Assembly (NCBI GenBank): GCA_963732855.1
Contig: CAVTBB010000005.1
Span: 139,821-203,820 of the forward strand
Direction: 5' to 3'
From: an uncultured Methanomassiliicoccales archaeon
GTDB lineage: Archaea; Thermoplasmatota; Thermoplasmata; Methanomassiliicoccales; UBA472
DNA: 64,000 nucleotides
In this document: piece by piece, positions 1 through 64,000 of the stretch
How the letters are laid out: every line of letters starts with the position of its first letter
Position numbering within the stretch: the first letter of the stretch is position 1
Notes under the pieces: generated by a model
What the model saw: only the letters and a program-made list of their open reading frames with translations
Told to the model about the DNA's origin: nothing
Database searches by the model: none
Made by a program: the position numbers and the translations under genes

Positions 1-82
1 AATGTTGAGGAGGCGAGGGATCCGAAATCGTAGGAGAAAAATTGGTAAAGGGTTTAGAAGAGGTTTTCTGGAACTAAGCGTT

Positions 83-1489
83 TTACAACTCGTAGTTCTT
101 CGGGTTGAACGCCTGGACGTCCTTGTAGGCCTTCAGGCATTGATCGAGGAACTTTCCTTCCTCGTCTGGGAGGGCCTTCAGGTCGGTCAGGACCTTGTTC
201 AGCATGTCGCTCTCGTGCTTGCTGAGCTTCAGACCGTTCTTGGTCTTGGCGGACTCTGCGATCAATTCGGCTGCCTTGATACCGGCTGCCCTTGACCTCA
301 GGTAGATGTTGTTGCCTTCTGCGACAATTGCCTCTCCGATCTTGTAGGCGTTGTCGTACCGCAGACAGAACGCCTCTGGGGATCTGTACGAGTCGCATGC
401 TGCGTAGATATCCCTGAGGACCTTGTCCTGCTTCAGCTGTTTCGCTGTGTTCATCAAGGCCGCCTCGTATCCTATGACTCCGAGCCAGCACTGGACGGAT
501 GAGCCACCGAACTCCGGGTGGTATTCAACCGACTCGTTGGACCACAGGTCGCAGGTCGACGCGATGAGGTTACCCATCAGGTCAGCGTGGGCGTCTTGGG
601 CTCCCTTCCCCTCTTGGGCAGATGGGCGTCCAGAGATTGCCTTCAGGATCGGGCCTTCATAGCCGCAGTCCTTGTCCGGGCCAGTTGCACCGCACTCGAT
701 TGCCACCAGGGTTCTGGCGGAAGCGATGCAGCGAGTAACTGCCGCGAAGGTCCTCGGGATATCCTTGTCCAAGTAGCCACCGGCCATGAACATCGAGGTG
801 TTGGCACCGGCGCAGTTTGTGTCTCCGCCAGCGATGACCTTGTTCTTCTTGGCGATGTCAACGATCTTGGTCCACATGTACTCCATATCCATGGAGCCCA
901 GGTAGCCGATACCGAAGAGCCATCCGCGGATATCCTGGTGTAGGATACCGTAGTCGGACATCTCCTTGCCGCCCATGGACTCGATCGAGAGGACATCGGC
1001 GCCGTTCTTGGCTGCGACTTCGATGGACTCGATGACCTTCTCCGGGTAGGATGACTTCTTGTCCATTCCTTCCCTCAGGCCCTTCTCGGCCTCTCTCATG
1101 TCAGGCAGGGTGTGCCTGATTGCGGTCATGATTCCGTACTCATCGTGGTACTTCTTCATGAGCTCTTTCTGGCCCGCTACAACTGGCTTGGCGAACTTTT
1201 CCGGGTCGTTTCCGAGCTGGTAGATCCACTCGTTCTCCAGCTGAACGGCTGGGAATCCGAGGGTGACTGCCCTGTCCATGATGTCCTTGGTGATGTAGTC
1301 GACGTACTCGCGCCTCAGGGTGTCCGGGTTCTTCTCAGCGCCGGGCCTTGGGGCGAAGTTGATCTCTGGCACTACGAATCCCGCACCGGCCTTCATTCCG
1401 AGTCCGTATGAAACTGGGTATTTCGCGTCACCGAAGACGAGGTCGTCTGCGGTCTTGACTTCCATCTTTGTGAATCTCTTAACTGCCAT
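83..1489 (-). CDS. mtaB: methanol:corrinoid methyltransferase MtaB
   Basis: The 468-aa product is collinear over its full length with Methanosarcina MtaB as I recall it (blocks KYHDEYGI, GADxLSIESMGGKE, WSNESVEYHPEFGG, YDNAYKIGE). I moved the start from the track GTG (1498) to ATG 1489, just downstream of AGGAGGTG. It lies immediately downstream of mtaC. Confidence 0.9.
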   Translation of the reverse strand: MAVKRFTKMEVKTADDLVFGDAKYPVSYGLGMKAGAGFVVPEINFAPRPGAEKNPDTLRREYVDYITKDIMDRAVTLGFPAVQLENEWIYQLGNDPEKFAKPVVAGQKELMKKYHDEYGIMTAIRHTLPDMREAEKGLREGMDKKSSYPEKVIESIEVAAKNGADVLSIESMGGKEMSDYGILHQDIRGWLFGIGYLGSMDMEYMWTKIVDIAKKNKVIAGGDTNCAGANTSMFMAGGYLDKDIPRTFAAVTRCIASARTLVAIECGATGPDKDCGYEGPILKAISGRPSAQEGKGAQDAHADLMGNLIASTCDLWSNESVEYHPEFGGSSVQCWLGVIGYEAALMNTAKQLKQDKVLRDIYAACDSYRSPEAFCLRYDNAYKIGEAIVAEGNNIYLRSRAAGIKAAELIAESAKTKNGLKLSKHESDMLNKVLTDLKALPDEEGKFLDQCLKAYKDVQAFNPKNYEL

Positions 1490-1506
1490 TTTTCGCACCT
1501 CCTAAT

Positions 1507-2292
1507 TTAAGCCTTCCCCGATGTGATCTCGTCCCACTTGGAGCGGATCTTCTTCCAGTCCCAGCCGTCGATAGCCTTGTTGGCGAGGCCTGGTCCCTGA
1601 GCTGCTGCTGCAGCGTAGACACCGAGCGGGTATGACTCGACGTATGCCCTGTTGACTGCACCGCCGGCGCAGATGAACGGGATCTCCATTCCATTCTCGA
1701 CGAGCCTCTGGGCAACCTTCGGGAATGCGGACATGGTGGTGGTCATGAGTGCGGTTCCAGTGACGAGCTGGGGCTTGGTCTCCAGGCAGGTCTTCACTAC
1801 GTCATCGACCGGTACATCCCGGCCCATGTCAGTGACACCGTATCCATTCGATCTCAGCATGACGGCGGCGATGTTCTTGCCGATGTCGTGCGGGTCACCC
1901 TCGGCGACCATCATGACGACGTGTCCCTTCATGACCCTGTCGCCCTTCATTGCCTTCTCAGCAACCTTGATGCCCTTGTCGAATGCATCCGCGGCGACCA
2001 TGACGTGCGGTAGGTAGTAGATACCCCGTCCGTACAGCTCGCTGACAACATCCATTCCCTTCAAGAGTCCCTGCTCAACGAGGACTTCCGGGGTATGCTT
2101 GGCCAGTGCGGCCTTTGCATCAGCCTCGACGTCCTTGTACTTCATGAATACAACGTCTTCGGCGACTTTCTTCAACAAAGCGTCCTTCGGGAGAATCTTT
2201 GCTGCTATGTCTTCTGGCTTCTCTTTAGCCTCTACGAGTATATCGTAGCGCTTGAAGATATTGTCGTAGTTTACACTACTTAGGTCCATCAT
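1507..2292 (-). CDS. mtaC: methanol corrinoid protein MtaC (B12-binding)
   Basis: It carries the cobalamin-binding DxHxxG signature (GDPHDIGKN) followed by a Rossmann-like B12 domain, and is paired with mtaB. The start is set to the ATG-ATG at 2292, which follows GAGGTG; the track start is a GTG inside that RBS. Confidence 0.9.
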   Translation of the reverse strand: MMDLSSVNYDNIFKRYDILVEAKEKPEDIAAKILPKDALLKKVAEDVVFMKYKDVEADAKAALAKHTPEVLVEQGLLKGMDVVSELYGRGIYYLPHVMVAADAFDKGIKVAEKAMKGDRVMKGHVVMMVAEGDPHDIGKNIAAVMLRSNGYGVTDMGRDVPVDDVVKTCLETKPQLVTGTALMTTTMSAFPKVAQRLVENGMEIPFICAGGAVNRAYVESYPLGVYAAAAAQGPGLANKAIDGWDWKKIRSKWDEITSGKA

Positions 2293-2370
2293 TTTATACA
2301 CCTCAGATATCCCAAAATCCCAATCGAGGATCTTAGGGTCTCCTCCGAGGCAGGGGATTCATTTTCCGGG

Positions 2371-2378
2371 TATATAAA
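2371..2378 (-). promoter_or_regulatory. candidate TATA box (TTTATATA on minus strand) for mtaCB
   Basis: The forward sequence tatataaa reads TTTATATA on the minus strand, about 80 nt upstream of the mtaC ATG. This matches the archaeal TATA consensus. No TSS data are available. Confidence 0.35.
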
Positions 2379-3200
2379 TCAATTGTTAACGCAATAAATT
2401 CATAATACAATCAAATGAATAATTATACTTAGAAAATCGGTTAAATATTGATTCAAATACAACATGCTGGCATTTATTAATAGAAAATAATTGTTAAATT
2501 ATCATCTTTAAATACTAAGTTTTGACAATACAATTAGATTTATTATAATATATATAATGATTCTGATATTCAACAATCTTTTCAAATTAGTTTTTTTCAT
2601 AATAGGGGCCAGATGAAAAGTGGGATAGGCGGATAATCATGCCTCTCCTAATCCCTCCTCAAAGGAATAATCGATGTACATTTGGAATATGATCATTGAG
2701 AGAATTATGCCCCTAAACCATATCCTTTACCTTGCCGCAGATTAGATCCGACAATGAGCCAGAAAGAATTCCGGAATCTTGAACTCGCAATATATGAAAT
2801 CAACCAGTTGCAATGGATAAAAGGCCAGTATTATCGGGGGAAAAACAATCGGGACATTAACACCCCTAAAATGAATGCTATTCAATTCATATTGGAATTA
2901 TGTTTGCAAAAACTGCAGACATAGATATCAACAATAGTTACGACTATAAAGTTAACAATTGTTTGGGGGTTTATTAGTGCAAGGCTCTTCCGCTTGTCAG
3001 GAAATGAATATGATGAAACGGACCTAGGTAGAGATATTACAAGATACCGAAGGGCAAGGCAGTGATCATAACAGTAGAAGATCGCGAGTCGATCTTCGGG
3101 CCATCTGAAAATGCCGGAGGATACTCCCGAGCTTCCTCCGGCGTCCTGTCTACATCTGGTCCAAGAGCCTCGATAATATTGTTGTCACAAATTCTTTTTT

Positions 3201-4421
3201 CTAAACCGTTTTGACCCGCCGCAGCCTGCGCGCTGCGAGCATAAGCACAGCGCATAGCACCAGAGGCGGGATGATGACCCCGGCCAGAACGACCCATTCA
3301 TTTCCTTCGTTGACATAACCAAGCTCGAACAGGCCGGTCGTGGAGCCGAAGACCACCGTGCTGTTCTTTGTGATCGCCGGGGAACCGACGAAACCTGTGC
3401 TGATGTGATAGGTCCAGCGGACTGAGCCATCCGTCTTGACCGAGTACAAGGTGGTATCAGACCCGGCATAGCAGATCCCGCCGGAATCTATGGCCAACGA
3501 CCTGGTTACGTTGAATCCTTCGAGCTTCAGGGTCCAGCCGACGCTCCCGTTCGGATCGAGCGCTGTGAGGCTTCCGTTTCCGGTCAGTACCATTGACCAA
3601 TCATCCGACCTGATGCCTATCGAGGAGATTACCGGGGCACCGGTATAGTAAGACCAGACCAATTCTCCGTTGGGCGAGACACAATAAACGCTACCGTCGT
3701 TCGACCCGAAATGCACGTTCCCGGCGCTGTCGATCGAAGGCGACGTGCGCACTGCCCCGGTACTGTTGAATGTCCATATCGGCGTGCCGGTCCAATCCAG
3801 CGCATAGAGCTTCCCATCCTCACCGCCAAAGTATATGTTACCATTGTTGGCGATGGCGGGAGAGGAGCGCGATGTCACGTTCTCCAATATCCTCCAGTTC
3901 AGATGGCCGTCAAGAGTGAATGACATCAGGCCAGCCGAGGTGACAAAGAGGGTTTGGTTCTGTACGATGGTGGGCGAGGACCAGATCGGGGCGCTGGTGT
4001 TATACTCCCACCATCGGGTGCCGTTCCCGTCCAGGCAGTAGATGAACATGTCCGTGCTGCCGACGTAGGCGGTATCGTTCCACCCTACCGCAGGCGTTCC
4101 CATGAGGGTGTCGTTACCGACATATCTGTTCATGGACGTGTGATCGGCGCTGAGCCGGTACAGGACTGTACCACTGCTGGCGAAGTATGTGCCCCGGCCG
4201 GATATGACGACAGAAGCGTTTCCTGGGGCCCAGTATGGGACCCAAATGACTGCTTGCCCGGGATTGGAGGAAGTGTCGTAGGCCGACCTGCTGGTATGGC
4301 TCGGATCGCCCATGAACATAGGCCATGGCGCCGAAACAGCTTCTGCGACTGCGTCCTGACCGGCCATCGACACGGTCAGGGTCAACAGCGCAGCGACGAT
4401 CATCAATGTCCTGAGCTTCAT
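3201..4421 (-). CDS. surface-anchored PQQ-like beta-propeller repeat protein
   Basis: It has an N-terminal signal-like segment (MKLRTLMIVAALLTLTVSMAG), repeated 'xxxSSPAIxxxGxIYxGSxDGxLYAL'-type blades, many N-x-S/T sequons, and a C-terminal TM segment with a basic tail (RRLRRVK). I trimmed the start to M25 of the track ORF. Confidence 0.7.
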   Translation of the reverse strand: MKLRTLMIVAALLTLTVSMAGQDAVAEAVSAPWPMFMGDPSHTSRSAYDTSSNPGQAVIWVPYWAPGNASVVISGRGTYFASSGTVLYRLSADHTSMNRYVGNDTLMGTPAVGWNDTAYVGSTDMFIYCLDGNGTRWWEYNTSAPIWSSPTIVQNQTLFVTSAGLMSFTLDGHLNWRILENVTSRSSPAIANNGNIYFGGEDGKLYALDWTGTPIWTFNSTGAVRTSPSIDSAGNVHFGSNDGSVYCVSPNGELVWSYYTGAPVISSIGIRSDDWSMVLTGNGSLTALDPNGSVGWTLKLEGFNVTRSLAIDSGGICYAGSDTTLYSVKTDGSVRWTYHISTGFVGSPAITKNSTVVFGSTTGLFELGYVNEGNEWVVLAGVIIPPLVLCAVLMLAARRLRRVKTV

Positions 4422-4616
4422 CCCGATCCCGGTACTCACCAGGATAGTTGGAGATAATACTTTCCACTGGTGGAGTAGAATGACGGACCTCACCCCAAGA
4501 AAAGTGCCTTGGCGATCGAGCCGGTCGAATGGTCCGGAACGGTACTACCGCCAAGTTCTTATCCTCGCAGGGCTAAACAGTGTGGCCCAGGTTCATATTT
4601 ACCTGGGGAGATTATC

Positions 4617-5231
4617 ATGGTGGACTACGAAGCGCTGTTGGCAAAATTCCGATCTTGGACAGACGGTCTCGACCTTGTCGAGAGCAGAGTGGCGCTCTTC
4701 GAACGCGTCCGTGATATCCCATTCAGGCCGACGGTGAAACTTTATAGCGAGTGGGATGCCCCCGATAGGACTATCGCCCAGAACTTCGGCGGTAGCGAGG
4801 CCAAGAGCATCCTGCTGGGAACGCTATTCGAGATGTTGAACATCCGTGTAATGTATGCCACATACTCGTTTCGCTGGGAGAACCTACGGGTGGAATACCC
4901 CTCGAACCTGAGGCAATACGTCCGAGCGATACCGGTCTCATTCCACACCGCGTTCAAGGCCAATATCGATGGAGAATGGGTAATGATCGATCCCACCTAC
5001 GACCTGCCGCTAGGAAAGGTAGCGTTCAGGGTGAACCGTTCCTGGAACGGGTCCTCGGACATGATGCTCGGTGTCGTCGAACGGGAAGAGATCGTGCATA
5101 CCGACCCGGTCGAAAGAGCCAAGTACGCCAAACTTCGGCACGATCGATACGATGAAGAGCAGACAGCATCGCTGACCGAGTTCTATGAGAACCTCAACTC
5201 TTGGTTGGAAACATTGCGGATTGAGAAGTGA
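4617..5231 (+). CDS. transglutaminase-like fold protein (nucleophile position not Cys)
   Basis: The His (SFHTAF) and Asp (WVMIDPTYD) parts of the transglutaminase-like core are recognisable. The expected G-x-C segment reads GGSEAKS instead. The ATG at 4617 is preceded by GGGGAG. Confidence 0.5.
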   Translation: MVDYEALLAKFRSWTDGLDLVESRVALFERVRDIPFRPTVKLYSEWDAPDRTIAQNFGGSEAKSILLGTLFEMLNIRVMYATYSFRWENLRVEYPSNLRQYVRAIPVSFHTAFKANIDGEWVMIDPTYDLPLGKVAFRVNRSWNGSSDMMLGVVEREEIVHTDPVERAKYAKLRHDRYDEEQTASLTEFYENLNSWLETLRIEK

Positions 5232-5233
5232 AA

Positions 5234-5322
5234 TGGAGCAGGGACCGCGATTTGAACACGGGTATGCGGATATCCGCCATATAAGGCTGCAGTCCGCCAC
5301 ATGGCCGCTCTGTCATCCCTGC
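5234..5322 (-). tRNA. tRNA-Cys (GCA) with a 15-nt intron at 37/38 and a genomically encoded CCA
   Basis: The minus strand reads GCAGGGA-UG-...-GCGGA CUGCAG [CCUUAUAUGGCGGAU] A UCCGC AUAC CCGUG UUCAAAU CGCGG UCCCUGC U CCA. Acceptor, anticodon and T arms all pair, and the discriminator is U73 as in tRNA-Cys. The D-stem pairing is imperfect. Confidence 0.75.
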
Positions 5323-5412
5323 GTAACGGGCTAATTCTGTTCAACATATATTAGTTTATCTCATACTGGATTGATTGTGGATAATCACAGAAGCATCGTT
5401 CGATTTAGCGAG

Positions 5413-6303
5413 CTAAGGTCGTTTCTTCTGAGATATCTTTTTTGGGGCAGATGGTTTGACCGTCTTCCTAACCGTTTTCGGCTTTGATCCCTTTGGAGAG
5501 GGAACAGCTTGAGCAACCGGTGATTCGAGCGATCTAGCTAGGATATCACCGAGCCCATCAGACATCTTCCTGAGATCTAGAACGCGGGATTCAAGCTCCC
5601 TTCTTGATATTATCTTGGGGCGGTCCTTGTTGACGCTATAAGCGACGGAGCCGTCGGTGAATGCCACAAACTCGACATGGGCGATGCTGTTGCGCAGCTG
5701 GCGGTCGCATGCTCGGGCGACGATGTCCAGCCCGTTGTCCTGGAGGAACCGGAGCTTGTTCGCCAGACTGTCCTCGGCGATGGCGTCCAGCTCCGACGTC
5801 CCGGGCCGGCAATAACCCATATCGTAACGGTGGCCCGATTTGTGGAGAAGGACCGTCAGGACGTTGAGCTGGGTGGCGTAGATGCCTTCCACCAGCATGA
5901 GGTAGTAATGGAGCATGAGCCGGGTCTCATCCTCCGAGGTACGGGAATCGATATCGTTGCCGTACCTGGTCATCAGGATGTAGTACTCGGTGGTGTTGTG
6001 CAGCTTGGCCTGCATCTGCGGCAGCATCTGCCCCCTGATATGCTCGAGAACCTGGGGTTCCCTCACCTTGGCAAAGAGCCCGTTCACTATCGGGGTTAGA
6101 ATGCGCAGGATCTCTGGATCTACAGGTGGGATGACCCGATCCCAGCTGGCTTCGACGGACATCTCCTTCTGTTTATCGTCCAGCGATGAGTACCGTTCGA
6201 AATCCGCTCGGCTGATGGCCTTGAGCCTGGCCTCGAATAACCTCCTCCGAAGCGAGGCGATGCTGACGCTGAGACCGCTGCTAGATTGCATCCCTATCCC
6301 CAC
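5413..6303 (-). CDS. HEPN/Abi_2-like protein (RNxxAH motif) with Lys-rich C-terminal tail
   Basis: The protein is all-helical and carries CDRQLRNSIAHVEF, which matches the Rx4H HEPN signature in the RN..AH form typical of Abi-like proteins. The C-terminus is a basic tail (KGSKPKTVRKTVKPSAPKKISQKKRP). Confidence 0.5.
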   Translation of the reverse strand: MGIGMQSSSGLSVSIASLRRRLFEARLKAISRADFERYSSLDDKQKEMSVEASWDRVIPPVDPEILRILTPIVNGLFAKVREPQVLEHIRGQMLPQMQAKLHNTTEYYILMTRYGNDIDSRTSEDETRLMLHYYLMLVEGIYATQLNVLTVLLHKSGHRYDMGYCRPGTSELDAIAEDSLANKLRFLQDNGLDIVARACDRQLRNSIAHVEFVAFTDGSVAYSVNKDRPKIISRRELESRVLDLRKMSDGLGDILARSLESPVAQAVPSPKGSKPKTVRKTVKPSAPKKISQKKRP

Positions 6304-6442
6304 CGGTATCGACCATCGTGGTTATGAGCCTATCTGGTCCAACCCCTCCTGGCCCGGTCAGCTAATGACCCGGATATTTGCGACCTGTCGATGTTGGCAG
6401 GAGATGCCGGGGCTGCCGTTCCATTTGCGATCAAAGGCGCCA

Positions 6443-6877
6443 TCAAGCCTTTCTTCTCCTCAGCATCAGGAATCCGACGATCCCGACGGCAGCGAAACCA
6501 ACCAGGAGCAACAGGATGATCGATCCAACATCTGTCCCGACATCCTTCGGGCCAGCCCTGAAGCTAAGGAACCCGCCATCGTAGTGCTCATCGAACACGG
6601 TCACGTTGACGGTATATTCGCGACCTTCAGCGTAGTCGTGCTCCAAAGGGGCGACCAGGCTCGAGCCGAGGAGAAGGAACGTCGTGTTGCTCCCGTCTCC
6701 GAAGTCGATAACTGCGGAATGATTTCCTTGACCGGGATCGCTGAACCCAATCTGGATGGATAGATGCTTGCCGTTGAAGGACACATTACCAGGATGTTTG
6801 AGGATGGGTGCGACGTTGAACATCTGTACCGGGCAACTGTCCGTTACTGTCATCTTGCCATCGTCACCTTGCACCAT
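6443..6877 (-). CDS. PKD-domain protein with C-terminal TM anchor (possibly 5'-truncated)
   Basis: It has a PKD-like core (FSDPGQGNHSAVIDFGDGSNT...YAEGREYTVNVTVFDE) and a C-terminal TM segment followed by RRRKA. There is no N-terminal signal peptide, although the topology requires one. Confidence 0.5.
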   Translation of the reverse strand: MVQGDDGKMTVTDSCPVQMFNVAPILKHPGNVSFNGKHLSIQIGFSDPGQGNHSAVIDFGDGSNTTFLLLGSSLVAPLEHDYAEGREYTVNVTVFDEHYDGGFLSFRAGPKDVGTDVGSIILLLLVGFAAVGIVGFLMLRRRKA

Positions 6878-6894
6878 ATTCGTTTGACCTCAAC

Positions 6895-7101
6895 GTGGAT
6901 GTGCTGAAGGTGGCGCACCGCGGGAGCCGCTACTCTACCAGCGATGCCTTCCTTGATGCAACCAGCCCGGAAATTGCGGTCATTTGCGTGGGAGAGAACA
7001 CCTATGGGCATCCCACTAACGAGACGCTGTCAAGACTGCTAGACAATGATATCACCGTGCTGCGCACTGACCAGATGGGAACCATTGACATAACGGCCTA
7101 A
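6895..7101 (+). pseudogene. C-terminal remnant of a ComEC/Rec2-type metallo-beta-lactamase domain
   Basis: The 68-aa ORF reads LKVAHRGSRYSTSDAFLDATSPEIAVICVGENTYGHPTNETLSRLLDNDITVLRTDQMGTI. This corresponds to the last ~65 residues of ComEC MBL domains (LKVxHHGS...AViSvG..N.YGHP...L.RL....v.RTD..G). The rest of the gene is absent. Confidence 0.7.
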
Positions 7102-7242
7102 TGATGATAGAAAACGAACAAGGCAGTGTCAGAGCAACTCTGGTCTTCAGCCGAACGATCCATACACCAGATTCCTCGGATATATTAGCCATAGAAAGAG
7201 GATGTTCACCGTATTATCGATCCTCCCGTACCTGAGATATTC

Positions 7243-7250
7243 TTTATATA
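7243..7250 (+). promoter_or_regulatory. candidate TATA box for the 7283 gene
   Basis: TTTATATA lies ~35 nt upstream of the GTG start, and GGGAAGG sits immediately before that start. Confidence 0.3.
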
Positions 7251-7282
7251 CACTTACATAGGATAATTAGTCCGGGAAGGTC

Positions 7283-7969
7283 GTGGTAAGCAGAAGGCGC
7301 CTCAATGCATTCGCCGTCTCGTTCGTGGCCATGTTGATCGTCCAGGCCATCCTCACATATGTGATTGTCCCAGACTATAGACAGAGCGGTTACACCCAGA
7401 GCATCGGAAACGGAATGATTCCGGGGGAGTTCATAGGTTGGGGCGTGCGGACCGAGAACGGAAACAATTTGAACATGGAGGTGAGCGTGCCGGAAGGCTA
7501 CCTGATCGACGTCTACTTCATGAGCTATGATGACTATATGCAGATGGCCTCGAACCATTCGTTCGAATTCATTCCCGCGGCATCTCAGATGAACGTGAGC
7601 CATTTCTCTACTGCCATCAACATGGACCCATCGATCGATATTTACGATATTGTCATCGTCGGGCACGAATCGAATCCGGGAAATCCGACTTTCACATTGA
7701 GACTCGTCCAATCCCATTTCCCAGCCCAGCTCCTGAGCGTCGTACAGCTCGGCCAATTCATATCGATATACTCCGTCGTCCTTTTCTTCTTCCTTGTGAC
7801 CCTGGGTTATCGCGAGAACAGCCTGAATAGGAGCCCATACGTCAAAACCAGACCAAAGACGAAATGGAACAACTTCTATATGCAGTCCGCTTACGCGACC
7901 TTGGCGCTGTTCACTGTCCAGATGACGATGGCTTTGGTCATGTATTGGATCGTGATCGGTCCAGGTTGA
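7283..7969 (+). CDS. hypothetical membrane protein
   Basis: It has an N-terminal TM segment (AFAVSFVAMLIVQAILTYVIV), an extracytoplasmic middle part, and two C-terminal TM segments. I prefer it over the overlapping antisense 295-aa ORF, which has no recognisable features. Confidence 0.5.
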   Translation: MVSRRRLNAFAVSFVAMLIVQAILTYVIVPDYRQSGYTQSIGNGMIPGEFIGWGVRTENGNNLNMEVSVPEGYLIDVYFMSYDDYMQMASNHSFEFIPAASQMNVSHFSTAINMDPSIDIYDIVIVGHESNPGNPTFTLRLVQSHFPAQLLSVVQLGQFISIYSVVLFFFLVTLGYRENSLNRSPYVKTRPKTKWNNFYMQSAYATLALFTVQMTMALVMYWIVIGPG

Positions 7970-8134
7970 GCAATTCGTTCCGATCTTGAGACTGAACGAT
8001 CGAAGGTCAAGACAGTTAGGGGATCGTTTGTCAAAGGACTTTGAACTGACCGCGGGCAAGGACGTCTCGCTGCGCCACTTCAATATCCCGCTGACTGTAC
8101 TGAACATAGCGCGGTCTTTCCCTGCAGACATGTC

Positions 8135-10156
8135 CTATTCTTTGAATTGGATTAGATCAGGTGGACGATTGCTGCGGGCGATCTGATTCTCCAGTATTCT
8201 GGAAACTTCCTCTGGGGTCGATTTCTGCATGACCTTCAATTTGATGGCCAATACATCGATATGGGAGAAGGCGACCTCTTTCGGTTGTGAACCCTCGCTC
8301 TTCTTATTGTCATACTGGATCAGCGCCTCGATTATGCTGTTCTTATGATTTTCCCCAAGTTTCTTTCTTTTCACATAATTGATCTGGGCATTCAACGTGG
8401 GTAAACCAATCTCTACTACGTAGTCAAATCTTCCGTGCCGGGTCACCGCCGGATCAATCTCTGACAGATCTGAATTGGTGATCGTGATTATAATTATCCA
8501 TCTCTTGTCGTGTAATTTCTGCAGCCGTGGCAACATGCCGGCGGTGATAAACGCGCCAGCCGTTCGACTCTCCAGCTGTGCGCTTTGGGGTCGGGTCTTG
8601 AAGAATTCCTCGCACTCGTCCAGTAACACGATGACTCGTCGCATCTTGGTCAGGTCATCGAAGATCTTCGCCGCTTTAGCATCAAATCCTTCCAGCCCAT
8701 TCCTTAGGAAATCAGATGGAGATAGTGTTATCAAGGGCCATTTCAGTGCTTTGGAGATCCTTTTTACGGCAGTTGTCTTTCTTGTACCCGACGGGCCGTG
8801 TATGATCAAAGAGTTCATGCTTGATGGTTGATGAATCCAACTCCTGCTGATCGGTCTTATCATTACGTCCTTAAGGCTGCTAATGAGTGCCGAGCCATTA
8901 GTGGGATCGGAAATGTAATCCAATGCTTCCATCTCGATCCATTCGGGTTTTCGGATGTTCGGGATCATATCAGGCCAAATCGGAAGATTTGGAGTTGGTT
9001 TAGGATAGAAAAGGCTGTAATCCTTCAATAGTAGTTTTTGCCGGAGTTGTTGGAGGGCATCGGAGTAGCTGATCAGGAACATTAGTGTCGTTGCCGTTGC
9101 CCAGGACTCGATGAGACCCGATTTTCGGGTGCGGTCGTTTGACCATCCTGAAATTGTTCCGACCTTGGTAAAGTTGGACTTTGCCAGATTGAATGCCCGA
9201 TCGAGTGCCGGCAGTACCGCCTCGCAAGATTTCAGATCTCCCTGATGAAGACGTCTTATCAGGAGGTGAGTTAGTGATAGGGCGACCTCATAGCTTGAAA
9301 CATGGATCATTACGTTTCCTTCATACGAAATGTTAGTTGTTGGCCAGGCCCCGTCATGAAGTTGGGAATCCACTATCGATTGGATTGCCCGAGATGTAAG
9401 CAGGTCCGTATTGGAGACCTCGAAACGGTTCAGAAGAGCTATGCAGAACATGAGTTCCGCTGGATCATATTTTGACGTCACCCCAGCATATTCATATGCC
9501 AGGAGGCGCAGGAAGTCTTCCCTGATTTGTTCGATCAAGATAGGATCGGCTTCAAAGGTCCAATCGGGATAGGCAGAATGCAACATGTCCAGCGCCCTGA
9601 TCATATGGAGGGTCACCAAATGATGCACTTCATCTTTGGGACTTGCCTTTCCCCCACACCATTCCTCCAATTGAGTTCGGTTCTCCTCAGCGATCTTCAA
9701 GGCAGCTTCCCTCATGAGGTCGAGGTCTACGTCCAGTGAGGTTACTTCCAACAGATCGCCTAGAATCGAAACAGAGAAAAGGATCTGACTATCCGTGAAC
9801 ATGTTGATGCCGTTCGTTTCAGAACGTCTCGCTAGAGCAGGTTCACCCACAAGTCTCGATAGATATTTCTCGCAAACACCTTTCAGAATGGAGGTCATTT
9901 TGTCTTGTTCGCCTGGTATCTTTTCATCATCCAGTAGATCGGCCTCGTAAAGAAACCGCAGATACTGATGTAGAGCGATGAAGGAGCAATTGGTCGAAGT
10001 TGGATGTAATTTGCCATCCTTTTCGTTTAACTGGCGGATCGTACGCCAAAAGGTTCCATTCTCCGGATTATAGAATGCTTCGAGAGATCTTCCAGCCCGC
10101 AATATCCAATCCTGAAGGGAATTGATCTTCTCATCGAGATGAGCTATCTCAATCAT
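8135..10156 (-). CDS. fusion protein: N-terminal alpha/alpha-toroid-like (QW-type repeats) domain + C-terminal classical AAA ATPase
   Basis: The C-terminal ~200 aa are classical AAA: P-loop GPSGTRKT, Walker B VIVLLDECEE, sensor-1 ITITN, and DPAVTRHGRFDYVVEIGLP. The N-terminal ~400 aa are helical with NPENGTFW, QLHDGAWP and GTISGWSN motifs that resemble terpenoid-cyclase/prenyltransferase QW repeats. Confidence 0.8.
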   Translation of the reverse strand: MIEIAHLDEKINSLQDWILRAGRSLEAFYNPENGTFWRTIRQLNEKDGKLHPTSTNCSFIALHQYLRFLYEADLLDDEKIPGEQDKMTSILKGVCEKYLSRLVGEPALARRSETNGINMFTDSQILFSVSILGDLLEVTSLDVDLDLMREAALKIAEENRTQLEEWCGGKASPKDEVHHLVTLHMIRALDMLHSAYPDWTFEADPILIEQIREDFLRLLAYEYAGVTSKYDPAELMFCIALLNRFEVSNTDLLTSRAIQSIVDSQLHDGAWPTTNISYEGNVMIHVSSYEVALSLTHLLIRRLHQGDLKSCEAVLPALDRAFNLAKSNFTKVGTISGWSNDRTRKSGLIESWATATTLMFLISYSDALQQLRQKLLLKDYSLFYPKPTPNLPIWPDMIPNIRKPEWIEMEALDYISDPTNGSALISSLKDVMIRPISRSWIHQPSSMNSLIIHGPSGTRKTTAVKRISKALKWPLITLSPSDFLRNGLEGFDAKAAKIFDDLTKMRRVIVLLDECEEFFKTRPQSAQLESRTAGAFITAGMLPRLQKLHDKRWIIIITITNSDLSEIDPAVTRHGRFDYVVEIGLPTLNAQINYVKRKKLGENHKNSIIEALIQYDNKKSEGSQPKEVAFSHIDVLAIKLKVMQKSTPEEVSRILENQIARSNRPPDLIQFKE

Positions 10157-10159
10157 GTG

Positions 10160-10372
10160 TTATGTTCTCCCGTTTACATGATGTTGAGAATAGCCCACCG
10201 TACTTGAACCAATCCGTAAGATCAGGACTATTTCCTTCAAGGAACTGATCGCTCCGCCTTCATCTTGTAAATCAATGACTCGTTTAATTCTCTCCCTCAC
10301 AACCAAATACCGGCCATACCGCTGTTTTTCATCGAACAAATCAATGCTGTCCTCTTGGGGGAGCGGGATCAT
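10160..10372 (-). CDS. small ORF, possible HTH protein, translationally coupled to the AAA fusion gene
   Basis: Its stop (TAA) is 3 nt before the AAA-fusion ATG. The segment SLKEIVLILRIGSSTVGY looks HTH-like. I saw no clear promoter upstream, and its start abuts the start of the pseudogene on the opposite strand. Confidence 0.35.
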   Translation of the reverse strand: MIPLPQEDSIDLFDEKQRYGRYLVVRERIKRVIDLQDEGGAISSLKEIVLILRIGSSTVGYSQHHVNGRT

Positions 10373-10977
10373 GACAACAGTAGGCCAGAATAGAGATCAG
10401 AAGGTGGGAAAGGTGATCCTGGGCATGGCAATGTCCCTCGACAGTTATATCAATGGTCGCAACGGAAGTGTCGATCGATTGTATCCGACCTCGAGGCGTT
10501 GAGAAAGACAAGGATCCTACGGGAAATGATACGTGACAAGGGGGCTGTGGTGTGGCAGGAACGCCTTTGCAATGTCAGAGGACCCGGATACGTATGCTGA
10601 TAGTTACGCATTTCAGCTCCCGATCATCGTCATGATACACAACAAACCGGAAAAGAAGCCGAAAAAGACGGACCGATTGAAGTTCATCTTTATATCTGAC
10701 GGTATCGAAAAGGCAATAGAAAAAGCTCAAGAAGTTGCCGATGGGAAGGTTGTCACTGTGATCGGCGGAGCAAAAGTTGCCCATCAATGCTTGTCTGCGG
10801 CTTGATCGATGAACTTCATGTCGATCTAATGCCGGTCTTGTTGGGCAGAGGCTTCGGTTCTTTGAGGATATCGGCACCGAGCATGTCAGGCTTGAGAAGA
10901 TCGAGGTCCTTGAATCGGTCAACGGTGGGACGTACATCAGGTTCCGGGTTGAGAACTCTAACCGAAACGATGGCTGA
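10371..10977 (+). pseudogene. dihydrofolate-reductase-family (RibD C-terminal domain) gene with at least 4 frame changes
   Basis: I re-framed the pieces by hand: KVILGMAMSLDSYINGRNGSVDRLYP / DLEALRKTRILREMIRDKGAVV / GRNAFAM...VVTVIGGAKVAHQCLSA / GLIDELHVDLMPVLLGRG / RLRFFEDIGTEHVRLEKIEVLESVNGGTYIRFRVEN. Together they reconstitute a typical family member across three frames. Confidence 0.75.
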
Positions 10978-11039
10978 TGGCGTGCAATGCGATGCGTTGA
11001 CGGTCAAAGCTATTAGCGGCTTTGCCATTCAGGATTGAA

Positions 11040-11918
11040 ATGAACCCGGACCACTGCAAGGACGTCTCATTGCGGAACGTCGACTTCGCTCTCACTGAGG
11101 AGAACATCACCCGGAACATCGCGGGCAAGAACGCTTACACCCGTACCGATTTCATCATCCTCAAGCACAGAGAGGAAACCGCGGTGGTAAAGGTGGTGAA
11201 ACGGGCCGGTAAGGACCTATTTCGACCTATCTCCGACTTTGAACTGGTTTCACTTCCCGACGATACCGTGTTCATCAGGGACGAGGAGATCGACGTGCTG
11301 AGCACCTCGCAGATGGCCCGCCAGGCGAGAGATAATCCCGGAAAGACCGTGGTCGTATCGGGTATGTTCAATCACGTATCGTTCCTGCAGGAGGAGAACC
11401 TCCTCGATCTGTACGTTGTCGATGTGGTGCCACCATCCCCTTCAAAGCTCTCGGTCTTGGTGGAAAGAGCATTCTCCACCGGTATGATCGACCTGCCGAT
11501 CGTGCCCCATTACCAGGACATCGACCTCAACGAGCTGGAAAAGCGGGTGGAGACAGAAGGCGTGATGTTCCCCTGCAGGGCGTCCGGTCTCGAATCGAAG
11601 AGAAACGTCTTCTTCCTGGACGAGACCCCCACTTTGGAAGGGGAGATCACCCTCATCGGATGTGACCTGTCAAGACGCATCTTCAATTCGATCTACCGAA
11701 AGGAGCCGAACTCATTGGACATGTGCCCGAGGAATCTTGCTATAAGAAAGGGCAAAACGCTGGTCAAATGCTGCGGCGTCAAGGAAGGTTTCGTCATCGA
11801 CGGTGACGTCGCCTCAGTTCCTTGGGGGGCGACGGTGCTTGACGTGGTCGGCGCCATCAACTCTCTTTTCGGACACCGACCGTTCGGCCCGCTGGTGCTC
11901 GGACGGACGGACCCCTGA
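11040..11918 (+). CDS. hypothetical protein (Cys-rich C-terminal half)
   Basis: This is a long ORF with normal composition. I recognised no family. The start is set at M7. Confidence 0.55.
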   Translation: MNPDHCKDVSLRNVDFALTEENITRNIAGKNAYTRTDFIILKHREETAVVKVVKRAGKDLFRPISDFELVSLPDDTVFIRDEEIDVLSTSQMARQARDNPGKTVVVSGMFNHVSFLQEENLLDLYVVDVVPPSPSKLSVLVERAFSTGMIDLPIVPHYQDIDLNELEKRVETEGVMFPCRASGLESKRNVFFLDETPTLEGEITLIGCDLSRRIFNSIYRKEPNSLDMCPRNLAIRKGKTLVKCCGVKEGFVIDGDVASVPWGATVLDVVGAINSLFGHRPFGPLVLGRTDP

Positions 11919-12362
11919 GAGCTGCCTGGCTTTCTTGAGTGCGGCGAATCCTTCTTCTTTCTTGCCGGTCTTCATCAGCACCTCGCCGTAGACATACCAG
12001 GCGTCGGCATCGTCTGGTTCCAATTGAAAATGGCCTTCCAGCCAAGATGTCGCGCCCCGCAGGTCGTCCCGGGCGATCATATCCCTCGCTCTTTGGGCGG
12101 CGGTCTTCTCAGAAAGTATCTTGGCCTTCATAGCATCCATGATCTCGTCCTTGATTACCTCCAGTGCATGAACGGAAAGCCATGGATATTTGATGGAGAG
12201 ACTTCTGCGAAGCTCCTCCCACTTCTCCGGGTCGAGATGATAAGTACGGTTTCGGAAGACCGAATAGGGAACGTTGATGACCAGCTTGCCATGGTTGACC
12301 GGCAGGAAATTAGGGTTCACTGATGGCCTATCATGAGCCTTATCGGGAATGGCCATGGGCAT
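11814..12362 (-). CDS. TPR-like repeat protein
   Basis: The C-terminal segment ADAWYVYGEVLMKTGKKEEGFAALKKARQL is a TPR-type helical hairpin. The 3' end overlaps the convergent 11040 gene by ~100 nt. Confidence 0.55.
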   Translation of the reverse strand: MPMAIPDKAHDRPSVNPNFLPVNHGKLVINVPYSVFRNRTYHLDPEKWEELRRSLSIKYPWLSVHALEVIKDEIMDAMKAKILSEKTAAQRARDMIARDDLRGATSWLEGHFQLEPDDADAWYVYGEVLMKTGKKEEGFAALKKARQLSGVRPSEHQRAERSVSEKRVDGADHVKHRRPPRN

Positions 12363-12567
12363 ATTAATGAGCAGGCGATATTAGGGTTTTCCGAACTCAA
12401 TGGAGCTTGGAAACCCTGAATTTCTAGGGAACGCCATAGTAATTGCCAAATGGTCATTAATTGAGTCATCGCAGGAATCGACCGACTCCTTGATGAGTCT
12501 GCAAAATTTGTTAACCATCGTGAGTCCGTCAGAAAGAATAATTAACACAGTTTGATTAAGGACACGC

Positions 12568-13728
12568 ATGGACATGATCGCCCTCGGGCCGCACAACCCC
12601 AGACTGGACATCAAGGACGTAGTGATCTACGACTCGACCTTGAGAGATGGGGAGCAGACACCTGGGATCGTATTCAGCGAAGAGCAGAAGATTATGATCG
12701 CCCGGAAGCTGGACGAGATGCATGTCCCTGAGATCGAGGCGGGCTTCCCGGCTGTCTCTGAGAATGAACTGAAGTCCGTCAAGGCGATCAGTTCCCTCGG
12801 CCTCAACGCCCGGATACTCACGCTGTCCCGCATCACAAAGTCGGACATTGACGCCTGCATCGAGGCAGGCTCGGACCAGGCCCTACTGTTCATCGGCACG
12901 TCCGATATCCACCTGAAATACAAGTTCAACAAGCCCAAGGAGTTCGTCCTGGAGAAAGTGGCGGAAGGACTGGATTACTGCCACGAACGCGGTATCGCAG
13001 CGGCCTTGTCTGCCGAGGATTCGACCCGTACCGATATGGATTTCCTGCTTGAAGTGTACAGGAAAGCGGAAGAGTGCCACGCTTCCCGAATAGGCGTCAC
13101 CGACACGCTTGGCTGCGCCTCGCCGGAAGCGATATTCAATATTGTCACTGAGGCTAAACGCCATTTAAAGACCCCGATCTCGGTGCACCTGCACAACGAC
13201 TTCGGACTGGCCCTGGCTAACGCCATCGCCGGTGTCAAGGCGGGAGCGAAGGCGGTAACGACGACCGTCAACGGGATCGGCGAACGCGCCGGGAACGTCC
13301 CGCTGGAGCAGTTCGTGGCCTCAATGAAATACGTCTACCGTTGCGACTTGGGCATCGATACGACCAAGCTGAAGGAGCTCTCCGACATCGTCGCCGAGTA
13401 CTCCGGGCTAGGGCTGCCGAAGAACCAGCCGCTGGTAGGCCATAACGTGTTCTCGCACGAGTCGGGCATCCATGTGGCGGCAGTTCTGAACTGCCCCATG
13501 ACCTATGAACCGATCCCGCCGGAGGAGATCGGTAACAAGCGGCATTTGATCATGGGCAAGAAGACCGGGCTGAACTACATAAGGAAGCGCGTCGAAGAAC
13601 TCCATCTAATCGCTTCCGAGGAACAGCTGGGAAAGATCCTGTGCGATGTTAAGAAACTGGGCGAGAAGAAAGGGCGCGTCACCGACGACGAGTTCAAGCA
13701 GATCGTCCTGACCATCCTCCGAGGATGA
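12568..13728 (+). CDS. homocitrate/isopropylmalate/citramalate synthase family enzyme (AksA-like size)
   Basis: It carries the DRE-TIM metallolyase signatures STLRDGEQ, HLHNDFGLALAN and HESGIH. At 386 aa it lacks the LeuA regulatory domain. Confidence 0.85.
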   Translation: MDMIALGPHNPRLDIKDVVIYDSTLRDGEQTPGIVFSEEQKIMIARKLDEMHVPEIEAGFPAVSENELKSVKAISSLGLNARILTLSRITKSDIDACIEAGSDQALLFIGTSDIHLKYKFNKPKEFVLEKVAEGLDYCHERGIAAALSAEDSTRTDMDFLLEVYRKAEECHASRIGVTDTLGCASPEAIFNIVTEAKRHLKTPISVHLHNDFGLALANAIAGVKAGAKAVTTTVNGIGERAGNVPLEQFVASMKYVYRCDLGIDTTKLKELSDIVAEYSGLGLPKNQPLVGHNVFSHESGIHVAAVLNCPMTYEPIPPEEIGNKRHLIMGKKTGLNYIRKRVEELHLIASEEQLGKILCDVKKLGEKKGRVTDDEFKQIVLTILRG

Positions 13729-13735
13729 ACTCCCC

Positions 13736-14512
13736 TTACAGCTTTATTTGCTGGCCTGCTTCGTTCCTGCGGAACTTCCCGAACTCGATCATCCTTTGGA
13801 CCTGTTCCCCGGTGAAGACCGGGCCGTCTACGCAGACCCTCATTTCATCGAGCGCGCATGAGCCACACAGTCCAGCGCCGCACTTCATGTAGCGCTCGAG
13901 CGACAGCTCGCATTTGACGTTATGCTTCTGCAACAATGGCAGCAGGTAGAACAGCATCTTCTCCGGCCCGCATGCCATGACGAAATCGTATCGCCCTTTC
14001 GACAGCATCTCCGCCACTAGATCGACGGCTGTCCCCTTCAGACCGTGGGTTCCGTCATCGGTCGATGTGAGCACGTTGTTCGAAGCGGCTTTGGCCCTGT
14101 CGATGAACAGCAGCTCCGAGACGTTCCGCGCCCCGATGGCCACGTCGACCCGGGACGGGTCGTCGAACGCCTCGACCGCCGGCAGAAGCGAGGCCATTCC
14201 AGTTCCCCCGCCCACGACCAGTATCTTGCCGTCATGCAACGTATAACCGTGACCGTAAGGTCCCCGTATCCCGATCCTGTCCCCAGACCTTAGGTTGCTC
14301 AGTGATTTCGTCGCCAGGCCCACATCTTTGACCGTGATGCCCTTTCGCCCAACGCAATATGAAGCGGACATAGGGATCTCATCCACACCTGGCTGCCAGA
14401 CCATGAAGAACTGGCCCGGTCTGACCTCTTTGTGGTATTCGAAACGGAGGGTCCGGACGCCCTTACCGACCTCTTCTGATTGCAGAACATCCACGATCTC
14501 AGACATGTTCAT
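13736..14512 (-). CDS. pyrK: dihydroorotate dehydrogenase electron-transfer subunit
   Basis: It has an FAD/NAD-binding ferredoxin-reductase fold and a C-terminal 2Fe-2S motif (CGAGLCGSCAL...CVDGPVF). I trimmed the start to the ATG overlapping the pyrD stop; the upstream extension in the track ORF is Arg/Ser-rich junk. Confidence 0.85.
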   Translation of the reverse strand: MNMSEIVDVLQSEEVGKGVRTLRFEYHKEVRPGQFFMVWQPGVDEIPMSASYCVGRKGITVKDVGLATKSLSNLRSGDRIGIRGPYGHGYTLHDGKILVVGGGTGMASLLPAVEAFDDPSRVDVAIGARNVSELLFIDRAKAASNNVLTSTDDGTHGLKGTAVDLVAEMLSKGRYDFVMACGPEKMLFYLLPLLQKHNVKCELSLERYMKCGAGLCGSCALDEMRVCVDGPVFTGEQVQRMIEFGKFRRNEAGQQIKL

Positions 14513-15425
14513 GAGCCACCCCCACAAGTCCTCGGATGTCGCCGCAGCGCTCCTGTTCCACATACCTTTCCAGCCCGGTGGTGATCTCTGAGAAGACACC
14601 CATACCGCGCCGGCCGATGCCGCTGCCAACCTGGACCGCGCTTGCGCCGGCCATGATGTACTCGAGCGCGTCCCTCCATGTCTCGACGCCGCCGACCCCA
14701 ATGACCGGGATGTCCAGTGCGGCATATAGATCGAAGACGCAGCGCAGTCCGACCGGTTTCACCGCCGGCCCGGAAAGACCGCCGAAATGATTGCTCAGCA
14801 CCGGACGTCGGAACTCGACCGAGATTGCGATCGCTTTGAGCGTATTGATGGCGACGACGGCATCCCCGCCTGCCTTTTCCACCGCCCTTCCTACCTCGAC
14901 CAGCCTGTGGGTGTTGGGCGTCAACTTAGCGAACACCGGTATGGACACCGAGCCTTTGCATTCCTTGACGATCGAGCCGACGACCTCGGGGTCGATGCCC
15001 ATCTCCATGCCATAGCCGTGAGCGTGCGGGCAGGACAGGTTCAGCTCGACCGCGGCCGCCCCATACTCTTCCATGTTAGAACTGAGAAAAGCGAAATCGT
15101 TGGCGTTAGAGGCGAAGACCGATCCGATGATGGGGACGTTTCCTTTCTTCGCCACCTCCATCTCGACCTGGAAATCCTTAATACCGGGACCGGGGAGCCC
15201 CATGGCGTTGACGTAACCGTCCTCCAGTTCGACGAGCGTCGGGTTGCCGTAGCCGTTCCTCGGTTCCATGCCGATGGACTTGGTGACCAGTGCACCGGCC
15301 CCGGCGGAGGCGACGCTAAGCAGCGAGCCGCCTGTCTCTCCCACCATTCCGGACGCGAGCATGGTCGGGTTCTTCATATGGACCCCGGCCACACTGACCT
15401 GCAACGAGGACATGATGGAGGGCAT
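14499..15425 (-). CDS. pyrD: dihydroorotate dehydrogenase 1B catalytic subunit
   Basis: It carries the family blocks NPTMLASG, NLSCPH, FAKLTPN, GGLSGPAVKPV and GVGGV. I trimmed the start to MPSIMSSLQV. Confidence 0.85.
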   Translation of the reverse strand: MPSIMSSLQVSVAGVHMKNPTMLASGMVGETGGSLLSVASAGAGALVTKSIGMEPRNGYGNPTLVELEDGYVNAMGLPGPGIKDFQVEMEVAKKGNVPIIGSVFASNANDFAFLSSNMEEYGAAAVELNLSCPHAHGYGMEMGIDPEVVGSIVKECKGSVSIPVFAKLTPNTHRLVEVGRAVEKAGGDAVVAINTLKAIAISVEFRRPVLSNHFGGLSGPAVKPVGLRCVFDLYAALDIPVIGVGGVETWRDALEYIMAGASAVQVGSGIGRRGMGVFSEITTGLERYVEQERCGDIRGLVGVAHEHV

Positions 15426-15558
15426 AAAGTCTGGGCTAATAACCTCTTCGCAGTGACAAACAACTGCCAAGTGCATTATCTGCCCATCCGGAGGTCGATC
15501 AAGCTCCTGGTTATCAAAAATCCGAAAACGAATCGCCGTTTCATGACCAGCATCCGAG

Positions 15559-16005
15559 CTAGCCCGGACTTGGGGGCGCCCCGACAACGCACTGGTCGCC
15601 CCTCTCATCTATCGCAGGCGGTGCCTCTGCCCCTCTGCCTTTCTTGACCAGGTATTCCCGTATCGCCATGTGCAACGCGTCCGCGCCCAAGTTGGAGCAT
15701 TCCATCTTGCCTGGGGGCAGTCCGTCCAATGCATTCGCCACATCCTCACGGGTCATTTGTAGGGCCTGCTTCAGTGTCATCCCCTTGGCCATTTCGGTGA
15801 CCTTGCTCGACGTGGCGATGGCCGCGGCACATCCCATGGTCTTGAACTTGACATCGGTGAGGACGTCCTCCTCGACCTTGACGTATATGTGGACCAGGTC
15901 CCCGTCGGCTGGGTTACCCACTTTTCCGACGCCGTCGGCGTCAGGGATCTCTCCCACGTTCCTCGGGTTGGTGAAATGGTCCAGTACTTTACGCGAATAT
16001 CCCAC
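15559..16005 (-). CDS. iscU: IscU/NifU-N-type Fe-S scaffold, non-canonical ligand set
   Basis: It is IscU-like throughout (HFTNPRNVG, MGCAAAIATSS, ECSNLGADAL). However, the first ligand motif reads GNPADGD rather than GxPxCGD. It lies immediately downstream of nifS. Confidence 0.85.
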   Translation of the reverse strand: MGYSRKVLDHFTNPRNVGEIPDADGVGKVGNPADGDLVHIYVKVEEDVLTDVKFKTMGCAAAIATSSKVTEMAKGMTLKQALQMTREDVANALDGLPPGKMECSNLGADALHMAIREYLVKKGRGAEAPPAIDERGDQCVVGAPPSPG

Positions 16006-16008
16006 CTA

Positions 16009-17175
16009 TCACACCTTCGATCTGTATATGGGGGACATCACCCTTAATTTCTTTACCACTGCTGGCGCAACCTCGATGAAGCGGTCGATCTCCTCCATGG
16101 TATTGAACTTGGACAGGCTGGCCCGTAACGAGCCATGCATCTGCTCTTGTTTTAGGCCCAGGGCCAGCAGCACATGCGAAGGTCCGGTGGTCCGGGTGGA
16201 ACACGCCGATCCGGTCGAGACGCAGAAACCCTGCTGGTCCAGGTAGATCAGCAGCGATTCTCCATCAACCCCGTCGAACCGGAAGTGGGCGTTGTTGCAC
16301 AGACGTTCGCTAGGATGACCGTTCAGATGGACGTCCGGTATCTCGGTCAGTACCCCAGTGATCAGCCTGTCTCGCATCTGGGTCATCTTCGCCACGTCCC
16401 CTTCGAACTCGTTCATGCCCAGCTCGATCGCCTTGCCGATGCCCACGATGCCGGGAATGTTCTCGGTGGACGAACGCAGGCCGTGTTCTTGGCCGCCGCC
16501 ATATACCAGAGGCCGGATCTTCAACCCCCTCTTCAGATAAAGCGCCCCGATCCCCTTTGGCGCATGGAACTTGTGACCAGACATGGATAGCATGTCTATG
16601 TGGTCCTTGACCACATCCGTACGGACCTTAGTGATCGATTGGACCGCATCGGTGTGAAAGACCGCCCCCTTGTCGTGGGCGACCTCTGCCATCGCCCTGA
16701 TCGGCTGTGTCGTGCCGATCTCATTGTTGGCCGCCATCACCGAGACGACCAGGGTTTCCCCGGTCACTGCCTCCTTGACATTCTCCAGATCGACCGACCC
16801 GAATTCATCCACCGGAAGGTAAGTGACCCGAAAGCCCTCGCGCTCCAGGAACTCGCAGGTGTTCAGTACCGCATGGTGCTCGATCCTGGTGGTGATGATG
16901 TGATCGCGTTTGCCCCGGTTCGCGAAGGCATACCCCTGCAGGGCCATGTTATCCGCCTCTGTGCCTCCGCCCGTGAACAAGATCTCCCCGGGATCGGAGT
17001 TGATCGCCACAGCCACCTTTTCTCTTGCAGCGGTCATGCCCTCCTCCGCGCTCCTTCCAAGGCTGTGGAGGCTCGATGGATTGCCATACTCCTGGAGGAA
17101 GAATGGGTCCATGACCTCCAGGACCCTTGGGTCGACGTTTGTTGTAGCGCTATTGTCGAAATACGTTATGTTCAC
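16009..17175 (-). CDS. nifS: cysteine desulfurase (NifS/IscS class)
   Basis: It has YFDNSATT, the PLP lysine in SMSGHKFHAPKG, and the catalytic Cys in STGSACS. The start is reassigned to GTG 17175, which lies 9 nt after AGGAG. Confidence 0.9.
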   Translation of the reverse strand: MNITYFDNSATTNVDPRVLEVMDPFFLQEYGNPSSLHSLGRSAEEGMTAAREKVAVAINSDPGEILFTGGGTEADNMALQGYAFANRGKRDHIITTRIEHHAVLNTCEFLEREGFRVTYLPVDEFGSVDLENVKEAVTGETLVVSVMAANNEIGTTQPIRAMAEVAHDKGAVFHTDAVQSITKVRTDVVKDHIDMLSMSGHKFHAPKGIGALYLKRGLKIRPLVYGGGQEHGLRSSTENIPGIVGIGKAIELGMNEFEGDVAKMTQMRDRLITGVLTEIPDVHLNGHPSERLCNNAHFRFDGVDGESLLIYLDQQGFCVSTGSACSTRTTGPSHVLLALGLKQEQMHGSLRASLSKFNTMEEIDRFIEVAPAVVKKLRVMSPIYRSKV

Positions 17176-17356
17176 AGCAAACCATCTCCTAGCCGATATT
17201 AACAATAGATAACACAAAATCCGGTATAATAACCTGAATGGTCAACATCATACACCCCTTGAAGTTCACAGGGGGATGCGGTCTTCATGAACCGAAGTTG
17301 AGGGTACCGGATGTTCTACCTTTCGCTTCTGATGACTGACCGCACCCCACATCATT

Positions 17357-18352
17357 TCATCTTATCTCATGGTCCTCGGCCTTTACCCCTAACTTTTCAC
17401 AAAGCTCTAGGAATGCTTCCCTGCGCTCATCCGGATCATCAGCGTTGAACCGGAGCAGGAAAGGCCTCTGCGCCCAATCGAATGGCTCTTCGGTCTTGCC
17501 GTGGACGAAAAGGAGCATCGCCGCAAAGTTCACCGCGACATCGCCTTCGCGCTTCTGTGCCCCTCGGAAGAGCTCCTCGACCACCTCGGGCGGATGGAAC
17601 TCCTCCACCAGGTCCAAAGTGTGTGATAGTCCTCCATAGATGTTTCCCACGCGCAGGGAATGGACGATCGCGTTGACCTTTTCGTTGTAGTTGACGATAT
17701 CTGGTGCATAGCTGATCACCGCGATCCTTAATCCCGTATCTCCGTTGGCGAACGCTTCGCGGAGAGCTTTCCGGGCGCGGGTTGTGTCTAGTTCGGCCAG
17801 TGCCTCTATGTCACGCCAATCGCGACCTTTGCTTGAGATCAGGATCTTCTCGATGGCTAGGCGTTCGCTCGGAGATGCCTCCCCGATCGCCTCCATGTCG
17901 TAACCGATACCGTCATGCCATTTCCCGTAATCGATGATCATGCTCTTTACGAAACGGTTCATAGGCGTATCAACGGTGGGAGCGGCCCCTTCGGGACCGG
18001 TTTTAAGCCTCGTGCCCTTGCCAGTTCTGTGATCCTCCCGGATCGATTCCATGTCCGGGTCGGGCGAAGGGGGACGGGGTGGTTCCAGTATGAAGTAGAA
18101 CCGTTTCGGGTCGTTGAACTCACCTGAGTAATAAGGTGTATCCCGGTCATAGAACTCTATTCCGTTGCGGGTACCATGAGGCCAGGTGGTCACCGGCCGG
18201 GCCAGCCTAACAAATAATCCCGCTGGAGGTGCCGGAGAACCATGTCCTATCTCGGCGATCTCGTTTCCTGCTTTCAGTTCGTTCTCGATCAACGCACGCA
18301 ACGGCTGCGGCAGCCGGTCTAGCTCCTTTTTGATCCCTTCTTCGCTCTTCAT
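17357..18352 (-). CDS. hypothetical protein (Pro-rich linker, helical-repeat C-terminal half)
   Basis: This is a 331-aa ORF with normal composition. I recognised no family. Confidence 0.55.
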   Translation of the reverse strand: MKSEEGIKKELDRLPQPLRALIENELKAGNEIAEIGHGSPAPPAGLFVRLARPVTTWPHGTRNGIEFYDRDTPYYSGEFNDPKRFYFILEPPRPPSPDPDMESIREDHRTGKGTRLKTGPEGAAPTVDTPMNRFVKSMIIDYGKWHDGIGYDMEAIGEASPSERLAIEKILISSKGRDWRDIEALAELDTTRARKALREAFANGDTGLRIAVISYAPDIVNYNEKVNAIVHSLRVGNIYGGLSHTLDLVEEFHPPEVVEELFRGAQKREGDVAVNFAAMLLFVHGKTEEPFDWAQRPFLLRFNADDPDERREAFLELCEKLGVKAEDHEIR

Positions 18353-18490
18353 CGACCTGCCTCCGATCGGTCCGGCGATCTTGGACCGACATCATATAGG
18401 GAACGTATTCCGGGATACAATTCCCACCGATTGTATCTAAAGCTGTCTGCCAAAAGGATAGATATACGCTCATCCTGATTCTCGTGTCCG

Positions 18491-19702
18491 ATGGACGTTG
18501 AAAAGATAAGGGCCGATTTTCCCATACTATCGAATGGGGACAAGAGCCTGGTCTACCTCGATACGGCCTGCCAGAGCCTTAGGCCTAGGCAGGTGGTCGA
18601 GGCCATGGATTCCTATTATTATGAGTATCCGGCCTGTGGCGGGAGGAGCGTGCACCGGCTCGCGACCCAGGTATCGATCAAGGTCGACGAGGCCAGGGAG
18701 AAGATATCCGATTTCATCGGTTCGGACTCGTACGACCAGATAATCTTCACCAAGAACACCACCGAGTCCATCAACCTAATTGCCAGGGGTCTCGGCCTCA
18801 AGCGCGGCGATGCGGTGCTGACGACGGACATGGAGCATAACAGCAACCATGTTCCTTGGCTGCGGTTGAGGGGGACCGCCGGCGTCGATCGGGTAATCGT
18901 TGCCACTCCCGACGACGGATCGTTCGACATTGAAACGTTCAAGAACTCGCTGTCTAAGAAGGTCAGGTTGGTCAGTGTGGTCCAGACGAACAACGTAACG
19001 GGCACCACCATACCGGTGAAGGATATCTGCGAGATCGCGCACGACAACGGTTCGATGGTCATGGTGGACGGGGCACAATCGGCACCTCACATGAAAGTCG
19101 ACATGGATGACATGGATGCGGACTTCTATGCGTTCTCCATGCACAAGATGCTCGGCCCATCCGGGGTCGGTGTGCTATACGGGAAGAAGGAACTGCTCAA
19201 TAAGGTCGAACCTCTCATCGTTGGAGGCGGAGGCGTCAGCCTCACGACCTATGACAAAGTCGACCTGCTCCCGATACCGGAGCGGTTCGAATCCGGTCTT
19301 CTCAACTATGCCGGGATCATCGGTTCCGGAGCGGCGGTCGACTATCTGAGGGCGATCGGGATGGACGAAGTGCTGGAGCACGATATCGAATGCAACCGAA
19401 TCGTGACGGATGGACTGGCTGACGAGGGAAAGATCACGATCATCGGTCCCAAGGACCCGGAGCTCCGGGGGAGCATCTTTTCGTTCAACATCAGCGGCAT
19501 GCGCTCCCATGATGTAGCGATGATACTGGACGAGATGTCCGGGATGATGATACGTTCCGGTATGCATTGCGTGCATCCATATTTCCTGACCAGAAAGATC
19601 GATGGGGCGGCACGCGCCTCTTTCTATGTCTACACCAGCAAGGATGAGTGCAGGCGCTTCGTTCAGGCGGTCAAGGAGACGGTGCGTTCCTTTGCCACCT
19701 GA
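18491..19702 (+). CDS. sufS: cysteine desulfurase, SufS/Csd class
   Basis: It has LDTACQS, the PLP lysine in FSMHKMLGPSGVGVLYG, and the catalytic Cys in RSGMHCVHP. Confidence 0.85.
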   Translation: MDVEKIRADFPILSNGDKSLVYLDTACQSLRPRQVVEAMDSYYYEYPACGGRSVHRLATQVSIKVDEAREKISDFIGSDSYDQIIFTKNTTESINLIARGLGLKRGDAVLTTDMEHNSNHVPWLRLRGTAGVDRVIVATPDDGSFDIETFKNSLSKKVRLVSVVQTNNVTGTTIPVKDICEIAHDNGSMVMVDGAQSAPHMKVDMDDMDADFYAFSMHKMLGPSGVGVLYGKKELLNKVEPLIVGGGGVSLTTYDKVDLLPIPERFESGLLNYAGIIGSGAAVDYLRAIGMDEVLEHDIECNRIVTDGLADEGKITIIGPKDPELRGSIFSFNISGMRSHDVAMILDEMSGMMIRSGMHCVHPYFLTRKIDGAARASFYVYTSKDECRRFVQAVKETVRSFAT

Positions 19703-20103
19703 ATGATGATCCGGTTTTTGGACAGGTCCTTGTGTAAGATGAGCAAGTCACCATGGACCAGGATGTGGTTTCCGTCCGCGGTGACGTTGCTTTCGAGATA
19801 TGTGATAGTGGAGTGCAGCGGTGCGTATCTCCCTCCGATCTCGGATTCAATACAGACATATCCATTCTTGATCGATGCCACTGACTGAACATCAGGCAGG
19901 AAATCAGCCACCGATATTGTCATCTGGACATTGTCCGGTGAATCAGAAACGGAATCGATGACGGCAGCTAACTGCGTCACTCGGTGCTGAACCTCGTCGT
20001 CCGCCACGGCATGGTCCACCCCGGAGAATGCGATCACAAGGACCGTGGTCACCGCAATGCCGCAGACGAATAGCCAGACCTTTGAAAGGAAGAACTCCAT
20101 CAT
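19663..20103 (-). CDS. small N-terminally membrane-anchored protein (third gene of pilin-like trio)
   Basis: It has an N-terminal hydrophobic helix (VWLFVCGIAVTTVLVIAF). Its start overlaps the stop of the upstream gene by 4 nt. Confidence 0.45.
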   Translation of the reverse strand: MMEFFLSKVWLFVCGIAVTTVLVIAFSGVDHAVADDEVQHRVTQLAAVIDSVSDSPDNVQMTISVADFLPDVQSVASIKNGYVCIESEIGGRYAPLHSTITYLESNVTADGNHILVHGDLLILHKDLSKNRIIIQVAKERTVSLTA

Positions 20104-20561
20104 GAGTTGCTCACCAGCACATAGGTCCCGTTGTCCGAAACGCAGGTGAAAGAGATCCTGACCACGCCCGATGTCAAATGGAAAGGATGGTTATCGGCGG
20201 TCGTGACCCGAACCGCAGGATTCGATAGAAAGATACGGTCTAGTCCTCCCTCATGCATGACCTTGATGACCATCGACTCGGTCCGATCCAGGTCGCCTCC
20301 GATCTCGATGGTGCATTTGTTGTCCGAAAGCGGCGAATCCAGGACCCGGTGGTTGCCGGGACCGGAAAGGTAGGTGGCTGTGATCATCTCCCTGATGTGT
20401 TCGGCAGCGCTCATCGCCTGAGACTCCGACGTTTTGGCCTGAAAGGAGCCAATGCTGGAAAGCAAAATGGGGGCAGAAAGCGAGATCATAAGAGAGACGA
20501 TTAGGAGCTTTAGCGGCATCCCCTCCAGCCCCCGCTTATCCGTTATGGCCAAAACGGTCAC
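20100..20561 (-). CDS. type IV pilin-like / TadE-like N-terminus protein
   Basis: The N-terminus MTVLAITDKRG|LEGMPLKLLIVSLMISL has a basic stretch, a Gly, then a hydrophobic helix, which is class-III-signal-like. It overlaps both neighbouring genes by 4 nt. Confidence 0.5.
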   Translation of the reverse strand: MTVLAITDKRGLEGMPLKLLIVSLMISLSAPILLSSIGSFQAKTSESQAMSAAEHIREMITATYLSGPGNHRVLDSPLSDNKCTIEIGGDLDRTESMVIKVMHEGGLDRIFLSNPAVRVTTADNHPFHLTSGVVRISFTCVSDNGTYVLVSNS

Positions 20562-21034
20562 CCCGAAATGACCGGGATGCTCAGGCTGGTGTCCGTGCCG
20601 TAGCCGCTCTTGGTGACCGTGACCGTGACGAAACCGACCGCCTTGCCGGTCTGGGTTACCTGAAGATTGTTCAGCGTCACCTTTCCGCTGGAATCGGTCG
20701 TTCCGTATGGTCTGGTGCCGTCCATCCTAGTGATGCCGCATCCGTCAAGAACGACCGTCGCTCCGGATAGTGGATCGCCCTTGCCATCAGAAACGGCCAT
20801 GGTGAGATCGATGTTCTCGACCTCGTAGATCCCGTCTCCGTTGCCATCATGCGCAACAATCTCCGATGGAGAGGATGTGACCGACCCGATGGATTGCGGC
20901 GCGTTCAGGTTCCCCATCCATCCCAGCAGTACAGCGGAGCCTATCCCGGCGATCAGTACCATGATCATCAACTGCAGCGGCAGTCCCTCGATCCCTCCGC
21001 TCCGGTCTTTCTTGAATCGTGTTCTCATCCTCAT
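20558..21034 (-). CDS. type IV pilin-like / TadE-like N-terminus protein with beta-rich ectodomain
   Basis: The N-terminus reads MRMRTRFKKDRSGG|IEGLPLQLMIMVLIAGIGSAVLLG. It is followed by a Gly/Thr/Val-rich, beta-type domain. Confidence 0.5.
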   Translation of the reverse strand: MRMRTRFKKDRSGGIEGLPLQLMIMVLIAGIGSAVLLGWMGNLNAPQSIGSVTSSPSEIVAHDGNGDGIYEVENIDLTMAVSDGKGDPLSGATVVLDGCGITRMDGTRPYGTTDSSGKVTLNNLQVTQTGKAVGFVTVTVTKSGYGTDTSLSIPVISG

Positions 21035-21435
21035 GTGAGTACCTCTGTTCCCAAACCGGTCCCGGGGTCGATATGCGGTGCCGTTACAGTCAGGCTACGC
21101 CGTACATCATTAACCAGCGATGGAAGTTGAAATTCCTAAATGTTATTCGAGGGCGAGATCGGGAAAAGGATCACAAATTGTAAGTTAATCCGACATTCAT
21201 CATCTGACAGATGAATAGAATTTCTGCAATGCAAAAGGAACGGCATTGCAGAGGGGAGATAATTACCACAACTAGTGATGGAAATATCCGATAGGACGAA
21301 GGGCCATTAATGCATAATATGCTGGCTACCTTCTAGATGAGCACCGTACTTTCCAGTCTAGTTCATCAATTCGGAATTTATTGGAATGACAACCCTCGAC
21401 ATCTTTTATGGCAGGAATGTGAGGACTGAAAGTGT

Positions 21436-21636
21436 TTACACCGGGTCGCCCAACTTGATCTTGACCTCTTTTACGTCCCACATGTTCCCGACCTTTTCTT
21501 GGATCTCTTCCTCGATGTTCGCCGCGAACAGGTTGTTCGAGGCCAGGTCGAGATCGATCGTGACCACCCCGTCTTCCACCTTGATTTCCTTGACCATCTC
21601 GGTCCTGACGATGTCCAGCCCGGCAAGCGGGTTCAT
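21436..21636 (-). CDS. short DUF59/MIP18-like protein (lacks the usual Cys)
   Basis: The segment LDIVRTEMVKEIKVEDGVVTIDLDL resembles the DUF59 core. It is only 66 aa long, and its ATG overlaps the stop of the reading frame of the nifU remnant. Confidence 0.45.
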   Translation of the reverse strand: MNPLAGLDIVRTEMVKEIKVEDGVVTIDLDLASNNLFAANIEEEIQEKVGNMWDVKEVKIKLGDPV

Positions 21637-22097
21637 GACGTGTCTTCAGGCGGCTGCTGCACGATCTCCACAGTGGTCGGCACCTTCTCCTTGTACCATC
21701 CCGTGCTTCTCTTCGTAGTTCTGTATGGCGGCCTCGAAGGCCTCGACCGCCAGCACCGAGCAGTGCGCCTTGATCTTCGGCAGCCCGCCCAGCGCGTCCG
21801 AGGCTTCCTGCCAGCTGATCTCCTTGGCCTCTGTCGAGGGTCTTGCCCTTGGCCAGCTCGGTGATGATCGAGCCGGTGGCGATGTTGGAGGCGCAGCCGT
21901 AGGACTCGAACTTGATGTCCGATGACTTTGGTCTCCGGGTCCACTTTGATGTAGACGGCCACCATGTCGCCGCAGGCGGGGCTGCCCTCCATGGCCTTGC
22001 CGTCGGCGTTTTCGATCTTGCCGACGTTGTGCGGGTGCCGGAAGTGCTCCAGAACCGTCTCGGTATACGGGAATTTCATGTTCAGTCCTCTCTTCAC
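21633..22097 (-). pseudogene. second iscU/nifU copy, at least 2 frameshifts
   Basis: Frame a encodes MKFPYTETVLEHFRHPHNVGK...GSPACGDMVAVYIKVDPETKVI. Frame b encodes DIKFESYGCASNIATGSIITELAKGKTLD. Frame c encodes EAKEISWQEASDALGGLPKIKAHCSVLAVEAFEAAIQNYEEKHG. I re-framed these by hand. Confidence 0.75.
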
Positions 22098-22158
22098 GCT
22101 TTCTTGCCCAGCGGACTGATTTTTCTCAGAGTCAGCGGACTGATCTTCGGCCAGCGTC

Positions 22159-23279
22159 TCAACGATGGCTCGATCCGCATGCTTCCTCCATGGTGTTATA
22201 GCGGCTCAAGCGTGAAGCGATCGAGCCATGGGCCCGCTCGTGGTCGCCGCCGATGCCGTAGATGACGTGGCTGCCCTCCAGCGAGCGGCTGAAGCAGGCC
22301 GAGCCGGTGCTGACGGCGAAGCCGCGCATGTCCAGGTGCAGGGTGATCGATTCGCCCTCGACAAAGTGGAAGGAGATGTTGGCGTTCTGCGGCAGGCGCT
22401 TGCTGCGGGGCCGTTGAGCATCGCGTGTCGGGATCTCTGCCAGCGTGCGTCGATCAATGTGATCGCGCATGGCTCGCAGCTGCTTGTTCTCCTCGTCGTG
22501 ACCAGTTCGGCCGCCCTGGCGAAGCCCACCGCGCCCGGGATGTTCTCCACGCCGGCCCGCAGGTCGAACTCCTGGAACCCGCCGTCCATCCACTTGGCCA
22601 GCGGCGTGCCCTTGCGCACGTACAGGCCGCCGACGCCCCTGGGGCCGTGGATGGTGTGCGCCGAAACGGTCAGCAGGTCCACCGGGATCTTCGCTGACAT
22701 CGAGCGGCACGCGCCGGAAGGTATGCGTGGCGTCGGTATGGAACAGGACTCCCTTCTCGCGGCAGATACCCGCCGATGGCCTCGATGTCCTGCACCGTGC
22801 CGATTTCCTGGTTGGCGTGCTGGACGGAAACCAGGATGGTCTCGTCGCGTGATGGATGCTCAAGCTGGTCCAGGTTGACGAATCCTTCACCGTCAACATC
22901 AAGGTAAGGTGACCCTGAAGCCCTCGTCTCTCCAACGCTGGGCGCTGTTGCAGCACCGGGAAATCCTCGATTTTGGAGACGATGATATGCTTGCCCTTTT
23001 TCCTTGCCGAGCGCCATGGCCGACGCCTTTGAGCGCCATGTTGCTGGATTCGGTGCCGCCCGAGGTGAAGATGAATTCTTCCGGGCCTGCGCCCAGGGGT
23101 CGGCGAGATCACTCGGGCGCCGTCCAGGGCTTCCCGCGCCTCGATCCCCAGGGAGTAGCCGAACTCGGAGGTGGCCACGGCGTAGGTCTCGAAGAAGTAC
23201 GGCTTCATCGCCTCCAGCACCCGCTCGTCCAACGCGTGGTGGCGGCCGCATTGTCCAGATAATGTCCCTTTTCTTTCAT
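22159..23279 (-). pseudogene. second nifS-type cysteine desulfurase copy, many frameshifts, PLP-Lys lost
   Basis: Recognisable NifS segments are scattered over all three minus-strand frames: [104 protein letters not shown]. The PLP site reads SAHT rather than SxHK. Confidence 0.8.
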
Positions 23280-23303
23280 TGGTACCCTCTCAAATGAACA
23301 GCG

Positions 23304-23706
23304 TCACGTGGAGTCTTTGGCTTCGTTGATGTAGGTGCCGACCGCCCCGTAATCGTCGATCAGATCGACCCTCAGGTCTTCTTTTTTGATGCCCATGATG
23401 TCCATGGTCATATCGCAGGCGAGGATCTTACCGCCCAGTTCCTTGAAGTCCTGCATCATCTTTTCCAGATCGACCACGTTGGCCTTTTTCATCCTCCTTT
23501 TGACCATCATTTCCCAGGCCCAGCATGTTCATCTTGGAAAGCGGACCCTTCTCCAGTCCGCCTTTCTTGAGACGCTGCAGGCCCCAGAAAGTGAAGAACA
23601 TCGACGCTTCCATGCCCATGGAAAGCGCGCCGTTACCGATGATGAGCGCGCTGTAGACCTTGTCCATGTCCCCGCTGTGAACGATGATCGTCGTTCGTTC
23701 TGCCAT
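23304..23706 (-). pseudogene. DsrE/DsrF-like sulfur-relay protein, one frameshift
   Basis: The N-terminal half (MAERTTIIVHSGDMDKVYSALIIGNGALSMGMEASMFFTFWGL...MNMLGLG) and the C-terminal half (MMVKRRMKKANVVDLEKMMQDFKELGGKILACDMTMDIMGIKKEDL) lie in different frames. They join at the run gggaaatgatgg. Confidence 0.7.
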
Positions 23707-23711
23707 CTTTA

Positions 23712-23951
23712 TCACCCCTTCACTTTCTTAATTCGGATGCGCCAGGTATTCCCTTCCTCCTTGATGTCGAGGAGCTCCTCCCCGAGCGACGCGACCGCCA
23801 TCGGGATCTCCTTCTTGGACGCCGGATGGTCTCCTGTGATCTCTATGATATCGCCTATCGACGCCTTTCGCAATGCCTTCCTAGTCTCAACCAAGGGCGT
23901 TGGACAGTTCTTGCCCATGCAATCAACCTTAATCTCCGCCATCGTGTTCAC
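23712..23951 (-). CDS. tusA: TusA/SirA-family sulfurtransferase
   Basis: It is 79 aa, has the active-site motif CMGKNCPTPL, and shows the typical TusA length and pattern. It is the first gene of the decayed operon. Confidence 0.85.
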   Translation of the reverse strand: MNTMAEIKVDCMGKNCPTPLVETRKALRKASIGDIIEITGDHPASKKEIPMAVASLGEELLDIKEEGNTWRIRIKKVKG

Positions 23952-23994
23952 CTTGAGACAATATTGATTCTAATTCATATGTTATTATTGTTAA

Positions 23995-24020
23995 ATGATA
24001 CAATAATATGATACAATAAT
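23995..24020. repeat. perfect tandem 13-nt direct repeat (atgatacaataat x2)
   Basis: I read this directly from the sequence. It lies in the divergent intergenic region between tusA (-) and the HTH gene at 24230 (+). Confidence 0.8.
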
Positions 24021-24229
24021 GGGATCGCGGCCAACCAGCATCTATCCGCAGATACCTGTCGCGATATACTGATCTATCAATGTCGCCTACGCCGATGCGA
24101 CACCTAATATCACTTCCCTAAATGGTCGAGCCACCTATCGCTTGGCCACCTGGCAGGTCTACAGGTTGTTTATCAAAAATGATAACTGACCTATTCGATT
24201 TTATACGATAGAACCGCGATTTTAAAGAA

Positions 24230-24601
24230 GTGCCGGAATTACAGCCTCCCGAAATATCGAGCCTATTGGCCGATAGACATTCGGCGAGGATACTCTTTGT
24301 CACTATGAGACATCCAAGATCGGCATTTGATCTCAGTCAGACAATTGGGATACCCATTGCTGTCTGTTTTCGGAAGATCAAGTTGCTTGAAGATGCTGGT
24401 TTGATCGTCTGCGCGGAAAGGATGGTCATTAACAACGGAAAGAGGGTTAGCCTCTTCAGGTCGAACCTGAAGAACGGCCAGGTCTTTCTTGAAAGAAACA
24501 AGATCCAGGCTAGGATCGAGTTGTTCGATGGTTCGTTGGAGGAAGTGAGGTATGAGATGGAATTGCCGATATTTCGTAATGTGACCAAAAAACCGGTTTG
24601 A
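24230..24601 (+). CDS. ArsR/wHTH-type transcriptional regulator
   Basis: The segment HSARILFVTMRHPRSAFDLSQTIGIPIAVCFRKIKLLEDAGLIV has a winged-helix pattern. Confidence 0.6.
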   Translation: MPELQPPEISSLLADRHSARILFVTMRHPRSAFDLSQTIGIPIAVCFRKIKLLEDAGLIVCAERMVINNGKRVSLFRSNLKNGQVFLERNKIQARIELFDGSLEEVRYEMELPIFRNVTKKPV

Positions 24602-24852
24602 TGGCAGCCACGCAACATGTGAAGAGGAGACCACATCAGATTCAAGAGACCCCTCAATTCGTACTCCGCATTTCGCATTGCCATCTGGATGTACAATAAG
24701 CGACATGATTTTCAAATATCATGCGCGTAACCCGAAGCCAAGCTACGATATTCCACAAAGAAATATGATGGACTAGCGGGTAAGCTTTATCTAAACAATG
24801 ATTATACCGAGGGAGAGCGTCGCATGCTACGACGTGTCTAAGGTGCGTCAGA

Positions 24853-26241
24853 ATGTTCAATCGTGTCCTAGTGGCGAACAGAGGCGAGATCGCGATAAGG
24901 ATCCTCAAGACCTGCAAGAGACTTGGTATTCCCACGGTCGCCGTCTATACGCCATCGGATAAACACTGCAAGCACGTTGGGCTGGCCGATAGGGCGGTCG
25001 AGCTGCAGTCCAAGCCGGGGATGATCGGCTACCTGGACATGGACGCCATTTTCGATGTGGCCAACCGGATGAAGGTGGAAGCGATCCATCCCGGCTACGG
25101 TTTCCTATCTGAGAAGGCCGAGTTCTCCGAGCGATGCGAGGAGGAGGGGCTTTCGTTCATCGGGCCGAACCCGCGGGCAATGAAGCTATTGAGCACCAAG
25201 CTCGGTTCTAGAGCATTCATGACCAAGGTTGGCGTACCGGTCATGCCAGGCGTGCTAGAGCCGCTGAAGGACGCGGAGGACGCCAAGAAGCAGGCCAACC
25301 GTATCGGATACCCGGTCATGCTGAAGGCGTCCGGAGGCGGCGGCGGGCGCGGGATGCGGGTCGTCAACAACGACACCGAAATGGAAGACGCGTTCGCATC
25401 GGCCAGGAACGAGGCGGCCAAGGCGTTCAACAACCCCACGATCTACATGGAGAAGGCATTCCTGCGCGGAAGGCACATTGAGTTCCAGGTGGTCGGCGAC
25501 TCCAGGGGCAACGCTTACTGCCTGGGAGAGAGGGAATGTTCCGTCCAGCGCCGTCACCAGAAGATCCTGGAGGAGACTCCGTCCTGCGCCGTCAACGAGG
25601 AGATGAGGGAGCGTATCGGCACCCTGGTCAAAGAGGCGGTCAAGAAGGCCAGGTACACTTCGCTGGGAACGTTCGAGTTCCTCATGGGCGACGGGCACCT
25701 GTACTTCATGGAGGCCAACTGCCGTATCCAGGTGGAGCATCCGATCACCGAGGTCTGCACCGGGCTGGACCTGGTGGAGATGCAGTTGTCAATCGCCACC
25801 GACAAGGATGTTACGAAAGAACTCGGTTCGGTGCAGCCGAAGGGGCACGCGATGGAGTTCCGTATCAACGCCGAGAACCCGTTCAACAATTTCATGCCGA
25901 CACCAGGACGCATCGAGAAATACGTCGAGCCAGCCGGCGAGGGCATCCGCATCGACTCCCACGCTTACGAAGGGTATGTCGTCCCCACCGAGTTCGACAA
26001 CCTCCTGGCCAAGCTAATCGTCCACGGTAAGGACAGGACGGAAGTGCTGAACAAGGCACGGGATGCCTTGGACCGATACACGGTCACCGGGATCAAGACC
26101 ACCATTCCGTACCATAGGTTGGCCATCAGGAACCATGATTTCATCGACGGCAACTACAACATCGAGTTCGTGAAGGACCATCCTCCGGCCGACATGCTGA
26201 AACAGACCGAGTTCTCGCTGTTCGAGAACTACGGTCCCTGA
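24853..26241 (+). CDS. biotin carboxylase (pyruvate carboxylase subunit A / AccC type)
   Basis: It has ATP-grasp biotin carboxylase blocks: VANRGEIAIRI, HPGYGFLSE, MLKASGGGGGRGMR, ERECSVQRRHQK, NCRIQVEHPITE. Confidence 0.9.
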   Translation: MFNRVLVANRGEIAIRILKTCKRLGIPTVAVYTPSDKHCKHVGLADRAVELQSKPGMIGYLDMDAIFDVANRMKVEAIHPGYGFLSEKAEFSERCEEEGLSFIGPNPRAMKLLSTKLGSRAFMTKVGVPVMPGVLEPLKDAEDAKKQANRIGYPVMLKASGGGGGRGMRVVNNDTEMEDAFASARNEAAKAFNNPTIYMEKAFLRGRHIEFQVVGDSRGNAYCLGERECSVQRRHQKILEETPSCAVNEEMRERIGTLVKEAVKKARYTSLGTFEFLMGDGHLYFMEANCRIQVEHPITEVCTGLDLVEMQLSIATDKDVTKELGSVQPKGHAMEFRINAENPFNNFMPTPGRIEKYVEPAGEGIRIDSHAYEGYVVPTEFDNLLAKLIVHGKDRTEVLNKARDALDRYTVTGIKTTIPYHRLAIRNHDFIDGNYNIEFVKDHPPADMLKQTEFSLFENYGP

Positions 26242-26810
26242 AGTACTACTTCCGCTACGGTGGTGTACGCCGGGCCTTTCGGACCGAGCACGCTCTTCTT
26301 CAGCCTGATCGAACGAACTGGCCTCATACCGAAATCATGGTCCTTGAAACGTTCGATGATGCCTTTTACCTGCTCCGTCCCGGTCGGGTCCTTCATCCGG
26401 CCAACGGTCAGGTGCGGGGAGAATGGCCTTTCCTCCCTCTCGAACCCAAGGCGTGCGCATTCTTCGTCCAGGACCTTGGCGATGCCTATCAAAGGTTCCG
26501 CTCCATGCATGCCCACCCAGACCACCCGGATGTTATCCTTCGAGGGAAACGACCCCATGCCTTTCAGCGATATCTCGAATGGCGCCACGCCCTTGACCGC
26601 CTTATCCATGGCGGCGATGAGCTTCGGGATCGCCGCCTCGTCCGTCTCCCCGAGGAACTTCAGCGTGACATGGATTATGTCCATGGCCACTGGCCTCATC
26701 CCACCCCCCACGGTGCGCAGTTCGCGGTCTAACTTGACCAGTTCACCGATCTCGGAGATGTCGACCGATATGAAACCTCTGAACAATCCCATCGTTTTCA
26801 CCCGTTCCAT
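26229..26810 (-). CDS. thpR: RNA 2',3'-cyclic phosphodiesterase (2H family, ThpR/LigT)
   Basis: It has two HxT/S motifs (HVTLKF and HLTVGR) at the spacing typical of the family. The true start may be the internal MGLFRGF. Confidence 0.85.
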   Translation of the reverse strand: MERVKTMGLFRGFISVDISEIGELVKLDRELRTVGGGMRPVAMDIIHVTLKFLGETDEAAIPKLIAAMDKAVKGVAPFEISLKGMGSFPSKDNIRVVWVGMHGAEPLIGIAKVLDEECARLGFEREERPFSPHLTVGRMKDPTGTEQVKGIIERFKDHDFGMRPVRSIRLKKSVLGPKGPAYTTVAEVVLQGP

Positions 26811-26981
26811 CTAGTCTGCGAACTCAGTTCCGCACTTCTTGCACTTGACGGTGTAGTGCTTGCCGCCGCCGGTCTGTTTCACGACCGCCACGTATTCGGT
26901 GCAACCGCACTTGCCGCAGGAGACCGGCTCTTCCCCTTCATCCTCTTCGCACTTTTCTGCCTTCTTTGGTTTCGGCGCCAT
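26811..26981 (-). CDS. small zinc-ribbon protein
   Basis: It has CGKCGC...CKKCG, i.e. two CxxC knuckles. I set the start at MAPKPKK; the upstream part of the track ORF lies in the AT-rich promoter-like sequence. Confidence 0.5.
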   Translation of the reverse strand: MAPKPKKAEKCEEDEGEEPVSCGKCGCTEYVAVVKQTGGGKHYTVKCKKCGTEFAD

Positions 26982-27066
26982 CAGATAAGGAAGACCGATG
27001 GAGCTATAATAAGAATCATGCGGGCAGGTTACCAGAATTGAATACAAATGACTGATGAACAGAATG

Positions 27067-27816
27067 TCACACCCATCTCTCCGTGCCGATCTCCAGGGTC
27101 ATCATGGTCAAGTATCTGAGCACCTTGTCGCCCTTCTCGGTGAGGGAGTAATCTCCCCTCTCCTGGTTCTGGATGATCATGTTCGTCGCGGTAAGCTTCC
27201 CTAGATGGAAAAGCAGGTTGCCACCCTTCAGACCGGTGATGCTGGAAAGCATGGAGTAGCTCCTTGGCTGATCGATCAATGATCTCATTATCTCAAGCCT
27301 CTGGGGGTTTGCGATGGGGTCGACCACCTCCCGCACGATCTTATCCTCGTCCATCCTCCTTATGAGGTTCCTCAGGTTCTCGTCTGAGACGAAGGAATTC
27401 TGGCTGCGGATGACCCGGACGTGCCGGTCGAACATGGAGTATACCTCATCAAAACATATGGAGCACTTTTTGTATGGCGCCTTGAACCTCATCGTATCCA
27501 GCTCCTTCCGCATCTCGATCAGCTTCTTTTCATCCACCTTCTCCTCGCCTACTAGCTTGGCGCTCCTCTGCAAGAAATCGGTGAACGCCTCCTTGCACGC
27601 GGTGCGGCAATCGCACGGGCTTACCATGCACCGGTCCAAGTCGACGTCCACGTCCTCGACCAGGTGGTTGACCATGATGTTGAGCGCACAAGTGTCGTTC
27701 CCGCTCCGGATTGAACGGTTGTTCATCAGGATATCCACTTTCCCACTGAGGTTGGATATCGCGGTCAGCAGGTCCGACATCTCCGCGGGCTCTCTCTTAG
27801 CAGGCTTGGCTGGCAT
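27067..27816 (-). CDS. transcriptional regulator: Cys-rich N-terminal domain + C-terminal ArsR-type wHTH
   Basis: The C-terminus ([45 protein letters not shown]) is ArsR-like. The N-terminal half contains [12 protein letters not shown] and CSIC clusters. Confidence 0.65.
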
Positions 27817-27925
27817 GTTCGTGGCACCTCTGTTGGTCGTTACACATTCCTGTAGCTGCTACATAATATTGACGAATAACTATATACTTCTAACCCGGGA
27901 ATATGAATTGCAGGAGATACCCATC

Positions 27926-28168
27926 TTGGTCGATGTCAAGAAAGAGATCAGGGCACAGATCGTTGGAGCATTGAAAGAAGCGGAATTCCCCATCAAGACG
28001 CCGGCAGACTTGCTGAAGGCTTTCCCGATGGGTGCAGAGACCACCTGCCAGGCTGGCGATGTCAAGATGACCGCAGGAGAGGCCGGCAAACTTCTCAAAC
28101 CGGAGGATTTCCCGTTCAAAGATGCCGCGAAGGTGGCGGACACCATCCTGAAGAGGGCGGGAATGTGA
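27926..28168 (+). CDS. small MTH865-like protein
   Basis: The pattern [69 protein letters not shown] matches my memory of the ~80-aa MTH865 family. A TTG start 9 nt after AGGAG is proposed; the track ORF is a long spurious 5' extension antisense to the regulator. Confidence 0.5.
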
Positions 28169-28185
28169 GGTAAGGAGACGTAGAG

Positions 28186-29289
28186 ATGGCTGACACTATG
28201 AACCATATCGAGAGGGCAGTCGCGTCCCTGCAGGACAAGCCTGTGGACCGCCTGTCGACCTACCCGCTGGCGATGGGCGTATGCCGCCGCACCGTCGGCG
28301 ATGGCACAATGACCTACCGGGACTGGGCATCGGACCCGAAGAAGTTTGCCGCCGGTTTCATCGCTGGACAGAAGTATTTCGACTTCGACTGGGCCATCGG
28401 CCTGATGGACCTTTCCGTCATGGCCGGCGATCTGGGCGCCACCGTAAGGATGGATGACCAGAACACCCCGTTCGTCACCGAGCCGGCGTTCAAGACCGTG
28501 GAGGACTACGAGACCTTCGAGGTCCCGGACGTGCACAAGGGACGCTCCGGAGTTCTGCTCGAGGGAACCAAGCTCTTCACCGACGCGCTGAAGAGCCAGG
28601 TGATATGCGCGGGATTCATCGAAGGCCCGCTGCTGGCGCTGACGCAGTCGACCGGCGCGGAGAAGGTCTTCATGGACATGTACAACCACCGCGGCGCCAT
28701 ACACAAGGCGCTGGCCAAGCTGACCGAGTTCGACATGAAGCTGATCGACGGCTTCAAGGAGACCGGCTGCGCTGGTTTGGTCTGGGACTACCTGTGGGGC
28801 AGCTATTCATGCCTGGGCGACAAGGAGTACGAGGAGTTCGAGAGCAACGACAAGTACGCCCTCAAGCTGAACGCGCGCGTCGCCGAGCTCGGCATGGCCA
28901 ACTGCATCCACAACTGCGCCGACCTGCCGCACCTGGACACCCAGGTCAAGAAGATGAAGCCGGCGATCTACTCGATGGCCTACTACCCGTTGATCCCCGG
29001 ATCGCCGTCCCCGAAGGAAGCGATCGGCAAGGGATACGCAGACAACTGTCTGCTCGCCGGGGAGGTCGACCCGCAGCTGTTCGTTCGCGGAACGACCGAG
29101 AAGACGCAGAAGACCACCATGAACCTGGTGCAAGAGGTCAAGACCGCTCTCTGCGAGAGGGGCCTGCACTCCAGGTATTGCATCGCGTCCGGATGCGAGG
29201 TACCGCCCACCGTGACGACCAAGCTTGAGAACATCAAGATGTGCGTCGACACCGTGAAGCAGTATGGCCAGGTCACCTGCGCAAAGTAA
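28186..29289 (+). CDS. methylcobamide:CoM methyltransferase (MtaA/MtbA, uroporphyrinogen-decarboxylase fold)
   Basis: It is URO-D-like along its full length, with the Zn-ligand region IHNCAD...CIASGCEVP. The substrate class (methanol versus methylamine) cannot be decided from the sequence. Confidence 0.8.
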   Translation: MADTMNHIERAVASLQDKPVDRLSTYPLAMGVCRRTVGDGTMTYRDWASDPKKFAAGFIAGQKYFDFDWAIGLMDLSVMAGDLGATVRMDDQNTPFVTEPAFKTVEDYETFEVPDVHKGRSGVLLEGTKLFTDALKSQVICAGFIEGPLLALTQSTGAEKVFMDMYNHRGAIHKALAKLTEFDMKLIDGFKETGCAGLVWDYLWGSYSCLGDKEYEEFESNDKYALKLNARVAELGMANCIHNCADLPHLDTQVKKMKPAIYSMAYYPLIPGSPSPKEAIGKGYADNCLLAGEVDPQLFVRGTTEKTQKTTMNLVQEVKTALCERGLHSRYCIASGCEVPPTVTTKLENIKMCVDTVKQYGQVTCAK

Positions 29290-29386
29290 GCGTCGAATGC
29301 AGAACAAACCCTTTCCCTTTACTTTCCCGCATTTCAACATAATGTTGCAGGGAGCAGAACGTTAAGATCAATAGTCAGGTGAAAGA

Positions 29387-29836
29387 ATGGATCCGATCGA
29401 TTCTGGACGTTTGCTGATTGAGAAAGTGGCCATGCGTCGGGCAGAGGACGCATTGAAGGAAATAAGAAAACATTTCCCCGATGCAACGATGAACGTGGAG
29501 TTGGTCGACGGTAGAGGCGTACTCACCGTCTGCCATGGTCGGTATGTGGTGAGCAAGGAGTTTGTCGAGACCGCCGAGAGCATGAGCTCACCTCATTGCA
29601 TGTCAGAATACCGCCGTACCTTACAGGGCAAAGCCCGCCTGGTGCTGATAGTTCCGAAGGAGACGGCAGCGAACACCTACACGCGCATGCTGGAGCTCAA
29701 CAACTGGTGGCTCTTCTACTATCAGATCTTCTTCTACGACGAACAGGGCAATGTCCGGCGAATGGACCGGAAGACCTGGTGTCATATGATCGGACGTCCC
29801 TATGAGCCGGTGCGCCGGGCCCCGGAGATCGCCTAA
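29387..29836 (+). CDS. hypothetical protein
   Basis: This is a 149-aa ORF preceded by GGTGAAAGA. I recognised no family. Confidence 0.45.
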   Translation: MDPIDSGRLLIEKVAMRRAEDALKEIRKHFPDATMNVELVDGRGVLTVCHGRYVVSKEFVETAESMSSPHCMSEYRRTLQGKARLVLIVPKETAANTYTRMLELNNWWLFYYQIFFYDEQGNVRRMDRKTWCHMIGRPYEPVRRAPEIA

Positions 29837-29866
29837 GCATCTGTCAACCCGGACACGACCTTTGCA

Positions 29867-30757
29867 CTACTTCTTTCCAATCTCTTCGACGTAGAGGTCA
29901 AACGCCCGCCTGCTCGTGATCCACTCCTTCCCTCTTCTGATCGCGGGTAACTCGCCTTGCTTGGCCCTCAAGGACAGATACTTTGCTGAGTAGGAGGTCT
30001 CCCCTTCATATCGTACCAGCGGCCTCAGTTCGTCCAAATCGCTGCCGACGTAAGAAAGGAAATTGAGCAATGAACCGCCCATGATGACCTGCAGGTACTC
30101 GGTCAAAGGCAGCATATCTCCAGCATCGGCTTGGAAAAGTGCGTCAAAGTACCGCTCCTTGTCCACCGGCATGACGTTCACGGGCGGCCAATCGTGCTTC
30201 AGGAAATGCAGGTTCAGCAACAACCTGCCAATCCGCCCGTTGCCGTCCTTGAAGGGGTGGATGCATTCGAACTTGTGATGGAACCAGGCACCGAGGGTGA
30301 AGACGTCCTCTCCCGCCAGATCACGGCGGTCATACTCCTTGACCAGTGCGGCCATCGTCTCTCCCAGCCCTTCAGCCGGTGCAGGGGTGAACGACGCCTG
30401 GACCACATTGTTCGTCCGTCTCCATTGACCATAGTCCTGCCGCACACCTTTGAAGACCTCCTCGTGGAGGTTGCGGACGGTGATGATATCGATGGCCTGA
30501 GCCCTCCGGTCGACGAGGCGAACGAATGCCGATGCGTGCTGCATCGTTTCCAGCAGTTCATTGGTGGCCTTCTTGACCCCTTCTCTAAAGATTACCACCC
30601 GGTCCACCTCATCCTGGGTGAGGGAGTTGCCCTCGATGGCGTTCGTGCCATAGGTGTTCATGGAACTGACCGCCTTCCATACCGGACCGGGGAAGGTATC
30701 GAACGAGCCGCGGCTCAAAAGCGCGGATCGAAGGCCGTCCAATACGTTCTTCTTCAT
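29867..30757 (-). CDS. Fic-domain protein (canonical HPFxDGNGRxxR) with N-terminal inhibitory motif and C-terminal HTH-like tail
   Basis: It has the Fic motif HPFKDGNGRIGRLL, the N-terminal TNAIEGN ((S/T)xxxE(G/N) alpha-inh signature), and the C-terminal YSAKYLSLRAKQGELPAIRRGKEWITSRRAFDLY. Confidence 0.9.
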   Translation of the reverse strand: MKKNVLDGLRSALLSRGSFDTFPGPVWKAVSSMNTYGTNAIEGNSLTQDEVDRVVIFREGVKKATNELLETMQHASAFVRLVDRRAQAIDIITVRNLHEEVFKGVRQDYGQWRRTNNVVQASFTPAPAEGLGETMAALVKEYDRRDLAGEDVFTLGAWFHHKFECIHPFKDGNGRIGRLLLNLHFLKHDWPPVNVMPVDKERYFDALFQADAGDMLPLTEYLQVIMGGSLLNFLSYVGSDLDELRPLVRYEGETSYSAKYLSLRAKQGELPAIRRGKEWITSRRAFDLYVEEIGKK

Positions 30758-30821
30758 CGTATCTTATCACGGAGGTTCCAATATACAATCAATTCCAACA
30801 AGACCAATGATATGATCAGAA

Positions 30822-31742
30822 TTATTGCATCTCACCCCTGCCCACTTCCTTGATGTACAGGTCAAGGGCACGCCTGCTGGTATGCCACTCATTTTTGATC
30901 ATTACTGCGGGGAGCTTTCCCTGCCTCGCCCTAAGGGACAGATACTTGGCGGAGTACGGGACATCTCCCTCATACCTGACCATTTGTTTCAACTCATCTT
31001 TGATGGTGCCGACATGGGAAAGGAAATTCAGCAGAGAACCGCCCATGATGAACTTGAGGTAATCGCTCAAAGGCGCGAAATCTCCCTTGTCACTTCTGCC
31101 CAGCGCGTCCAAGTACCTTCCTTTGTCCGATGGCATGACGTTCACGGGCGGCCAATTGTGCTTCAGGAAATGCAGGTTCAAAAGAAGTCTTCCAACGCGT
31201 CCATTCCCATCACTGAATGGGTGGATACATTCGAAATTGTAGTGCAGCCAAGCGCCTAAAGTGAATGCGTCTTCTCCGGCAATGTCCCTCTGATCATACT
31301 CTTTCAATAGGGCTTCCATCTTTCCCACAATCTTCTCTGGCCTGGGCGGGGTAAACGAGGCTCCCCTGATCAGCACGTTCACCCGCCTCCACTGTCCATA
31401 GTCCGGCAGCAGTCCCTTAAAGACCTCCTCGTGGAGTTCGAGGATTGTGACCAGATCGATGGCCCGAGCCCTCCGGTCCAATAGATGTCTGAACGCAGAT
31501 TCATGTTGGATCGTCTCGAGGATGAAATTGATGGGCTTTTTGACCCCTTCTCGGTCGACGATGACCTTGTCCACTTCTTCCTGCGTTAGAGTGTTGCCTT
31601 CGATAGCGTTTGTACCATACGTGTTCAGAGAGCTGACGGCTTTCCAAACGGACCCGGGGAATGTTTCGAAGGAGCCTCTGCTCAACAAGACATTTCGAAG
31701 GCCGTCCAATATGGTCTGCTTCACAGAATATGATAGAAGCAT
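30822..31742 (-). CDS. Fic-domain protein, tandem paralog of 29867..30757
   Basis: It has HPFSDGNGRVGRLL, TNAIEGN, and the same C-terminal tail. By eye, roughly two-thirds of residues are identical to the neighbour. Confidence 0.9.
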   Translation of the reverse strand: MLLSYSVKQTILDGLRNVLLSRGSFETFPGSVWKAVSSLNTYGTNAIEGNTLTQEEVDKVIVDREGVKKPINFILETIQHESAFRHLLDRRARAIDLVTILELHEEVFKGLLPDYGQWRRVNVLIRGASFTPPRPEKIVGKMEALLKEYDQRDIAGEDAFTLGAWLHYNFECIHPFSDGNGRVGRLLLNLHFLKHNWPPVNVMPSDKGRYLDALGRSDKGDFAPLSDYLKFIMGGSLLNFLSHVGTIKDELKQMVRYEGDVPYSAKYLSLRARQGKLPAVMIKNEWHTSRRALDLYIKEVGRGEMQ

Positions 31743-32025
31743 ACATTGTATTTATACTGTATACGGTATTAACATGATATATTGAATTTAAGAATATTGA
31801 ATCTCTCGATGGCATGATTAGCTACAGGGGCAATTTATGACTCGACCCCTCCATTGATCCCGAACCGGTTCACGAGTCTGTTCATGACTTCGACATTGCA
31901 TGATTCAGCTCTTTTACGCTAATTCAAGCGATCCTCCCTACGACTCTGCCTATTGAACAATTTTGAAATAGTATCCTATGTCTGATACAGGACGTATAGA
32001 GATCTGAAAAAACGGTAGAAGGTAC

Positions 32026-32976
32026 ATGACACATTCAGGCGAAATAGTATGCAATGACATTGGCAAGGTTTTCAGTACCGGTAAGCAGGCACTGACCGCG
32101 GTCAACTTTTCCATACCGGCCAGCGGAATCTTTGCCCTGATCGGAAGGAACGGGGCCGGCAAGACCACGCTGACCCGGATATTGTCCACTCTGCTTGAAC
32201 CCTCGTCAGGGGTAGCGACCATCAACGGGCTGGACGTAATGACTGACGCAAAGAAGCTCAGGGAAAGGATGTCGGTCGTCCCCCAGGAAGGGAGGGCCGT
32301 CCAATGGATGACGCCGCTGCAGAGCGTCTCCTCGTACCTGTTGTGGAGGGGGATGAGCTACAAGGAATCACGTTCCAAGGGCGAGGAGGCGCTGGCACAG
32401 GTTGGTCTGGCTCCGGTGGCGGACAGGCTCAACCGGACGCTCTCGGGCGGAATGAAACGAAAGGTACTGGTGGCCATGGTCATCGCCGCCGGATCGGAGT
32501 TCATCTTCCTAGATGAGCCGACCACCGGCCTGGACCCGATCTCCCGACAGGAGATATGGAACCTGATGACCGATCTAAGCAAGGACCGGTTCATCTTCCT
32601 CACCACCCACTACCTGGAGGAGGCGCAGACGGTCGCCGACAGGATAGGGATACTGGACGACGGCCGGCTGCTGGCGCTCGGCAGCATGGACGAACTGAGG
32701 AAGAAGATACGGCATCAATACAGCGTAAAGGTGCCGCGGGGGGTGGAACTGCCGCCGGTGGAGGGGAAGGTCCTGGAAAGGAAGGACGGACAGGTCCAGA
32801 TCATGACCACCCAAGATGAGGCATTGCGATTGTCGAGAATGCTCATCGAAAGGAGGGCCCAGTTCTCTCTGAACCCTATCGACCTGGATGACATATTCTC
32901 CGACGTCGTGGGGGGAGCGACCCTGAACGATGACGAATCTGCTATGAACGATTATAGTCCGGGTGGAGGAAAATGA
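32026..32976 (+). CDS. ABC transporter ATP-binding protein (ABC-2/DrrA-like)
   Basis: It has Walker A (GRNGAGKTT), the ABC signature (LSGGMKRK) and Walker B (FIFLDEPTTGLD). Confidence 0.9.
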   Translation: MTHSGEIVCNDIGKVFSTGKQALTAVNFSIPASGIFALIGRNGAGKTTLTRILSTLLEPSSGVATINGLDVMTDAKKLRERMSVVPQEGRAVQWMTPLQSVSSYLLWRGMSYKESRSKGEEALAQVGLAPVADRLNRTLSGGMKRKVLVAMVIAAGSEFIFLDEPTTGLDPISRQEIWNLMTDLSKDRFIFLTTHYLEEAQTVADRIGILDDGRLLALGSMDELRKKIRHQYSVKVPRGVELPPVEGKVLERKDGQVQIMTTQDEALRLSRMLIERRAQFSLNPIDLDDIFSDVVGGATLNDDESAMNDYSPGGGK

Positions 32977-33713
32977 AGCGGATCAGAGGACAGATTCTCG
33001 CTTCCATCCTGGTGAACGCGATCTATGAGATGAAGAACTACCCGGTGGTCCTGCTGAACACGGTTCTGGCCCCGCTCTCGTTCCTAACCCTCATATGGTT
33101 CGTCAGCCGAGGCAGCCTCCTGGGGCCGGCGATCGTCGGGGGTCTGATCATGACCATGTTCTCCAGCGGGACCTCGCTGCAGGCGGACCTGTCGCACCTG
33201 AAGAACGATTTCAAACTGCAGGACATGGTGGTCAGTTCGCCGACCAGCGCTTCCGTTTATGTGGTCGGGATCGCGATCTCCGAACTGATCTATTCCCTGC
33301 CGGCGATCGCCATCCTCTCGACCTTGTTCTTCTTCTTCGTCCCGGTGACGCTGATCCAGTTGGGAGGAATAATCGCGGTCCTGGCGTTCGTCTTCATCAC
33401 CTCGGTCTCTCTCGGTTTTGCGCTGGCCACCATCTCTTCTGACATCGTCCAGAGCTTTGCCTTCACCCGCCTGCTTACGACACTTTTCTCGACCCTGGCA
33501 CCAGTCTACTATCCGATCACCTACATCCCGGAACCTTACCGTTTTCTGGCTTATCTATCGCCAACCACCTACGCGGCACAGATCGCCCAGAACCTTAGCG
33601 GAGCGCTGGTATCGTCCACGGAGGAGCTGATCGTCGACTGGACGGTCCTGATATGTCTTACCGCGGTGTTCCTGTGGATAGGAATGTCAAAATCCAGGTG
33701 GAGGGAGAAGTGA
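32973..33713 (+). CDS. ABC-2 type permease
   Basis: It has six predicted hydrophobic segments and overlaps the ATPase gene by 4 nt. Confidence 0.8.
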   Translation: MKRIRGQILASILVNAIYEMKNYPVVLLNTVLAPLSFLTLIWFVSRGSLLGPAIVGGLIMTMFSSGTSLQADLSHLKNDFKLQDMVVSSPTSASVYVVGIAISELIYSLPAIAILSTLFFFFVPVTLIQLGGIIAVLAFVFITSVSLGFALATISSDIVQSFAFTRLLTTLFSTLAPVYYPITYIPEPYRFLAYLSPTTYAAQIAQNLSGALVSSTEELIVDWTVLICLTAVFLWIGMSKSRWREK

Positions 33714-33808
33714 CCGGATGTCTAGAACTAGGTCTTGCGAAGCTTTTCTTTTAATATTCGAGCCTCGAATAAGTTTCTGGTCGTCAGGACGACCTTGATG
33801 TGAATATT

Positions 33809-34204
33809 ATGGACCTAGTACAACTGATAATTGCGATAGTGGTTCTGATCATAGGCTGGGTGATCATCTCGATACCTTTGTGGCTCGCTGCAAAGGTGTG
33901 GACAGGCGGACAGGCAACTATGGGAGAGGCCATGCTCGGCATGCTTCTCGGCGGGATTGTCTTCGCCCTTGTCTATGCGGGTACATTCCTGCTCACGAAC
34001 ATCATCACCAGTTCGGGCATTGCTTTGATCGTCGCGGCGATCGTCGCCTTCCTGGCCTTCCTCGGCCTCTATAAGATGTTGTTCGATGTGGGTTGGCTCA
34101 AGGCATTGGGGATCGCCATCCTGGCAGTGATCTTCGCCGTGGTCATACTGCTAATAATGTCGGTGGTCTTGGTCGCAGTGGGAATAGGTGTGCTGGGACT
34201 GTGA
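33809..34204 (+). CDS. small polytopic membrane protein
   Basis: It is highly hydrophobic. The C-terminal part (LYKMLFDVGWLKALGIAILAVIFAVV) is paralogous to the 34425 gene. Confidence 0.55.
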   Translation: MDLVQLIIAIVVLIIGWVIISIPLWLAAKVWTGGQATMGEAMLGMLLGGIVFALVYAGTFLLTNIITSSGIALIVAAIVAFLAFLGLYKMLFDVGWLKALGIAILAVIFAVVILLIMSVVLVAVGIGVLGL

Positions 34205-34424
34205 TCGGTTCAGATAGGTAACGAAAAACGATCGGCCAGGAGGACTTATTCCAACATGGGTCTATCTTTTTGACCCTAGCCATTCTTCCTGACCTCACCT
34301 TATTTTTTAGACAATTTCGAATCCCTGAGAGCCTCCCTGAAAACGGTAAAAAGGCCGGGTTCCATATTAAATCCCGCTATTCCATTGAGTTCATGGCTTA
34401 TATCCAACGTTCAAACATCGATGT

Positions 34425-34754
34425 ATGGTCGATACTTCGAGCATCGTTTATCTGTTGGTCGCACTAATAATTTCAACGATCATCATCTATTTTGTAACCA
34501 AGATCATGGGAGAGAGGGAAGGTCTAGGCACGGCCTTGGTCGCAGCCGTGATAGGCACTGTGGTCTACATCGTAGCCTATTTCTTGCTTGGCAATGGCCT
34601 ATTGGCAGCCGTTCTGGCAGGAATAGTCTGGCTGCTGGCCCTCAAAGGACTATACAAGATTGGATGGATCAAAGCGCTCATCATCGCAGTGCTGATCTGG
34701 ATATTTGCTACGATAATCGGTTTCTTCCTTCCGACGCTTTCAGGTCCGTTATAG
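34425..34754 (+). CDS. small polytopic membrane protein (paralog of 33809..34204)
   Basis: It shares the LKGLYKIGWIKALIIAVLIWIFATIIG block with the upstream gene. Confidence 0.55.
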   Translation: MVDTSSIVYLLVALIISTIIIYFVTKIMGEREGLGTALVAAVIGTVVYIVAYFLLGNGLLAAVLAGIVWLLALKGLYKIGWIKALIIAVLIWIFATIIGFFLPTLSGPL

Positions 34755-34981
34755 AAATGAAAGCTGAGACTGAAACCCTTTCCATTTTAAAAATATTCAA
34801 TTTATTATCCAATTAATCATTGTTCCTTTTACTCGATCTCATCTAAATGACCTGTCATTCCAGCTTACGGGCGATTCCTCTTATACGGAGTACATGGGCC
34901 TCAAGCCATTCAGGGGGCTGCCTGGGTCCATCGGCGGAAAATGACCTATGAACCAATTAAAAGGGGAATAGGGGAGGAAGA

Positions 34982-35131
34982 ATGATCGACATCTCGACCA
35001 TCATCGATGCTATGAAGACCGGGCCAATCTTCGCTTTCCTCGGGCTGTCCATCCTTGTCCCGATACTCATCCTCGGGAAGGTGATATCGTCTCTGCCTGG
35101 TGAAATCATCTTCGGGGCGGGCCTGGGATAA
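34982..35131 (+). CDS. candidate 49-aa hydrophobic micro-protein (below ORF-track cutoff)
   Basis: The ATG lies just downstream of AGGGGAGGAAG. The product is MIDISTIIDAMKTGPIFAFLGLSILVPILILGKVISSLPGEIIFGAGLG, with one TM helix. It is antisense only to a featureless track ORF. Confidence 0.35.
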   Translation: MIDISTIIDAMKTGPIFAFLGLSILVPILILGKVISSLPGEIIFGAGLG

Positions 35132-35236
35132 TATCTTCGGCCGGAGGGTGGAGGTGTCCGCGGGGGGTCTGCTACAGATCGGCCTCTAGATGTTGTTGGA
35201 ACATCCATCCTGTTGAGGATGCCCCAAAAGGGGGCA

Positions 35237-35926
35237 TCAGAGCCAATCAAAGATATCTTTCACGAATCGCTTTGCCCCTTCCTGCTTGCAGGGACCATGG
35301 GCTATGATCAGCTTGTCGAAGTCCCATGCCAGGAGCCTTTCCAGCGATCGTCTGGCTCGCGACCGGTCGGTGAACGACATCCTGATGGCCGTCGGCACCC
35401 CGCCCGGATCCGCCACGCCACCGATCCTGATCAAGGTGTTACGGAGGGGTCCCTTGTAAAGACTACCGATCTGGATGAGATCGTCCAGGATGAGCGTCCT
35501 AGACCTCTTGTGGAAGAACATCACCTCCATCAGGAGCGGGTTGCCATGGAACACCAATTGGTCCAGGTCATTTGCCCATTCGGCTGGAGGCGCGTCGGCC
35601 AAGGTACCGGTCAAGGGAAGGTCCACCTTTTTCAGGGTCATCGGAGTGTGAGGAGAGGCCCACAGTTGCGCCTCCGGGAAGAGGGTGTGCCATCCTTCCA
35701 GCCGCCAAACGTGCCTGGGCGTGGCAGCTACAAGATATTTGACCGGTCCCAGTGATGCGATCTCCCCGATGTCCGCGAATGATGCGGGAACCGGGGAGTT
35801 GACCCATATCGCCCCATCCGAAAGCCTCACCACGGTCATCCTGGTGGGGAACGTTTCCCCGGTGTCCCGGACAACGGGGCCTTCCATGGTCCAGATGCCA
35901 TCGGCGAACTCCTTCAATTCCGACAT
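35237..35926 (-). CDS. DUF4336-like (metallo-beta-lactamase-fold related) protein
   Basis: The pattern DGIWTMEGP...TRMTVVRL.DG.IWVNSP...PVKYLVAATPRHVWRLEGW...F.HK.SRTLILDDLIQ matches my recollection of DUF4336. This is a moderate-certainty call. Confidence 0.55.
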   Translation of the reverse strand: MSELKEFADGIWTMEGPVVRDTGETFPTRMTVVRLSDGAIWVNSPVPASFADIGEIASLGPVKYLVAATPRHVWRLEGWHTLFPEAQLWASPHTPMTLKKVDLPLTGTLADAPPAEWANDLDQLVFHGNPLLMEVMFFHKRSRTLILDDLIQIGSLYKGPLRNTLIRIGGVADPGGVPTAIRMSFTDRSRARRSLERLLAWDFDKLIIAHGPCKQEGAKRFVKDIFDWL

Positions 35927-36169
35927 CTTACAATTACCGATTTTCCATGCGCGCTCCCTGGACTTAAAGTTAGCTCAAGTATTTTGAGGTCGAGGTCCTG
36001 CAAAGGCAAATATTCCTTAGCCTCAAGATCGATCATTCAAATGCGCTCTAGCAGTGGATTATCTGATGAACTTGACAACATCGGTCTACCCTGCCTCATA
36101 TATGTGACGGTACCAGCATATGATCGGAGTAACCGGTTCCATATGTTCCGGACTCGAAAGGTGAACGAG

Positions 36170-36361
36170 ATGAAAGGGGACATCAAGAAAGACGTTGACA
36201 AGGGAATCGCAGATGTTCAGAAGGGCGTAAGGAGTGGCGTCAAGGAGGTCCAGAAGGACGTAAGGGCCGGAGTCAAGGAGGTCCAGAAAGGCGCCCGAGA
36301 CGCAGGAAAGGCGGTTGACAAGGAGATGAAGAAGGTACAAACGAAGTTGAAGAAGAAATGA
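36170..36361 (+). CDS. small Lys-rich repeat protein
   Basis: It is 63 aa with internal repeats (GVRSGVKEVQKDVRAGVKEVQKGARDAGKAVDKE). The underlying DNA is a ~33-nt tandem duplication. A hairpin follows the gene. Confidence 0.5.
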   Translation: MKGDIKKDVDKGIADVQKGVRSGVKEVQKDVRAGVKEVQKGARDAGKAVDKEMKKVQTKLKKK

Positions 36362-36591
36362 TCAGGAGCTAGGGATCACTTCGAGACTGACACCCCCTTG
36401 ATATCGATCCTACCCTTATCATTGGGTCGAGCATCAGGGCATAAATGGTAACCGTCACGGTTGTGGATTTTCTACCTTCCTAAGTTCCGACCATGCAAAT
36501 ATGGTCCGGTCGGATAAAATCGACTTATTCACCACTACCAGGTATGTTAATGGAAACGATTATCATCACCCCTCATTATTCATGAGGCTTA

Positions 36592-37530
36592 ATGGCTTAC
36601 GATCTCGTGATAGTTGGTGCTGGCCCGGCAGGGCTCACGGCAGGCGTCTATGCGGAGAATCGGAAGCTCAATACGCTCATAATCGAAGCAGGTGCAGCGG
36701 GCGGCCAGTTGATAAACATCTATCCCGAGAAGGTAATCGCCAACTACCCGAGCGTCACCGAGATCCACGCCCATGACCTGGGCTGGTCCATGGTGGACCA
36801 CGCCAAAGCGGCCGGTTGCGATATCCACGAACACGAGATCGTGCACGACATCCTCGACAGGGGCGAAGGATTGGTGGTCTTAACCAATAAAGGCGAGTAC
36901 GAGACCAAGACGGTCATACTCTCCATCGGCACCGGTCTGTTCAGACCAAAGATGATCGGCGTGCCAGGCGAGGAGCGGCTCGAAGGAAAGGGTGTCTACC
37001 ACAAGCTGCCGGAGAAGAAGGAGCTGGAAGGGAAGCGGATACTTTTCGTCGGCGGCGGCAACAGCGCACTGGAGATGGCCCTTCTTGCTTCAGATGTGGC
37101 GCAGGTCTACATCGTGCACCGGCGGGATTGCTTCCGGGCGGACGGGTGCATCGTGGACAGGGTCGTGGCCAAGAACATCAAGACGATCATGTCGGCGGAG
37201 GTAAAGGAGATCCTCGGCGTGGACAGGGTGGAGGGTGCCATCCTCTGCGTCGGGGAGCCGGCTGGGGAGATGAAGCTGGACGTCGATATGGTGGTCGTGA
37301 ACATCGGCGTAACACCAGAGCTGGAGTTCCTGCAGAAATGGAACGTTGCCCTGGAGGGCAACCAGATCAAGGTCGACACGGAGATGCGGACATCGCGAAG
37401 AGGGGTTTTCGCCTGCGGTGACGCGGTCATCTATCCCGGCAAGTACAGGCAGATCGTGGTCGCCTGCGGGGAAGGGGCCACGGCGGCCAACTCGGTGTAC
37501 AAGTACGTCATAAAGCCCTACTGGGCCTGA
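36592..37530 (+). CDS. thioredoxin-reductase-like FAD/NAD(P) oxidoreductase (no CxxC redox motif seen)
   Basis: It has the FAD motif VIVGAGPAGLTAG, the NAD(P) motif FVGGGNSALEMAL, and GVFACGD. The TrxB CATC motif is absent, so a ferredoxin-NADP-reductase-like function is possible. Confidence 0.8.
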   Translation: MAYDLVIVGAGPAGLTAGVYAENRKLNTLIIEAGAAGGQLINIYPEKVIANYPSVTEIHAHDLGWSMVDHAKAAGCDIHEHEIVHDILDRGEGLVVLTNKGEYETKTVILSIGTGLFRPKMIGVPGEERLEGKGVYHKLPEKKELEGKRILFVGGGNSALEMALLASDVAQVYIVHRRDCFRADGCIVDRVVAKNIKTIMSAEVKEILGVDRVEGAILCVGEPAGEMKLDVDMVVVNIGVTPELEFLQKWNVALEGNQIKVDTEMRTSRRGVFACGDAVIYPGKYRQIVVACGEGATAANSVYKYVIKPYWA

Positions 37531-37632
37531 GCGGGTCAAGAATGCATCCGGTCCCGTTCAAAATCGTATTAAAAATTGGTATCTTGACGGATCGGCGCAA
37601 ATGCGACGGCCGTCAATGGGTTTGCGAAGGGT

Positions 37633-37803
37633 TTAATCAACGGAGATAGCGTTGTTCGGGCACTCGTCGACGCAAGCACCGCAGTCCACACAGTCCTTCT
37701 CGTTGACGACAGCTACCTCGGCTACCTTGATGCATGCCTGTGGGCAGACATCTTCGCAAGCACCGCATCCTACGCACTCTTCGGCCTTAATCTTTGCAGC
37801 CAT
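37633..37803 (-). CDS. 2x[4Fe-4S] ferredoxin (56 aa, missed by ORF track)
   Basis: Hand translation gives MAAKIKAEECVGCGACEDVCPQACIKVAEVAVVNEKDCVDCGACVDECPNNAISVD. It contains two CxxCxxCxxxCP motifs. Confidence 0.85.
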   Translation of the reverse strand: MAAKIKAEECVGCGACEDVCPQACIKVAEVAVVNEKDCVDCGACVDECPNNAISVD

Positions 37804-37944
37804 TTGAAGCACCTTTACGCCTGAACTCGAAACATATTATAAAAAATTATTGCCCGACTCTTCGTGATGGAACTTGTTTGACCTCGGTGGCTCCATCGGC
37901 ATACATTACGATCCGCAGGTCCTGATGTATCACACGTCAACCGA

Positions 37945-38370
37945 TCAGCGAACGACCAATACCGAACAGCCCGCCCTCTTCGTGAGCGCTTCCGAAGTGC
38001 TGCCGACGAATAGACCCTTCGGGCCGTGAAGTCCCCTGCACCCGGAGACGATCAGTTCGGCTCCGTTCCTATGGGCGTAATTGACTATTTGGGTGGCGGG
38101 GTGGCCGTGGAGCACCGCCGATCTGGCCGCGACCCCTTCGGACTTGGCGATCTCCAGCGCGTCGTTGATGATGCACACCGCTCGGGCCTCTGCCTGCTTG
38201 TCGTCCTTGTCCGACATCAGTGCCGGATAGCTAATGACGTGGACCGCGGTCAGCCTCGTTCCCTGCATTGCCCTGGCCATCGCCGCAGCTCGATGCATTG
38301 CCTTGTTGCTGCCTTCCGACCCATCCACCGCGACAATGATCAGATCCCTACCTTCACCTTCATTGGCCAA
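37945..38370 (-). CDS. universal stress protein (UspA family)
   Basis: It has the Usp pattern IIVAVDGSE...ELIVSGCRGLHG...GSTSEALTKRAGCSVLVV. Confidence 0.85.
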   Translation of the reverse strand: MANEGEGRDLIIVAVDGSEGSNKAMHRAAAMARAMQGTRLTAVHVISYPALMSDKDDKQAEARAVCIINDALEIAKSEGVAARSAVLHGHPATQIVNYAHRNGAELIVSGCRGLHGPKGLFVGSTSEALTKRAGCSVLVVR

Positions 38371-38652
38371 TCATTTCACCTGGGGATGGAGGCTACGATG
38401 AGCGGTCAGTGTCGGTCCGACGGGCTCACCGTACGTCCATCACTATTATTGAGTACTGGCCGGCATTTAATAGCTTGCCCGACAACTTACCAAGGTGATA
38501 ACAGAGAACGAGAGGGGCAATACACGAGGATGTTGTGTGCGGGGGAATGACGATCATTGCTGAAACGGCTATGACCAGGAGGGTTCATCACCGGCCTATG
38601 ACCGACCACAGGACTGGACATCTTGAAATAAGGTCGGGGGCATGACTCCCTC

Positions 38653-39720
38653 ATGGAGCTAGCATCCGGGAAACTGCTTACGGCCGACGGATTCATCGAC
38701 GGGCACATCGAGTTCGAGAACGGCCTGGTGAAGAGCGTGGGCGAGGGAACGTCCAAGAAGGCGACGGTAAAGGGCGTGATCGTCCCGACGCTCATCAACT
38801 GTCACACGCACATCGCCGACTACGTCGTCCCGGTGGACGCGAGGCTTTCGTTGGAGGAGCTGGTCGCGCCCCCGAACGGGCTGAAACACCGCATCCTCAA
38901 GAACATGCCCTTGAACCATCTGACCGCTTCAATGGTCCGTTTGTCCCGGTTCATGTTCTCCCGGGGCATTTCCAGCTATGTGGATTTCCGGGAGGGCGGG
39001 GTCGAGGGGGCCCAGGCACTGGCCTCGGCCAAGGGGAACGGGGCGGAACCGATCATCATGGCCCGCCCGGCAGAGATGAGGTACGTGTCATCAGAGATCA
39101 ATGCGCTGCTGAAGGTGGCGAACGGCATCGCGGTCAGCTCCATCTCCGACTGGGACTACGAAGAGCTGAGCGCTCTTGCTGAGCATGTGAGCCGGAAGGG
39201 TGCCCGGTTCGCGATCCATGCGTCCGAACGGGTCCGAGAGGACATCGGGAAGGTGCTGGACCTGAAGCCCCGCTTCGTCGTGCACATGACCATGGCGACA
39301 AAGGAGGACGTGACCGCCTGCGCCGATTCGAACGTACCTATCGTCGCCTGCCCCCGGTCGAACCTGTTCTTCGGCTCGGTCCCGCCGCTCAAAATGATGT
39401 TGGACGCCGGGGCGAAGGTGGCGTTGGGCACGGACAACGCGATGGTCTCGATGCCAGACATGCTCCAGGAGATCGAGACGGCGGCACGCCTTCTCCGTTC
39501 CCAGGGAATGCGCGACCTGACCCCCTTGATGGATATGGCTTTCGCAAACGCACGAATACTTTTAAATCGAAACGACTCACTTAACATACAACCGGGGACT
39601 CCATGCGATTTCATGGTCCTGCGGTCCAAAGGGGGAGATCCCCTGACGGATCTGGTGCTGAGGTCCAGCCCAGAAGACCCGTGCCTAGTCTGCTACGGGA
39701 AACACATTTGGAGGAATTAA
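38653..39720 (+). CDS. amidohydrolase-superfamily (chlorohydrolase/deaminase-like) enzyme
   Basis: It has the N-terminal metal motif INCHTHIAD, plus HASE, a later H, and GTDN motifs typical of amidohydrolase_1. Confidence 0.75.
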   Translation: MELASGKLLTADGFIDGHIEFENGLVKSVGEGTSKKATVKGVIVPTLINCHTHIADYVVPVDARLSLEELVAPPNGLKHRILKNMPLNHLTASMVRLSRFMFSRGISSYVDFREGGVEGAQALASAKGNGAEPIIMARPAEMRYVSSEINALLKVANGIAVSSISDWDYEELSALAEHVSRKGARFAIHASERVREDIGKVLDLKPRFVVHMTMATKEDVTACADSNVPIVACPRSNLFFGSVPPLKMMLDAGAKVALGTDNAMVSMPDMLQEIETAARLLRSQGMRDLTPLMDMAFANARILLNRNDSLNIQPGTPCDFMVLRSKGGDPLTDLVLRSSPEDPCLVCYGKHIWRN

Positions 39721-39721
39721 C

Positions 39722-40168
39722 ATGAATCTGTTCAAGCACATACTGGTACCCACGGACGGTAGCGAATACACCAGGGCGGCCATCAGCAAGGGATTGGAGC
39801 TGGCGAAGCTCATGGGTGCAGACATCACGGCATTGTACGTTGTGGACCAGACCTCGTTCATCAATTTCCCGATGGACTCGACGGTGGTCAGCGTCTATTC
39901 CCTCCTGGAAAAGGAAGGCAAGGACGCGGTCGACTACGTCAGGTCAGAAGGCGATAAGCTGGGCGTCAAGGTCCAAACCTCGATCGTCGAAGGCTCACCG
40001 GCACGCAAGATCGTCGAGGCGTCCGCGACCCACGACCTGGTGGTCATGGGCACGCTGGGACGGACCGGATTCTCAAAGCTCCTGCTGGGCTCGGTGGCCG
40101 AGCGTGTCATTCGATTCTCCAAGTGCCCCGTGCTGGTGGTCAAACCGGAAGGGGAGGTGGAACCATGA
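39722..40168 (+). CDS. universal stress protein (UspA family)
   Basis: It has ILVPTDGSEYT...DLVVMGTLGRTGFSKLLLGSVAERVIRFSKCPVLVV. Confidence 0.85.
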   Translation: MNLFKHILVPTDGSEYTRAAISKGLELAKLMGADITALYVVDQTSFINFPMDSTVVSVYSLLEKEGKDAVDYVRSEGDKLGVKVQTSIVEGSPARKIVEASATHDLVVMGTLGRTGFSKLLLGSVAERVIRFSKCPVLVVKPEGEVEP

Positions 40169-41013
40169 CCACGGTGGGCGAGGTGATGACGGCGAACCCG
40201 ATCGTGGCCCAGGTGCCCGGTTCCCGCAACGAGGTTCTCAAGATCATGGTCAAGCATAACCTGACCGGACTGCCGGTGGTCAGGCGCAGCGACGGTTCGC
40301 TGGCCGGGATCATCACCAGGCAGGACATCTTCGATAAGCCGGACGAGGACCAGGCTGCCCTGATCATGAACCGCGAGCCGGTCACCATAGGACCGAGGGC
40401 GGAGGTGGAGGAAGCGGCGAAGATACTGCTGCACAAGAACCTCAGGCACCTGCCGGTCATCGACGGCGACAAGCTGGTCGGTATCCTCACACCGACCGAT
40501 CTGCTCTCCGTCGTCGAGAAAAAGAACATATCCACCCCGGTGGAGAAAGTGATCCGGTCACCGTGCATCCCGATCTACCACGGCGCCCCGCTGGCGGTAG
40601 CGTCCGTTACGCTCAAGGTCAGCAAGGCCTCCGCCTTGGCCGTACTGGATGACGGCGGGCGTCTGATCGGCCTACTGACCGACCGCGACATCTTCAACAA
40701 GAGCTATGTGAACGGCACCGTCGCGATGGAGGAGCTGGGCATACCTCAGGACGAGGACGAGTGGACCTGGGACGGTCTGCGCAACGTCATGAAGCTGTGG
40801 TACGAAGTGTCGAAGATAGACCTGCCCGGGATCCCGGTACGTGACATTATGGTGCGCAACCCGATGACCGTCTTCAAGAAGACGTCGATATCCGAAGCGG
40901 CCCGCATCATGCGCAAGAACGACTTCGGCCAGCTGCCGGTGAGGGACTCCAAGGATAACCTCCAGGCGATGATCTACGACCACGACATCATATCGATATT
41001 GGCGGAAGATTAA
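40165..41013 (+). CDS. CBS-domain protein (two CBS pairs)
   Basis: It has four CBS-like repeats (V.EVMT..., GLPVV, HLPVID, QLPVRD). The ATG overlaps the upstream stop (ATGA). Confidence 0.85.
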   Translation: MTTVGEVMTANPIVAQVPGSRNEVLKIMVKHNLTGLPVVRRSDGSLAGIITRQDIFDKPDEDQAALIMNREPVTIGPRAEVEEAAKILLHKNLRHLPVIDGDKLVGILTPTDLLSVVEKKNISTPVEKVIRSPCIPIYHGAPLAVASVTLKVSKASALAVLDDGGRLIGLLTDRDIFNKSYVNGTVAMEELGIPQDEDEWTWDGLRNVMKLWYEVSKIDLPGIPVRDIMVRNPMTVFKKTSISEAARIMRKNDFGQLPVRDSKDNLQAMIYDHDIISILAED

Positions 41014-41045
41014 ACTAGGTCCGTTGAATCATTGGAGTGGATCAC

Positions 41046-42782
41046 ATGGCTGACGTTAACTCAGGGGACATCCTCTCCCTGTGCAAGCGGAGAGGGTTCA
41101 TCTACCCATCCTACGAGATATACGGCGGCATCGCCGGATTGTTCGACTACGGTCCGCTCGGCTGTACCATGAAGACGAACGTCATGAACCAGTGGCGCCG
41201 GATCTATGCGCTGGAAGAAGGTTTCCTGGAGATCGACGGCGAGACCATCGGCCCGGAGGCGGTCTTCAAGGCGTCCGGCCACGTGGACAACTTCGCCGAC
41301 CTGCTCGTCTCGTGCGTAAAGTGCGAAGAGTCGTTTAGGGCGGACCATCTCTGCAAGGAACTGCACCCGAACCCGGGGGCGTTGCCGAAGGGGGAGCTGG
41401 AAGACCTCATCTGCAAGAACGCGGTGGTCTGTACGGCGTGCGGCGGGGAGCTCTCCCACGTGGAAGAGTTCAACCTGATGTTCAAGACCAAGATCGGACC
41501 GGGGAAGGGTCGGGTCGGCTATCTGCGTCCGGAAACGGCGCAGGGCATCTTCGTGAACTTCGCCAACCTTTACCGTCACGCCCGCGAGCGTCTTCCCTTC
41601 GGCGTAATCCAGATCGGTCGCGGCTACCGTAACGAGATCTCGCCCCGGCAGGGTGTGATCCGGATGCGCGAGTTCAACATGATGGAGGCGGAGCTTTTCG
41701 TCGACCCGACGGACAAGCGCTGGCCGACGTTCGATTCGATCAAGGACACGAAGGTAACGCTGGTCCCGAACGCCTACATGGACACCGAGGAGAAGATCGA
41801 GGTTGTCCTGGAGACGACGTTCGGCGCGGCGGTCGACGACAAGATCATCGCGCACGAGACGATAGCCTACTTCCTGTACATCACGCAGCGTTTCCTGACC
41901 GAGGCGGGCGTGGACCCGGTGCGGCTACGATTCCGGCAGCACCTGAAGACCGAGATGGCGCACTACGCCTGCGACTGCTGGGATGCCGAGGCGCTGCTGA
42001 GCTATGGTTGGACCGAGATAACGGGCATCGCCGACCGCGGCTCCTGGGATCTCTCGCGGCATATTCAGTTCTCCAACGCCGACCTTACGGCGTTCAAACG
42101 GTTCGACGATCCGATCGAAGTGGAGAAGGACGTGATAAAGGGCAAGTTCGGCGTACTTGGCCCGGAGTTCAAGGGCAAGGCGAAGAAGGTGTCCACAGCA
42201 CTGGAGCAGACCGATCCGTCGAAGATCGTCGACGGCAAGGTGACCGTCGAGGTTGACGGGGAGATGATCACCCTCGAGCCGAAGCACTATGAGGTCGTAC
42301 GCATAAAGGAGAAGGTGAACGGCGAGAAGGTCGTACCCCACGTCATCGAGCCGTCCCACGGCCTGGACCGCATCATGTATACCTGTCTGGAACACGCTTA
42401 CAACGTGAGCGCCGACGGTTACGTCACACTGAAATTGAAAGCGGCCACCGCCCCGATCAAGGTGGGCGTTTTCCCGCTCATGTCCAAGGACGACCTGGAC
42501 AAGATCGCGATGGACCTGGATGCCAAGCTGCGCAGGCGGGGCATCACCACCGCGTTCGACGATTCCGGCTCCATCGGCCGACGATATGCCAGGATGGACG
42601 AGGTCGGAACGCCGTACTGCATCACGGTCGACTACGAGGCCAAGGAGAAAGGCCGAGTGACCATCCGCGACCGGGATACGACGCAGCAGAAGTGGATACC
42701 CCTGGAGGACGTCGTGAAGGACGTCGAATCACTGTTGAACGGAACGCCGTTCAGCGAGCTCGAGGGCGAGACGAAGGTATGA
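41046..42782 (+). CDS. glyS: glycine--tRNA ligase (archaeal/eukaryotic dimeric type)
   Basis: It is collinear with class II archaeal GlyRS (RRGFIYPSYEIYGG, YLRPETAQGIF, FRNEISPR, EPSHGLDRI, GRRYARMDEVGTPYCITVD). The start is the ATG at 41046, which follows GGAG. Confidence 0.9.
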   Translation: MADVNSGDILSLCKRRGFIYPSYEIYGGIAGLFDYGPLGCTMKTNVMNQWRRIYALEEGFLEIDGETIGPEAVFKASGHVDNFADLLVSCVKCEESFRADHLCKELHPNPGALPKGELEDLICKNAVVCTACGGELSHVEEFNLMFKTKIGPGKGRVGYLRPETAQGIFVNFANLYRHARERLPFGVIQIGRGYRNEISPRQGVIRMREFNMMEAELFVDPTDKRWPTFDSIKDTKVTLVPNAYMDTEEKIEVVLETTFGAAVDDKIIAHETIAYFLYITQRFLTEAGVDPVRLRFRQHLKTEMAHYACDCWDAEALLSYGWTEITGIADRGSWDLSRHIQFSNADLTAFKRFDDPIEVEKDVIKGKFGVLGPEFKGKAKKVSTALEQTDPSKIVDGKVTVEVDGEMITLEPKHYEVVRIKEKVNGEKVVPHVIEPSHGLDRIMYTCLEHAYNVSADGYVTLKLKAATAPIKVGVFPLMSKDDLDKIAMDLDAKLRRRGITTAFDDSGSIGRRYARMDEVGTPYCITVDYEAKEKGRVTIRDRDTTQQKWIPLEDVVKDVESLLNGTPFSELEGETKV

Positions 42783-42874
42783 TAAGCCCCGAGCACGGGT
42801 GATATCATGGACGAAGATTCGTAAGAAGCTATAATAGCTTCCAGCTGACTATAGAACATTGAGGTGAATTAAAA

Positions 42875-44062
42875 ATGGTAGGAGAGAACTTGGAAGCGCT
42901 GAAGAGGCGGGAAATGCTCCGGTCGGTCATAGACTCGAAGCAGATCTCCGAGCTCATAAACACAAAGTTCGAAACGATCGACCCGGAAACGTCACTGTCC
43001 GACGCGGTGGCCAAGATGAGGGCGAGCGACCTGTACGAGATACCGGTCGTGGAGAAGAAGAAGCTGGTCGGAGTGCTCAGCTTCAGCTCCATGATAAAGA
43101 AGCGGACGATGGTCGTCGGCATGAAAGTGAAGGGATTGATGGACATCCCGCCTGGCATCACCCAGGACATGACCACCACCGAACTGGCGGAGCAGTTCAT
43201 CGCCACTAACTATAGGACCATGCCGATAGTGAAGGCAAAGAGTGTGGTCGGCATCGTGTCCCGGTCCGACGTGATCAAGATCGCCCAGGGCATCAAGGAG
43301 TTCAAGGACATCAAGGCGTCCGACATAATGACGTACGATATCACCGCGGTCGAATCGAAAGAGCCGATCCGGAACGCGCTGGAGATGATGAGGCGCCTGG
43401 ACATCAGGACCATACCGGTGGTCGACGAGAACTTCAAGATCAACGGCATCATCGGTGTCCGCGACATCATCAACTATTCCTGGGAAGGTGAGCACAAGTC
43501 CAAGGCCACCCGCGGCGAGAGGGCCGGCAACACGAACCCGGTCGAGGTGCGCGTCGATTCGATCATGCACCCGGCGGTCAAGACCATCAAGCTGGGAACG
43601 ACGGTGAACGACGCCGTGAAGCTGATGCTGAAGGAGAACATCTCCACCCTGCCGGTGATCGAGAAGGACGTCATAAAGGGCGTGCTGACGGCCTACGATA
43701 TCCTGGAAATGATGGCATCGGTCCGGAAGAGGGACGTCGTCTACATGCAGATCTCCGGGCTCGAGGAGGAGGACCGCTTCAACCTGGACCAGATGGAGAG
43801 GGATATCCAGACCGGTCTGGCCAAGATCTCCAAGATCCAGACGCCGATGCTGTTCACGATGCACGTGCAGAAGTACAACGCCACCGGGAGCGGGGCCAAG
43901 TACTCGTTGTCCGGACGGCTGCACACGGCACAGAACACGTACACCGCGTCGGGCGTGGAATGGTCTTTGATGGCCGCCACCGCTGACATGATGGACCGGT
44001 TCGACGCCATGGTCACCGAGAAAAAGCAGGAGAAGGTCGAGAAACGCAAGAAGATCCAGTGA
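42875..44062 (+). CDS. CBS-domain protein with distinct C-terminal alpha/beta domain
   Basis: It has four CBS repeats followed by a ~100-aa tail (VYMQISGLEEEDRFNLDQMERDIQ...KYSLSGRLHT) that is reminiscent of HPF/RaiA-like folds. That fold assignment is speculative. Confidence 0.75.
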   Translation: MVGENLEALKRREMLRSVIDSKQISELINTKFETIDPETSLSDAVAKMRASDLYEIPVVEKKKLVGVLSFSSMIKKRTMVVGMKVKGLMDIPPGITQDMTTTELAEQFIATNYRTMPIVKAKSVVGIVSRSDVIKIAQGIKEFKDIKASDIMTYDITAVESKEPIRNALEMMRRLDIRTIPVVDENFKINGIIGVRDIINYSWEGEHKSKATRGERAGNTNPVEVRVDSIMHPAVKTIKLGTTVNDAVKLMLKENISTLPVIEKDVIKGVLTAYDILEMMASVRKRDVVYMQISGLEEEDRFNLDQMERDIQTGLAKISKIQTPMLFTMHVQKYNATGSGAKYSLSGRLHTAQNTYTASGVEWSLMAATADMMDRFDAMVTEKKQEKVEKRKKIQ

Positions 44063-44162
44063 GCTTGCTCTCGGCAGCAAACATTTTCCCAAATCCATTA
44101 TTTTCTTCTGATTCCGATCCCAGAGGCGAGCTGGCCCCGTTTCTTCATCCTGACCGATATGA

Positions 44163-44540
44163 TCATTTCGGATAGACGAAGCCGGTCTCCTCCTCGTTCG
44201 TGCGCACCGGACGGACCTCTATCCGGGCGCTCGTCCCGAAGGAGAACTCCGGGTTCAGCTTGGCGATGGCGATCGCCTCGTCCATGTCATCGGCGAGGAC
44301 GTGATAGTAGCCGACCTGGACCTCGCCCTTGCCCCTCATCGGACGCACGTTCCAGTCATTACCGGAACGGGAGACGATGACGCCGGTCTTGACCAGCGGC
44401 TGGGCGGCGATCAGTCGGCCGTCCTTCCTGAGCCGGTCGATGTAGACCTCGCGATCCTTCAGGAACCGGAGGTGACGCTCGGGCGGCCAATCCGATTGAT
44501 GGTCGATCTCGTTGCGGATGAGAAGCATGAACTCGCGCAT
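44163..44540 (-). CDS. YCII-related domain protein
   Basis: It is 125 aa with the pattern FMLLIRNE...YIDRLRKDGRLIAAQPL...GYYHVLADDMDEAIAIAK, as in the YciI/DGPF family. Confidence 0.7.
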   Translation of the reverse strand: MREFMLLIRNEIDHQSDWPPERHLRFLKDREVYIDRLRKDGRLIAAQPLVKTGVIVSRSGNDWNVRPMRGKGEVQVGYYHVLADDMDEAIAIAKLNPEFSFGTSARIEVRPVRTNEEETGFVYPK

Positions 44541-45033
44541 GGGAGACGGTTAGAATGCAGGCGGTGTAAATGCTTATTGATGGAAAGGAGTTCAGGATTT
44601 TGTCGTGTGACGTGTCGTTAAAAAATCTATACCTGTTAATGCACTATCGTTTACGACAGGGTTGATGTGGCTTCCGTACGAGTCATCGCAAGATCCGGTT
44701 TGACAAGGCCGGACCTTAAAAACTATGCCAGATGGAATATTTTGCACCGTCAGTGGCTATTACATCCAGACATCAAAATGAAGAAAAATAGAAAAATAGC
44801 CAGTCACGAGATGTGATATCGATTGGAATATTATAATTATTATTTATGATATAAAAACAAGCTTTATTAATATGGATGGCATGCGAGGATAAAGCGCGGG
44901 AAGGTCACACCTCAGATTCCTCCAAACTCTGACGCTTATCATTCTGGCTTCTCCCGCGCCCCCTTAACTCATCCTGTTCTCGTAACGCATTGACACAATG
45001 CTTTTTACCCCTTCCACCTTTCCCCTTCTGTCC

Positions 45034-47658
45034 ATGGCACAATACGAGGCGGTACCGACAGAGAGGAAATGGCAGTCGAAATGGAAGGAGTGGGAGATCT
45101 ACAAGTTCGACCAGGACTCCGACGCTCCGGTCTATTCCATCGACAACCCGCCGCGGTACGCGTCCGGTTCGCTGCACCTGGGGCATGCCACCGGTTATTC
45201 GCTCATCGATTTCACCGCCCGGTACCACCGGATGAGAGGTTACAACGTCATGTTCCCGCTTTGTTTCGACGTCAACGGGACTCCGGTCGAAGTGAAGGTG
45301 GAGAAGAAGTACGGTATTACGAAGTTGACGAAACCGCGTCAGGAGTACATCAAGCTGTGCGAGGAATACGCCAACACCTTCATCGACGAGATGACCAAGC
45401 AGTTCGAGATACTCGGCGAGTCGATGGACCCCAGCGTCTACTATCAGACCGACGCTCCTTACTACCGCCGTATAACGCAGATCTCGTTCCTGCATATGCT
45501 GAAGAAGGGATTGGCGTACAAAGGCAAGTACCCGGTCAACTGGTGCCCGCGCTGCATCACGGCGTTGGCCGATGCCGAGGTCGAGTACCAGGAAGGCGTG
45601 ACCAACCTCAACTACATCAAGTTCAAGGTGGCTGGCTCGGACGAGCACATCGTGATAGCGACGACGAGACCGGAGCTCATCTGCACCTGCCAGACGATAG
45701 CGGTCCATCCGAAGGATGCCAGCCTAGCTCATCTGGTCGGCAAGGAGATCGAGACACCGATATTCAACAAGAAGGTCAAGATCATCGCCGACGACAAGGT
45801 CGATCCGAAATTTGGTTCAGGCATCGTCATGATCTGCACCATCGGCGACAAGACTGACCTGGAATGGGTGATGAAGTACAAACTGCCGCTGGACAAGGGG
45901 ATCGACGAGCAGGGCAAGATGACCGAGCTGGCCGGCCCATTCACCGGCATGAAGGTGAAGGAAGCCCGGGCCGCCGCCATCGAACTGCTGAAGAAGGATG
46001 GACTCATAATAAAGCAGGAGGTGCAGCCGCAGAACGTCTCGGTGTGCTGGAGATGCCACGAGACGATCGAGTACCTGCAGGTGGAGCAATGGTTCGTCAA
46101 GATCATGGACTTCAAGAAGGAGGTCATGGAGAAGGCGGACGAGATACAGTGGTTCCCCGAGTTCATGAAGGTGCGGCTGCGGGACTGGGTCGAATCGCTG
46201 CAATGGGACTGGGTCATTTCCCGTCAGCGATATTTCGCTACGCCCATACCGGTCTGGGAGTGCGATTCGTGCAAGCACGTGGTGGCGGCGGAGGAGAAGG
46301 ACTGCTACATCGATCCGACGGTCACGCCCGCTCCGTTCGACAAGTGCCCCAAGTGCGGCACCGGAAAGCTCGTGGGCTGCCCGGACGTGTTCGATACCTG
46401 GATGGATTCGTCCGTCTCACCGCTCTACAACACCTTCTGGAAGAGGGACGAGGCCAAGTTCAAAAAGTTGTATCCGATGTCCGTGCGGACGCAGTCGCAC
46501 GACATCATCCGGACGTGGGCGTTCTACACTATACTGCGTGAGTATCTCATCACCGGGCAGATCCCGTGGAAGGACATCATGATCCACGGGTTCATCATGT
46601 CGCCGGACGGGACGCCGATGCACACGTCCGCAGGCAACGTCATCGACCCGATGCCGCTGCTGGAGACGTACGGCACGGACGCCATGCGGTACTACGCCTG
46701 CACCTGCGCCCTCGGCGAAGATAACGCATTCAGGGAGAAGGACGTCATCCACGGCAAGAAGCTTGCGACGAAAATGTGGAACCTGGGCAAGTTCGTGGAG
46801 ATGGTGGTCAAAGAAAAGCCTAAGGAAGAAGGGCTGCACCTGATCGACAAGTGGATATTGTCCAAGTTCTCGAAGATGGTTCTGGCGACGACGGAATGCT
46901 ACGACCATTACCTGTTCGACAAGGCGATGAAGGAAGTAGAGCAGTTCGCCTGGCACGAGTTCGCCGATCACTACGTGGAGATGGTGAAGTCGAGGGTGAA
47001 GGACGATTACGATGAAGGCGTTCGCTACACGCTTTACACCGTCTACCTGGGCATCATCAAGATGATGGCACCCATGATGCCGCACGTGACCGAGGACGCG
47101 TATCAATCCGGATTCGCTTCATTGGACGGAAGCAAGAGCATCCATGTGGCAAAATGGCCGACGGCGGTCCTATCCGATGAGCAGGCGGAGAAGGACGGTG
47201 ACCTGATCCGTGACGTGATCGGAGCGATACGTACCTACAAGTCGGAAAGGAAGCTCTCCCTCAACTCGGAGATCGAGATGGTGGAGATCATCGGGGACGC
47301 CTCGGACAAGTTCGTCGGTTCGGAGATGGACATTTCCTCGACAGTAAGAGCGAAGGAGCTAAAACTGGCATCGAAGCTGAACCTGGAGGAGAAGGTCATA
47401 GCGCTGAAGCCGCTGCTGGCGAAGATCGGGCCAACGTTCAAGCAGAAGGCGAAGGAGGTCACGGACCGCATCAAGGCGCTGGACACCGAGAAGGACGCTG
47501 ACGCAGTAGCTAACGGTACCTACGAGTTCGAACTTTCCGACGGAACGAAGGTAACGCTGAGCCGTGAGTTCGTCGACATCGAGAAGAAGATGACGCTCCA
47601 GGGCAAAGCGGTCGACACCGTCCAGGTCGGGGAATTGCTCATCGCCATCCAGCCATGA
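45034..47658 (+). CDS. valS: valine--tRNA ligase (class I), KMSKS loop degenerate
   Basis: It has the HIGH motif SLHLGH, a CP1 editing insertion, zinc-knuckle Cys pairs (CPRC, CWRCH, CDSC, CPKC), and the anticodon-binding block DKWILSKF...FAWHEFADHYVEMVK typical of ValRS. The start is set to MAQYEAVPTERKWQ. Confidence 0.75.
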   Translation: MAQYEAVPTERKWQSKWKEWEIYKFDQDSDAPVYSIDNPPRYASGSLHLGHATGYSLIDFTARYHRMRGYNVMFPLCFDVNGTPVEVKVEKKYGITKLTKPRQEYIKLCEEYANTFIDEMTKQFEILGESMDPSVYYQTDAPYYRRITQISFLHMLKKGLAYKGKYPVNWCPRCITALADAEVEYQEGVTNLNYIKFKVAGSDEHIVIATTRPELICTCQTIAVHPKDASLAHLVGKEIETPIFNKKVKIIADDKVDPKFGSGIVMICTIGDKTDLEWVMKYKLPLDKGIDEQGKMTELAGPFTGMKVKEARAAAIELLKKDGLIIKQEVQPQNVSVCWRCHETIEYLQVEQWFVKIMDFKKEVMEKADEIQWFPEFMKVRLRDWVESLQWDWVISRQRYFATPIPVWECDSCKHVVAAEEKDCYIDPTVTPAPFDKCPKCGTGKLVGCPDVFDTWMDSSVSPLYNTFWKRDEAKFKKLYPMSVRTQSHDIIRTWAFYTILREYLITGQIPWKDIMIHGFIMSPDGTPMHTSAGNVIDPMPLLETYGTDAMRYYACTCALGEDNAFREKDVIHGKKLATKMWNLGKFVEMVVKEKPKEEGLHLIDKWILSKFSKMVLATTECYDHYLFDKAMKEVEQFAWHEFADHYVEMVKSRVKDDYDEGVRYTLYTVYLGIIKMMAPMMPHVTEDAYQSGFASLDGSKSIHVAKWPTAVLSDEQAEKDGDLIRDVIGAIRTYKSERKLSLNSEIEMVEIIGDASDKFVGSEMDISSTVRAKELKLASKLNLEEKVIALKPLLAKIGPTFKQKAKEVTDRIKALDTEKDADAVANGTYEFELSDGTKVTLSREFVDIEKKMTLQGKAVDTVQVGELLIAIQP

Positions 47659-47696
47659 AGAAACCAAACCGTTTTCCTTTTCTCTCCTTTTATTGA

Positions 47697-48074
47697 TCAT
47701 CTCTGTGCGACGATCGCGATGAACCATATCGCGAATGCCGCTCCCAGAAGGATTAGGCCGGATTGAAGGTGGCCGATGATAGTGAAACCCGAGAGGAAAG
47801 CGAACATCATGCCGATGATGCCTAGCCCGCCGCATACACGATAGCCGCGCCACATCGTCTTGATCGGCTTGATGATCGAGTCGTGCATCAACCAGACAAT
47901 GACCAGGAGCGCAAAGATAGCGGCATACTGGACATACTGCTCGGTCTCATTGATAAGTGTGTTAAAAAGAACGCCGCCCGGGCTGAATCCCAAAGATCCG
48001 AAAAGACCGAAGGTGAACATCGAGATTATCGGTTTTACCGAACGATACCGTCTCCTACGTCTAACTATTCCCAT
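47697..48074 (-). CDS. hypothetical 4-TM membrane protein
   Basis: It has four hydrophobic segments. I recognised no family. Confidence 0.5.
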   Translation of the reverse strand: MGIVRRRRRYRSVKPIISMFTFGLFGSLGFSPGGVLFNTLINETEQYVQYAAIFALLVIVWLMHDSIIKPIKTMWRGYRVCGGLGIIGMMFAFLSGFTIIGHLQSGLILLGAAFAIWFIAIVAQR

Positions 48075-48214
48075 CCCAAGATGAGAATGCGTTTCTCTAT
48101 TATAAATGGATGAAACGAGCTATATTTTTCTGCGATTTACTTGGCGATGGGTGTGCCAGTTAGCGACAATAAGTTTAAATGGGATTTGCCTATTCGTGGA
48201 TAGGCACACACCGT

Positions 48215-48287
48215 GTGGGCGTAGTGTAGCTGGTTATCACTCGTGCTTGCCAAGCACGAGACTCGGGTTCGAATCCCGACGCCCGCA
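48215..48287 (+). tRNA. tRNA-Gly (GCC)
   Basis: The sequence is GUGGGCG-UA-...-CGUGC UUGCCAA GCACG-AGAC-UCGGG UUCGAAU CCCGA-CGCCCGC-A. The acceptor (one G-U), anticodon and T arms pair, and the anticodon is GCC. CCA is not encoded. Confidence 0.85.
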
Positions 48288-48413
48288 CTTCTTGTCATAT
48301 CCATTACCCAAGGATGTTTCTATGATTGGCCTACGATACGATATGAAGCAACATCGTTGCCGGCGATCTTATCTTGCCGCAATCCTGGTTTGTTAGGAAA
48401 TAGCCGGGTCTAT

Positions 48414-48656
48414 TCAATCCATGTAGAACACCTCGGTCACGTTCTTACCCGATTCGGTTATCTCCGGATGCTTCCTGTGACCTTCCTTCCCGTTGACCCA
48501 TCCCTGCTTGATCCACCCGTCGATGAAGTGCCTGGAATAGTACATCTTAGCCGCCTGGAGCCCCTCCCTCTTAAGATTCTCCGGCTGATGTTCCCATACG
48601 CCGGCTTCGGTCAGCGCCTTGATCATCTCACCGTACTTCGTGCTCTTCTTGCTCAC
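48414..48656 (-). CDS. small protein, possible winged-helix module
   Basis: It is 80 aa. The segment MYYSRHFIDGWIKQGWVNGKEGHRKHPEITESGKNV resembles a wHTH wing (L/ITExGK). It lies 20 nt downstream of the CARF-like gene. Confidence 0.4.
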   Translation of the reverse strand: MSKKSTKYGEMIKALTEAGVWEHQPENLKREGLQAAKMYYSRHFIDGWIKQGWVNGKEGHRKHPEITESGKNVTEVFYMD

Positions 48657-48676
48657 TATCCTTTCACGCAGGATCC

Positions 48677-49282
48677 TCAGCCCCAGACCAGGTCCCGGGG
48701 CGGCATTTCGATCGGGAACACCGGGAGCGGGACCGGGTCACGGACCTCTTTAGCGTTTCCAACTGGTTTGTCGTTCTCAAAGTAAGCTTTGCGTATCCCT
48801 TCCTCGTTAGGGATAGTGTACTTTTTCACATGGACGGTGAACGGTTTCACACCCTCGACCATCATCGCCGCCACGGTCGCCGCCGCGGCAAATTCAGACG
48901 TGCCAGCCGATATGTTGACGTAGACATCATTTCCTTCCACCCGTTCCTTGGTCATGATGGAGACCAGCTTTTCGAGGAGAATGCTGAACCGGTAGACCTC
49001 GATATTGACCTCTTCGACCTGGTCAATGCCCTTATCTTTCAATGACCTGACGACCTCATCATAGAACTCCGCATAGACGGTCCCGGGGTTCCCAAAATGA
49101 AGGATGTAGATCTTTTCCGCCTTGATGTAATCGATCGGTTGCGTCACCTTCACAGTCTCGAACGTGACGCAGCAGATCATCACCCGGCGTTGGGCCTTCA
49201 TCGGCATTAGGGCGTTGGACCGTTCCTTATCCGCCTTGTTTACCTTCCCGTCCTTCGAGTTTACCTCTGCGACCGACTGCAT
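48677..49282 (-). CDS. CARF-like / DUF6293-like Rossmann sensor domain protein (no fused HTH)
   Basis: The beta-alpha pattern RRVMICCVTFE...IYILHFG...DVYVNISAGTSEFAAAATVAAMM resembles the CARF/Csa3-like N-domain of HFX_2341-type regulators. This is a recollection-level match only. Confidence 0.45.
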   Translation of the reverse strand: MQSVAEVNSKDGKVNKADKERSNALMPMKAQRRVMICCVTFETVKVTQPIDYIKAEKIYILHFGNPGTVYAEFYDEVVRSLKDKGIDQVEEVNIEVYRFSILLEKLVSIMTKERVEGNDVYVNISAGTSEFAAAATVAAMMVEGVKPFTVHVKKYTIPNEEGIRKAYFENDKPVGNAKEVRDPVPLPVFPIEMPPRDLVWG

Positions 49283-49309
49283 CCTATCATCTCGATAACA
49301 ATTATAACG

Positions 49310-49327
49310 ATTATAACGTTATATAAA
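49310..49327 (-). promoter_or_regulatory. TATA box (TTTATATA, minus) abutting palindrome TATAACGTTATA and a tandem ATTATAACG repeat
   Basis: The minus strand reads TTTATATAACGTTATAATCGTTATAAT, ~40 nt upstream of the ATG at 49282. The 13-mer attataacgttat recurs at 62308..62320. Confidence 0.4.
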
Positions 49328-49388
49328 TTATCTTCCTGAGACCGATTCTGAGGCTGCCAACGCCCTCTGGGATTAGAGGCTAAGCAGC

Positions 49389-50189
49389 TCAAACCCTCAG
49401 CTGTCTCACCACTCCGACATACGTCTCCTTGTCTATGCCTAGGTGGTGGGCGGCTTTTTCCGCCACTTCATCATTGATGGCGTTCAGCGCTCTTCGACAA
49501 TACTCTGGATATTCCATTCGGACCGCGGAGAGTATCTCCCGGAAATTGATTTTTGAATGCCAAATTATGGCGTAAATGTCGCAGGCGTCCTTCCAGAGCT
49601 TGTCCTCCTTCGTCCGATCAGGCATAGCCTTAAGTTTGGTGGCAAGCAGGATGTGAGGCGGGGGAATGATCACCCTGGCGCTATTGATCGTTTCTGGAAT
49701 ACCACATTTCTCTTCGAACACTCGTGAAATGAATGGTTCGTCCATCGGGTCGGCCCTGAAGTATTGTCTGTGCTTTGGATGTACGTTGTCCACCATCATG
49801 TCGACATACAGATAGATCATGTCATACAGGTTCATACTGCTGGCCGCCCTCTCGTCAATCGTTTCTCCGGTGTCCCTTCTGATGATCCTACAATAACGGA
49901 AAGATCCATGGGGCTTATAGCCGACCCTGTCGAGGACCGCAAGAGCCTTTGCGTAAGTGCAATTTTGCAGGGCTTCATCATCGCAATCGGCGTCAACGTG
50001 AAATCCAAGGTCGATATCCTTTGAACCGAGATAGGGAACGCCTTGTTCTTTCCGATAAGATTCGTTCACGGTGAGGTATACTGCCCATCCTCCGATCAGA
50101 AGGAATGGTTCCGGCAATTCTTTAGATAGAGCTTCCAGCGCCTCCAAGGCGGTGTCCGTCTCTTGCCGGTCGTAGAGCTGAACCGTCAT
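49389..50189 (-). CDS. nucleotidyltransferase, AbiEii/DUF1814-like (type IV TA toxin family)
   Basis: It has the NTase core LLIGGWAVYL...GSKDIDLGF and the downstream KDACDIYAI motif typical of AbiEii. It overlaps the upstream wHTH gene by 4 nt. Confidence 0.6.
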   Translation of the reverse strand: MTVQLYDRQETDTALEALEALSKELPEPFLLIGGWAVYLTVNESYRKEQGVPYLGSKDIDLGFHVDADCDDEALQNCTYAKALAVLDRVGYKPHGSFRYCRIIRRDTGETIDERAASSMNLYDMIYLYVDMMVDNVHPKHRQYFRADPMDEPFISRVFEEKCGIPETINSARVIIPPPHILLATKLKAMPDRTKEDKLWKDACDIYAIIWHSKINFREILSAVRMEYPEYCRRALNAINDEVAEKAAHHLGIDKETYVGVVRQLRV

Positions 50190-50800
50190 AGATACACCTT
50201 CCTTACCAGGTTATCGGCGGCCTCGGCGCACTCCGAACCCGTCCGGTAAAGGTCCACTATCAGTTGCTGTATGGATACTACTGGCCATCCCTGCACCTCA
50301 TACTTCTCGAAGAAGACCTGCTCATCTGAAATGATGACCCTGAGATTCCCCTTCCCGACGTATCCGTTCGCGATCAGACAGGAGTGCCATTTCATGGCAT
50401 CCTTCCTTTTGATATAGATTTCGTGGTATCGAGGAAATAGATAGTGACCGACCAGGTTCTCCGCGAAGTACCCAGTAAATGCATAGTCCATTACTGAGTT
50501 CTTCAGGACCGATTCAGGGTCCTGGAGGTGGTATTCCCTGAAGACCCGGTTGTCCTTCCTTCCCGCCCATTCCATGAAGATCCCTTTCGGATCTTTCAAT
50601 TTGCCGTCCGCAATAAGCGATTCCTTCTTCAATTGAGTCAAAATTCGATGTGCCCAGCTATAGCTTACATCGGCCTCTTTCGCTATCCGGTACCATGTCA
50701 GGTTGGAAATCTTGCGGCTGAGGAGGATGCGGTATATCCGTTCGACCTTGTCCCCGCTAGCATTATGGGGATCTAAGGACGTGATTCTCACATATATCAC
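50186..50800 (-). CDS. AbiEi-like wHTH antitoxin/transcriptional regulator
   Basis: It has an N-terminal wHTH (NLTWYRIAKEADVSYSWAHRILTQLKKESLI) plus a C-terminal domain ending in VVSIQQLIVDLYRTG, as in AbiEi-type proteins. It is the first gene of the pair. Confidence 0.5.
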   Translation of the reverse strand: MIYVRITSLDPHNASGDKVERIYRILLSRKISNLTWYRIAKEADVSYSWAHRILTQLKKESLIADGKLKDPKGIFMEWAGRKDNRVFREYHLQDPESVLKNSVMDYAFTGYFAENLVGHYLFPRYHEIYIKRKDAMKWHSCLIANGYVGKGNLRVIISDEQVFFEKYEVQGWPVVSIQQLIVDLYRTGSECAEAADNLVRKVYL

Positions 50801-50820
50801 AAAACATTACAACTATATAA

Positions 50821-50872
50821 AATAGACCGTTATATCTGCTTTATGTTATATTATATATAATAGACCGATATA
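50821..50872. promoter_or_regulatory. pair of 14-nt direct repeats AATAGACCG[T/A]TATA in the abiEi / 50918 divergent promoter region
   Basis: The copies are at 50821..50834 and 50859..50872, with one mismatch. They flank a TATA-rich stretch. Confidence 0.4.
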
Positions 50873-50917
50873 GCATACTTATCCAGTTGAAGTATTGGCA
50901 AACGATGAAAGTCAAAT

Positions 50918-52205
50918 ATGGCCAACTCCTGGAAATGGAACAAACAACAGCGAGTAGAAATTCAGAAATATGCTGAAAATGAATCATCTTCGATCTATAT
51001 GAGATCCGTCCAGGACAATTCCGGCAGCAACATCGACGATGCGGTCGAGCTTCGCATCCAGGTGAAGGACAGGAAGCCACCGGTATGGAGACGGGTCATC
51101 GTCCACCCCGACACCGACCTCAAAGAATTGCATCGCCTGATCTCCGTCCTCCTGGGATGGAAAGAGGGACGCAGTCATCATTTCGAATTCCGAGGCAGCA
51201 CGCTTCATCCGGAAGGGATCGAGAACGAGACCCGTCGGATCTCTAAGTTCGCCGTGGGAGCCGTCCTGGTCCATTTCATTGACGAAAAAGAAGGGCCGGA
51301 GTGCAGCGTCATGGTCGTCAGGAAGGACCGCGAACGGACGGACCGATTGCCATTCCTCATCGACGGAATGAGGATGATGGACGGCACGGAAAAGGATCCT
51401 TACGATATTCTCATCGAAGAGATCGAGGCGAAGCTGAAGTCATTTCGCAGGCACGATGACAAAGTTCCCGACAAGAACGGCACTTTGGTCGAGCCTTGGC
51501 GGGACAGGGCGCTGACCCGGACGGATGATCTACCGGAGGATTTCGCAAAGATCCAACCTGTCATTGAAAAGTTCATGGCCGGGAAGGGATCGGTCAAACC
51601 CTTGGAACCGGCGTCGGTCAAGGTCCCTCCGGACACGCCGGTCGACATCAGGATCGCTCTCAGGGACATGTCGCTCAAGGTATGGCGGCTCGTGCGCGTC
51701 CGTTCCCAGATAACATTCCACGATTCTGCACCGGATCATCCAGGCATCCTTCGGTTGGGAGGACGCGCACCTGTATGAGTTTGTAGCTGCCGATTCTCAT
51801 ATCCAGTCGTTCGTCGAGGACGAGGTCGGCGATTTTCCCATGGGAATCGATATCATCGACGCCAAGGGCATCAGGCTGAGGGATATCATGACCGGGAAGG
51901 GTTGGTCCATTCCGTACATCTACGATTTTGGGGACGGATGGACGCATACAGTCAAGGTGGTCAAGGTCCATTTGGGAGAGCCTCCGTTGGATCGGCTCGA
52001 ACTGCTGGATGGTGCGGGCGCATGCCCTCCGGAGGACTGCGGCGGTTCCTACGGATATCAGGAACTGATCAACATTCTGAACGATTCGAAGAATCCAGAA
52101 CACAATTCAATGGCAGAGTGGTACGGCGGTAACGAACTGGATCCGGCGAAATTTGACATAGATGCCGCCAGGATCAGGGTCGGATCGCTGAAACGGATGT
52201 CGTAA
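50918..52205 (+). pseudogene. pRiA4b ORF-3-like (two-domain) protein, single +1 frameshift near 51723
   Basis: The C-terminal hallmark is YIYDFGDGWTHTVKVVKV...GAGACPPEDCGGSYGYQEL. The N-terminal part of that domain (VWRLVRVRSQITFHD | LHRIIQASFGWEDAHLYEF) is split between two frames by one extra nucleotide. A degenerate first copy lies at residues ~45-130. Confidence 0.7.
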
Positions 52206-52250
52206 TATAGCTAATAACAACGTGAAGTTAACCGATGATCTGGAGAGAGG

Positions 52251-52880
52251 TCACCGTATCCTGATCGTCAGCTTGCTCTCGAGCTTGCCCTGGCTGCTCC
52301 TGCTGGCCGAATCTAGCAAACGTTCGGCGAACTCACGATACTGGCAGTCCACCGCTTCCATGACGATATCGTCCGAATCCCGGAACGATAGAACAGGTCT
52401 TTACGGATAATGTCGAGCACATCGCCGACATCCGTCGGACCGACCAGCTTGGTCAGAATTACCTCGAACATCAGGGAACCGAAGTGGCCGTCGAACATCG
52501 TCGCCACGCGGTGGCGAACATTTTCTTCTCGTTATTTCTCAACATCCTCACGCGGTCGATGAACAACTGCGAGCAGCGTTCTGCCAGTTGATTGAATCCA
52601 TCGAGATCGTACGAGTAACCCTTGTCTGCCTGTATGCATTCCGAGAACATGTCCAGCGCGCTTTCGGCCTGTACCTTCCCCGGCAGATAGGGGGACATCT
52701 CCTCCAATTATCGCAGAATTTCGCCAATTGGCGTACTGTCTGTTGCGGGTCCCCATCGTCCTTGTGGTCCTCGATGCAATCACTGAAATGCGCCATGAAC
52801 CCGAGGTACCAGTCCGTTAAGTCACCCGGATCTTTCTTCTGCTTCCCGTTCATGTCCGAATACTTTGAATGTCTTTCCAT
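52251..52880 (-). pseudogene. unknown gene broken into at least 4 frame segments
   Basis: Consecutive minus-strand ORF pieces (MERHSKYSDMNGK...AKFCDNW / EEMSPYLPGKVQAESALDMFSECIQ... / ATMFDGHFGSLMFEVILTKLVGPTDVGDVLDIIRKDL / DDIVMEAVDCQYREFAERLLDSA...) read on from one another only after frame changes. Confidence 0.5.
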
Positions 52881-53047
52881 GTCATATTCCGTTCGGTTGT
52901 CCGTCCTTCGACATTCAGACCTTATTGAATAGCGTCTCCCACCAGATGGCCCATGTGCGATCATGGTCCCATCGATCCGGGGACGGTTGGTCCTTAGCCT
53001 TTGAAAATTCATAAACTTTGATAATCTGGGTCCCCATTCCGTTATCC

Positions 53048-54517
53048 ATGCCCCAATTCCCGACCGAGGATCCGATATCCGATCAGGTGCTCTCCGAACT
53101 CTCCCTGTTCCTGGAGTTCGACAATATCGCCTCGCGTTACATCAACACACAGAATCTGGCCTATCAGAAGATCCCGTCCGATAAGATTGCCGTCTATGCC
53201 GCGGAGATGTTCGAAAGAAAGACCATGCTAGAGGCGCTGAGCATGGGGACATCCTGGTTCCTGGAGATGCTGGACCTGAGCAGGGGAAGGGAATGGTACA
53301 TCGCCGACCGGGAACGGCTCTCAAGGCACGCGGTCCTGCTCGCCCTCTTCCCCGATTCCTTCGACTCACAGAACGTCCGCGCCCACGGGCCATTGACGAG
53401 GCCGCTCTTGGCGGAAAGGAAAGCGATCTCGGAGGACTATCCCCACCTTTACCACCCCCGGAGCTGGGGCGAGGTCCCAGCTGAGGGTAAGAATCTGCCC
53501 GACCTGCAGGGGGACTTGGACTGGATGGACCACGACCAGTCCGGCCTGGACGATGACGAGTACGACGTCCAGAAGGACGAGATGGTGCAGCTGGAGCTGC
53601 TCTTCGAGAAAGTGTGGGGGGCCTACCCTGTCTATCTGGAGGAATCGATCTCGATACAGGAAGTGATCGATAGGGCTTTCGAAGATATCAGCACCGAAGG
53701 CGTCAGCCTGCCGGACGACATCGCCGAACTGTTCGCCGCCCGCCATCCGGGGAGCATGTCGGTTCTGCATCGCTTCGTGATCGAATCACTGATCTTCCGC
53801 TTCATGCTGGAGGAGGGCATGGAGAAGACTATGGAAAGGGGAGAGAAATGGATCGCCGTAGACAAGACCGGGGACAGCCCCCTCCGGCCTATCTCCCGGG
53901 CGGACGCGGACCGGTCCCTGGCCCTGATGGATAAGCTGCTCGGCGATATGCAAGAGGTCAATGACCGCATGATGGACTCGGCCCAGGCGATGGCCGACCT
54001 GAGCGACCACGACTCTTCGTGGAACCTGACCGAGGCTGTGCTGGAACGGACGGAAGGGACCGAACTCTGGCCAGCCATCGCCCTCCAGGGGGTCATGAAC
54101 CTGAGAATCGTCAGAGAAAGCGATGGGCGAGCAACTGTCCCGCAGGATCTGGAGAAGGGGGAGAAAGAGAAGGACAGGTCGCTCACCGCGGCCGGACTGA
54201 TCGCCATGACGCTGTCGCTGCACTCGCTCGGCCGGGCGAAGGAATCCGATGAATACAAGAAACGCATGATGGACACGATGCTGTCCGGGATAAGCGAGCC
54301 CCGGATCCTGTTCCTCTACCCGGCCGCCGCCTGGGGGTGCCTGGAGATCGGCGCCAAGCAGGAGGCAAGGAAGCTTGCATCGGTCGGGCTGAAGTACATA
54401 CCTGAGGACATGGAAACGGAGCTGGGGAACGAACTGCTGCAGGTCAGACGGCAGGCGGACAGGGTGGAAAGGAAGAGGAAGGACGCAGTGGTCCCAGCGT
54501 CCAAGCGGCACAGGTGA
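53048..54517 (+). CDS. hypothetical acidic helical protein
   Basis: This is a 489-aa ORF of normal composition, rich in D/E. I recognised no family. Confidence 0.5.
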   Translation: MPQFPTEDPISDQVLSELSLFLEFDNIASRYINTQNLAYQKIPSDKIAVYAAEMFERKTMLEALSMGTSWFLEMLDLSRGREWYIADRERLSRHAVLLALFPDSFDSQNVRAHGPLTRPLLAERKAISEDYPHLYHPRSWGEVPAEGKNLPDLQGDLDWMDHDQSGLDDDEYDVQKDEMVQLELLFEKVWGAYPVYLEESISIQEVIDRAFEDISTEGVSLPDDIAELFAARHPGSMSVLHRFVIESLIFRFMLEEGMEKTMERGEKWIAVDKTGDSPLRPISRADADRSLALMDKLLGDMQEVNDRMMDSAQAMADLSDHDSSWNLTEAVLERTEGTELWPAIALQGVMNLRIVRESDGRATVPQDLEKGEKEKDRSLTAAGLIAMTLSLHSLGRAKESDEYKKRMMDTMLSGISEPRILFLYPAAAWGCLEIGAKQEARKLASVGLKYIPEDMETELGNELLQVRRQADRVERKRKDAVVPASKRHR

Positions 54518-54602
54518 CAACCCAGTCGATATTGATCTGCAATGATCGATGAAGGACCGGCTTATCCTCCTGATCAAGAATAGCGTCTATTGGCAGAGTG
54601 GT

Positions 54603-54642
54603 CCGTTAGATAATGTTAGATACTGGCCATATTATCTAACGG
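54603..54642. terminator. perfect 12-bp inverted repeat (CCGTTAGATAAT-16 nt-ATTATCTAACGG) between convergent genes
   Basis: I read this directly from the sequence. It lies between the 53048 gene (+) and addA-like (-). It could be a bidirectional terminator hairpin or a protein-binding site. Confidence 0.35.
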
Positions 54643-54742
54643 ATATCTACCGATCATCTTCTTCATCTCGTATCTGCGCCTCGATCATCCACTCTGGAAT
54701 TCTGATGCCCGGCGAGAAGAAGACCGAGAAAGCAAGGCACCT

Positions 54743-57700
54743 TTAGCGTTCTACTGCCTTATCGACCTGCTCCGAGCATTCCCTGATCCTATCCTTCAAT
54801 CCGGTGTCGAAACCCATCTCATCGCCGATATGGACATATCTTCCCGACCCGGTGAAATATACCTGACCTTGCACCTTTACGTGCAACGCCCTCGACATCA
54901 TAAGCGCGTACGCCCTCAGCTGGTCTGCATGCCTCTCGGCGTCCTTCTCCTCGCTGCCCTGTTTCACCGCATCGGTCTTGAAATCCACCACGATGGAAGA
55001 GCCCGAACGGTTCGATTCTAACCGGTCCACCTTCCCCTGGAAACGCTGTCCATCGATATCGGCCATGAATACCAGTTCCCGATAGGCAATGCCATCGGAT
55101 CCTTTCAAAGCAACGAAGCGTTCTTTGATCTTGGCAAGTTCTGCAACGCTTGAAGCGGGCAGCCAATACTTCCTGGCCACCGGCTCCGGGTCACGGCCTT
55201 GCAAGATTTCGTGCGCCGCAGTGCCGAACTGCATGGCGTCCGATCGGGTACCGCTGTCCAGCCATCCTTCCGGCACCCCGAAAACGTTCCTCCGGACGAA
55301 GCGCTCGGGATACGACTCGAACGCCTCCAAGCCGGTGACGGTCAGACCGATCCTCCGTTTGGGCTTTGAGACCGAGGACCATCCCCCCAGGCCGCCGATA
55401 TCTTCCGGCAGGGACATGAGGGAAGGTTTCTCCCGTTCCGTTTCTTCCAGATCCATGTCGCTCTCACGGACGACGTAAACGAGGACATGATCGTTGATGG
55501 CGATCATGTTGACATCTGGGCGGATCCCTTCCGGCGCGATGGCCGACCGCAGCAGATCCATCCAGTTGACCGTTGTGCGCTTGTCCGATCCGATCTTCCC
55601 GCTAAGCACCAGATGGTCCCTGGCCCGAGTCATGGCGACGTAGAGCAAGCGTTTCGATTCCTCGGCATCCTTCTCATCCTCCTCGATCTCGATGAGCGAG
55701 AGCGCCGCGTTCTTGGCCAGTTTGTAATCCTCTCCCAAGACGGTCAATCCCAGCCCAATCCCTTCGTCGAACAGTATCGAGCTCGTCGAACTTCTCGGCG
55801 GCGCGCCCAGCTCCGGAACGATGACAATGGGGAACTCCAGCCCCTTCGACGCATGCACCGTCATGATGTTGACCGCGTTGATGGACGACGTCTCCATGGG
55901 TGCTTCGCCCTCGAGCTTCGCCAGCTCCATGGCGTTCTCCATCCACTCCACCGCTTCATGGGGCATGCAGATGCCGTCGGCGGATGCGTTGCGCAGCATC
56001 GATGTCAGCTTGTCCAGATTGGCCAGCAGCTGGGCCGAGTTCGTCTGGGCGGAGTAAACGGCAGATATCCCGGACGTAACCTGGACGTACTGCAGCAGTT
56101 CTGCGATGGGCATCCTGCCCGCGCGTGACCGCCATGATTCAAGCATGACCACCGCCATCTTGGACCTCTCATCCTCTTCGGCCCTCTTCTTCAGCCTGCT
56201 CCAAAGGTCAAACCCCTTGCCGCGGCAGATGAAGAACAGCTCCTCGTCCGAGAACGAGAAATAGGGAGAGCGCAGCATCCCGTAGCTCGAAACGTCGTCC
56301 GAACCGTCCGCCAGGAACCTAAGGATGTTGTACACGTCCAAGACCTCCTGCCGTTCGAAGAAGCCCAGGCCCTTGTGCACCTGATACGGGATGTTGCGGT
56401 CACGCAGGGCCTTCTCAAACATCTTCAGGTGGGTGCGTGCGCGCAGAAGGATGGTGAGGTCACCGTACACGGGAGTGCGGCCTTCCTTGAGCCGTTTCCC
56501 TTCGTTGTCGGTGTAGACCAACTTCCGGCCTTCGGTCATGATTGCCTGGATCCGGGTAGCCACCATCTCCGGTTCGGAGAGTGTATCAACTGGAACCTGT
56601 CCGGCTACCGCGGTCCCGGGTGAACCAGGCAGCATGAGCTCGACGCTTCCGACGTCGGACGATTTCTCGGCCGAGCGGCACATCGGTTCGTACTTGAACC
56701 GGAACTCGCGGTCCTCTTCGACCATCAGCCGGGAGAACACGTGGTTCACCACGTCCACGACCTGCCGGGTCGAACGGAAGTTGACGTCCAGGTGCACTCC
56801 CGCTTCCGAGTCCATATCAACCATCTTGCGCTTAGCACCCTGGAACATGGCCACGTCCGCGTTCCTGAAGCCATAGATGGACTGCTTCGGGTCACCGACA
56901 ATGAAAAGGCGGTCCTTTGGGTCGTCACCGGCGACAGCCCAGACGATCTTCGACTGGATCGGGTCGGTGTCCTGGAACTCGTCCACCAGCAGGTTGCGGT
57001 ACCGTCCGCGCAGCGAACTGACGACCTCGTTCCTTCCGACCAGCTTCATTGCCGTCGCGATCATGTCGCCGAAGTCGATGGCATTGGCCTTCTTCTTGGC
57101 CGCCTCCATGGCGGCGGCGTAGGAACCGTAGACCCGGATCAGGTCATAGGTCGATTCGGTGGTCCTTTGGACCATCTCATCGTTCCCGCAGGCCATCTTG
57201 TCCAGGCAGGCGGCGTCCAGAGCGGTTCTGATGGAGTCGTAGCTGGATGCGAGCCGCTCCTTTGCCCCGTCCTTGAAGAACTTCTTGTTACCCATGGACC
57301 GAGTGCCTTTTACCTTCGAAAGCAATCGCAATTGTTCCAGTTTCTCTCCATCGGTATTCGCCACCAGCAGTCGTCTGATCATCGGACCGGCCTCCGACAG
57401 GTACCTCTGCCCCGGGTCATCCTGACCCGAATGGGAATCGGCGAGATCGGATAGTGTGACCAGCGACTCGCGGACCCCCTCTTTCGATAGGACCCTGTTC
57501 ACCATTTCGCTCAGGATCATTCCGTCCATCTCTTCGGCCCATTCCCGGACCGACTCCATGGTGCGGTGCTTCTCGAGCCACTCCGCCATTTCCGCGCGGC
57601 GCTCGTACATGTACTCCAGACGCTCCTTGGTCTTCAGGCTGCCAAACCAGGTCAGGGCGCGGACCAGGCTCTCGTTCGTCTCTCCGCCGCATTCTCCGCA

Positions 57701-58099
57701 TAGAAGCGAGTCGAACGCCTCCTCCTGCATCAAGCTTAGGCCGACGTCGTCCAGCACCTGGAACCTTGGGGCGACACCGGAGACCAGTGGATACTGCCGG
57801 ATCAGGTTCGAACAGAACGAGTGGAACGTCGAGATGGAGCACCAGTTGAACTCGTCCAGGCGCTCCTTCCACACCTCGCCCTCATTCTCAGAGATGGCTT
57901 TTCTTACCCGCTCCTTCATCTCCGCCGCCGCTTTCTCGGTGAACGTCAACGCCAGGATCTGAGACACCTTGACGCCGTTCTCCAGCAGTTTCAGATAGCG
58001 TTCGACAAGCACCCAGGTCTTCCCTGCCCCGGCCCCGGCGGTCACGCACAGGCTGCGGTCCAGGTCCAATGCGCGTTTCTGGCTCTCGGTCGGTTCCAT
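54743..58099 (-). CDS. addA: AddA/RecB-type UvrD-family helicase with C-terminal PD-(D/E)xK nuclease
   Basis: All SF1 motifs are present: AGAGAGKTWVL, LLVDEFQDTDPIQ, VGDPKQSIYGFRNAD, NFRS, VHASKGLEFPIVIV, LLYVAMTRARDHLVLSG. The C-terminal nuclease motifs are GTAAHE, GKVDRL...IVVDFKTD and QLRAYAL. The ATG follows the addB stop after 1 nt. Confidence 0.85.
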   Translation of the reverse strand: MEPTESQKRALDLDRSLCVTAGAGAGKTWVLVERYLKLLENGVKVSQILALTFTEKAAAEMKERVRKAISENEGEVWKERLDEFNWCSISTFHSFCSNLIRQYPLVSGVAPRFQVLDDVGLSLMQEEAFDSLLCGECGGETNESLVRALTWFGSLKTKERLEYMYERRAEMAEWLEKHRTMESVREWAEEMDGMILSEMVNRVLSKEGVRESLVTLSDLADSHSGQDDPGQRYLSEAGPMIRRLLVANTDGEKLEQLRLLSKVKGTRSMGNKKFFKDGAKERLASSYDSIRTALDAACLDKMACGNDEMVQRTTESTYDLIRVYGSYAAAMEAAKKKANAIDFGDMIATAMKLVGRNEVVSSLRGRYRNLLVDEFQDTDPIQSKIVWAVAGDDPKDRLFIVGDPKQSIYGFRNADVAMFQGAKRKMVDMDSEAGVHLDVNFRSTRQVVDVVNHVFSRLMVEEDREFRFKYEPMCRSAEKSSDVGSVELMLPGSPGTAVAGQVPVDTLSEPEMVATRIQAIMTEGRKLVYTDNEGKRLKEGRTPVYGDLTILLRARTHLKMFEKALRDRNIPYQVHKGLGFFERQEVLDVYNILRFLADGSDDVSSYGMLRSPYFSFSDEELFFICRGKGFDLWSRLKKRAEEDERSKMAVVMLESWRSRAGRMPIAELLQYVQVTSGISAVYSAQTNSAQLLANLDKLTSMLRNASADGICMPHEAVEWMENAMELAKLEGEAPMETSSINAVNIMTVHASKGLEFPIVIVPELGAPPRSSTSSILFDEGIGLGLTVLGEDYKLAKNAALSLIEIEEDEKDAEESKRLLYVAMTRARDHLVLSGKIGSDKRTTVNWMDLLRSAIAPEGIRPDVNMIAINDHVLVYVVRESDMDLEETEREKPSLMSLPEDIGGLGGWSSVSKPKRRIGLTVTGLEAFESYPERFVRRNVFGVPEGWLDSGTRSDAMQFGTAAHEILQGRDPEPVARKYWLPASSVAELAKIKERFVALKGSDGIAYRELVFMADIDGQRFQGKVDRLESNRSGSSIVVDFKTDAVKQGSEEKDAERHADQLRAYALMMSRALHVKVQGQVYFTGSGRYVHIGDEMGFDTGLKDRIRECSEQVDKAVER

Positions 58100-58100
58100 C

Positions 58101-61100
58101 TTACTCGCCCTCCATGTCCATGACGCGCAGCGCATCGAACCGGCACACCTGCTTGAACTCGCAGTATGCCTTGCAGTCCTTCTCCGACTCGGCCGGATGG
58201 AAGGCACCATTGCGCATGTTAGAAAGCATCCCGGCGACCATCAGGTTAGTCCCAGCCACCAGGTCCCCGATCGGTTCGCTGAGGAAATGCTTGCGGGTGC
58301 CGACGATCTTCTTCAGAGGTGCGGCGTTCTCCTCGTCGACCACGATGGTGGAGTACTCGACCTCTGCCTCGTTCTTGACCAGATAGAATATGCCGCCGAC
58401 CCCGCGGGAATCCTTGATCATCTTTTCGACGGCCTGCAAGTAGAGCTGTACCTGCAGGCTCCTCCCGGTCTCGACGTCTGAAAGCTTGGGCAGCATGCCG
58501 GTCTTGTAATCGATCACGAGGAACTTCCCGTCCTGATCGATGTCCACCCGGTCGACCCTGCCGGCCAGGAGTAGCTTCGAGTCGTCGCCGAGGTCAAGCT
58601 CGACCGGTTTGTCTACTGAGGAAGGGTCACAGCTGTCCGGCTTCGCCCTGCCGAACGACAGTTCGAACAGGCTAGGCGTGTAGGGCGAAGGATTTGCTAT
58701 CTCGTATTCCAGGAAAGCCCTGAGCAACCCTTTGCGATAGGGGGACCCGGCCATCCTGGCCTGGAACGCGTCCCACGCCGGGCCGCTGAACTTCATCGTC
58801 GCCAGCTCCGCCGCCGCTATCGCCTTGGCAAGTTTCTCGATCGAGTCCAGATTCTCGGCGTTCATGGGCGTGCCGCTTGATCTGAGCTGGGAATACAACC
58901 TGAACGCCACCTCGTGCACGAAGGTGCCCTGGTCCTTGCCCGTTATCTCCAGCTCCAGCTCGGGGCGCGGCTCGATCCTTAGAACGCTGGTGAGGAAGAA
59001 CCGGAACGGACAAGAAGAATAGGTCTCTATCTGCGTCGGGGAGAACACCTTTGCGGGGGAGAGCATCTTGCCCAGCTCTTCGATGATCTTCTCGTCGTTG
59101 AGCACGCCGTCGAAAGGCGAGTCGTAGTCGTTCACCCTGTGGAAGGCCTCGACGTTGATCCGGCGGAGCAGCTCTTCGGGCGTGATCTGTATCGCTAGGG
59201 AAATACCATCCATCGAACGCTTCCGGGCGATCGCCTCTCCCAGAGCCTTCTGTTCGTTGATCCGCGACGCATGGACATCCTCCTCGGCGAACGACGGCGG
59301 ATCGAGCGCCTTGACAACCTCGTCATAGAACGAGGAAGAGACCACCTTGCTGCCGTCGTTGGAACGGTAGCAGCTCAGGCTGACGGTCTTCCTGGCGGTC
59401 TCCAGAGCGGAAAGGAAGTACAATCGCTCCTGACGCAGGATGTCCGACCGGCTGAGCAGACCCATCCTTCCGATGTCCGCTTCGTCTATGAACGGATTCC
59501 CGACGCCGAGGAACGGCAGGTCCCCCTCGATCATCCCGACGATGAAAACATGATCGTACCGGGTCAGCATGGCCGCCCTCAGACCGGTGACCTGCACGGC
59601 ATCGTCGTACATCGGTTCGACGTAATGCTTGGAATTGGAGCAAAGCACCTTGACCCGGGCGATGAAAGAGCCCAGGCCTTCCTTGCCGACCGGGTTGAAC
59701 GACTCGGACGAGATCATCGTGTCCAGCACGCCGAAGAACGCCGCTAGGCTGCGCGCTTCCTTGTTGTAAATGCGTTCGTCCTCGTGCGCCAGATGCCGGT
59801 CCGCCTCCAGCCGCTTCAGCACCTGCTTGAGGCGGGAGATCCTTTCGTCCACCGTAATCGTTCCCTTTATCGTTCCGAGCAGGACGAAAAGTTCCGTGAG
59901 ACCGTCGTTGACAGTCGCGACCCGCATTGCCTTGTCGGAGATCTGCCTCGCCCGTTCCGGCGGGACCTCTGGTGACGACGCTTCTTCCTCCAGGCTCTTC
60001 CGGAGCAGGTCCATCTTCTCCTTCCACTGGGCGACGCCGCCGATGACCCCGGCCTGCTCCCCGTAACTGGAGACCATGCCCCCGGACAGTCGTTCCTTGC
60101 TCTCATTGCCGTACCTAAACCGGATGTATGGCGAAGACAGCAAACGGACCACTCTCTCCCTGGGCATGTCCTCGTTGACCGCTTCCAGAAGGTCGAGCAT
60201 CACGTGGACGATGGGCGATTGGTTCAGCGGGATGGGCACGTCCAGATTGCACCAGATTCCAGACTCGTCAAGCATCTCCCGGAATAACGGGGCCGATTTC
60301 TCCCTCATCGGCAACATGACGCAGATCTCCGAAGGGCTCGTTCCTGACGAGATGAGCCTTCTGATCTCGCCGGCAACGGCCCTAGCCTCTGCCAGCGGAT
60401 CAGCGAACACCCGCGCCTTGAGCTCCGCACCATTCCGGAATCGGGCCAGTTCCTCAGCCTTCGGACAATCTTTGACCGCTTTCTCGTCAGCCCCTAGCCA
60501 TGACAGGTCCTCTCTGAACGTTTTCCCACCGTCGTTTCTGATTACGAAAACGGTTTCAATGGCCGCGGTCCTGACCGCATTGACAAGTTCCTTCTCCAGC
60601 GGGCTCAGTTCATTCAGTCCGATCATCCAGACCTTCTTGACCGATACACGGTTCTCTTTCAGCCATCTAATGGCACACTCCATTACACCAACGCTATCGT
60701 AAAGCTTCGATCCAGAAGTGCGTTCCAGGTACTTCTCGAATATAGAAAGGATTTGATCGTTAACAGTGTCCTTGCCCGGGCTGGCGATCACGGATGGTGA
60801 CACCTTGAACTGGCGCCAGGTGTCGAACAGCGCCCTCAGTTCAGAAACGGTCGGACCAATGCCCGCCCAAAGTGGCTCGAACTCTTTAAGGGATGAGCGG
60901 TTCTCGTCCATCACCGACTTTAGTACGAGCTCGGCCTCCTCGACTCCGATGGACGTCTCGCTGACGCAGCAATCCTCGAAAATGTTCTTTGCCAGTTCGT
61001 CAAGGGTGCAGATCGGGTCGCCGAGAAGGACGATACCACGTTTTAGCATCCGGTCGACTGATTGGCGGCGGGCGGTGCTCGACGGCAGGACCATCATGCC

Positions 61101-61196
61101 GCCGAAAGGGTCCAGCGACAGCGTTTGATGGAGTTGCTCCTCGACATCGTCCATGATCCCCTGCGGCTCGCACCGGATTAACGTTAATTTCCCCAT
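58101..61196 (-). CDS. addB: AddB/RexB-type subunit: degenerate helicase-like N-region + C-terminal Fe-S PD-(D/E)xK nuclease
   Basis: The C-terminus has SCPFRFF...FVHEV...GRVDRVDIDQDGKFLVIDYKTG...LQVQLYLQA...CKAYCEFKQVC, i.e. the 1+3 Cys cluster seen in AddB/Cas4 nucleases. There is no Walker A at the N-terminus. I trimmed the start to MGKLTLIRC. Confidence 0.8.
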   Translation of the reverse strand: MGKLTLIRCEPQGIMDDVEEQLHQTLSLDPFGGMMVLPSSTARRQSVDRMLKRGIVLLGDPICTLDELAKNIFEDCCVSETSIGVEEAELVLKSVMDENRSSLKEFEPLWAGIGPTVSELRALFDTWRQFKVSPSVIASPGKDTVNDQILSIFEKYLERTSGSKLYDSVGVMECAIRWLKENRVSVKKVWMIGLNELSPLEKELVNAVRTAAIETVFVIRNDGGKTFREDLSWLGADEKAVKDCPKAEELARFRNGAELKARVFADPLAEARAVAGEIRRLISSGTSPSEICVMLPMREKSAPLFREMLDESGIWCNLDVPIPLNQSPIVHVMLDLLEAVNEDMPRERVVRLLSSPYIRFRYGNESKERLSGGMVSSYGEQAGVIGGVAQWKEKMDLLRKSLEEEASSPEVPPERARQISDKAMRVATVNDGLTELFVLLGTIKGTITVDERISRLKQVLKRLEADRHLAHEDERIYNKEARSLAAFFGVLDTMISSESFNPVGKEGLGSFIARVKVLCSNSKHYVEPMYDDAVQVTGLRAAMLTRYDHVFIVGMIEGDLPFLGVGNPFIDEADIGRMGLLSRSDILRQERLYFLSALETARKTVSLSCYRSNDGSKVVSSSFYDEVVKALDPPSFAEEDVHASRINEQKALGEAIARKRSMDGISLAIQITPEELLRRINVEAFHRVNDYDSPFDGVLNDEKIIEELGKMLSPAKVFSPTQIETYSSCPFRFFLTSVLRIEPRPELELEITGKDQGTFVHEVAFRLYSQLRSSGTPMNAENLDSIEKLAKAIAAAELATMKFSGPAWDAFQARMAGSPYRKGLLRAFLEYEIANPSPYTPSLFELSFGRAKPDSCDPSSVDKPVELDLGDDSKLLLAGRVDRVDIDQDGKFLVIDYKTGMLPKLSDVETGRSLQVQLYLQAVEKMIKDSRGVGGIFYLVKNEAEVEYSTIVVDEENAAPLKKIVGTRKHFLSEPIGDLVAGTNLMVAGMLSNMRNGAFHPAESEKDCKAYCEFKQVCRFDALRVMDMEGE

Positions 61197-61556
61197 TTCT
61201 GATTCCTGTCCTGCAAAGATGATCGACCGGCGACCACCGGCCCTGTAATGATGTAAACTGATCCCCCGGTCAATGGTCGGGCTATTACATTCAGCTTTTC
61301 CTACCAGCATCGATTACGAGACGTGTTCCAATATTCCATGTCTGGAATTGGACCTGATATCCCCGATCCAAGTTCTTGTCAGCTGTCTGATACTGGTATC
61401 ATGAAAGCTGAACTGAGACAGGGGGAAATTCAGGGAGTTGCGTACGATGACCGGGCACTTCCCCACGGACGTTAAGCCAGCGCCCCGCCCCACTCATCGA
61501 CTTACTCTGTCCTGTTCCCCGCCTCGGTTCTGACGTCCGATATTCCCTGGATGTTC

Positions 61557-62021
61557 TCAATTCACGTAATAGGGACGTTCCTTGCTGGCGACGTATGGCT
61601 GTTCCTCGCCGCTCCTTACAGGAGAATAGGGCGCCTTTTCGGCATTGGATTTCCTCTTAGCCTCCTCCGACCTCATCGCTTCCCTGGCGATCAGCGACCT
61701 GAAGCTCACGTCGTAGATGATCTCACACATCTTCTCCACTTCTTTCTGGATGATCTCCAGCTCTTCCTGCGTCGGCTCTTCCAGCACCTTAGTGTAGGTG
61801 TTCAGGAACTGGCGGAACATGATCTTACGAGCAATTTCCCTCAGCCGGTTCGCCTTGAAGACCAGCGTCATCGGCTGAATGTTCATCCTCTTGGCCGACG
61901 TGATAAACTCGTCGACCATTCTGTCCATCTCGGCCATGTGGCTGACGTCCTCACCGACCGCTTGGTCCAGGTGCTCGTTCAATTCCCTGCGCTTCCTTAC
62001 TTGTATCCTCGGTTTGCTCAT
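61557..62021 (-). CDS. hypothetical helical protein
   Basis: This is a 154-aa, charged, helical ORF. I recognised no family. Confidence 0.45.
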   Translation of the reverse strand: MSKPRIQVRKRRELNEHLDQAVGEDVSHMAEMDRMVDEFITSAKRMNIQPMTLVFKANRLREIARKIMFRQFLNTYTKVLEEPTQEELEIIQKEVEKMCEIIYDVSFRSLIAREAMRSEEAKRKSNAEKAPYSPVRSGEEQPYVASKERPYYVN

Positions 62022-62033
62022 GTCTTCACCTTC

Positions 62034-62363
62034 TCATGCCTCGACCAATGTCAAGGCCAACGATCCACATTCATACCGGTTTGATCCGTTCAGTTCCGAG
62101 ACCTTTTTGCGCTTCTTCCGGGTGAGGAAGTCGGGCTTGAGATCGTCCTCTCTTAGTCGGCGAATTCCGTTGTCCCAGGCATACTCGTATAGTATCTGGC
62201 TGGACCAGGCGGTTATGTCACCGTTCGAAAGCAGGTACATCGTCCTGCGGTCTATGTTCGGGGTGTTCTGCTGCATATTGCCTAAACAGCAGAACGAGAA
62301 TATAGACATTATAACGTTATTAGTGTTATAACTGTTAGTTATTGGTTCAATAAGAGAATTCAA
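62034..62363 (-). CDS. hypothetical small protein (true start probably internal, ATG 62276)
   Basis: The first ~30 codons fall in AT-rich, promoter-like DNA that contains the ATAACGTTAT palindrome. The remainder is MQQNTPNIDRRTMYLLSNGDITAWSSQILYEYAWDNG...KKRKK. Confidence 0.4.
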   Translation of the reverse strand: MNSLIEPITNSYNTNNVIMSIFSFCCLGNMQQNTPNIDRRTMYLLSNGDITAWSSQILYEYAWDNGIRRLREDDLKPDFLTRKKRKKVSELNGSNRYECGSLALTLVEA

Positions 62364-62707
62364 TCTGTCAGATTAAAGATGAACCTAACTTTGGACCAGA
62401 TTATAATCAGAACAGCAACAGGCAACAACCAGTTAGCCAGAACCTTGGCTGAATAAGAAGGATCTTGGTATTCGCTTTTATGGGAAAGATAATAACTCAA
62501 AGGATTTTGATATACCTTGAAAGCGCCATTTCTATCTCTCCGTGCTTCCTTCAATTCCAAGTGTGACTCGCATTGTGTGCAACCAACACCCCAAATGCTC
62601 GATGATGAAAAAATTTGGCGCAACGCGGAAGAAGCGATCGCGAAACTAGCGAGGGAAGATTGTCCAATGTTAGCTGCGTGCAAAAGTGAATCGATCTTCT
62701 GGATCAC
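62360..62707 (-). CDS. hypothetical protein with C-terminal TM segment
   Basis: This is a 115-aa ORF with an AT-rich codon composition. The C-terminus (LANWLLPVAVLIIIWS) is hydrophobic. Confidence 0.35.
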   Translation of the reverse strand: MIQKIDSLLHAANIGQSSLASFAIASSALRQIFSSSSIWGVGCTQCESHLELKEARRDRNGAFKVYQNPLSYYLSHKSEYQDPSYSAKVLANWLLPVAVLIIIWSKVRFIFNLTD

Positions 62708-63029
62708 CGTCCAAGCTTCTCGAAGATGAGACCAAAGAAGTCAGAGAAACGGCGAAATAGGCCATTGACCAGAAATCGAAATCTGAGGGGTGACAAAAAT
62801 GGTCTCCTAGAAGAAAGAAAAAGGTGACTCGAAGCTAGGCAATCGATATCAATCGAGACAACCCAGATTTACAGGATTAAGACCGATATTAGGATTTGTT
62901 CCTTCATTCTCTCGATAAGTCAACAATATGGCTTTATGCCATATTTGTGAACGAACCGTTAAGGAATAAACCATGCTCTGCGAAATTCGGCATCGATAAA
63001 ATGTGAAATGGACAATTGATCAAGAGAGG

Positions 63030-63371
63030 TTATTTGGATCCTTCATATCGGTTAAGTTTCAGGTCAAAGTTGCTCGTGCTTCCATCCTTGAATTCCGTCG
63101 TCAGTACCATTCTTTCCGCATCGATGACGAGCGACATACATTCCATATTCGACGAATAGGTCCTATTCCGTTTATTCGTCCCATTCGCCTTCAGCAACCC
63201 GATCTTCTCCAGGTCTTTGATCCGCCGATAGCATTTTACCTGTGGTATCTCAAGCGCTTCAAACAGCTCCTTGACTCCTCTTGGACCAACATCGGTTAGA
63301 GCAAGTATTTTCGAGGCGTCGATGTCGAACGCTAATTCCGCCAAATCGAACGCCGCGACATTTGATTCCAT
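63030..63371 (-). CDS. ArsR/wHTH-type transcriptional regulator
   Basis: The segment ASKILALTDVGPRGVKELFEALEIPQVKCYRRIKDLEKIGLL is a winged helix. Its architecture (wHTH plus a beta-rich tail) is similar to the 24230 gene. Confidence 0.6.
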   Translation of the reverse strand: MESNVAAFDLAELAFDIDASKILALTDVGPRGVKELFEALEIPQVKCYRRIKDLEKIGLLKANGTNKRNRTYSSNMECMSLVIDAERMVLTTEFKDGSTSNFDLKLNRYEGSK

Positions 63372-63489
63372 TAAAGATTAGACCACCTCGAAGGTATTTA
63401 GCGATTCATCCAGGATTCTGGCTATTGATAGTGAGATTATAATTCTCGCTTTTCATGGGTTGAAAAGATTTGATTCCAATGAAATGATT

Positions 63490-64000
63490 TCAGTCGTAAA
63501 TCTTCCCGTGGTCCCAATCAGTGTCCCTTCTTGGATTCTTGTTGACGTAAATGGAGGTCAACCCATCCGGGTCATCAAGAACGAACCCTATCCCTTCGTT
63601 CTTCCTTGCCTCTAAAACCTTCTTGACCATCTGCTCGAACAATCGATCAACCCTAGCGAAAGCGGTGCCGAGAGTATCTTTCGGCCATTTCTCCTGTAGT
63701 TTCGTGTTCGAGACCGAAACGACAACGTCACAGAACCTTTCGAGGTCGGCCAGACAGACCTTAGCATCGTTGAGGCGCCGTTCCCCTTCGCCCGCGAAAG
63801 GCATGACCACGAAGGCGACGATCTTGGTCCAGGACGGGCTGAAGAACTCCGAGATCTTTGATGCCCCGAAAGAACCGGCCACCCCTCCGATCCCTGCTGC
63901 GATGATGAACACGTTGGATCCGAAGATCAGCTCCTCAACGACTTCAATGTGCCAATCGATCTTCTCAAGCTTCTCGGTAGGCGATAATTCGTGATCGTCC
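63490..64000 (-). CDS. FtsZ/tubulin-superfamily-like protein, partial (runs off window), divergent T4 loop, no canonical C-terminal domain
   Basis: The reading frame is open to position 64000. The segment GSNVFIIAAGIGGVAGSFGASKI...VAFVVMPFAGEGERRLNDAKVCLADLERFCDVVVSVSNTKL...LGTAFARVDRLFEQMVKKV parallels the FtsZ blocks 'VFITAGMGGGTGTGAAP...VVTKPFxFEGxxR...A..G...L....D..ivI.Nd.L...l..AF..aD.vL'. The protein ends ~40 aa later. Confidence 0.55.
   Translation of the reverse strand, partial: DDHELSPTEKLEKIDWHIEVVEELIFGSNVFIIAAGIGGVAGSFGASKISEFFSPSWTKIVAFVVMPFAGEGERRLNDAKVCLADLERFCDVVVSVSNTKLQEKWPKDTLGTAFARVDRLFEQMVKKVLEARKNEGIGFVLDDPDGLTSIYVNKNPRRDTDWDHGKIYD

Follow-up and report, generated by a model that had tools for sequence, protein, structure and literature searches.

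Classical-clade AAA ATPases, among which the D1/D2 modules of Afg2/Drg1, p97/Cdc48 and archaeal VAT are nearest in sequence to the protein described here, place an N-terminal specificity domain ahead of a motor consisting of a PF00004 core, a Walker B motif of the form hhhhDE, a sensor-1 Asn, two arginines in the second region of homology (SRH; xxRxGRFD) and then a helical lid, and the present protein resembles them in each of these respects. A defence-associated ATPase of this classical type, IetA (IteA), acts with the protease IetS in the anti-phage system IetAS. Nucleotide-based defence is represented by prokaryotic viperins, which occur with adjacent kinases, and by depletion systems that use a dCTP deaminase or a dGTPase. 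We know of no described system in which a protein combining an alpha/alpha toroid with an AAA module (toroid::AAA) is a constant component.

The stretch of DNA analysed here (the window; 64,000 nucleotides from an uncultured Methanomassiliicoccales archaeon) encodes such a protein, of 673 aa, on the minus strand at positions 8135-10156, including the stop codon at 8135-8137. This ORF is a real gene on which purifying selection is strong: the N terminus and length of the product are kept in 17 full-length homologs, and dN/dS is 0.04 to 0.07 within the archaeal clade, with both domains subject to strong constraint. A preliminary description of the locus had reported this ORF together with a 70-aa ORF immediately upstream; both were found where it had placed them, separated by the junction TAA CAC ATG. 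It had also proposed that the larger product was a fusion of a toroid and a classical AAA module without counterpart in any described system, and this was borne out. The protein is a toroid::classical-AAA fusion that cannot be assigned to any described family or defence system in Pfam, PADLOC, NCBIfam or the literature; targeted literature searches returned no description of it, and its family has no characterised homolog.

Scans of 66 diverse members assigned the N-terminal domain (aa 1-380; 9017-10156, minus strand) to no Pfam family. An AlphaFold2 model of this domain had a pLDDT of 87.7, a pTM of 0.90 and twelve long helices, and all Foldseek matches in the PDB were (alpha/alpha)6 barrels, namely GH76, YihS/AGE, squalene-hopene cyclase and complement C3d/C4d, with squalene-hopene cyclase (8paj/8pak), OSC and C3d among the top matches; the scores were weak (best E value, 1.6e-3; TM, 0.48 to 0.59). 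The high-confidence prediction for the first ~380 aa is an (alpha/alpha)6 toroid of an undescribed family, in agreement with the earlier proposal. Assignment of this toroid to the terpenoid-cyclase/prenyltransferase superfamily is tentative, because Foldseek scored six-hairpin glycosidases and isomerases (GH76 and YihS) just as weakly. In sequence searches, the domain matched 219 representative proteins at an E value of ≤1e-3, most of those listed being 600 to 880 aa in length, and gave eight weak PDB matches, six of which were terpene cyclases.

Three QW-like motifs had been noted in this domain, and only one of them behaves as such. QLHDGAWP ends a single QW-type repeat, TDLLTSRAIQSIVDSQLHDGAWP (aa 250-272; 9341-9409, minus strand), identified from the translation and the alignment, in which Q265, G269 and W271 are nearly invariant and which aligns to the QW repeats of the squalene-hopene cyclase 2sqc (whole-sequence E value, 0.007). 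The Trp of NPENGTFW lacks conservation in the family alignment, and GTISGWSN contains conserved residues (G337, W338 and D341) in a pattern that is not QW. No Pfam family of QW/prenyltransferase-type repeats was matched in the domain. The nearly invariant residues of the toroid, R187, D231, Q265, W271, E290, W338, D341 and W352, make up a polar/aromatic cluster. No DxDD motif, thioester GCGEQ motif or prenyltransferase Zn ligands were seen when the alignments were read by eye, and no Cys is invariant in the toroid::AAA alignments. The toroid may be a specificity module, whose cluster could bind either a small ligand or a partner protein.

Three further segments follow on the minus strand: a linker (aa 381-445; 8822-9016) with conserved W394, D396, D417-P418 and P444 in the alignments and with short helices of lower confidence in the AlphaFold2 model of the monomer; the AAA alpha/beta core (aa 446-585; 8402-8821); and a C-terminal helical lid and tail (aa 586-673; 8138-8401), with modelled helices at aa 588-659 and with P586, A590, Q591 and Y594 conserved in the family alignment. 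PF00004 was matched at aa 451-584 (E value, 6.5e-17; 62.6 bits against a cutoff of 21.2), and the best PDB sequence matches of the AAA part were to classical-clade proteins (Afg2, p97/Cdc48, VAT, Rix7, NSF and FtsH), with profile E values reaching 1e-31, so that the classical-clade module is real. An AAA domain matching PF00004 was present in 65 of the 66 diverse long family members scanned. The Walker A motif (GPSGTRKT; 8774-8797), the Walker B motif (IVLLDECEE, with D513 and E514; 8606-8632) and the SRH (TNSDLSEIDPAVTRHGRFD, with T560 preceding the sensor-1 residue N561 and with R573 and R576; 8423-8479) translate from the minus strand as previously cited, the last aligning to ATNRPNSVDPALRRPGRFD of Afg2.

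Compared with the consensus GxxGxGK[ST], the Walker A motif retains the Lys and Thr and has Arg in place of the second conserved Gly, a position at which the aligned classical AAA proteins in the PDB have Gly (GPPGTGKT in Afg2). Such a substitution might be thought to abolish nucleotide binding and to leave the AAA module as a structural scaffold only. However, of 136 members with a recognisable P-loop, 94 have Arg at this position, with Gly in 26, Ser in 15 and Ala in 1, and these residues interchange among otherwise similar members. The Arg is thus the majority state and not a lesion of one copy; judged from these sequences, it is a family hallmark and probably a tolerated trait. Furthermore, the Walker A Lys and Thr, D513 and E514, N561, R573 and R576 are all at least 90% conserved in 129 sequences, a degree of conservation that would be unexpected if catalysis had been lost, and MCM proteins have Ala or Ser at the same P-loop position and are still active. 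Loss of ATPase function is, therefore, considered very unlikely. The module, with its conserved Walker B Asp-Glu, sensor-1 Asn and both SRH arginines, would form an ATP-hydrolysing ring.

The preliminary description had also suggested an unfoldase. In pore loop 1, the KYLG of Afg2 aligns to NGLE, in which G487 is at least 90% conserved and L488 is also kept; the aromatic-hydrophobic-Gly motif of threading unfoldases is absent, and a near-invariant Gly occupies the position of the aromatic residue. For this reason an unfoldase is doubtful, and the ring would probably be a remodeller or a switch rather than a processive threading unfoldase. The missing aromatic weakens the unfoldase reading and does not affect membership of the AAA superfamily; p97 D1 likewise lacks a pore-loop-1 aromatic residue.

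The 70-aa ORF (10160-10372, minus strand) spans the spacer between the ATG of the toroid-AAA gene at 10156 and the start of a divergent RibD_C pseudogene at about 10371. It had been described as HTH-like and as forming an operon with the ATPase gene, and its position on the same strand, ending 3 nt before the ATG, would suit two genes in which an HTH regulator or adaptor is translationally coupled to a toroid-AAA sensor-effector. Other observations are contrary to this arrangement. Searches of Pfam, NCBIfam and PADLOC at an E value of ≤0.1 yielded neither an HTH nor any other match. In three archaeal relatives (L001, L013 and L010) the corresponding frame is interrupted by stops or indels, the ORF is conserved as an ORF in no relative compared, and no gene is called at its position in any of four archaeal contigs. 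Conservation is confined to the last ~60 nt and is of the DNA rather than of the frame, and the upstream genes of the bacterial relatives are entirely different. The ORF fills the spacer exactly, and chance ORFs of this size are common here, with 81 ORFs of at least 40 aa within 9 kb. These analyses indicated that the 70-aa ORF is not a gene but a chance reading frame in a divergent promoter spacer; neither the HTH-like ORF nor the two-gene operon stood up, the latter being extremely improbable, and the frame should not be called as a gene in annotation. The 673-aa ORF would, by contrast, be a functional and independently transcribed gene to which the 70-aa frame does not belong. A conserved non-coding block, ACGGATTGGTTCAAGTACGGTGGGCTATTCTC (10186-10217, minus strand), is the main upstream DNA stretch common to the window, L001, L013 and L010, the sequences farther upstream being unrelated, and a TATA-like element, TTCAAGTA, lies ~48 nt before the ATG. 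We infer that this block is the promoter region of the toroid-AAA gene itself.

The toroid-AAA family is rare, mostly bacterial and undescribed. In 22 distinct bacterial loci, the gene directly upstream of toroid-AAA encodes a class I SAM-methyltransferase fused to SnoaL_2 (MTase::SnoaL), which in the called examples is on the same strand and either overlaps toroid-AAA or lies within a few nucleotides of it. Directly downstream, a TMK-family gene was present in seven loci; another P-loop kinase adjoins toroid-AAA in five, HD+HD_assoc_2 proteins are nearby in three and a plain HD-domain protein in a fourth. In a second deep branch (L062, L065 and L067), a tandem ThyX-like gene precedes toroid-AAA and a HIT/DcpS_C gene comes after it, directly or past a small ORF; some of these loci also contain MazG-like and DHFR genes. 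A HIT gene without ThyX was found in L063/L064, and one protein (P0177) is a toroid-AAA::HIT fusion. The conserved partners of the family are, therefore, not the one originally suggested but MTase::SnoaL or ThyX-like genes upstream and TMK-like or HIT genes downstream. The ThyX-like/DHFR setting in Bacteroidota could equally represent ordinary thymidylate metabolism.

Neighbours of the bacterial toroid-AAA genes included DpnII-MboI, SIR2_2, Schlafen/AlbA_2, N6_N4 methylase, HipBA, Phd-YoeB, integrase and resolvase genes, an enrichment for defence genes that was judged by eye and without a background model. The defence or conflict context previously proposed is plausible for the family. In the window, PADLOC recognised no defence gene adjoining the ATPase. 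Several distant members are solo genes in unremarkable contexts, as in L035, where the gene lies beside relA/spoT. The family was absent from the phage and viral collections searched, and a single record among 72,556 from plasmids carried it, so that these collections do not show it to be mobile. In PADLOC searches, the ATPase and its partners matched no known or candidate system, with only weak domain-level matches to IetA, mad2, PDC-M51B and dGTPase.

As the recurrent partners (ThyX-like, DHFR, MazG-like, TMK-like, HIT and HD) are all nucleotide enzymes, the family could be metabolic, with the toroid acting as an enzyme or substrate-channelling scaffold in an alternative pathway to pyrimidine nucleotides or to nucleoside natural products. 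A (deoxy)uridylate-like substrate, for example, might be methylated by the ThyX-like protein or the SAM-methyltransferase before kinase or HIT steps, with the AAA module as a pathway assembly factor or activase and the archaeal copy as a remnant that moonlights. In favour of this, SnoaL-type domains and class I methyltransferases commonly serve as tailoring modules, some loci have P450/ABM, LodA and tyrosinase genes in their vicinity, the invariant acidic and basic residues of the toroid resemble an active site and its nearest folds are enzymes. However, the catalytic and metal-binding motifs sought in the toroid were not seen when the alignments were read, the pair lacks a conserved surrounding set of core biosynthetic genes, the outer neighbours vary by locus and many loci adjoin restriction, SIR2, Schlafen or toxin-antitoxin genes, while solo copies, those of archaea included, are conserved in the absence of any pathway partner. 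A purely metabolic role is, on this evidence, unlikely, although it deserves to be kept in mind.

Homologs of the cassette partners were not detected in the 64-kb window or in L001, and HMM and tblastn searches for MTase::SnoaL found it neither elsewhere in the window nor in any archaeal contig. In a simple neighbour-joining distance tree, which carries no support values, the archaeal clade nested inside the MTase-linked bacterial clade as sister to the partner-bearing locus L021. The gene in the window derives from the MTase::SnoaL cassette as a solo copy, rather than being a complete instance of it, and, from its place in this tree, appears to have been acquired from the MTase-linked branch of bacteria. 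The AT-richer setting noted previously is real, with a GC content of 0.474 for the gene and 0.49 to 0.50 for its flanks, against 0.549 for the window, and so are the gene wrecks on either side. A C-terminal remnant of a Lactamase_B (ComEC-type) gene (6878-7101, plus strand) was recognised by its similarity to intact genes in relatives, with 79% nucleotide and 76 to 87% amino acid identity to the 3′ ends in L001, L010 and L013; in these relatives the gene is intact (~400 aa) and lies downstream of toroid-AAA. A frameshifted RibD_C (DHFR-family) pseudogene (10371-11000, the end being approximate; plus strand), divergent from toroid-AAA, consists of three fragments in different frames that, when joined, match PF01872 at an E value of 2.2e-10; it occurs in the window genome only and is absent from L001, L010 and L013. 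Both flanks of toroid-AAA are unrelated among close archaeal relatives, confirming a variable region, and dS relative to L001 was 0.95 for toroid-AAA and 0.25 to 0.35 for four flanking genes.

The strong purifying selection on the archaeal gene, its constant position between DUF7714 and Lactamase_B genes in all archaeal contigs seen and its membership of the clade that includes PAN, Cdc48 and FtsH would be consistent with a housekeeping function, namely a lineage-specific AAA for protein quality control or remodelling in these Methanomassiliicoccales, in which the toroid would be a substrate adaptor and conflict would play no part. A non-exhaustive pattern scan of 185,579 species genomes, however, detected the gene in only three Methanomassiliicoccales assemblies, in one of which it was fragmented and beside a transposase-like ORF. 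The nesting within a bacterial clade, the low GC content, a dS threefold that of the neighbours and the missing pore-loop aromatic also argue against such a function, as do the NCBIfam scores for PAN, Cdc48/VAT, FtsH and RFC, the best of which were 27 to 41 bits against cutoffs of 280 to 1008. We regard a housekeeping role as improbable.

The explanation towards which we lean, as being on balance probable, is that the window gene was acquired horizontally and is the ATPase core, without its partners, of a nucleotide-linked cassette that is undescribed and probably related to conflict, with a mechanism that we infer from architecture and gene neighbourhood. In bacteria, toroid-AAA would be constant at the middle of small accessory cassettes in which the other genes encode pyrimidine- or nucleotide-handling enzymes. 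The upstream slot would be occupied by a SAM-methyltransferase::SnoaL or a tandem ThyX-like gene and the downstream slot by a thymidylate-kinase-like, other P-loop kinase, HIT/DcpS-like or MazG-like gene, with HD/dGTPase-like or DHFR genes nearby and with the cassettes often situated among defence and mobile-element genes. It is this combination of nucleotide enzymes with a defence or mobile setting that leads us to read the family as the putative ATPase core of a conflict cassette that modifies or senses nucleotides. A Methanomassiliicoccales lineage would have taken the gene from the MTase-linked bacterial branch and kept the ATPase alone, in a low-GC hotspot with variable flanks, where it would be maintained by strong purifying selection. 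Such selection on a solo copy suggests that the function of the ATPase does not require the cassette partners.

A bolder version of this explanation is possible but speculative, and we would put it forward only tentatively. The toroid::AAA protein could be the constant core of an unrecognised class of conflict systems that act by making, sensing or destroying a modified pyrimidine nucleotide, with a ThyX-like protein or a SAM-methyltransferase::NTF2 protein as the 'writer' and TMK-like, HIT or MazG-like proteins as 'processors', all of them exchangeable. The toroid would read the nucleotide or an invader protein, the AAA ring with its Arg P-loop would gate the response and the Methanomassiliicoccales copy would be the sensor-motor alone, captured across domains and repurposed to stand by itself.

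If these interpretations are correct, the family would be a new one that joins a terpenoid-cyclase-like toroid to a classical AAA motor whose Arg-containing P-loop is conserved although non-canonical, and new small cassettes would tie it to pyrimidine-nucleotide enzymes and defence-island-like regions in many bacterial phyla. It would then be a concrete candidate for an undescribed mechanism of nucleotide-based immunity or nucleotide modification. The archaeal copy would indicate that the motor is useful alone and would be a clear case of a gene passing from bacteria to archaea and settling in a variable hotspot. The frequent interchange of Gly, Arg and Ser in the Walker A motif offers AAA enzymology a natural experiment on the tolerance of the P-loop.

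In comparison with Afg2, p97 and VAT, the toroid-AAA protein has a single rather than a tandem AAA module; from classical AAA proteins in general it differs in having a toroid in place of a double-psi barrel, MIT, OB or transmembrane N-domain, Arg at the second Gly of the P-loop and Gly-Leu-Glu rather than aromatic-hydrophobic-Gly in pore loop 1. With the toroids of terpenoid cyclases, prenyltransferases and thioester proteins it has in common a predicted 12-helix barrel and, with squalene-hopene cyclase, one repeat (a helix followed by QxxDGxWP) that aligns to the QW repeats, but there is only one such repeat, and the Pfam prenyltransferase and SQHop_cyclase families were not matched in the N-domain. 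As had been anticipated, PADLOC gave no system-level hit, its weak matches (IetA, TRIP13 and others) being to the AAA part only. The best of these, to IetA (E value, 4.6e-11), covered aa 446-633, and none covered the toroid. Membership of IetAS was rejected, with an NCBIfam IteA score of 36.5 bits where the cutoff is 510, and no IetS-like protease was present among the Pfam-annotated or called neighbours of any locus. The window copy has none of the partners found in nucleotide-based defence cassettes, and the family, unlike the viperin, deaminase and dGTPase systems, has no radical-SAM, deaminase or dGTPase member as its core; PADLOC matches to dGTPase, dCTPase and PDC-M51B were weak and partial. 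The analogy with nucleotide-based defence lies in the bacterial relatives, which pair ThyX-like or SAM-methyltransferase genes with TMK-like, HIT, MazG-like and HD genes beside defence genes.

Two open reading frames were recovered on the minus strand, one of 673 aa at 8135-10156 and another of 70 aa at 10160-10372, joined by the sequence TAA-CAC-ATG as stated in the preliminary description. The setting was AT-richer, as also stated there, with a GC content of 0.47 to 0.50 over ~7100-11000 versus 0.549 for the whole window; the flanking conserved genes had values of 0.56 to 0.58. A sharp GC trough (0.35 to 0.42 versus ~0.55 to 0.59 on either side) was also detected at 2001-3000. The close junction had been taken as evidence of a two-gene operon in which the 70-aa frame encoded a helix-turn-helix partner. 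This frame had no match in Pfam, NCBIfam or PADLOC, no gene was called at its position in any archaeal contig, and the equivalent frame was interrupted by stops or indels in the closest genome (L001) and in two other relatives (L013 and L010). Conservation in the closest genomes and contigs was restricted to the ~60 nt immediately preceding the ATG of the larger gene and was of DNA rather than of a reading frame. The 70-aa frame fills the spacer that separates this ATG (10156) from a divergent RibD_C pseudogene, frameshifted and beginning at ~10371 on the plus strand, and, judging from these comparisons, is not a gene. The partner was, therefore, misidentified and a helix-turn-helix operon is highly improbable; the 673-aa protein itself is real and unusual.

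A block of 32 nt within this spacer (10186-10217, minus strand; ACGGATTGGTTCAAGTACGGTGGGCTATTCTC) was common to four archaeal lineages, upstream of which the sequences were unrelated. This block contains a TATA-like element, TTCAAGTA, located ~48 nt before the ATG and is probably the gene's own promoter, or alternatively may be a regulatory RNA or DNA site. A GGAG present 11 to 14 nt before the ATG is the putative ribosome-binding site.

The C-terminal part of the 673-aa protein is a classical AAA module. Pfam PF00004 matched aa 451-584 (E 6.5e-17), a family profile matched the PDB entries for Afg2, VAT, p97/Cdc48, Rix7, NSF and FtsH (E values down to 1e-31), and the previously described motifs GPSGTRKT, IVLLDECEE and TNSDLSEIDPAVTRHGRFD were all recovered on translation. 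The Walker A Lys/Thr, Walker B D513-E514, sensor-1 N561 and R573/R576 were at least 90% conserved in a family alignment of 129 sequences. The Arg within the P-loop, previously noted in place of the usual Gly, was not peculiar to this copy: among 136 members with a recognizable P-loop, this position was Arg in 94, Gly in 26, Ser in 15 and Ala in 1. An Arg at this site could be indicative of a pseudo-ATPase, an explanation that we consider quite unlikely; as all other catalytic residues are conserved, we infer that the Arg variant is ATP competent. The pore-loop-1 KYLG of Afg2 D1 aligned with NGLE, such that the aromatic residue was replaced by a near-invariant Gly (G487), and hence the earlier proposal of an unfoldase is disfavored insofar as simple threading is meant. 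Clusters of antisense "conserved ORFs" within the AAA gene were disregarded as artifacts. A decaying pseudogene was ruled out by dN/dS values of 0.04 to 0.07, indicative of purifying selection.

The N-terminal domain (aa 1-430) had no match in Pfam, NCBIfam or PADLOC, either for the window protein or for 66 diverse relatives. AlphaFold2, run with an 18-sequence alignment, produced a full-length model with a pLDDT of 86.3 and a pTM of 0.88. Foldseek searches with this model were dominated by AAA matches, and the N-terminal domain was modeled separately, yielding twelve long helices (pLDDT 87.7, pTM 0.90). All of the PDB matches to this domain were (alpha/alpha)6 barrels and all were weak (best E 1.6e-3, TM 0.48 to 0.59); they included GH76 mannanase, YihS/AGE isomerases, squalene-hopene and oxidosqualene cyclases, GH88/GH105 enzymes and complement C3d/C4d. 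A profile of the N-terminal domain alone had eight marginal matches to PDB sequences, six of which were terpene cyclases, and a segment at aa ~242-272, consisting of a helix and QxxDGxWP, aligned with the QW repeats of squalene-hopene cyclase (E 0.007). The predicted fold and the profile alignment thus support the toroid that had been proposed from three QW-like motifs, of which one is genuine (Q265, G269 and W271 being nearly invariant) and the other two are not. The domain is tentatively placed in the terpenoid-cyclase/prenyltransferase superfamily. No DxDD, thioester or Zn-ligand motif was seen on reading the alignments. The invariant polar residues R187, D190, D231, E290, D341 and E350 are suggestive of a specific pocket.

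A word-index protein search with the full-length query detected 17 full-length homologs, five from Methanomassiliicoccales with 81 to 90% identity and twelve with 37 to 51% identity, only one of the latter having a taxon label (an Acidobacteriota MAG). An exhaustive phmmer search with the N-terminal domain yielded 219 representative clusters; among those listed, lengths were mostly 600 to 880 aa. An AAA domain was present in 65 of the 66 diverse long members scanned, indicating that the toroid is normally fused to an AAA module. Scanning of genome contigs with a single peptide pattern, which is not an exhaustive census, identified 5 loci. No family match was found in viral contigs or phage genomes; the plasmid database contained one plasmid-labeled match, from Parabacteroides distasonis (L062), which provided the entry to a second branch of the family.

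In every bacterial context of the branch nearer to the archaeal gene, the next gene upstream, in the same orientation, encoded a fusion of a class I SAM-methyltransferase with a SnoaL_2/NTF2-like domain (MTase::SnoaL); in called examples, this gene overlapped the toroid-AAA gene or stopped a few nucleotides short of it. A partner HMM detected this arrangement at 22 distinct loci, about half of which also contained a nucleotide-kinase gene. The kinase was either of the thymidylate-kinase (TMK) family, directly downstream (L004, L021, L022, L025 and L027, with fragments in L048 and L051), or an adjacent AAA_17/18 cytidylate-kinase-like protein (L028 to L030, L032 and L033). HD+HD_assoc_2 (dGTPase-like) proteins were encoded at L021, L028 and L031 and a plain HD-domain protein at L004. 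Beside the L004 cassette, a run of genes at 930-6447 (minus strand) encoding a guanylate-kinase+DCD protein, an N6_N4 methylase, the HD protein and an uncharacterized protein of 569 aa looks like a second nucleotide-centered module.

The second, deeper branch has the same cassette logic with different enzymes. The order in L062 was a tandem ThyX-like gene (539 aa), the toroid-AAA gene (33% identity, E 1e-49), HIT, a MazG-like NTP pyrophosphatase (matching 3nl9, E 6e-29) and DHFR. Thy1 preceded the toroid-AAA gene in L065 and L067, with DHFR_1 or HIT alongside, and in L063/L064 the toroid-AAA gene was followed by DcpS_C/HIT. The ThyX-like proteins encoded directly upstream (~537 to 539 aa; L062 6733-8352, L065 4388-6001 and L067 4380-5993) may constitute an atypical family of nucleotide methylases: the tandem halves in L062 had weak similarity to solved ThyX structures (E ~0.004) and the L065/L067 homologs carry Pfam Thy1. 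A natural fusion of toroid-AAA to a HIT/DcpS_C domain was observed in a metagenomic protein, P0177 (887 aa, ENA metagenome), providing Rosetta-stone support for the ATPase being functionally linked to the HIT nucleotide hydrolase whose gene lies downstream at other loci. Comparison of both branches indicated, therefore, that the toroid-AAA gene is the constant element, the exchangeable parts being an upstream nucleotide-type methylase and a downstream nucleotide kinase or hydrolase. More-distant family members were often solo. A restriction-modification-like logic, with the methyltransferase protecting against the ATPase, is unlikely given the stable maintenance of solo copies.

Genes within 6 to 8 kb of the cassettes were inspected by eye. 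These included DpnII-MboI and Schlafen/AlbA_2 (L063), SIR2_2 (L005 and L067), HipBA (L067), Phd-YoeB (L007), HTH_3 with an M78 peptidase (L009), a resolvase with a STAND-like NTPase (L003), N6_N4 methylases (L004, L027 and L042), HNH (L043) and an integrase (L044), and are suggestive of defense or mobile islands. PADLOC recognized no cassette component as a known or candidate system, giving only weak domain-level matches to IetA, mad2, PDC-M51B, dGTPase and dCTPase. The main rival explanation, nucleotide chemistry of a metabolic kind unrelated to conflict, would fit the cassette enzymes and is less easily matched to such neighborhoods; it is possible but rather unlikely.

No homologs of MTase::SnoaL, ThyX, TMK or HIT were found near the gene in the window or in the archaeal contigs L001, L010 to L013, L019 and L020, nor anywhere in the 64-kb window. 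A neighbor-joining tree (no support values) placed the archaeal clade inside the MTase-linked bacterial clade as sister to L021, a locus with MTase::SnoaL, TMK and HD genes. A remnant of MTase::SnoaL upstream of the window gene was rejected, as 10218-10998 is instead occupied by the RibD_C pseudogene, which is unrelated and lies on the opposite strand, and the 284-aa upstream gene of L001 had no homology to the bacterial partner. The conserved position of the gene is between DUF7714 and a Lactamase_B gene, with both immediate flanks varying among close relatives. On the upstream side, the window has the RibD_C (DHFR-family) pseudogene (10371-11000, plus strand, frameshifted and unique to this genome), L001 has its 284-aa gene, which is unrelated, and L010 and L013 have small divergent ORFs. 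Downstream in the window, the ComEC-type Lactamase_B gene (~400 aa in relatives) is cut to its last 68 codons (6895-7101); a predicted membrane ORF of 228 aa (7283-7969, plus strand) after this remnant and a PKD-domain ORF (6443-6877, minus strand) just upstream of it were not found in related contigs. Genuine DHFR genes adjoin the Bacteroidota cassettes L062 and L065 as the RibD_C pseudogene adjoins the window gene, which may be coincidence.

Relative to the L001 copy (10001-12022), the toroid-AAA gene had a dS of 0.95 versus 0.25 to 0.35 for four flanking genes, a dN/dS of 0.06 and a GC3 contrast of 0.53 versus 0.65, suggesting that the allele was replaced by recombination or that its mutational history differs. 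In another Methanomassiliicoccales genome (L016 722-3890; MAG MFD04780.bin.2.98), the gene was broken by frameshifts into five pieces, with a 277-aa transposase-like ORF immediately upstream, which reflects either real decay or long-read assembly error. Taken together, the solo status, tree nesting, variable flanks and dS excess indicate that the gene was acquired horizontally, lies in a hotspot prone to recombination and is still kept functional. A lineage-specific housekeeping remodeler would be compatible with the purifying selection and less so with this evidence of acquisition, and is considered unlikely. As the archaeal solo copy is kept functional, its function cannot depend on the bacterial partners.

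In the reading that we prefer, the toroid would bind a specific ligand or protein and the AAA ring would use ATP hydrolysis for remodeling or as a switch, and not for processive unfolding. The bacterial protein would control or assist enzymes acting on pyrimidine nucleotides by methylation, phosphorylation or hydrolysis, with conflict as the most likely setting; the archaeal motor would act alone. This composite reading is, as a whole, somewhat probable, the architecture and the horizontal transfer standing on much firmer ground than the function. No description of toroid and AAA conflict systems, of the Arg P-loop string or of combinations of SnoaL, ThyX, TMK and HIT emerged from literature searches. 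The AAA part is of a known kind; within the scope of the libraries and searches used, its fusion to a toroid, the Arg P-loop as a family trait and the cassettes of nucleotide enzymes are undescribed.

Follow-up and report, generated by a model that had tools for sequence, protein, structure and literature searches.

The minimal iron-sulfur (MIS) system, found in archaea and anaerobic bacteria, consists of an IscS-like and an IscU-like protein, MisS and MisU, without chaperones or carriers (PMC13066941). The IscS of Archaeoglobus fulgidus is a natural case of a protein without the PLP lysine; it is inactive as a desulfurase and contributes a cysteine ligand to the [2Fe-2S] cluster of IscU (PMC7585200, PMC13066941). 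The PLP lysine is also absent from IscS1 (MA0808) of the isc1 locus of Methanosarcina acetivorans, which has the same STGSACFS loop as the protein described below; its partner IscU1 (MA0807) is enlarged to ~24 kDa, a size that fits a NifU_N–DUF59 fusion of ~213 aa, and the two genes are clustered with extra genes of unknown function (PMC7585200). Recombinant IscS1 has been reported in inclusion bodies only, and the function of IscS1 and IscU1 is putative (PMC7585200).

Here, we analyze a cluster of this kind at 23942–21436, on the minus strand of a 64,000-nucleotide stretch (hereafter, the window) of a contig from an uncultured Methanomassiliicoccales archaeon. A sequence-only reading had described it as a five-gene operon riddled with frameshifts, and preferred to explain it by the recent inactivation of an acquired cassette. 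We confirm that the cluster is frameshifted. We propose, with a probability of roughly 0.7, that the deposited sequence is a chimeric, poorly polished consensus and not a decaying gene, an artefact that we infer from the comparisons presented below.

Gene content and the IscS/NifS-like protein

The window carries four genes in the order tusA, dsrE2-like, lysine-less IscS/NifS-like, and NifU_N–DUF59 fusion, and the gene order is identical in an archaeal relative and in two Dehalococcoidia loci. NifU_N and DUF59 (FeS_assembly_P) form a single fusion protein of 211–213 aa in every intact homolog (L002, L003, L004, L006, L007, and 120 database matches), and hence the supposed fifth gene, a 66-aa "DUF59" ORF at 21636–21436 that begins at an internal Met, is a fragment: the unbroken tail of the fusion. 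The first and last genes had been taken as intact, which holds for tusA but not for DUF59. The four-gene operon is syntenic and intact in a sister Methanomassiliicoccales MAG (L004), and for this reason we dismissed a recent foreign origin of the cassette as a whole; it is the ordinary operon of this Methanomassiliicoccales lineage, with four genes in conserved synteny.

The tusA gene (23712–23942, minus strand; 76 aa; Pfam TusA, E = 1.6e-22) is intact and of native archaeal type, with zero window-specific indels in a nucleotide alignment against 14 intact operons. The exact protein is present in the source assembly (P0121). It is 89% identical to the proteins of the relatives L004 and L005, at most ~76% identical to full-length TusA of bacterial-type operons, and 78%–82% identical to two partial Methanothrix-type matches. 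The AT-rich leader just upstream of tusA contains a 13-bp direct repeat, ATTATTGTATCAT, in two tandem copies (23995–24020, minus strand; two matches versus 0.04 expected), which may be a promoter or operator element; the motif TTAACAATA…ATATGAA adjoins the repeat and is shared with L004. Downstream from tusA, the dsrE2-like gene (23290–23706, minus strand; 139 aa when intact) has two frame breaks, as seen both in a frameshift-aware alignment to the DsrE of L004 and in the nucleotide alignment, and its corrected translation matches Pfam DrsE_2 (E = 3.2e-36). The IscS/NifS-like gene, of the MisS/IscS1 type (22094–23279, minus strand; ~386–394 aa when intact), is the most heavily disrupted, with at least 13 frame-disrupting indels. 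The NifU_N–DUF59 fusion (21436–22079, minus strand; 213 aa when intact) has five frame breaks, and both of its domains are detected by Pfam on the corrected translation.

The corrected NifS-like translation has the fold of class-V aminotransferases (Pfam PF00266, Aminotran_5; E = 1.3e-62). It is not a canonical cysteine desulfurase, given that Thr replaces the PLP-binding Lys of the SGHK motif, as an alignment with the lysine of PDB 4R5F shows. An intact relative scored 439.5 for NifS (cut-off 530.75) and 350.9 for IscS (cut-off 643.2), thus below both curated cut-offs. The replacement had been noticed previously (SAHT, versus SGHK in the copy at 16009) and counted as a sign of inactivation. 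The observation is correct, but of 146 intact homologs, 145 have Thr at this position and 140 retain the Cys loop STGSACFS; the motifs of the window, SAHTIHGP and STGSACFS, fit this family, for which the first can be written SAHT[IVL]HGP. The change from Lys to Thr is therefore a family trait and not a sign of decay, and we discarded the lost lysine as a decay marker.

Frameshifts and the foreign-type core

Using a custom frameshift-aware alignment together with the nucleotide alignment against the 14 intact operons, we identified 20 window-specific indels between 23510 and 21642 (14 insertions and six deletions), none of them a multiple of three. This count is a lower bound, since one or two more compensated pairs are likely (e.g., IASRL for IRFTL near 22210). 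Plain tblastn with the window NifS or close homologs ran across the frameshifts and was of no use for counting breaks. Three of the four genes are hit: dsrE by two indels (a 2-nt deficit at ~23510 and a 1-nt deficit at ~23308), the nifS-like gene by 13, and nifU–DUF59 by five (21922, 21832, 21694, 21653, and 21642). The sequence-only reading had counted at least two breaks in nifU and roughly six or more frame switches in nifS, and had missed one of the two in dsrE. Most indels lie outside homopolymer runs, and we accordingly rejected homopolymer slippage as their cause. The rest of the window consists of ordinary long ORFs.

Sliding nucleotide identity, segment identities, GC content, and indel positions together delimit a GC-rich tract of bacterial (Dehalococcoidia-like) type at ~23630–21640 on the minus strand, whose upstream edge is approximate and whose downstream junction is sharp in an alignment with the independent contig L002 (~21645). 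The tract holds every frameshift: all 20 indels are inside it or at most ~80 bases from its edge, where three junction insertions sit in otherwise native-like sequence. There are no indels in the ~520 native bases of the operon (tusA, the start of dsrE, and the DUF59 tail), where ~6 would be expected at the density of the tract. Its GC content is 0.611, reaching 0.633 in nifS, versus 0.549 for the whole window, in agreement with the GC enrichment reported earlier. The corrected NifS-like protein shares 76%–80% identity with proteins of Dehalococcoidia type and 68% with that of L004. For the C-terminal half of the DsrE2-like protein, identity is 83% with bacterial-type proteins and 71% with the L004 protein, whereas proteins encoded in the flanks show 75%–95% identity with their L004 counterparts. 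At the NifS positions that distinguish the archaeal from the bacterial clade, the window bears the bacterial residue in 21 of 28 cases. Native-specific bases make up 25% of the diagnostic sites in the tract compared to at most 20% in natural alleles, a marginal excess (an earlier test with native-private bases in 62 sequences had no power). Two observations speak against our proposal. The tract has the look of one coherent bacterial-type allele with a low dN/dS, and not of an obvious blend, and our donor search gave a best match of 82% at the protein level and ~80% at the nucleotide level (L046, an Anaerolineae MAG), and no closer database sequence; Methanosarcinales homologs were among the matches, with ~69%–70% identity.

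The frame-corrected sequence shows little of what is expected from decay. Frame-disrupting mutations, as in a decaying pseudogene cluster, are certainly present, and the uninterrupted frames of this operon type are not. Nevertheless, we found no trace of relaxed selection: There are no in-frame stop codons after frame correction, only three mismatches in 119 invariant NifS columns (all adjoining frameshifts), a dN/dS of 0.10–0.16, and an untouched tusA and DUF59 tail. In simulations of 14 random substitutions, one for each nifS indel, the probability of observing neither a stop nor a change in an invariant column was 0.02, and with 28 or more substitutions none of the 1500 trials was free of both. 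Natural decay would thus require about two or more indels per substitution. For the inactivated cassette favored by the sequence-only reading, then, the foreign look of the tract is borne out, whereas decay is poorly supported: stops are absent, invariant residues are kept, dN/dS is low, the native parts are free of indels, and the cassette itself is native and syntenic.

An independent assembly and the origin of the damage

Two contigs of a short-read Logan assembly (ERR11571143) match the flanks of the tract at 100% identity over 5.9 kb in total. The upstream flank (24506–28215; 3710 bases) is identical to contig L001, which ends at 24506, and the downstream flank (19451–21644; ~2200 bases, comprising the DUF59 tail and three pilin-like genes) is identical to L002. 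At ~21645, L002 drops to 82%–89% identity with the window, and continues with an intact 213-aa NifU–DUF59 and an archaeal-type NifS tail, which is 90% identical to L004 (71% for the version in the window). The lesions are thus not reproduced in independent data over 21645–22314, the part of the tract that L002 covers before it ends, where it is intact and native; we recovered no native allele for 22314–24506. L002 could also represent a co-existing strain. Exact-protein look-ups with the wHTH protein, the DsrE fragment, and TusA (from either of two start codons) gave no further independent contig. A scan of JGI metagenomes with the neighboring pilin yielded relatives of at most 83% identity and no same-species assembly, a search with NifU–DUF59 yielded nothing above 92%, and a literature search for the run accession gave no result. 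We did not use the "sources" given by cluster look-up as proof of absence, because they omit Logan for proteins that are present on L002.

We suggest that the operon core of ~2 kb (~23630–21640) in the deposited contig is not the allele of the organism itself, but a consensus of low quality, built on the Dehalococcoidia-like allele of this highly conserved operon. The frameshifts, 20 or more, would have come in with the tract as consensus errors instead of arising in the cell by mutation. Assembly or polishing may have recruited noisy long reads to the core, either from other organisms bearing the operon or from a minor haplotype; these reads would align only where the two operon types are ~75%–85% identical in nucleotide sequence, and would fail in tusA and in the DUF59 tail, where identity is ~60%. 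Long-read bins of the lineage do contain errors of this type, as indicated by L092, a related contig whose name is in Flye style and whose copy of the operon has frameshift-split genes. Localized indel errors in a GC-rich stretch, the second choice of the initial reading, therefore come closest to our results, although it was not foreseen that the stretch is a Dehalococcoidia-type allele between archaeal flanks.

A real pseudogenised xenolog, in which the core was replaced by recombination and then gained, or arrived with, ~20 frameshifting indels, would also account for a tract that is coherently bacterial, with native sequence on both sides at homologous positions. The operon family does cross phylum and domain boundaries, with 72%–80% identity among Dehalococcoidia, Syntrophales, Thermodesulfovibrionales, Methanothrix, and Altiarchaeales. 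The cell would survive on the nifS/nifU genes at 17217–15559 and the SufS-like gene at 18491–19702, and since this second NifS/NifU pair and the nearby SufS-like gene are intact, the loss would be tolerable. We nonetheless consider this explanation unlikely. It needs an indel-to-substitution ratio of at least ~2:1, opposite to what natural mutation spectra show, in a sequence that acquired no stops and kept its invariant residues and low dN/dS; it leaves the native parts of the same dead operon wholly unchanged, and places three junction insertions in otherwise native-like sequence. Moreover, the allele is native and intact in the sole independent assembly whose flanks are identical. A hypermutable locus already ranked last in the sequence-only reading. 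We regard a locally hypermutable or programmed-frameshift locus, with biological indels that are tolerated or read through, as exceedingly improbable: Apart from the tight clustering of the indels nothing speaks for it, the 20 or more shifts occur in both directions without a common slippery motif, homologs elsewhere are intact single ORFs, and no repeat or targeting element was seen.

The foreign allele might instead be real and the damage alone spurious. A recombinant allele with an intact bacterial-type core, residing in a minor sub-population, taken up by the assembler in spite of its low coverage, and affected by low-coverage consensus errors, would explain both the coherent foreign sequence under purifying selection with indel-only damage and the native allele in another assembly of the same population; it would also fit the Logan contigs, which break at 22314 and 24506 as expected of a multi-allelic region. 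Recombination across ~20%–25% nucleotide divergence is rare, however, and no intact copy of the tract allele was found in 5.8 billion proteins or 185,579 species genomes, making this possibility distinctly unlikely in our view. We are similarly doubtful about a Methanomassiliicoccales population with a cross-domain recombinant operon and a Dehalococcoidia-type core of ~2 kb, in which the indels are either low-coverage errors or repair scars. The recombinant core may then comprise the C-terminal half of dsrE2, the IscS-like gene, and the NifU_N domain, swapped at homologous positions, and the scars may derive from mismatch-triggered repair of a heteroduplex with ~20% mismatches.

An annotation that trusted the deposited sequence would list a recently inactivated, horizontally acquired Fe-S/sulfur-relay operon, and the archaeon would be scored as lacking the system. 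Our analysis points to a chimeric consensus that is laden with indels and restricted to a gene core of unusual conservation across phyla. It should caution those who count pseudogenes, call HGT, or reconstruct metabolism from metagenome bins. The frameshifts perhaps deserve less attention than the operon family itself. Its members, 70%–80% identical between bacteria and archaea, have a putative function; from their sequences, they would link TusA and a carrier of DsrE2 type with an IscS homolog predicted to be unable to form the PLP internal aldimine, and with an IscU–DUF59 scaffold.

Comparison with known systems

The damage resembles the polishing artefacts of long-read bins in being indel-only and local, with truncated ORFs in a conserved gene, as in L092. 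It differs from the usual artefacts in that it is limited to 2 kb and coincides with a switch of allele, whereas elsewhere the window matches short-read contigs perfectly. Among solved structures, the best match of an intact relative is the IscS–IscU of A. fulgidus (PDB 4EB5, 4EB7, and 4HVK; E = 5.6e-97); the lysine position is Asp in A. fulgidus IscS and Thr in the family of the window, and the solved complex is devoid of TusA and DsrE2 partners and of the DUF59 fusion. Compared with isc1 of M. acetivorans, where MA0808 and MA0807 were considered by their description, the copy in the window is frameshifted, and no archaeal clade is as close to its core as the Dehalococcoidia type. With respect to the MIS system, finally, the MisS homolog of the window is without the lysine on which cysteine desulfuration depends, MisU is fused to DUF59, and the genes for two sulfur carriers, TusA and a DsrE2-like protein, come before the pair.

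Gene content and frame damage of the operon

At 23942–21436, on the minus strand, a cluster of tusA, a dsrE-like gene, a nifS/iscS-like gene and nifU plus DUF59 survives as short ORFs alone. The organism belongs to the Methanomassiliicoccales, the order in which a cluster-mate of its TusA is annotated, and the source contig spans 686,689 bp. The locus is intact in a related Methanomassiliicoccales MAG (GCA_036504055.1, hereafter L004) and its JGI twin (L003), with the same neighbourhood as in the window (biotin carboxylase, pilin-like genes and a SufS-like gene). There the operon encodes TusA (76 aa), DsrE_2 (139 aa), Aminotran_5 (386 aa) and a single NifU_N + FeS_assembly_P (DUF59) fusion (213 aa); the identical four-gene set, in identical order, is found in Dehalococcoidia, and Pfam recovers all operon domains on the frame-corrected window translations. 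An earlier sequence-only reading had counted five genes, the first (tusA) and last (DUF59) intact. TusA indeed carries no indel, but since the intact locus has a single fusion, the ORF at 21636–21436 is the portion of it downstream of the last frameshift, and the genes are four.

We mapped the damage by frameshift-aware protein-to-DNA alignment and by nucleotide alignment with 14 intact operons, with concordant results: 20 window-specific indels (14 insertions and 6 deletions), none a multiple of three. On the minus strand, two fall in dsrE, at 23510 (−2) and 23308 (−1); 13 in the nifS-like gene, at 23233, 23102, 23022, 23003, 22949, 22909, 22771, 22693, 22495, 22427, 22409, 22176–22170 and 22144–22141; and five in nifU–DUF59, at 21922, 21832, 21694, 21653 and 21642. 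Homopolymer runs host only a minority of them. The tract likely holds one or two more compensated pairs, e.g., where it reads IASRL against IRFTL of homologs. The GC content of the cluster is 0.61–0.675, versus 0.549 window-wide. The frameshifting and GC enrichment noted from sequence alone are thus borne out, as are the minimum of two breaks in nifU and the roughly six or more switches in nifS; the overall count was too low, and the one break reported for dsrE is in fact two.

The AT-rich leader of tusA contains a perfect tandem 13-bp direct repeat, ATTATTGTATCAT, in two copies (23995–24020, minus strand; 0.04 matches expected by chance), and after it a TTAACAATA…ATATGAA motif (23975–23993) that recurs upstream of tusA in L004; these elements may be a promoter or operator. 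Divergent from the operon is a small ORF (24305–24601, plus strand; annotated at 98 aa in the source assembly), whose MarR_2 match is weak and below threshold (E = 8.9e-4) and inside which L001, a contig of an independent short-read assembly, ends (24506). Only ~900 bases (23952–24852) separate biotin carboxylase from tusA in the window, versus ~5 kb in L004 (2812–8000), where genes for FtsZ, two TPP-enzyme subunits, an FeS protein, a CobW-like protein and a PALP protein are additionally found. No more than 6 kb from the damaged operon lie an intact canonical NifS (402 aa, SGHK lysine present) with its NifU partner (148 aa), at 15559–17217, and an intact SufS-like protein (403 aa, 18491–19702); this genome therefore has further routes to Fe-S assembly. 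Elsewhere in the window, ARAGORN and Rfam both support a tRNA-Gly(gcc) at 48215–48288; a 95-base tRNA-Gly(tcc) called by ARAGORN at 56613–56707 (plus strand), within a long minus-strand ORF (54743–58240), has no Rfam support at the gathering threshold and is probably a false call.

A switch of allele type within the operon

Through exact copies of flanking window proteins we found two contigs, L001 and L002, in the Logan assembly of ERR11571143, which may be a different sample. L001 matches window 24506–28215, and L002 matches 19451 to ~21645, both at 100% identity. Past ~21645, the identity of L002 falls abruptly to 82–89% until its end at 22314. This divergent part, reaching over only one third of the tract, directly reveals an intact native allele: it encodes an intact 213-aa NifU–DUF59, and its NifS tail is 90% identical to that of L004, whereas the window tail is 71–74% identical to such archaeal-type tails. 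Between the window and L002, dS is 0 over the flanking sequence and climbs to 0.55 across the nifU portion (dN/dS 0.16).

Protein identities to archaeal and bacterial types, respectively, identify TusA as native-like (89% and ~75%), the N-terminal half of DsrE as uninformative (89% and 89–92%), its C-terminal half (71% and 83%) and the NifS-like protein (68%, to L004, and 76–80%) as bacterial-like, NifU_N as slightly bacterial-like (82.7%, to L002, and 86.6%), and DUF59 as native (99%, to L002, and at most 59%). Two observations back the NifS-like assignment: proteins of the flanks share 75–95% identity with those of L004, and the frame-corrected NifS-like copy has the bacterial residue at 21 of the 28 positions separating the two clades. 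The copy lies outside the archaeal clade, whose identities are at least 78% within and at most 72% to all others; its closest species-level genomes are Dehalococcoidales (78–80%). Frameshift-tolerant alignment, which the sequence-only reading proposed for counting breaks and identifying a donor lineage, gave the count (20). Database searches yielded no donor, the best nucleotide match to the tract being ~80%.

The allele switch is seen directly and coincides with all the indels, the tract (~23630–21640) matching the indel cluster. It covers the part of the operon where archaeal and bacterial nucleotide identity is ~75–85%, and ends where this is ~60%. As an allele the tract is coherent and shows no obvious blending. 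At 21645–22314 it has the native base at 19 of 76 sites (25%) that distinguish L002 from most bacterial-type alleles, in a fine mixture with bacterial-type bases; 59 natural alleles average 9% and reach 20% at most. The excess hints, marginally, at a mosaic or hybrid consensus.

Origin of the frameshifts

We conclude, with a confidence of roughly 0.7, that the organism's own DNA lacks the frameshifts, and that the tract is a bacterial-type allele captured in a chimeric and poorly resolved consensus. During assembly or polishing this allele would have overwritten the core of the native operon, itself very conserved, either from mis-recruited noisy reads of other operon-bearing organisms or from a low-coverage minor haplotype; we infer a long-read origin for the source contig. 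Points that weigh against this reading are the coherence of the tract as an allele, the failure to find a donor, the reach of L002 over a mere third of the tract, and the chance that ERR11571143 stems from another sample. The localised indel errors in a GC-rich stretch considered earlier would thus stand as errors, with an allele switch at the same tract besides. Indel-split genes occur in bins of this lineage, as seen in a Methanomassiliicoccales relative (ENA ERZ25039529 contig_75300, a Flye-style name; 3212–8661) with ~78% nucleotide identity to the window. Its operon is frameshift-split into DsrE (87 aa), a NifS-like protein of 375 aa whose tail is out of frame, and separate NifU_N (140 aa) and DUF59 (73 aa) ORFs, and its other nifS survives as fragments of 103, 67 and 133 aa, a pattern typical of an indel-prone consensus. 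The other window ORFs are long and ordinary.

Recent inactivation of a foreign cassette, also put forward from sequence alone, agrees with the foreign-type tract (21 of 28 residues), but a real pseudogenised xenolog is unlikely given the lack of a decay-type substitution signature. After frame correction the window genes contain no stop codons, dN/dS of the corrected copy against several homologs is 0.10–0.19, and the NifS-like protein mismatches 3 of 119 columns invariant among 121 homologs, all three abutting frameshifts. When random substitutions were simulated in the corrected nifS, the probability of introducing neither a stop nor an invariant-column change was 0.13 with seven substitutions and 0.02 with 14 (one per indel), and with at least 28 the outcome never occurred in 1,500 trials; natural decay would therefore need roughly two or more indels per substitution. 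Prokaryotic pseudogenes usually show the opposite, with more substitutions than indels and more deletions than insertions. A dead operon is also expected to decay along its whole length, but no indels occur in the native portions of this one (tusA, the start of dsrE and the DUF59 tail, the last identical to L002), which total ~520 bases and would hold ~6 at tract density. At the junction, three insertions fall within ~80 otherwise native-like bases, and look like noise tied to the source of the sequence rather than to the gene. Another reading, in which the recombinant allele is real and its indels are artefactual, we regard as quite unlikely; it agrees with the consensus-error reading on the frameshifts but takes the foreign allele to be a physical part of the genome. 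We give genuine cross-domain allele replacement a low probability. A hypermutable or programmed-frameshift locus, the former already ranked last from sequence alone, we consider very remote. The observation itself is real but was largely mis-modelled, and most likely does not represent a genuine biological feature.

A lysine-less IscS family shared across domains

The replacement of the PLP lysine (SAHT) noted in the sequence-only reading is correct, but it is ruled out as a lesion: the position is Thr in 145 of 146 intact homologs, which conserve the catalytic loop STGSACFS. The module is shared at 72–80% protein identity (loci L003/L004 and L006–L087) by bacteria (Dehalococcoidia, Anaerolineae, Syntrophales, Thermodesulfovibrionales) and archaea (Methanothrix, Methanofastidiosa, Altiarchaeales, Methanomassiliicoccales). 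Such cross-domain conservation of TusA–DsrE2–IscS(Thr)–IscU-DUF59 is unusually high, and the system is experimentally uncharacterised; the module and the improbable case of genuine cross-domain allele replacement are what leaves the locus of some interest. In the intact operon, TusA and the DsrE2-like protein would be putative persulfide or thiosulfonate carriers, and the IscS-like protein, predicted to be unable to form the PLP internal aldimine but retaining its mobile-loop cysteine, may act as structural partner and cluster ligand. The operon would then likely assemble Fe-S clusters on an IscU–DUF59 scaffold with sulfur from the TusA/DsrE2 relay, or sulfide, instead of cysteine desulfuration. 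The lysine-less type is represented by M. acetivorans IscS1/IscU1 (PMC7585200) and falls within what is now named the MIS system (PMC13066941). The best PDB match is the IscS of A. fulgidus, also lysine-less, in which the mobile-loop cysteine is a ligand of the IscU-bound [2Fe-2S] cluster; the window family keeps that cysteine.

Follow-up and report, generated by a model that had tools for sequence, protein, structure and literature searches.

A probable mosaic accessory hotspot between tRNA-Gly(GCC) and an AddAB-like operon on a Methanomassiliicoccales chromosome

Genes and features of the region

The region at 48.3-54.6 kb of the window (the whole stretch of 64,000 nucleotides that was analysed) begins at the 3' end of a tRNA-Gly gene. 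A first-pass annotation had described it as a tRNA-flanked accessory island and possible mobile-element remnant. All features listed there were found again: the tRNA, CARF-like and winged-helix (wHTH) ORFs, an AbiE-like pair, a pRiA4b-ORF3-like gene, a broken gene, a 489-aa gene and an inverted repeat. Together with the flanks, the locus contains:

48215-48288, plus strand: tRNA-Gly(GCC) (ARAGORN; Rfam RF00005, 63.6 bits)
48289-48413: junction from the tRNA to the CARF-wHTH stop codon, 125 nt, resembling neither flank in relatives
48414-49282, minus strand: CARF + winged-helix regulator gene, CARF3/DUF6293 (HFX_2341-like), split into ORFs of 201 and 80 aa
48414-48656, minus strand: small wHTH ORF (weak DUF6293_C match)
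48677-49282, minus strand: CARF-like ORF (PF19810 HFX_2341_N, 2.8e-18)
49294-49349: conserved CARF-wHTH promoter region, left edge of the variable block (slot B), with palindrome TATAACGTTATA (core 49313-49322)
49389-50189, minus strand: intact AbiEii/AbiGii-family nucleotidyltransferase, putative toxin, 266 aa (PF08843, 23.3 bits versus a cutoff of 22.5)
50186-50800, minus strand: intact 204-aa protein with probable N-terminal HTH, putative AbiEi-like antitoxin, 4-nt overlap with the toxin gene
50801-50917: AT-rich intergenic region between divergent genes; AATAGACCGWTATA occurs twice in direct orientation (50821-50834 and 50859-50872, 38 nt apart)
50918-52205, plus strand: pRiA4b ORF-3-like pseudogene with two tandem PF07929 domains (Pfam on fragments), +1 nt insertion near 51724
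52206-53012, minus strand: pseudogene of a lineage-specific all-helical family of 201-212 aa, three frame changes (three-frame reading)
53048-54517, plus strand: intact 489-aa acidic helical protein (pI 4.79; 90 D+E, 59 K+R)
54603-54652: conserved 50-nt non-coding element, right edge of slot B, with four GTTAGATA-type boxes, two per strand, and centre TGGCCAT
54603-54614 and 54631-54642: perfect 12-bp inverted repeat within this multi-box element
54743-61310, minus strand: operon of AddA-like (UvrD helicase + PD-(D/E)XK, 1155 aa) and AddB-like (PD-(D/E)XK, 1069 aa) genes (Pfam)
62034-62337, minus strand: small gene of ~80 aa heading the AddB/AddA string, upstream palindrome TATAACGTTAT (62311-62320)

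The CARF-like and wHTH ORFs had been taken for separate genes. They are one gene, broken by a 1-nt deletion near 48680. This gene measures 869 nt in the window versus 870 nt, in frame, in four orthologues. Matches of the frameshift-corrected protein to PF19810 (66 bits) and PF22665 (33.1 bits, cutoff 27) span the junction, and the protein fits the PADLOC CARF3 model PDLC01878 end to end (E = 6.5e-76). Homologue clusters (n = 108) are mostly of 264-314 aa. Because the two ORFs are counted as one split gene, the region holds three decayed genes and not two, as first proposed. In the related locus L081 the CARF-wHTH gene also has an indel, probably of the homopolymer type (G5).

The putative toxin of the AbiE-like pair carries a readable GSKDIDLG motif and matched PADLOC AbiEii (3.4e-5). 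It is 29-31% identical over ~90% of its length (E = 9e-31) to genes annotated as AbiEii/AbiGii on haloarchaeal plasmids. The 204-aa partner had no AbiEi match in Pfam and weak HTH/TrmB matches (~0.02); it is 34% identical over nearly its full length (E = 3e-37) to a gene, also of 204 aa, that lies upstream of AbiEii in Halobaculum. Thus, the pair is kept as a unit with its haloarchaeal plasmid counterpart, and its first identification held, with a probable HTH protein in the AbiEi position. No related locus has a homologue of the cassette (GC 0.50), and its relatives within the plasmid collection, at ~30% identity, are on haloarchaeal plasmids only. The AATAGACCGWTATA region may serve as promoter or operator. 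Addiction or abortive-infection selection may have kept the cassette intact.

The single frameshift ascribed to the pRiA4b-like gene was confirmed relative to the L002 orthologue, which is open across the insertion site. The corrected protein of 428 aa scored 225 bits against pRiA4_ORF3 in two stretches (Pfam); the P0004 contig has an intact homologue of 311 aa, and 895 plasmid records match the domain. The following gene was said to be broken in at least three places, and indeed three frame changes separate it from intact homologues. Six homologues are 44-73% identical, of which five near-full-length ones (44-65%) cover ~95% of the reconstruction. The AlphaFold model of a member of this 212-aa family (P0120) is all helical (pLDDT 86), and Foldseek against the PDB returned designed helical repeats and 14-3-3 proteins only (E of at least 0.045). 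The 489-aa protein is acidic, as noted before, but not the orphan it was called: nine homologues share 37-76% identity with it. It had no Pfam or PADLOC match, and its structure model is poor (pLDDT 51.5). The order of the three genes is kept in the P0004 contig; L002 and L082 also carry the trio, in inverted orientation, at a site corresponding to ~37.55 kb of the window. Homologues occur in the Methanomassiliicoccales lineage only and the module genes have a host-like GC content (0.52-0.60). The trio is a module restricted to this lineage, and other relatives carry it at a different position on the chromosome.

The perfect 12-bp inverted repeat is present, but as a portion of the larger 50-nt element and not as the region's own end. 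All three exact copies of GTTAGATA in the 64-kb window fall in this element (0.71 expected). In L081, L083, L084 and L085 the element is 82-94% identical, versus 74-85% for adjacent genes. The inverted-repeat arms pair at only 8-11 of 12 positions in relatives, and no compensatory changes were found in the relatives compared.

With respect to composition, the left half of the region is AT-richer, as previously described (GC 0.494, as low as in only ~6% of equal-sized windows, versus 0.549 for the window), whereas the whole region (0.534) is not unusual, with 27% of equal-sized windows as low. The GC deviation is modest. An AT-richer left part is expected of foreign DNA and counts against the explanation that we prefer below. 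Searches for plasmid or phage/virus DNA gave no matches, nor were there protein matches in viral contigs.

Backbone gene order and variable block in related loci

Relatives were compared at 90 loci, over ±10 kb around each. In this comparison the DNA downstream of the tRNA was accessory and variable. In L001-L004 (84-89% nucleotide identity) homology ends at the tRNA 3' end (48289-48306), in agreement with the content change described directly 3' of tRNA-Gly, which is the left synteny breakpoint. A tyrosine integrase gene lies directly beside the orthologous tRNA in L001, L002, L004, L011 and L015, and a broken copy lies 3.4 kb from it in L016. Because six relatives have this integrase nearby, the tRNA-Gly 3' end is an attB-type integration hotspot in relatives. 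In OW818644.1, the closest complete genome, the tRNA (~52860-52933) and the CARF-wHTH orthologue (22737-23606, 84% amino acid identity) face each other with their 3' ends as in the window. They are 29.25 kb apart (~9.9 kb of it outside the sequence read), versus 125 nt here, and integrase-bearing DNA sits between them. Homology therefore breaks off at the tRNA because DNA was inserted in the relatives or lost here.

The interval from tRNA to CARF-wHTH gene (interval A) is, in relatives, an insertion site for tyrosine-integrase elements. In the window it is either unoccupied or cleared by deletion, because it is only 125 nt long. This junction had no match at E ≤ 1 (blastn-short, all 90 loci), and tRNA-Gly directly adjoining CARF-wHTH was found in no relative compared. 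Over the first ~18 nt beyond the tRNA, similarity to the integrase side of L002 and L004 persists; this stretch could be an attL scar. As reported earlier, the region has no integrase (Pfam), nor was a remnant found in the window (tblastn, E ≤ 1). The search for tRNA repeats of at least 10 nt gave chance-level 10-11-mers only, with no att-like repeat.

Read from the alignments, the conserved order is ValRS, membrane protein, tRNA-Gly(GCC), interval A, CARF3-wHTH gene, slot B, the 50-nt GTTAGATA multi-box element, an optional Schlafen/AlbA_2 gene and the AddA/AddB-like operon. This backbone, from tRNA-Gly through CARF-wHTH to the AddAB-like operon, was seen in five relatives. CARF-wHTH, multi-box element and AddA are collinear in L081, L083, L084 and L085, as is the AddAB-like operon (76-81% nucleotide identity), which is conserved backbone to the right of slot B. 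The cargo varies among them: slot B is empty in L081 and holds the 489-aa gene alone in L083, an SMC/Metallophos/PD-(D/E)XK set in L084, and IS110 and a DDE transposase in L085. In L083 the 489-aa gene adjoins the multi-box element and is fragmented too. Homology with L084 over the CARF-wHTH promoter extends to 49349. The truly variable block is about 49350-54600, between CARF promoter and multi-box element, and only this part varied as the first-pass annotation anticipated for the whole segment. Slot B is a composite of the AbiE cassette and a three-gene module found elsewhere in other genomes.

The palindrome TATAACGTTATA occurs exactly twice in the window (49313-49322 and 62311-62320), and also upstream of CARF in L084, L088 and L089. 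It is common to both window promoters and to orthologous CARF promoters whose proteins are 52-85% identical. Homologues of the ~80-aa gene lie beside and divergent from CARF-wHTH in L088 and L089 (52% identity), and one is found in L083, in which homology stops at 62338. In intact relatives, the CARF-wHTH protein is a putative binder of the palindrome in its own promoter and in that of the small-gene/AddB/AddA string; it might additionally bind the multi-box element. Such binding would couple a nucleotide signal to the expression of these genes. Alternatively, with its overlap of a TATA-like sequence, the palindrome could be no more than a promoter consensus.

Origin of the region

The region is probably a mosaic accessory hotspot of an ordinary kind and not one degraded element integrated at the tRNA. 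Cargo likely entered slot B by recombination or transposition between the conserved flanks, rather than by tRNA-directed integration. Single-nucleotide indels have disabled CARF-wHTH and two members of the three-gene module, as would be expected of cargo that is not essential. The earlier reading is partly supported: accessory content and decayed genes stand, a single element bounded by tRNA and inverted repeat does not.

An unlikely alternative is that nothing foreign arrived and that resident lineage-specific genes were inverted, translocated or deleted within the chromosome, with breakpoints at the tRNA, ~37.5 kb and ~54.55 kb. The inverted module in L002 and L082, the lineage-confined homologues and host-like GC of its genes, and the homologues of window genes 32026-33713 that L003 has ~3 kb downstream of its tRNA-Gly all fit such shuffling. 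It would not supply the AbiE-like cassette, with its GC of 0.50, its distant haloarchaeal plasmid relatives and its absence from related loci. The IS elements and unrelated systems in slot B of other genomes also argue for gain of new DNA, and moving the module in inverted orientation requires a transposition or no fewer than two inversions.

Rather less credible is the remnant of a single mobile element in tRNA-Gly, now without integrase and distal att site and with the inverted repeat as far end. The hotspot in relatives, the homology break with four close relatives, the lower GC of the left half, the AbiE-like cassette, the plasmid-common pRiA4 domain and several decayed genes speak for it. 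However, its supposed ends are backbone: the gene furthest left, CARF-wHTH, and the repeat element keep their place beside AddAB in five related loci that have no tRNA close by, a linkage that largely refutes the model. In addition, the OW818644.1 integrase element lies between tRNA and CARF-wHTH, the trio is found elsewhere on the chromosome in L002 and L082, and the window lacks integrase remnants, att repeats, and plasmid, phage or viral-contig matches.

Indel errors in a metagenome-assembled genome (MAG; contig of 686,689 bp, related MAGs being long-read assemblies), leaving all genes functional, are least probable: the L081 indel is a precedent, but five indels fall in ~3 kb of gene sequence (0.87-kb CARF-wHTH, 1.29-kb pRiA4, 0.81-kb 212-aa gene), those in CARF and pRiA4 outside long homopolymers, while other window genes are uninterrupted (including ORFs of 886, 1069 and 1155 aa), and the fragmented 489-aa copy of L083 fits real decay in slot B. 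Frameshifts were checked against in-frame orthologues, and long ORFs tile the remainder of the window.

Comparison with known systems

AbiE combines a wHTH antitoxin, AbiEi, with a GTP-specific nucleotidyltransferase, AbiEii. Like this type IV system, the window pair is bicistronic and overlapping, with an upstream gene for a small protein with probable N-terminal HTH, a downstream AbiEii/AbiGii-family gene with a GSxDxD motif, and paired repeats in the promoter region. It differs in that these repeats are direct and not inverted, the upstream protein has no match among the AbiEi families of Pfam, and the match of the putative toxin is marginal.

The CARF-wHTH gene shares with Csa3 (PMC5587795, PMC7515695, PMC8699464, PMC8844856) an N-terminal CARF-like Rossmann domain, a C-terminal winged helix and a palindromic motif in its own promoter. 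Csa3-type factors control cas and DNA-repair genes (PMC5587795, PMC7515695, PMC8844856); the window-type regulator accompanies the AddAB-like operon here and Cas12a-Cas4-Cas1-Cas2 in Ca. Methanoplasma termitum. In contrast to Csa3, it belongs to the CARF3/DUF6293 family (TIGR01884 only 20.9 bits, cutoff 60.2), and the window copy is frameshifted.

The C-terminal domain of the pRiA4-like protein fits the full plasmid pRiA4b ORF-3 profile (PF07929) after correction and is ~40% identical to Agrobacterium plasmid genes. Unlike these, the window gene is a chromosomal, archaeal pseudogene with two tandem domains, grouped with two lineage-specific genes in a conserved trio.

Tyrosine-integrase islands linked to tRNAs (archaeal pNOB8-type, with an intact int beside attL) resemble the tRNA-Gly(GCC) loci of relatives: L001, L002, L004, L011 and L015 carry an intact Phage_integrase of 407-413 aa immediately 3' of the tRNA, and the content beyond differs in each relative. 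The window differs, with no integrase or att repeat, 125 nt from tRNA to backbone gene and variable cargo that does not adjoin the tRNA.

Finally, defence-island and accessory-gene hotspots between conserved core genes are described for bacterial pan-genomes. Slot B is archaeal, its cargo in the window is partly pseudogenised and the insertion mechanism is not evident. As in those hotspots, conserved flanks (the CARF-wHTH promoter on one side, multi-box element and AddAB on the other) enclose differing cargo in five genomes, comprising a toxin-antitoxin/abortive-infection cassette, an SMC/Metallophos/PD-(D/E)XK cluster, Schlafen-type genes and IS elements.

The tRNA-Gly boundary

ORF calls, Pfam and PADLOC recovered the set of genes 3' of tRNA-Gly(GCC) that the first-pass annotation had listed. 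The first accessory-type gene ends at 48414, directly 3' of the tRNA, which itself ends at 48288. On the 5' side of the tRNA lie an 886-aa valyl-tRNA-synthetase-type (ValRS) ORF and a small membrane protein.

Features of the region (window positions)
48215-48288: tRNA-Gly(GCC), called by both ARAGORN and Rfam
48414-48656, minus strand: 80-aa DUF6293_C-like ORF
48677-49282, minus strand: HFX_2341_N (CARF-like) ORF, PF19810 at 66-67 bits (cutoff 30)
49389-50189, minus strand: AbiEii-family nucleotidyltransferase, PF08843 at 23.3 bits, narrowly above the cutoff of 22.5 (E=7.1e-5)
50186-50800, minus strand: 204-aa protein with weak HTH matches, 4-nt overlap with the AbiEii gene
50918-52205, plus strand: pRiA4_ORF3 gene (PF07929), in two frames
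52206-53012, minus strand: gene of the 212-aa family, readable only with three frame changes
53048-54517, plus strand: 489-aa acidic protein, pI 4.79
54603-54614 and 54631-54642: perfect 12-bp inverted repeat CCGTTAGATAAT

Relatives were retrieved with the ValRS protein and are Methanomassiliicoccales genomes. In the related loci L001-L004, of which L004 belongs to OW818644.1, the closest complete chromosome, ValRS is 93-96% identical as protein and the DNA is 84-89% identical to the window. This DNA homology spans ValRS, the membrane protein and the tRNA, and ends at 48289-48306 in all four. Immediately after tRNA-Gly, a tyrosine integrase of 407-413 aa is encoded in L001, L002 and L004, and L004 also carries a resolvase beyond the tRNA. 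The same integrase family adjoins tRNA-Gly in the more distant loci L011 and L015, and is found in fragments 3.4 kb from the tRNA in L016. Because one integrase family adjoins this tRNA in near and distant relatives, tRNA-Gly(GCC) is an integration hotspot that has been used repeatedly in the order.

The window itself, as had been noted from its sequence, has no integrase and no direct repeat of the tRNA 3' end. A tblastn search of the whole window with the integrases of L001 and L004 and the resolvase of L004 gave no match at E<=1, and no ORF of the region matched a recombinase domain in Pfam. Exact matches of at least 10 nt between the tRNA plus 12 nt and the window were restricted to chance 10-11-mers at 221 and 34594 and to the anticodon stem itself. 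A blastn-short search for an att repeat in eleven related loci yielded nothing above chance. The region had no blastn match in the plasmid or phage DNA collections, and a scan of viral contigs found no relatives of the L004 integrase, the AbiEii protein or the 489-aa protein.

In OW818644.1, the orthologue of the CARF-like gene (84% identity) occupies 22737-23606 and tRNA-Gly about 52860-52933, their 3' ends facing each other as in the window. The distance between them is 29.25 kb, with the integrase first, compared to 125 nt in the window. The homology break at the tRNA is therefore due to DNA inserted in the relatives or to a deletion in the window, and is no left-hand border of a window element. 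Where homology breaks off at a tRNA, the adjoining DNA need not be an inserted element: here the insertions lie in the relatives (or the window has a deletion).

Base composition gave a divided picture. The left 2.7 kb is AT-richer, as originally described (GC 0.494 versus 0.549 for the window; 6th percentile of equal-sized windows), whereas the region as a whole is unremarkable (0.534; 27th percentile) and GC falls far lower elsewhere in the window (0.38-0.44). Low-GC stretches elsewhere in the window (mean 0.55) were seen at 2000-3500, 7000-10500, 24000-25000 and 34000-35000, reaching 0.38 at 2-3 kb; an ORF-free gap of 899 nt is present at 2301-3201.

Two further observations concern tRNAs. 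ARAGORN also predicted a 95-nt tRNA-Gly(TCC) at 56613-56707 (plus strand). This call is almost certainly spurious, being located within the AddA-like ORF and having no Rfam tRNA match at E<=1. In L003, an ABC-transporter gene pair at 16357-18031, about 3 kb past the 3' side of tRNA-Gly, is 81-84% identical to window positions 32014-33713; L003 has either undergone a rearrangement or possesses a second copy.

A variable slot between conserved flanks

Backbone loci were retrieved with the AddA-like helicase and the CARF gene as queries. In four of them (L081, L083, L084 and L085, with L084 being a second locus of OW818644.1), an AddA-like gene, a non-coding element homologous to 54603-54652 and an intact gene for a CARF-wHTH protein of 287-289 aa occur in the order and orientation of the window. 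Conservation of both CARF-wHTH and the repeat element alongside AddAB does not support the earlier suggestion that 48.3-54.6 kb is one tRNA-integrated unit. The content between the element and the CARF promoter differs: five genomes carry five different sets.

Content of the slot between the 50-nt element and the CARF promoter
Window (about 49350-54600, limits set by homology with L084): AbiE pair, pRiA4 gene, 212-aa gene and 489-aa gene
L081: nothing, about 90 nt
L083: 489-aa gene alone, fragmented
L084 (4311-9745): SMC_N/AAA_15 protein of 967 aa, Metallophos protein of 403 aa and PD-(D/E)XK protein of 395 aa
L085: IS110 and DDE transposase

The AbiE pair, the trio of pRiA4, 212-aa and 489-aa genes, and the 489-aa gene vary independently among related genomes. 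Comparison with relatives, the check suggested by the first-pass annotation, hence revealed a variable cargo but no segment that moves as a whole. As an island integrated at the tRNA, the region fails on three defining properties: integrase, att repeat, and presence or absence as a unit. Defence or mobile genes are represented by the AbiE-like pair in the window, the SMC, Metallophos and PD-(D/E)XK genes in L084, the IS110 and DDE transposase in L085, and an adjacent Schlafen/AlbA_2 gene; the trio has no known function. With conserved flanks and differing genes between them in five genomes, the region behaves as a hotspot for accessory or defence genes would, beside a classical tRNA integration site.

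The Schlafen/AlbA_2 gene encodes a protein of 443-445 aa, also containing HATPase_c_4, between AddA and the multi-box element (L081 2285-3616, L084 2582-3913, L085 6080-7417). A remnant is present in L083 (3838-4094), and the window lacks the gene, its AddA and multi-box element being about 90 nt apart. On the other side of CARF-wHTH, L084 encodes a 541-aa protein of unknown type, a NucS_C-like protein and a Schlafen group-3 helicase (11001-15705). Both this group and the slot cluster of OW818644.1 are defence-like, with no assignment to a named system.

The CARF-like gene and the small wHTH gene had been described as two genes. Their domains were recovered; the two ORFs, however, are one gene, split by a 1-nt deletion. 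Four orthologues measure 870 nt, in frame, versus 869 nt in the window, where a base is missing in GGTC-TGGGG. In the window, the DUF6293_C winged helix is thus in another frame and not in one polypeptide with the CARF domain. Joining the frames gives a 289-aa protein with the PF19810 match and with PF22665 above threshold across the junction (33.1 bits versus 27), and this protein matches the PADLOC CARF3 model PDLC01878 from end to end (E=6.5e-76). As it stands, the window copy is a pseudogene or split gene. The family comprises at least 108 clusters in Methanomassiliicoccales, most of 264-314 aa. In L081 (about 4560-4631), one extra nucleotide in a G5 run close to the 3' end of the gene alters the last ~25 codons; it is probably a homopolymer sequencing error in a metagenome contig.

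In L088 and L089, CARF-wHTH is divergent from a small gene at the head of a SNF2/AddB/AddA string. In Ca. Methanoplasma termitum (CP010070.1; L087, 4359-10837), a CARF3/DUF6293 homologue (35% identity) divergently adjoins a type V-A locus, Cas12a-Cas4-Cas1-Cas2. A CARF-wHTH regulator is thereby tied to a CRISPR type not known to make cyclic oligoadenylates.

Cargo genes and their probable decay

Both AbiE-like genes are intact. The AbiEii assignment stood, by the narrow PF08843 margin, and haloarchaeal plasmid genes annotated AbiEii/AbiGii share 29-31% identity with the protein across about 90% of its length. For its partner there was no such match: the 204-aa protein had no AbiEi family match in Pfam at E<=0.1 (weak generic HTH only), and no match in PADLOC. 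It shares 34% identity (E=3e-37) with the gene that precedes one haloarchaeal plasmid AbiEii gene. The gene architecture and this conserved partner support the 204-aa protein as the cognate small DNA-binding protein of a putative toxin-antitoxin pair. Look-up of the AbiEii protein and the small membrane protein by exact sequence returned no record.

The other three cargo genes were also recovered. The pRiA4 gene carries one frameshift: compared with its L002 orthologue, which is open, it has gained one nucleotide (+1) near 51724. Once corrected, the pRiA4_ORF3 domain scores 225 bits in two stretches, compared to 62 and 110 bits for the fragments. The gene broken in at least three places needs three frame changes between 52206 and 53012, and its homologues are intact at 201-212 aa. 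The acidic 489-aa protein is present; its structure model (pLDDT 51.5) was too poor for a structure search, and models of the cargo gave no functional lead. The order pRiA4, 212-aa, 489-aa recurs in another contig (P0004), preceded by a DUF7309 gene, and in L002 and L082 the module is inverted, at the equivalent of ~37.55 kb in the window. A small lineage-specific gene module without known function is thereby mapped for Methanomassiliicoccales, an order of methanogens from guts and wetlands of which few have been cultured.

Altogether, the CARF-wHTH, pRiA4 and 212-aa genes hold five indels in about 3 kb of gene sequence, and long ORFs tile the remainder of the window. This clustering makes real decay more likely than random errors of assembly.

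Candidate binding sites and known systems

The perfect 12-bp inverted repeat is present as reported. It forms the core of a conserved 50-nt backbone element, in which GTTAGATA-type boxes, two per strand and spaced by 10 nt, surround TGGCCAT. Exact GTTAGATA occurs three times in the window, always in this element, versus 0.71 expected. The element is 82-94% identical in four relatives, compared to 74-85% for adjoining genes. An RNA or terminator hairpin was ruled out, as only 8-11 of 12 arm positions pair in the relatives, without compensatory change, and Rfam has no match to the element. Membership in the trio was likewise ruled out, because L082 holds the 489-aa gene without the element. The element behaves like a putative protein-binding site of the backbone, not like a hairpin or an element terminus.

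The window, L084, L088 and L089 carry the palindrome TATAACGTTATA ahead of the CARF start, at a distance of about 30-40 nt. The 64-kb window contains two copies (49313-49322 and 62311-62320), the second one upstream of a small gene (62.0-62.3 kb) that is homologous to the one in L088 and L089 and heads the AddB/AddA string. In L084 and L085, it is also found about 50 nt past the CARF stop, ahead of the next gene (copies in relatives: L084 9962-9973 and 10921-10931; L085 10927-10937; L088 9962-9973; L089 9015-9026). Csa3-type CARF-wHTH factors regulate cas and DNA-repair genes (PMC5587795, PMC7515695, PMC8844856). By analogy, we infer that the CARF-wHTH protein may regulate itself and co-regulate the AddAB-like operon via TATAACGTTATA. 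Such a regulon is put forward as inference only, because TATAACGTTATA overlaps a TATA-like sequence; the palindrome may represent either an operator for the regulator or a local consensus of promoters.

Close to the second copy, an AT-rich block (62338-63480; GC 0.42) separates the small gene upstream of AddB from a tubulin/FtsZ-family gene and contains two ORFs.

ORFs of the AT-rich block
62360-62707, minus strand: 115-aa ORF
63030-63371, minus strand: TrmB-like HTH ORF

Since the homology with L083 ends at 62338 and the L083 counterpart is only about 260 nt, the block looks like another small window-specific insertion, beginning right at the palindrome TATAACGTTAT.

A joint reading, which we regard as improbable, would make the 50-nt GTTAGATA element a dedicated slot-defining site. 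It would be either a recombination or insertion site of unrecognised mechanism, or a distal operator by which the CARF3-wHTH nucleotide sensor controls the AddAB-like helicase-nuclease operon and the neighbouring cargo. The trio would be a self-contained module that moves, with no known recombinase, inside Methanomassiliicoccales chromosomes and from one to another.

Overall, the earlier observation was confirmed with corrections, and its interpretation is partly supported. A second variable slot, integrase-independent, was mapped beside a conserved CARF-wHTH regulator and an AddAB-like operon. The leads are modest: the conserved multi-box element, the candidate CARF3 operator and the relocating trio. 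TATAACGTTATA and the GTTAGATA boxes are offered as two candidate, testable DNA sites for the CARF3-family regulator. The region as such belongs to known kinds and is unsurprising to specialists in genomic islands or defence hotspots.
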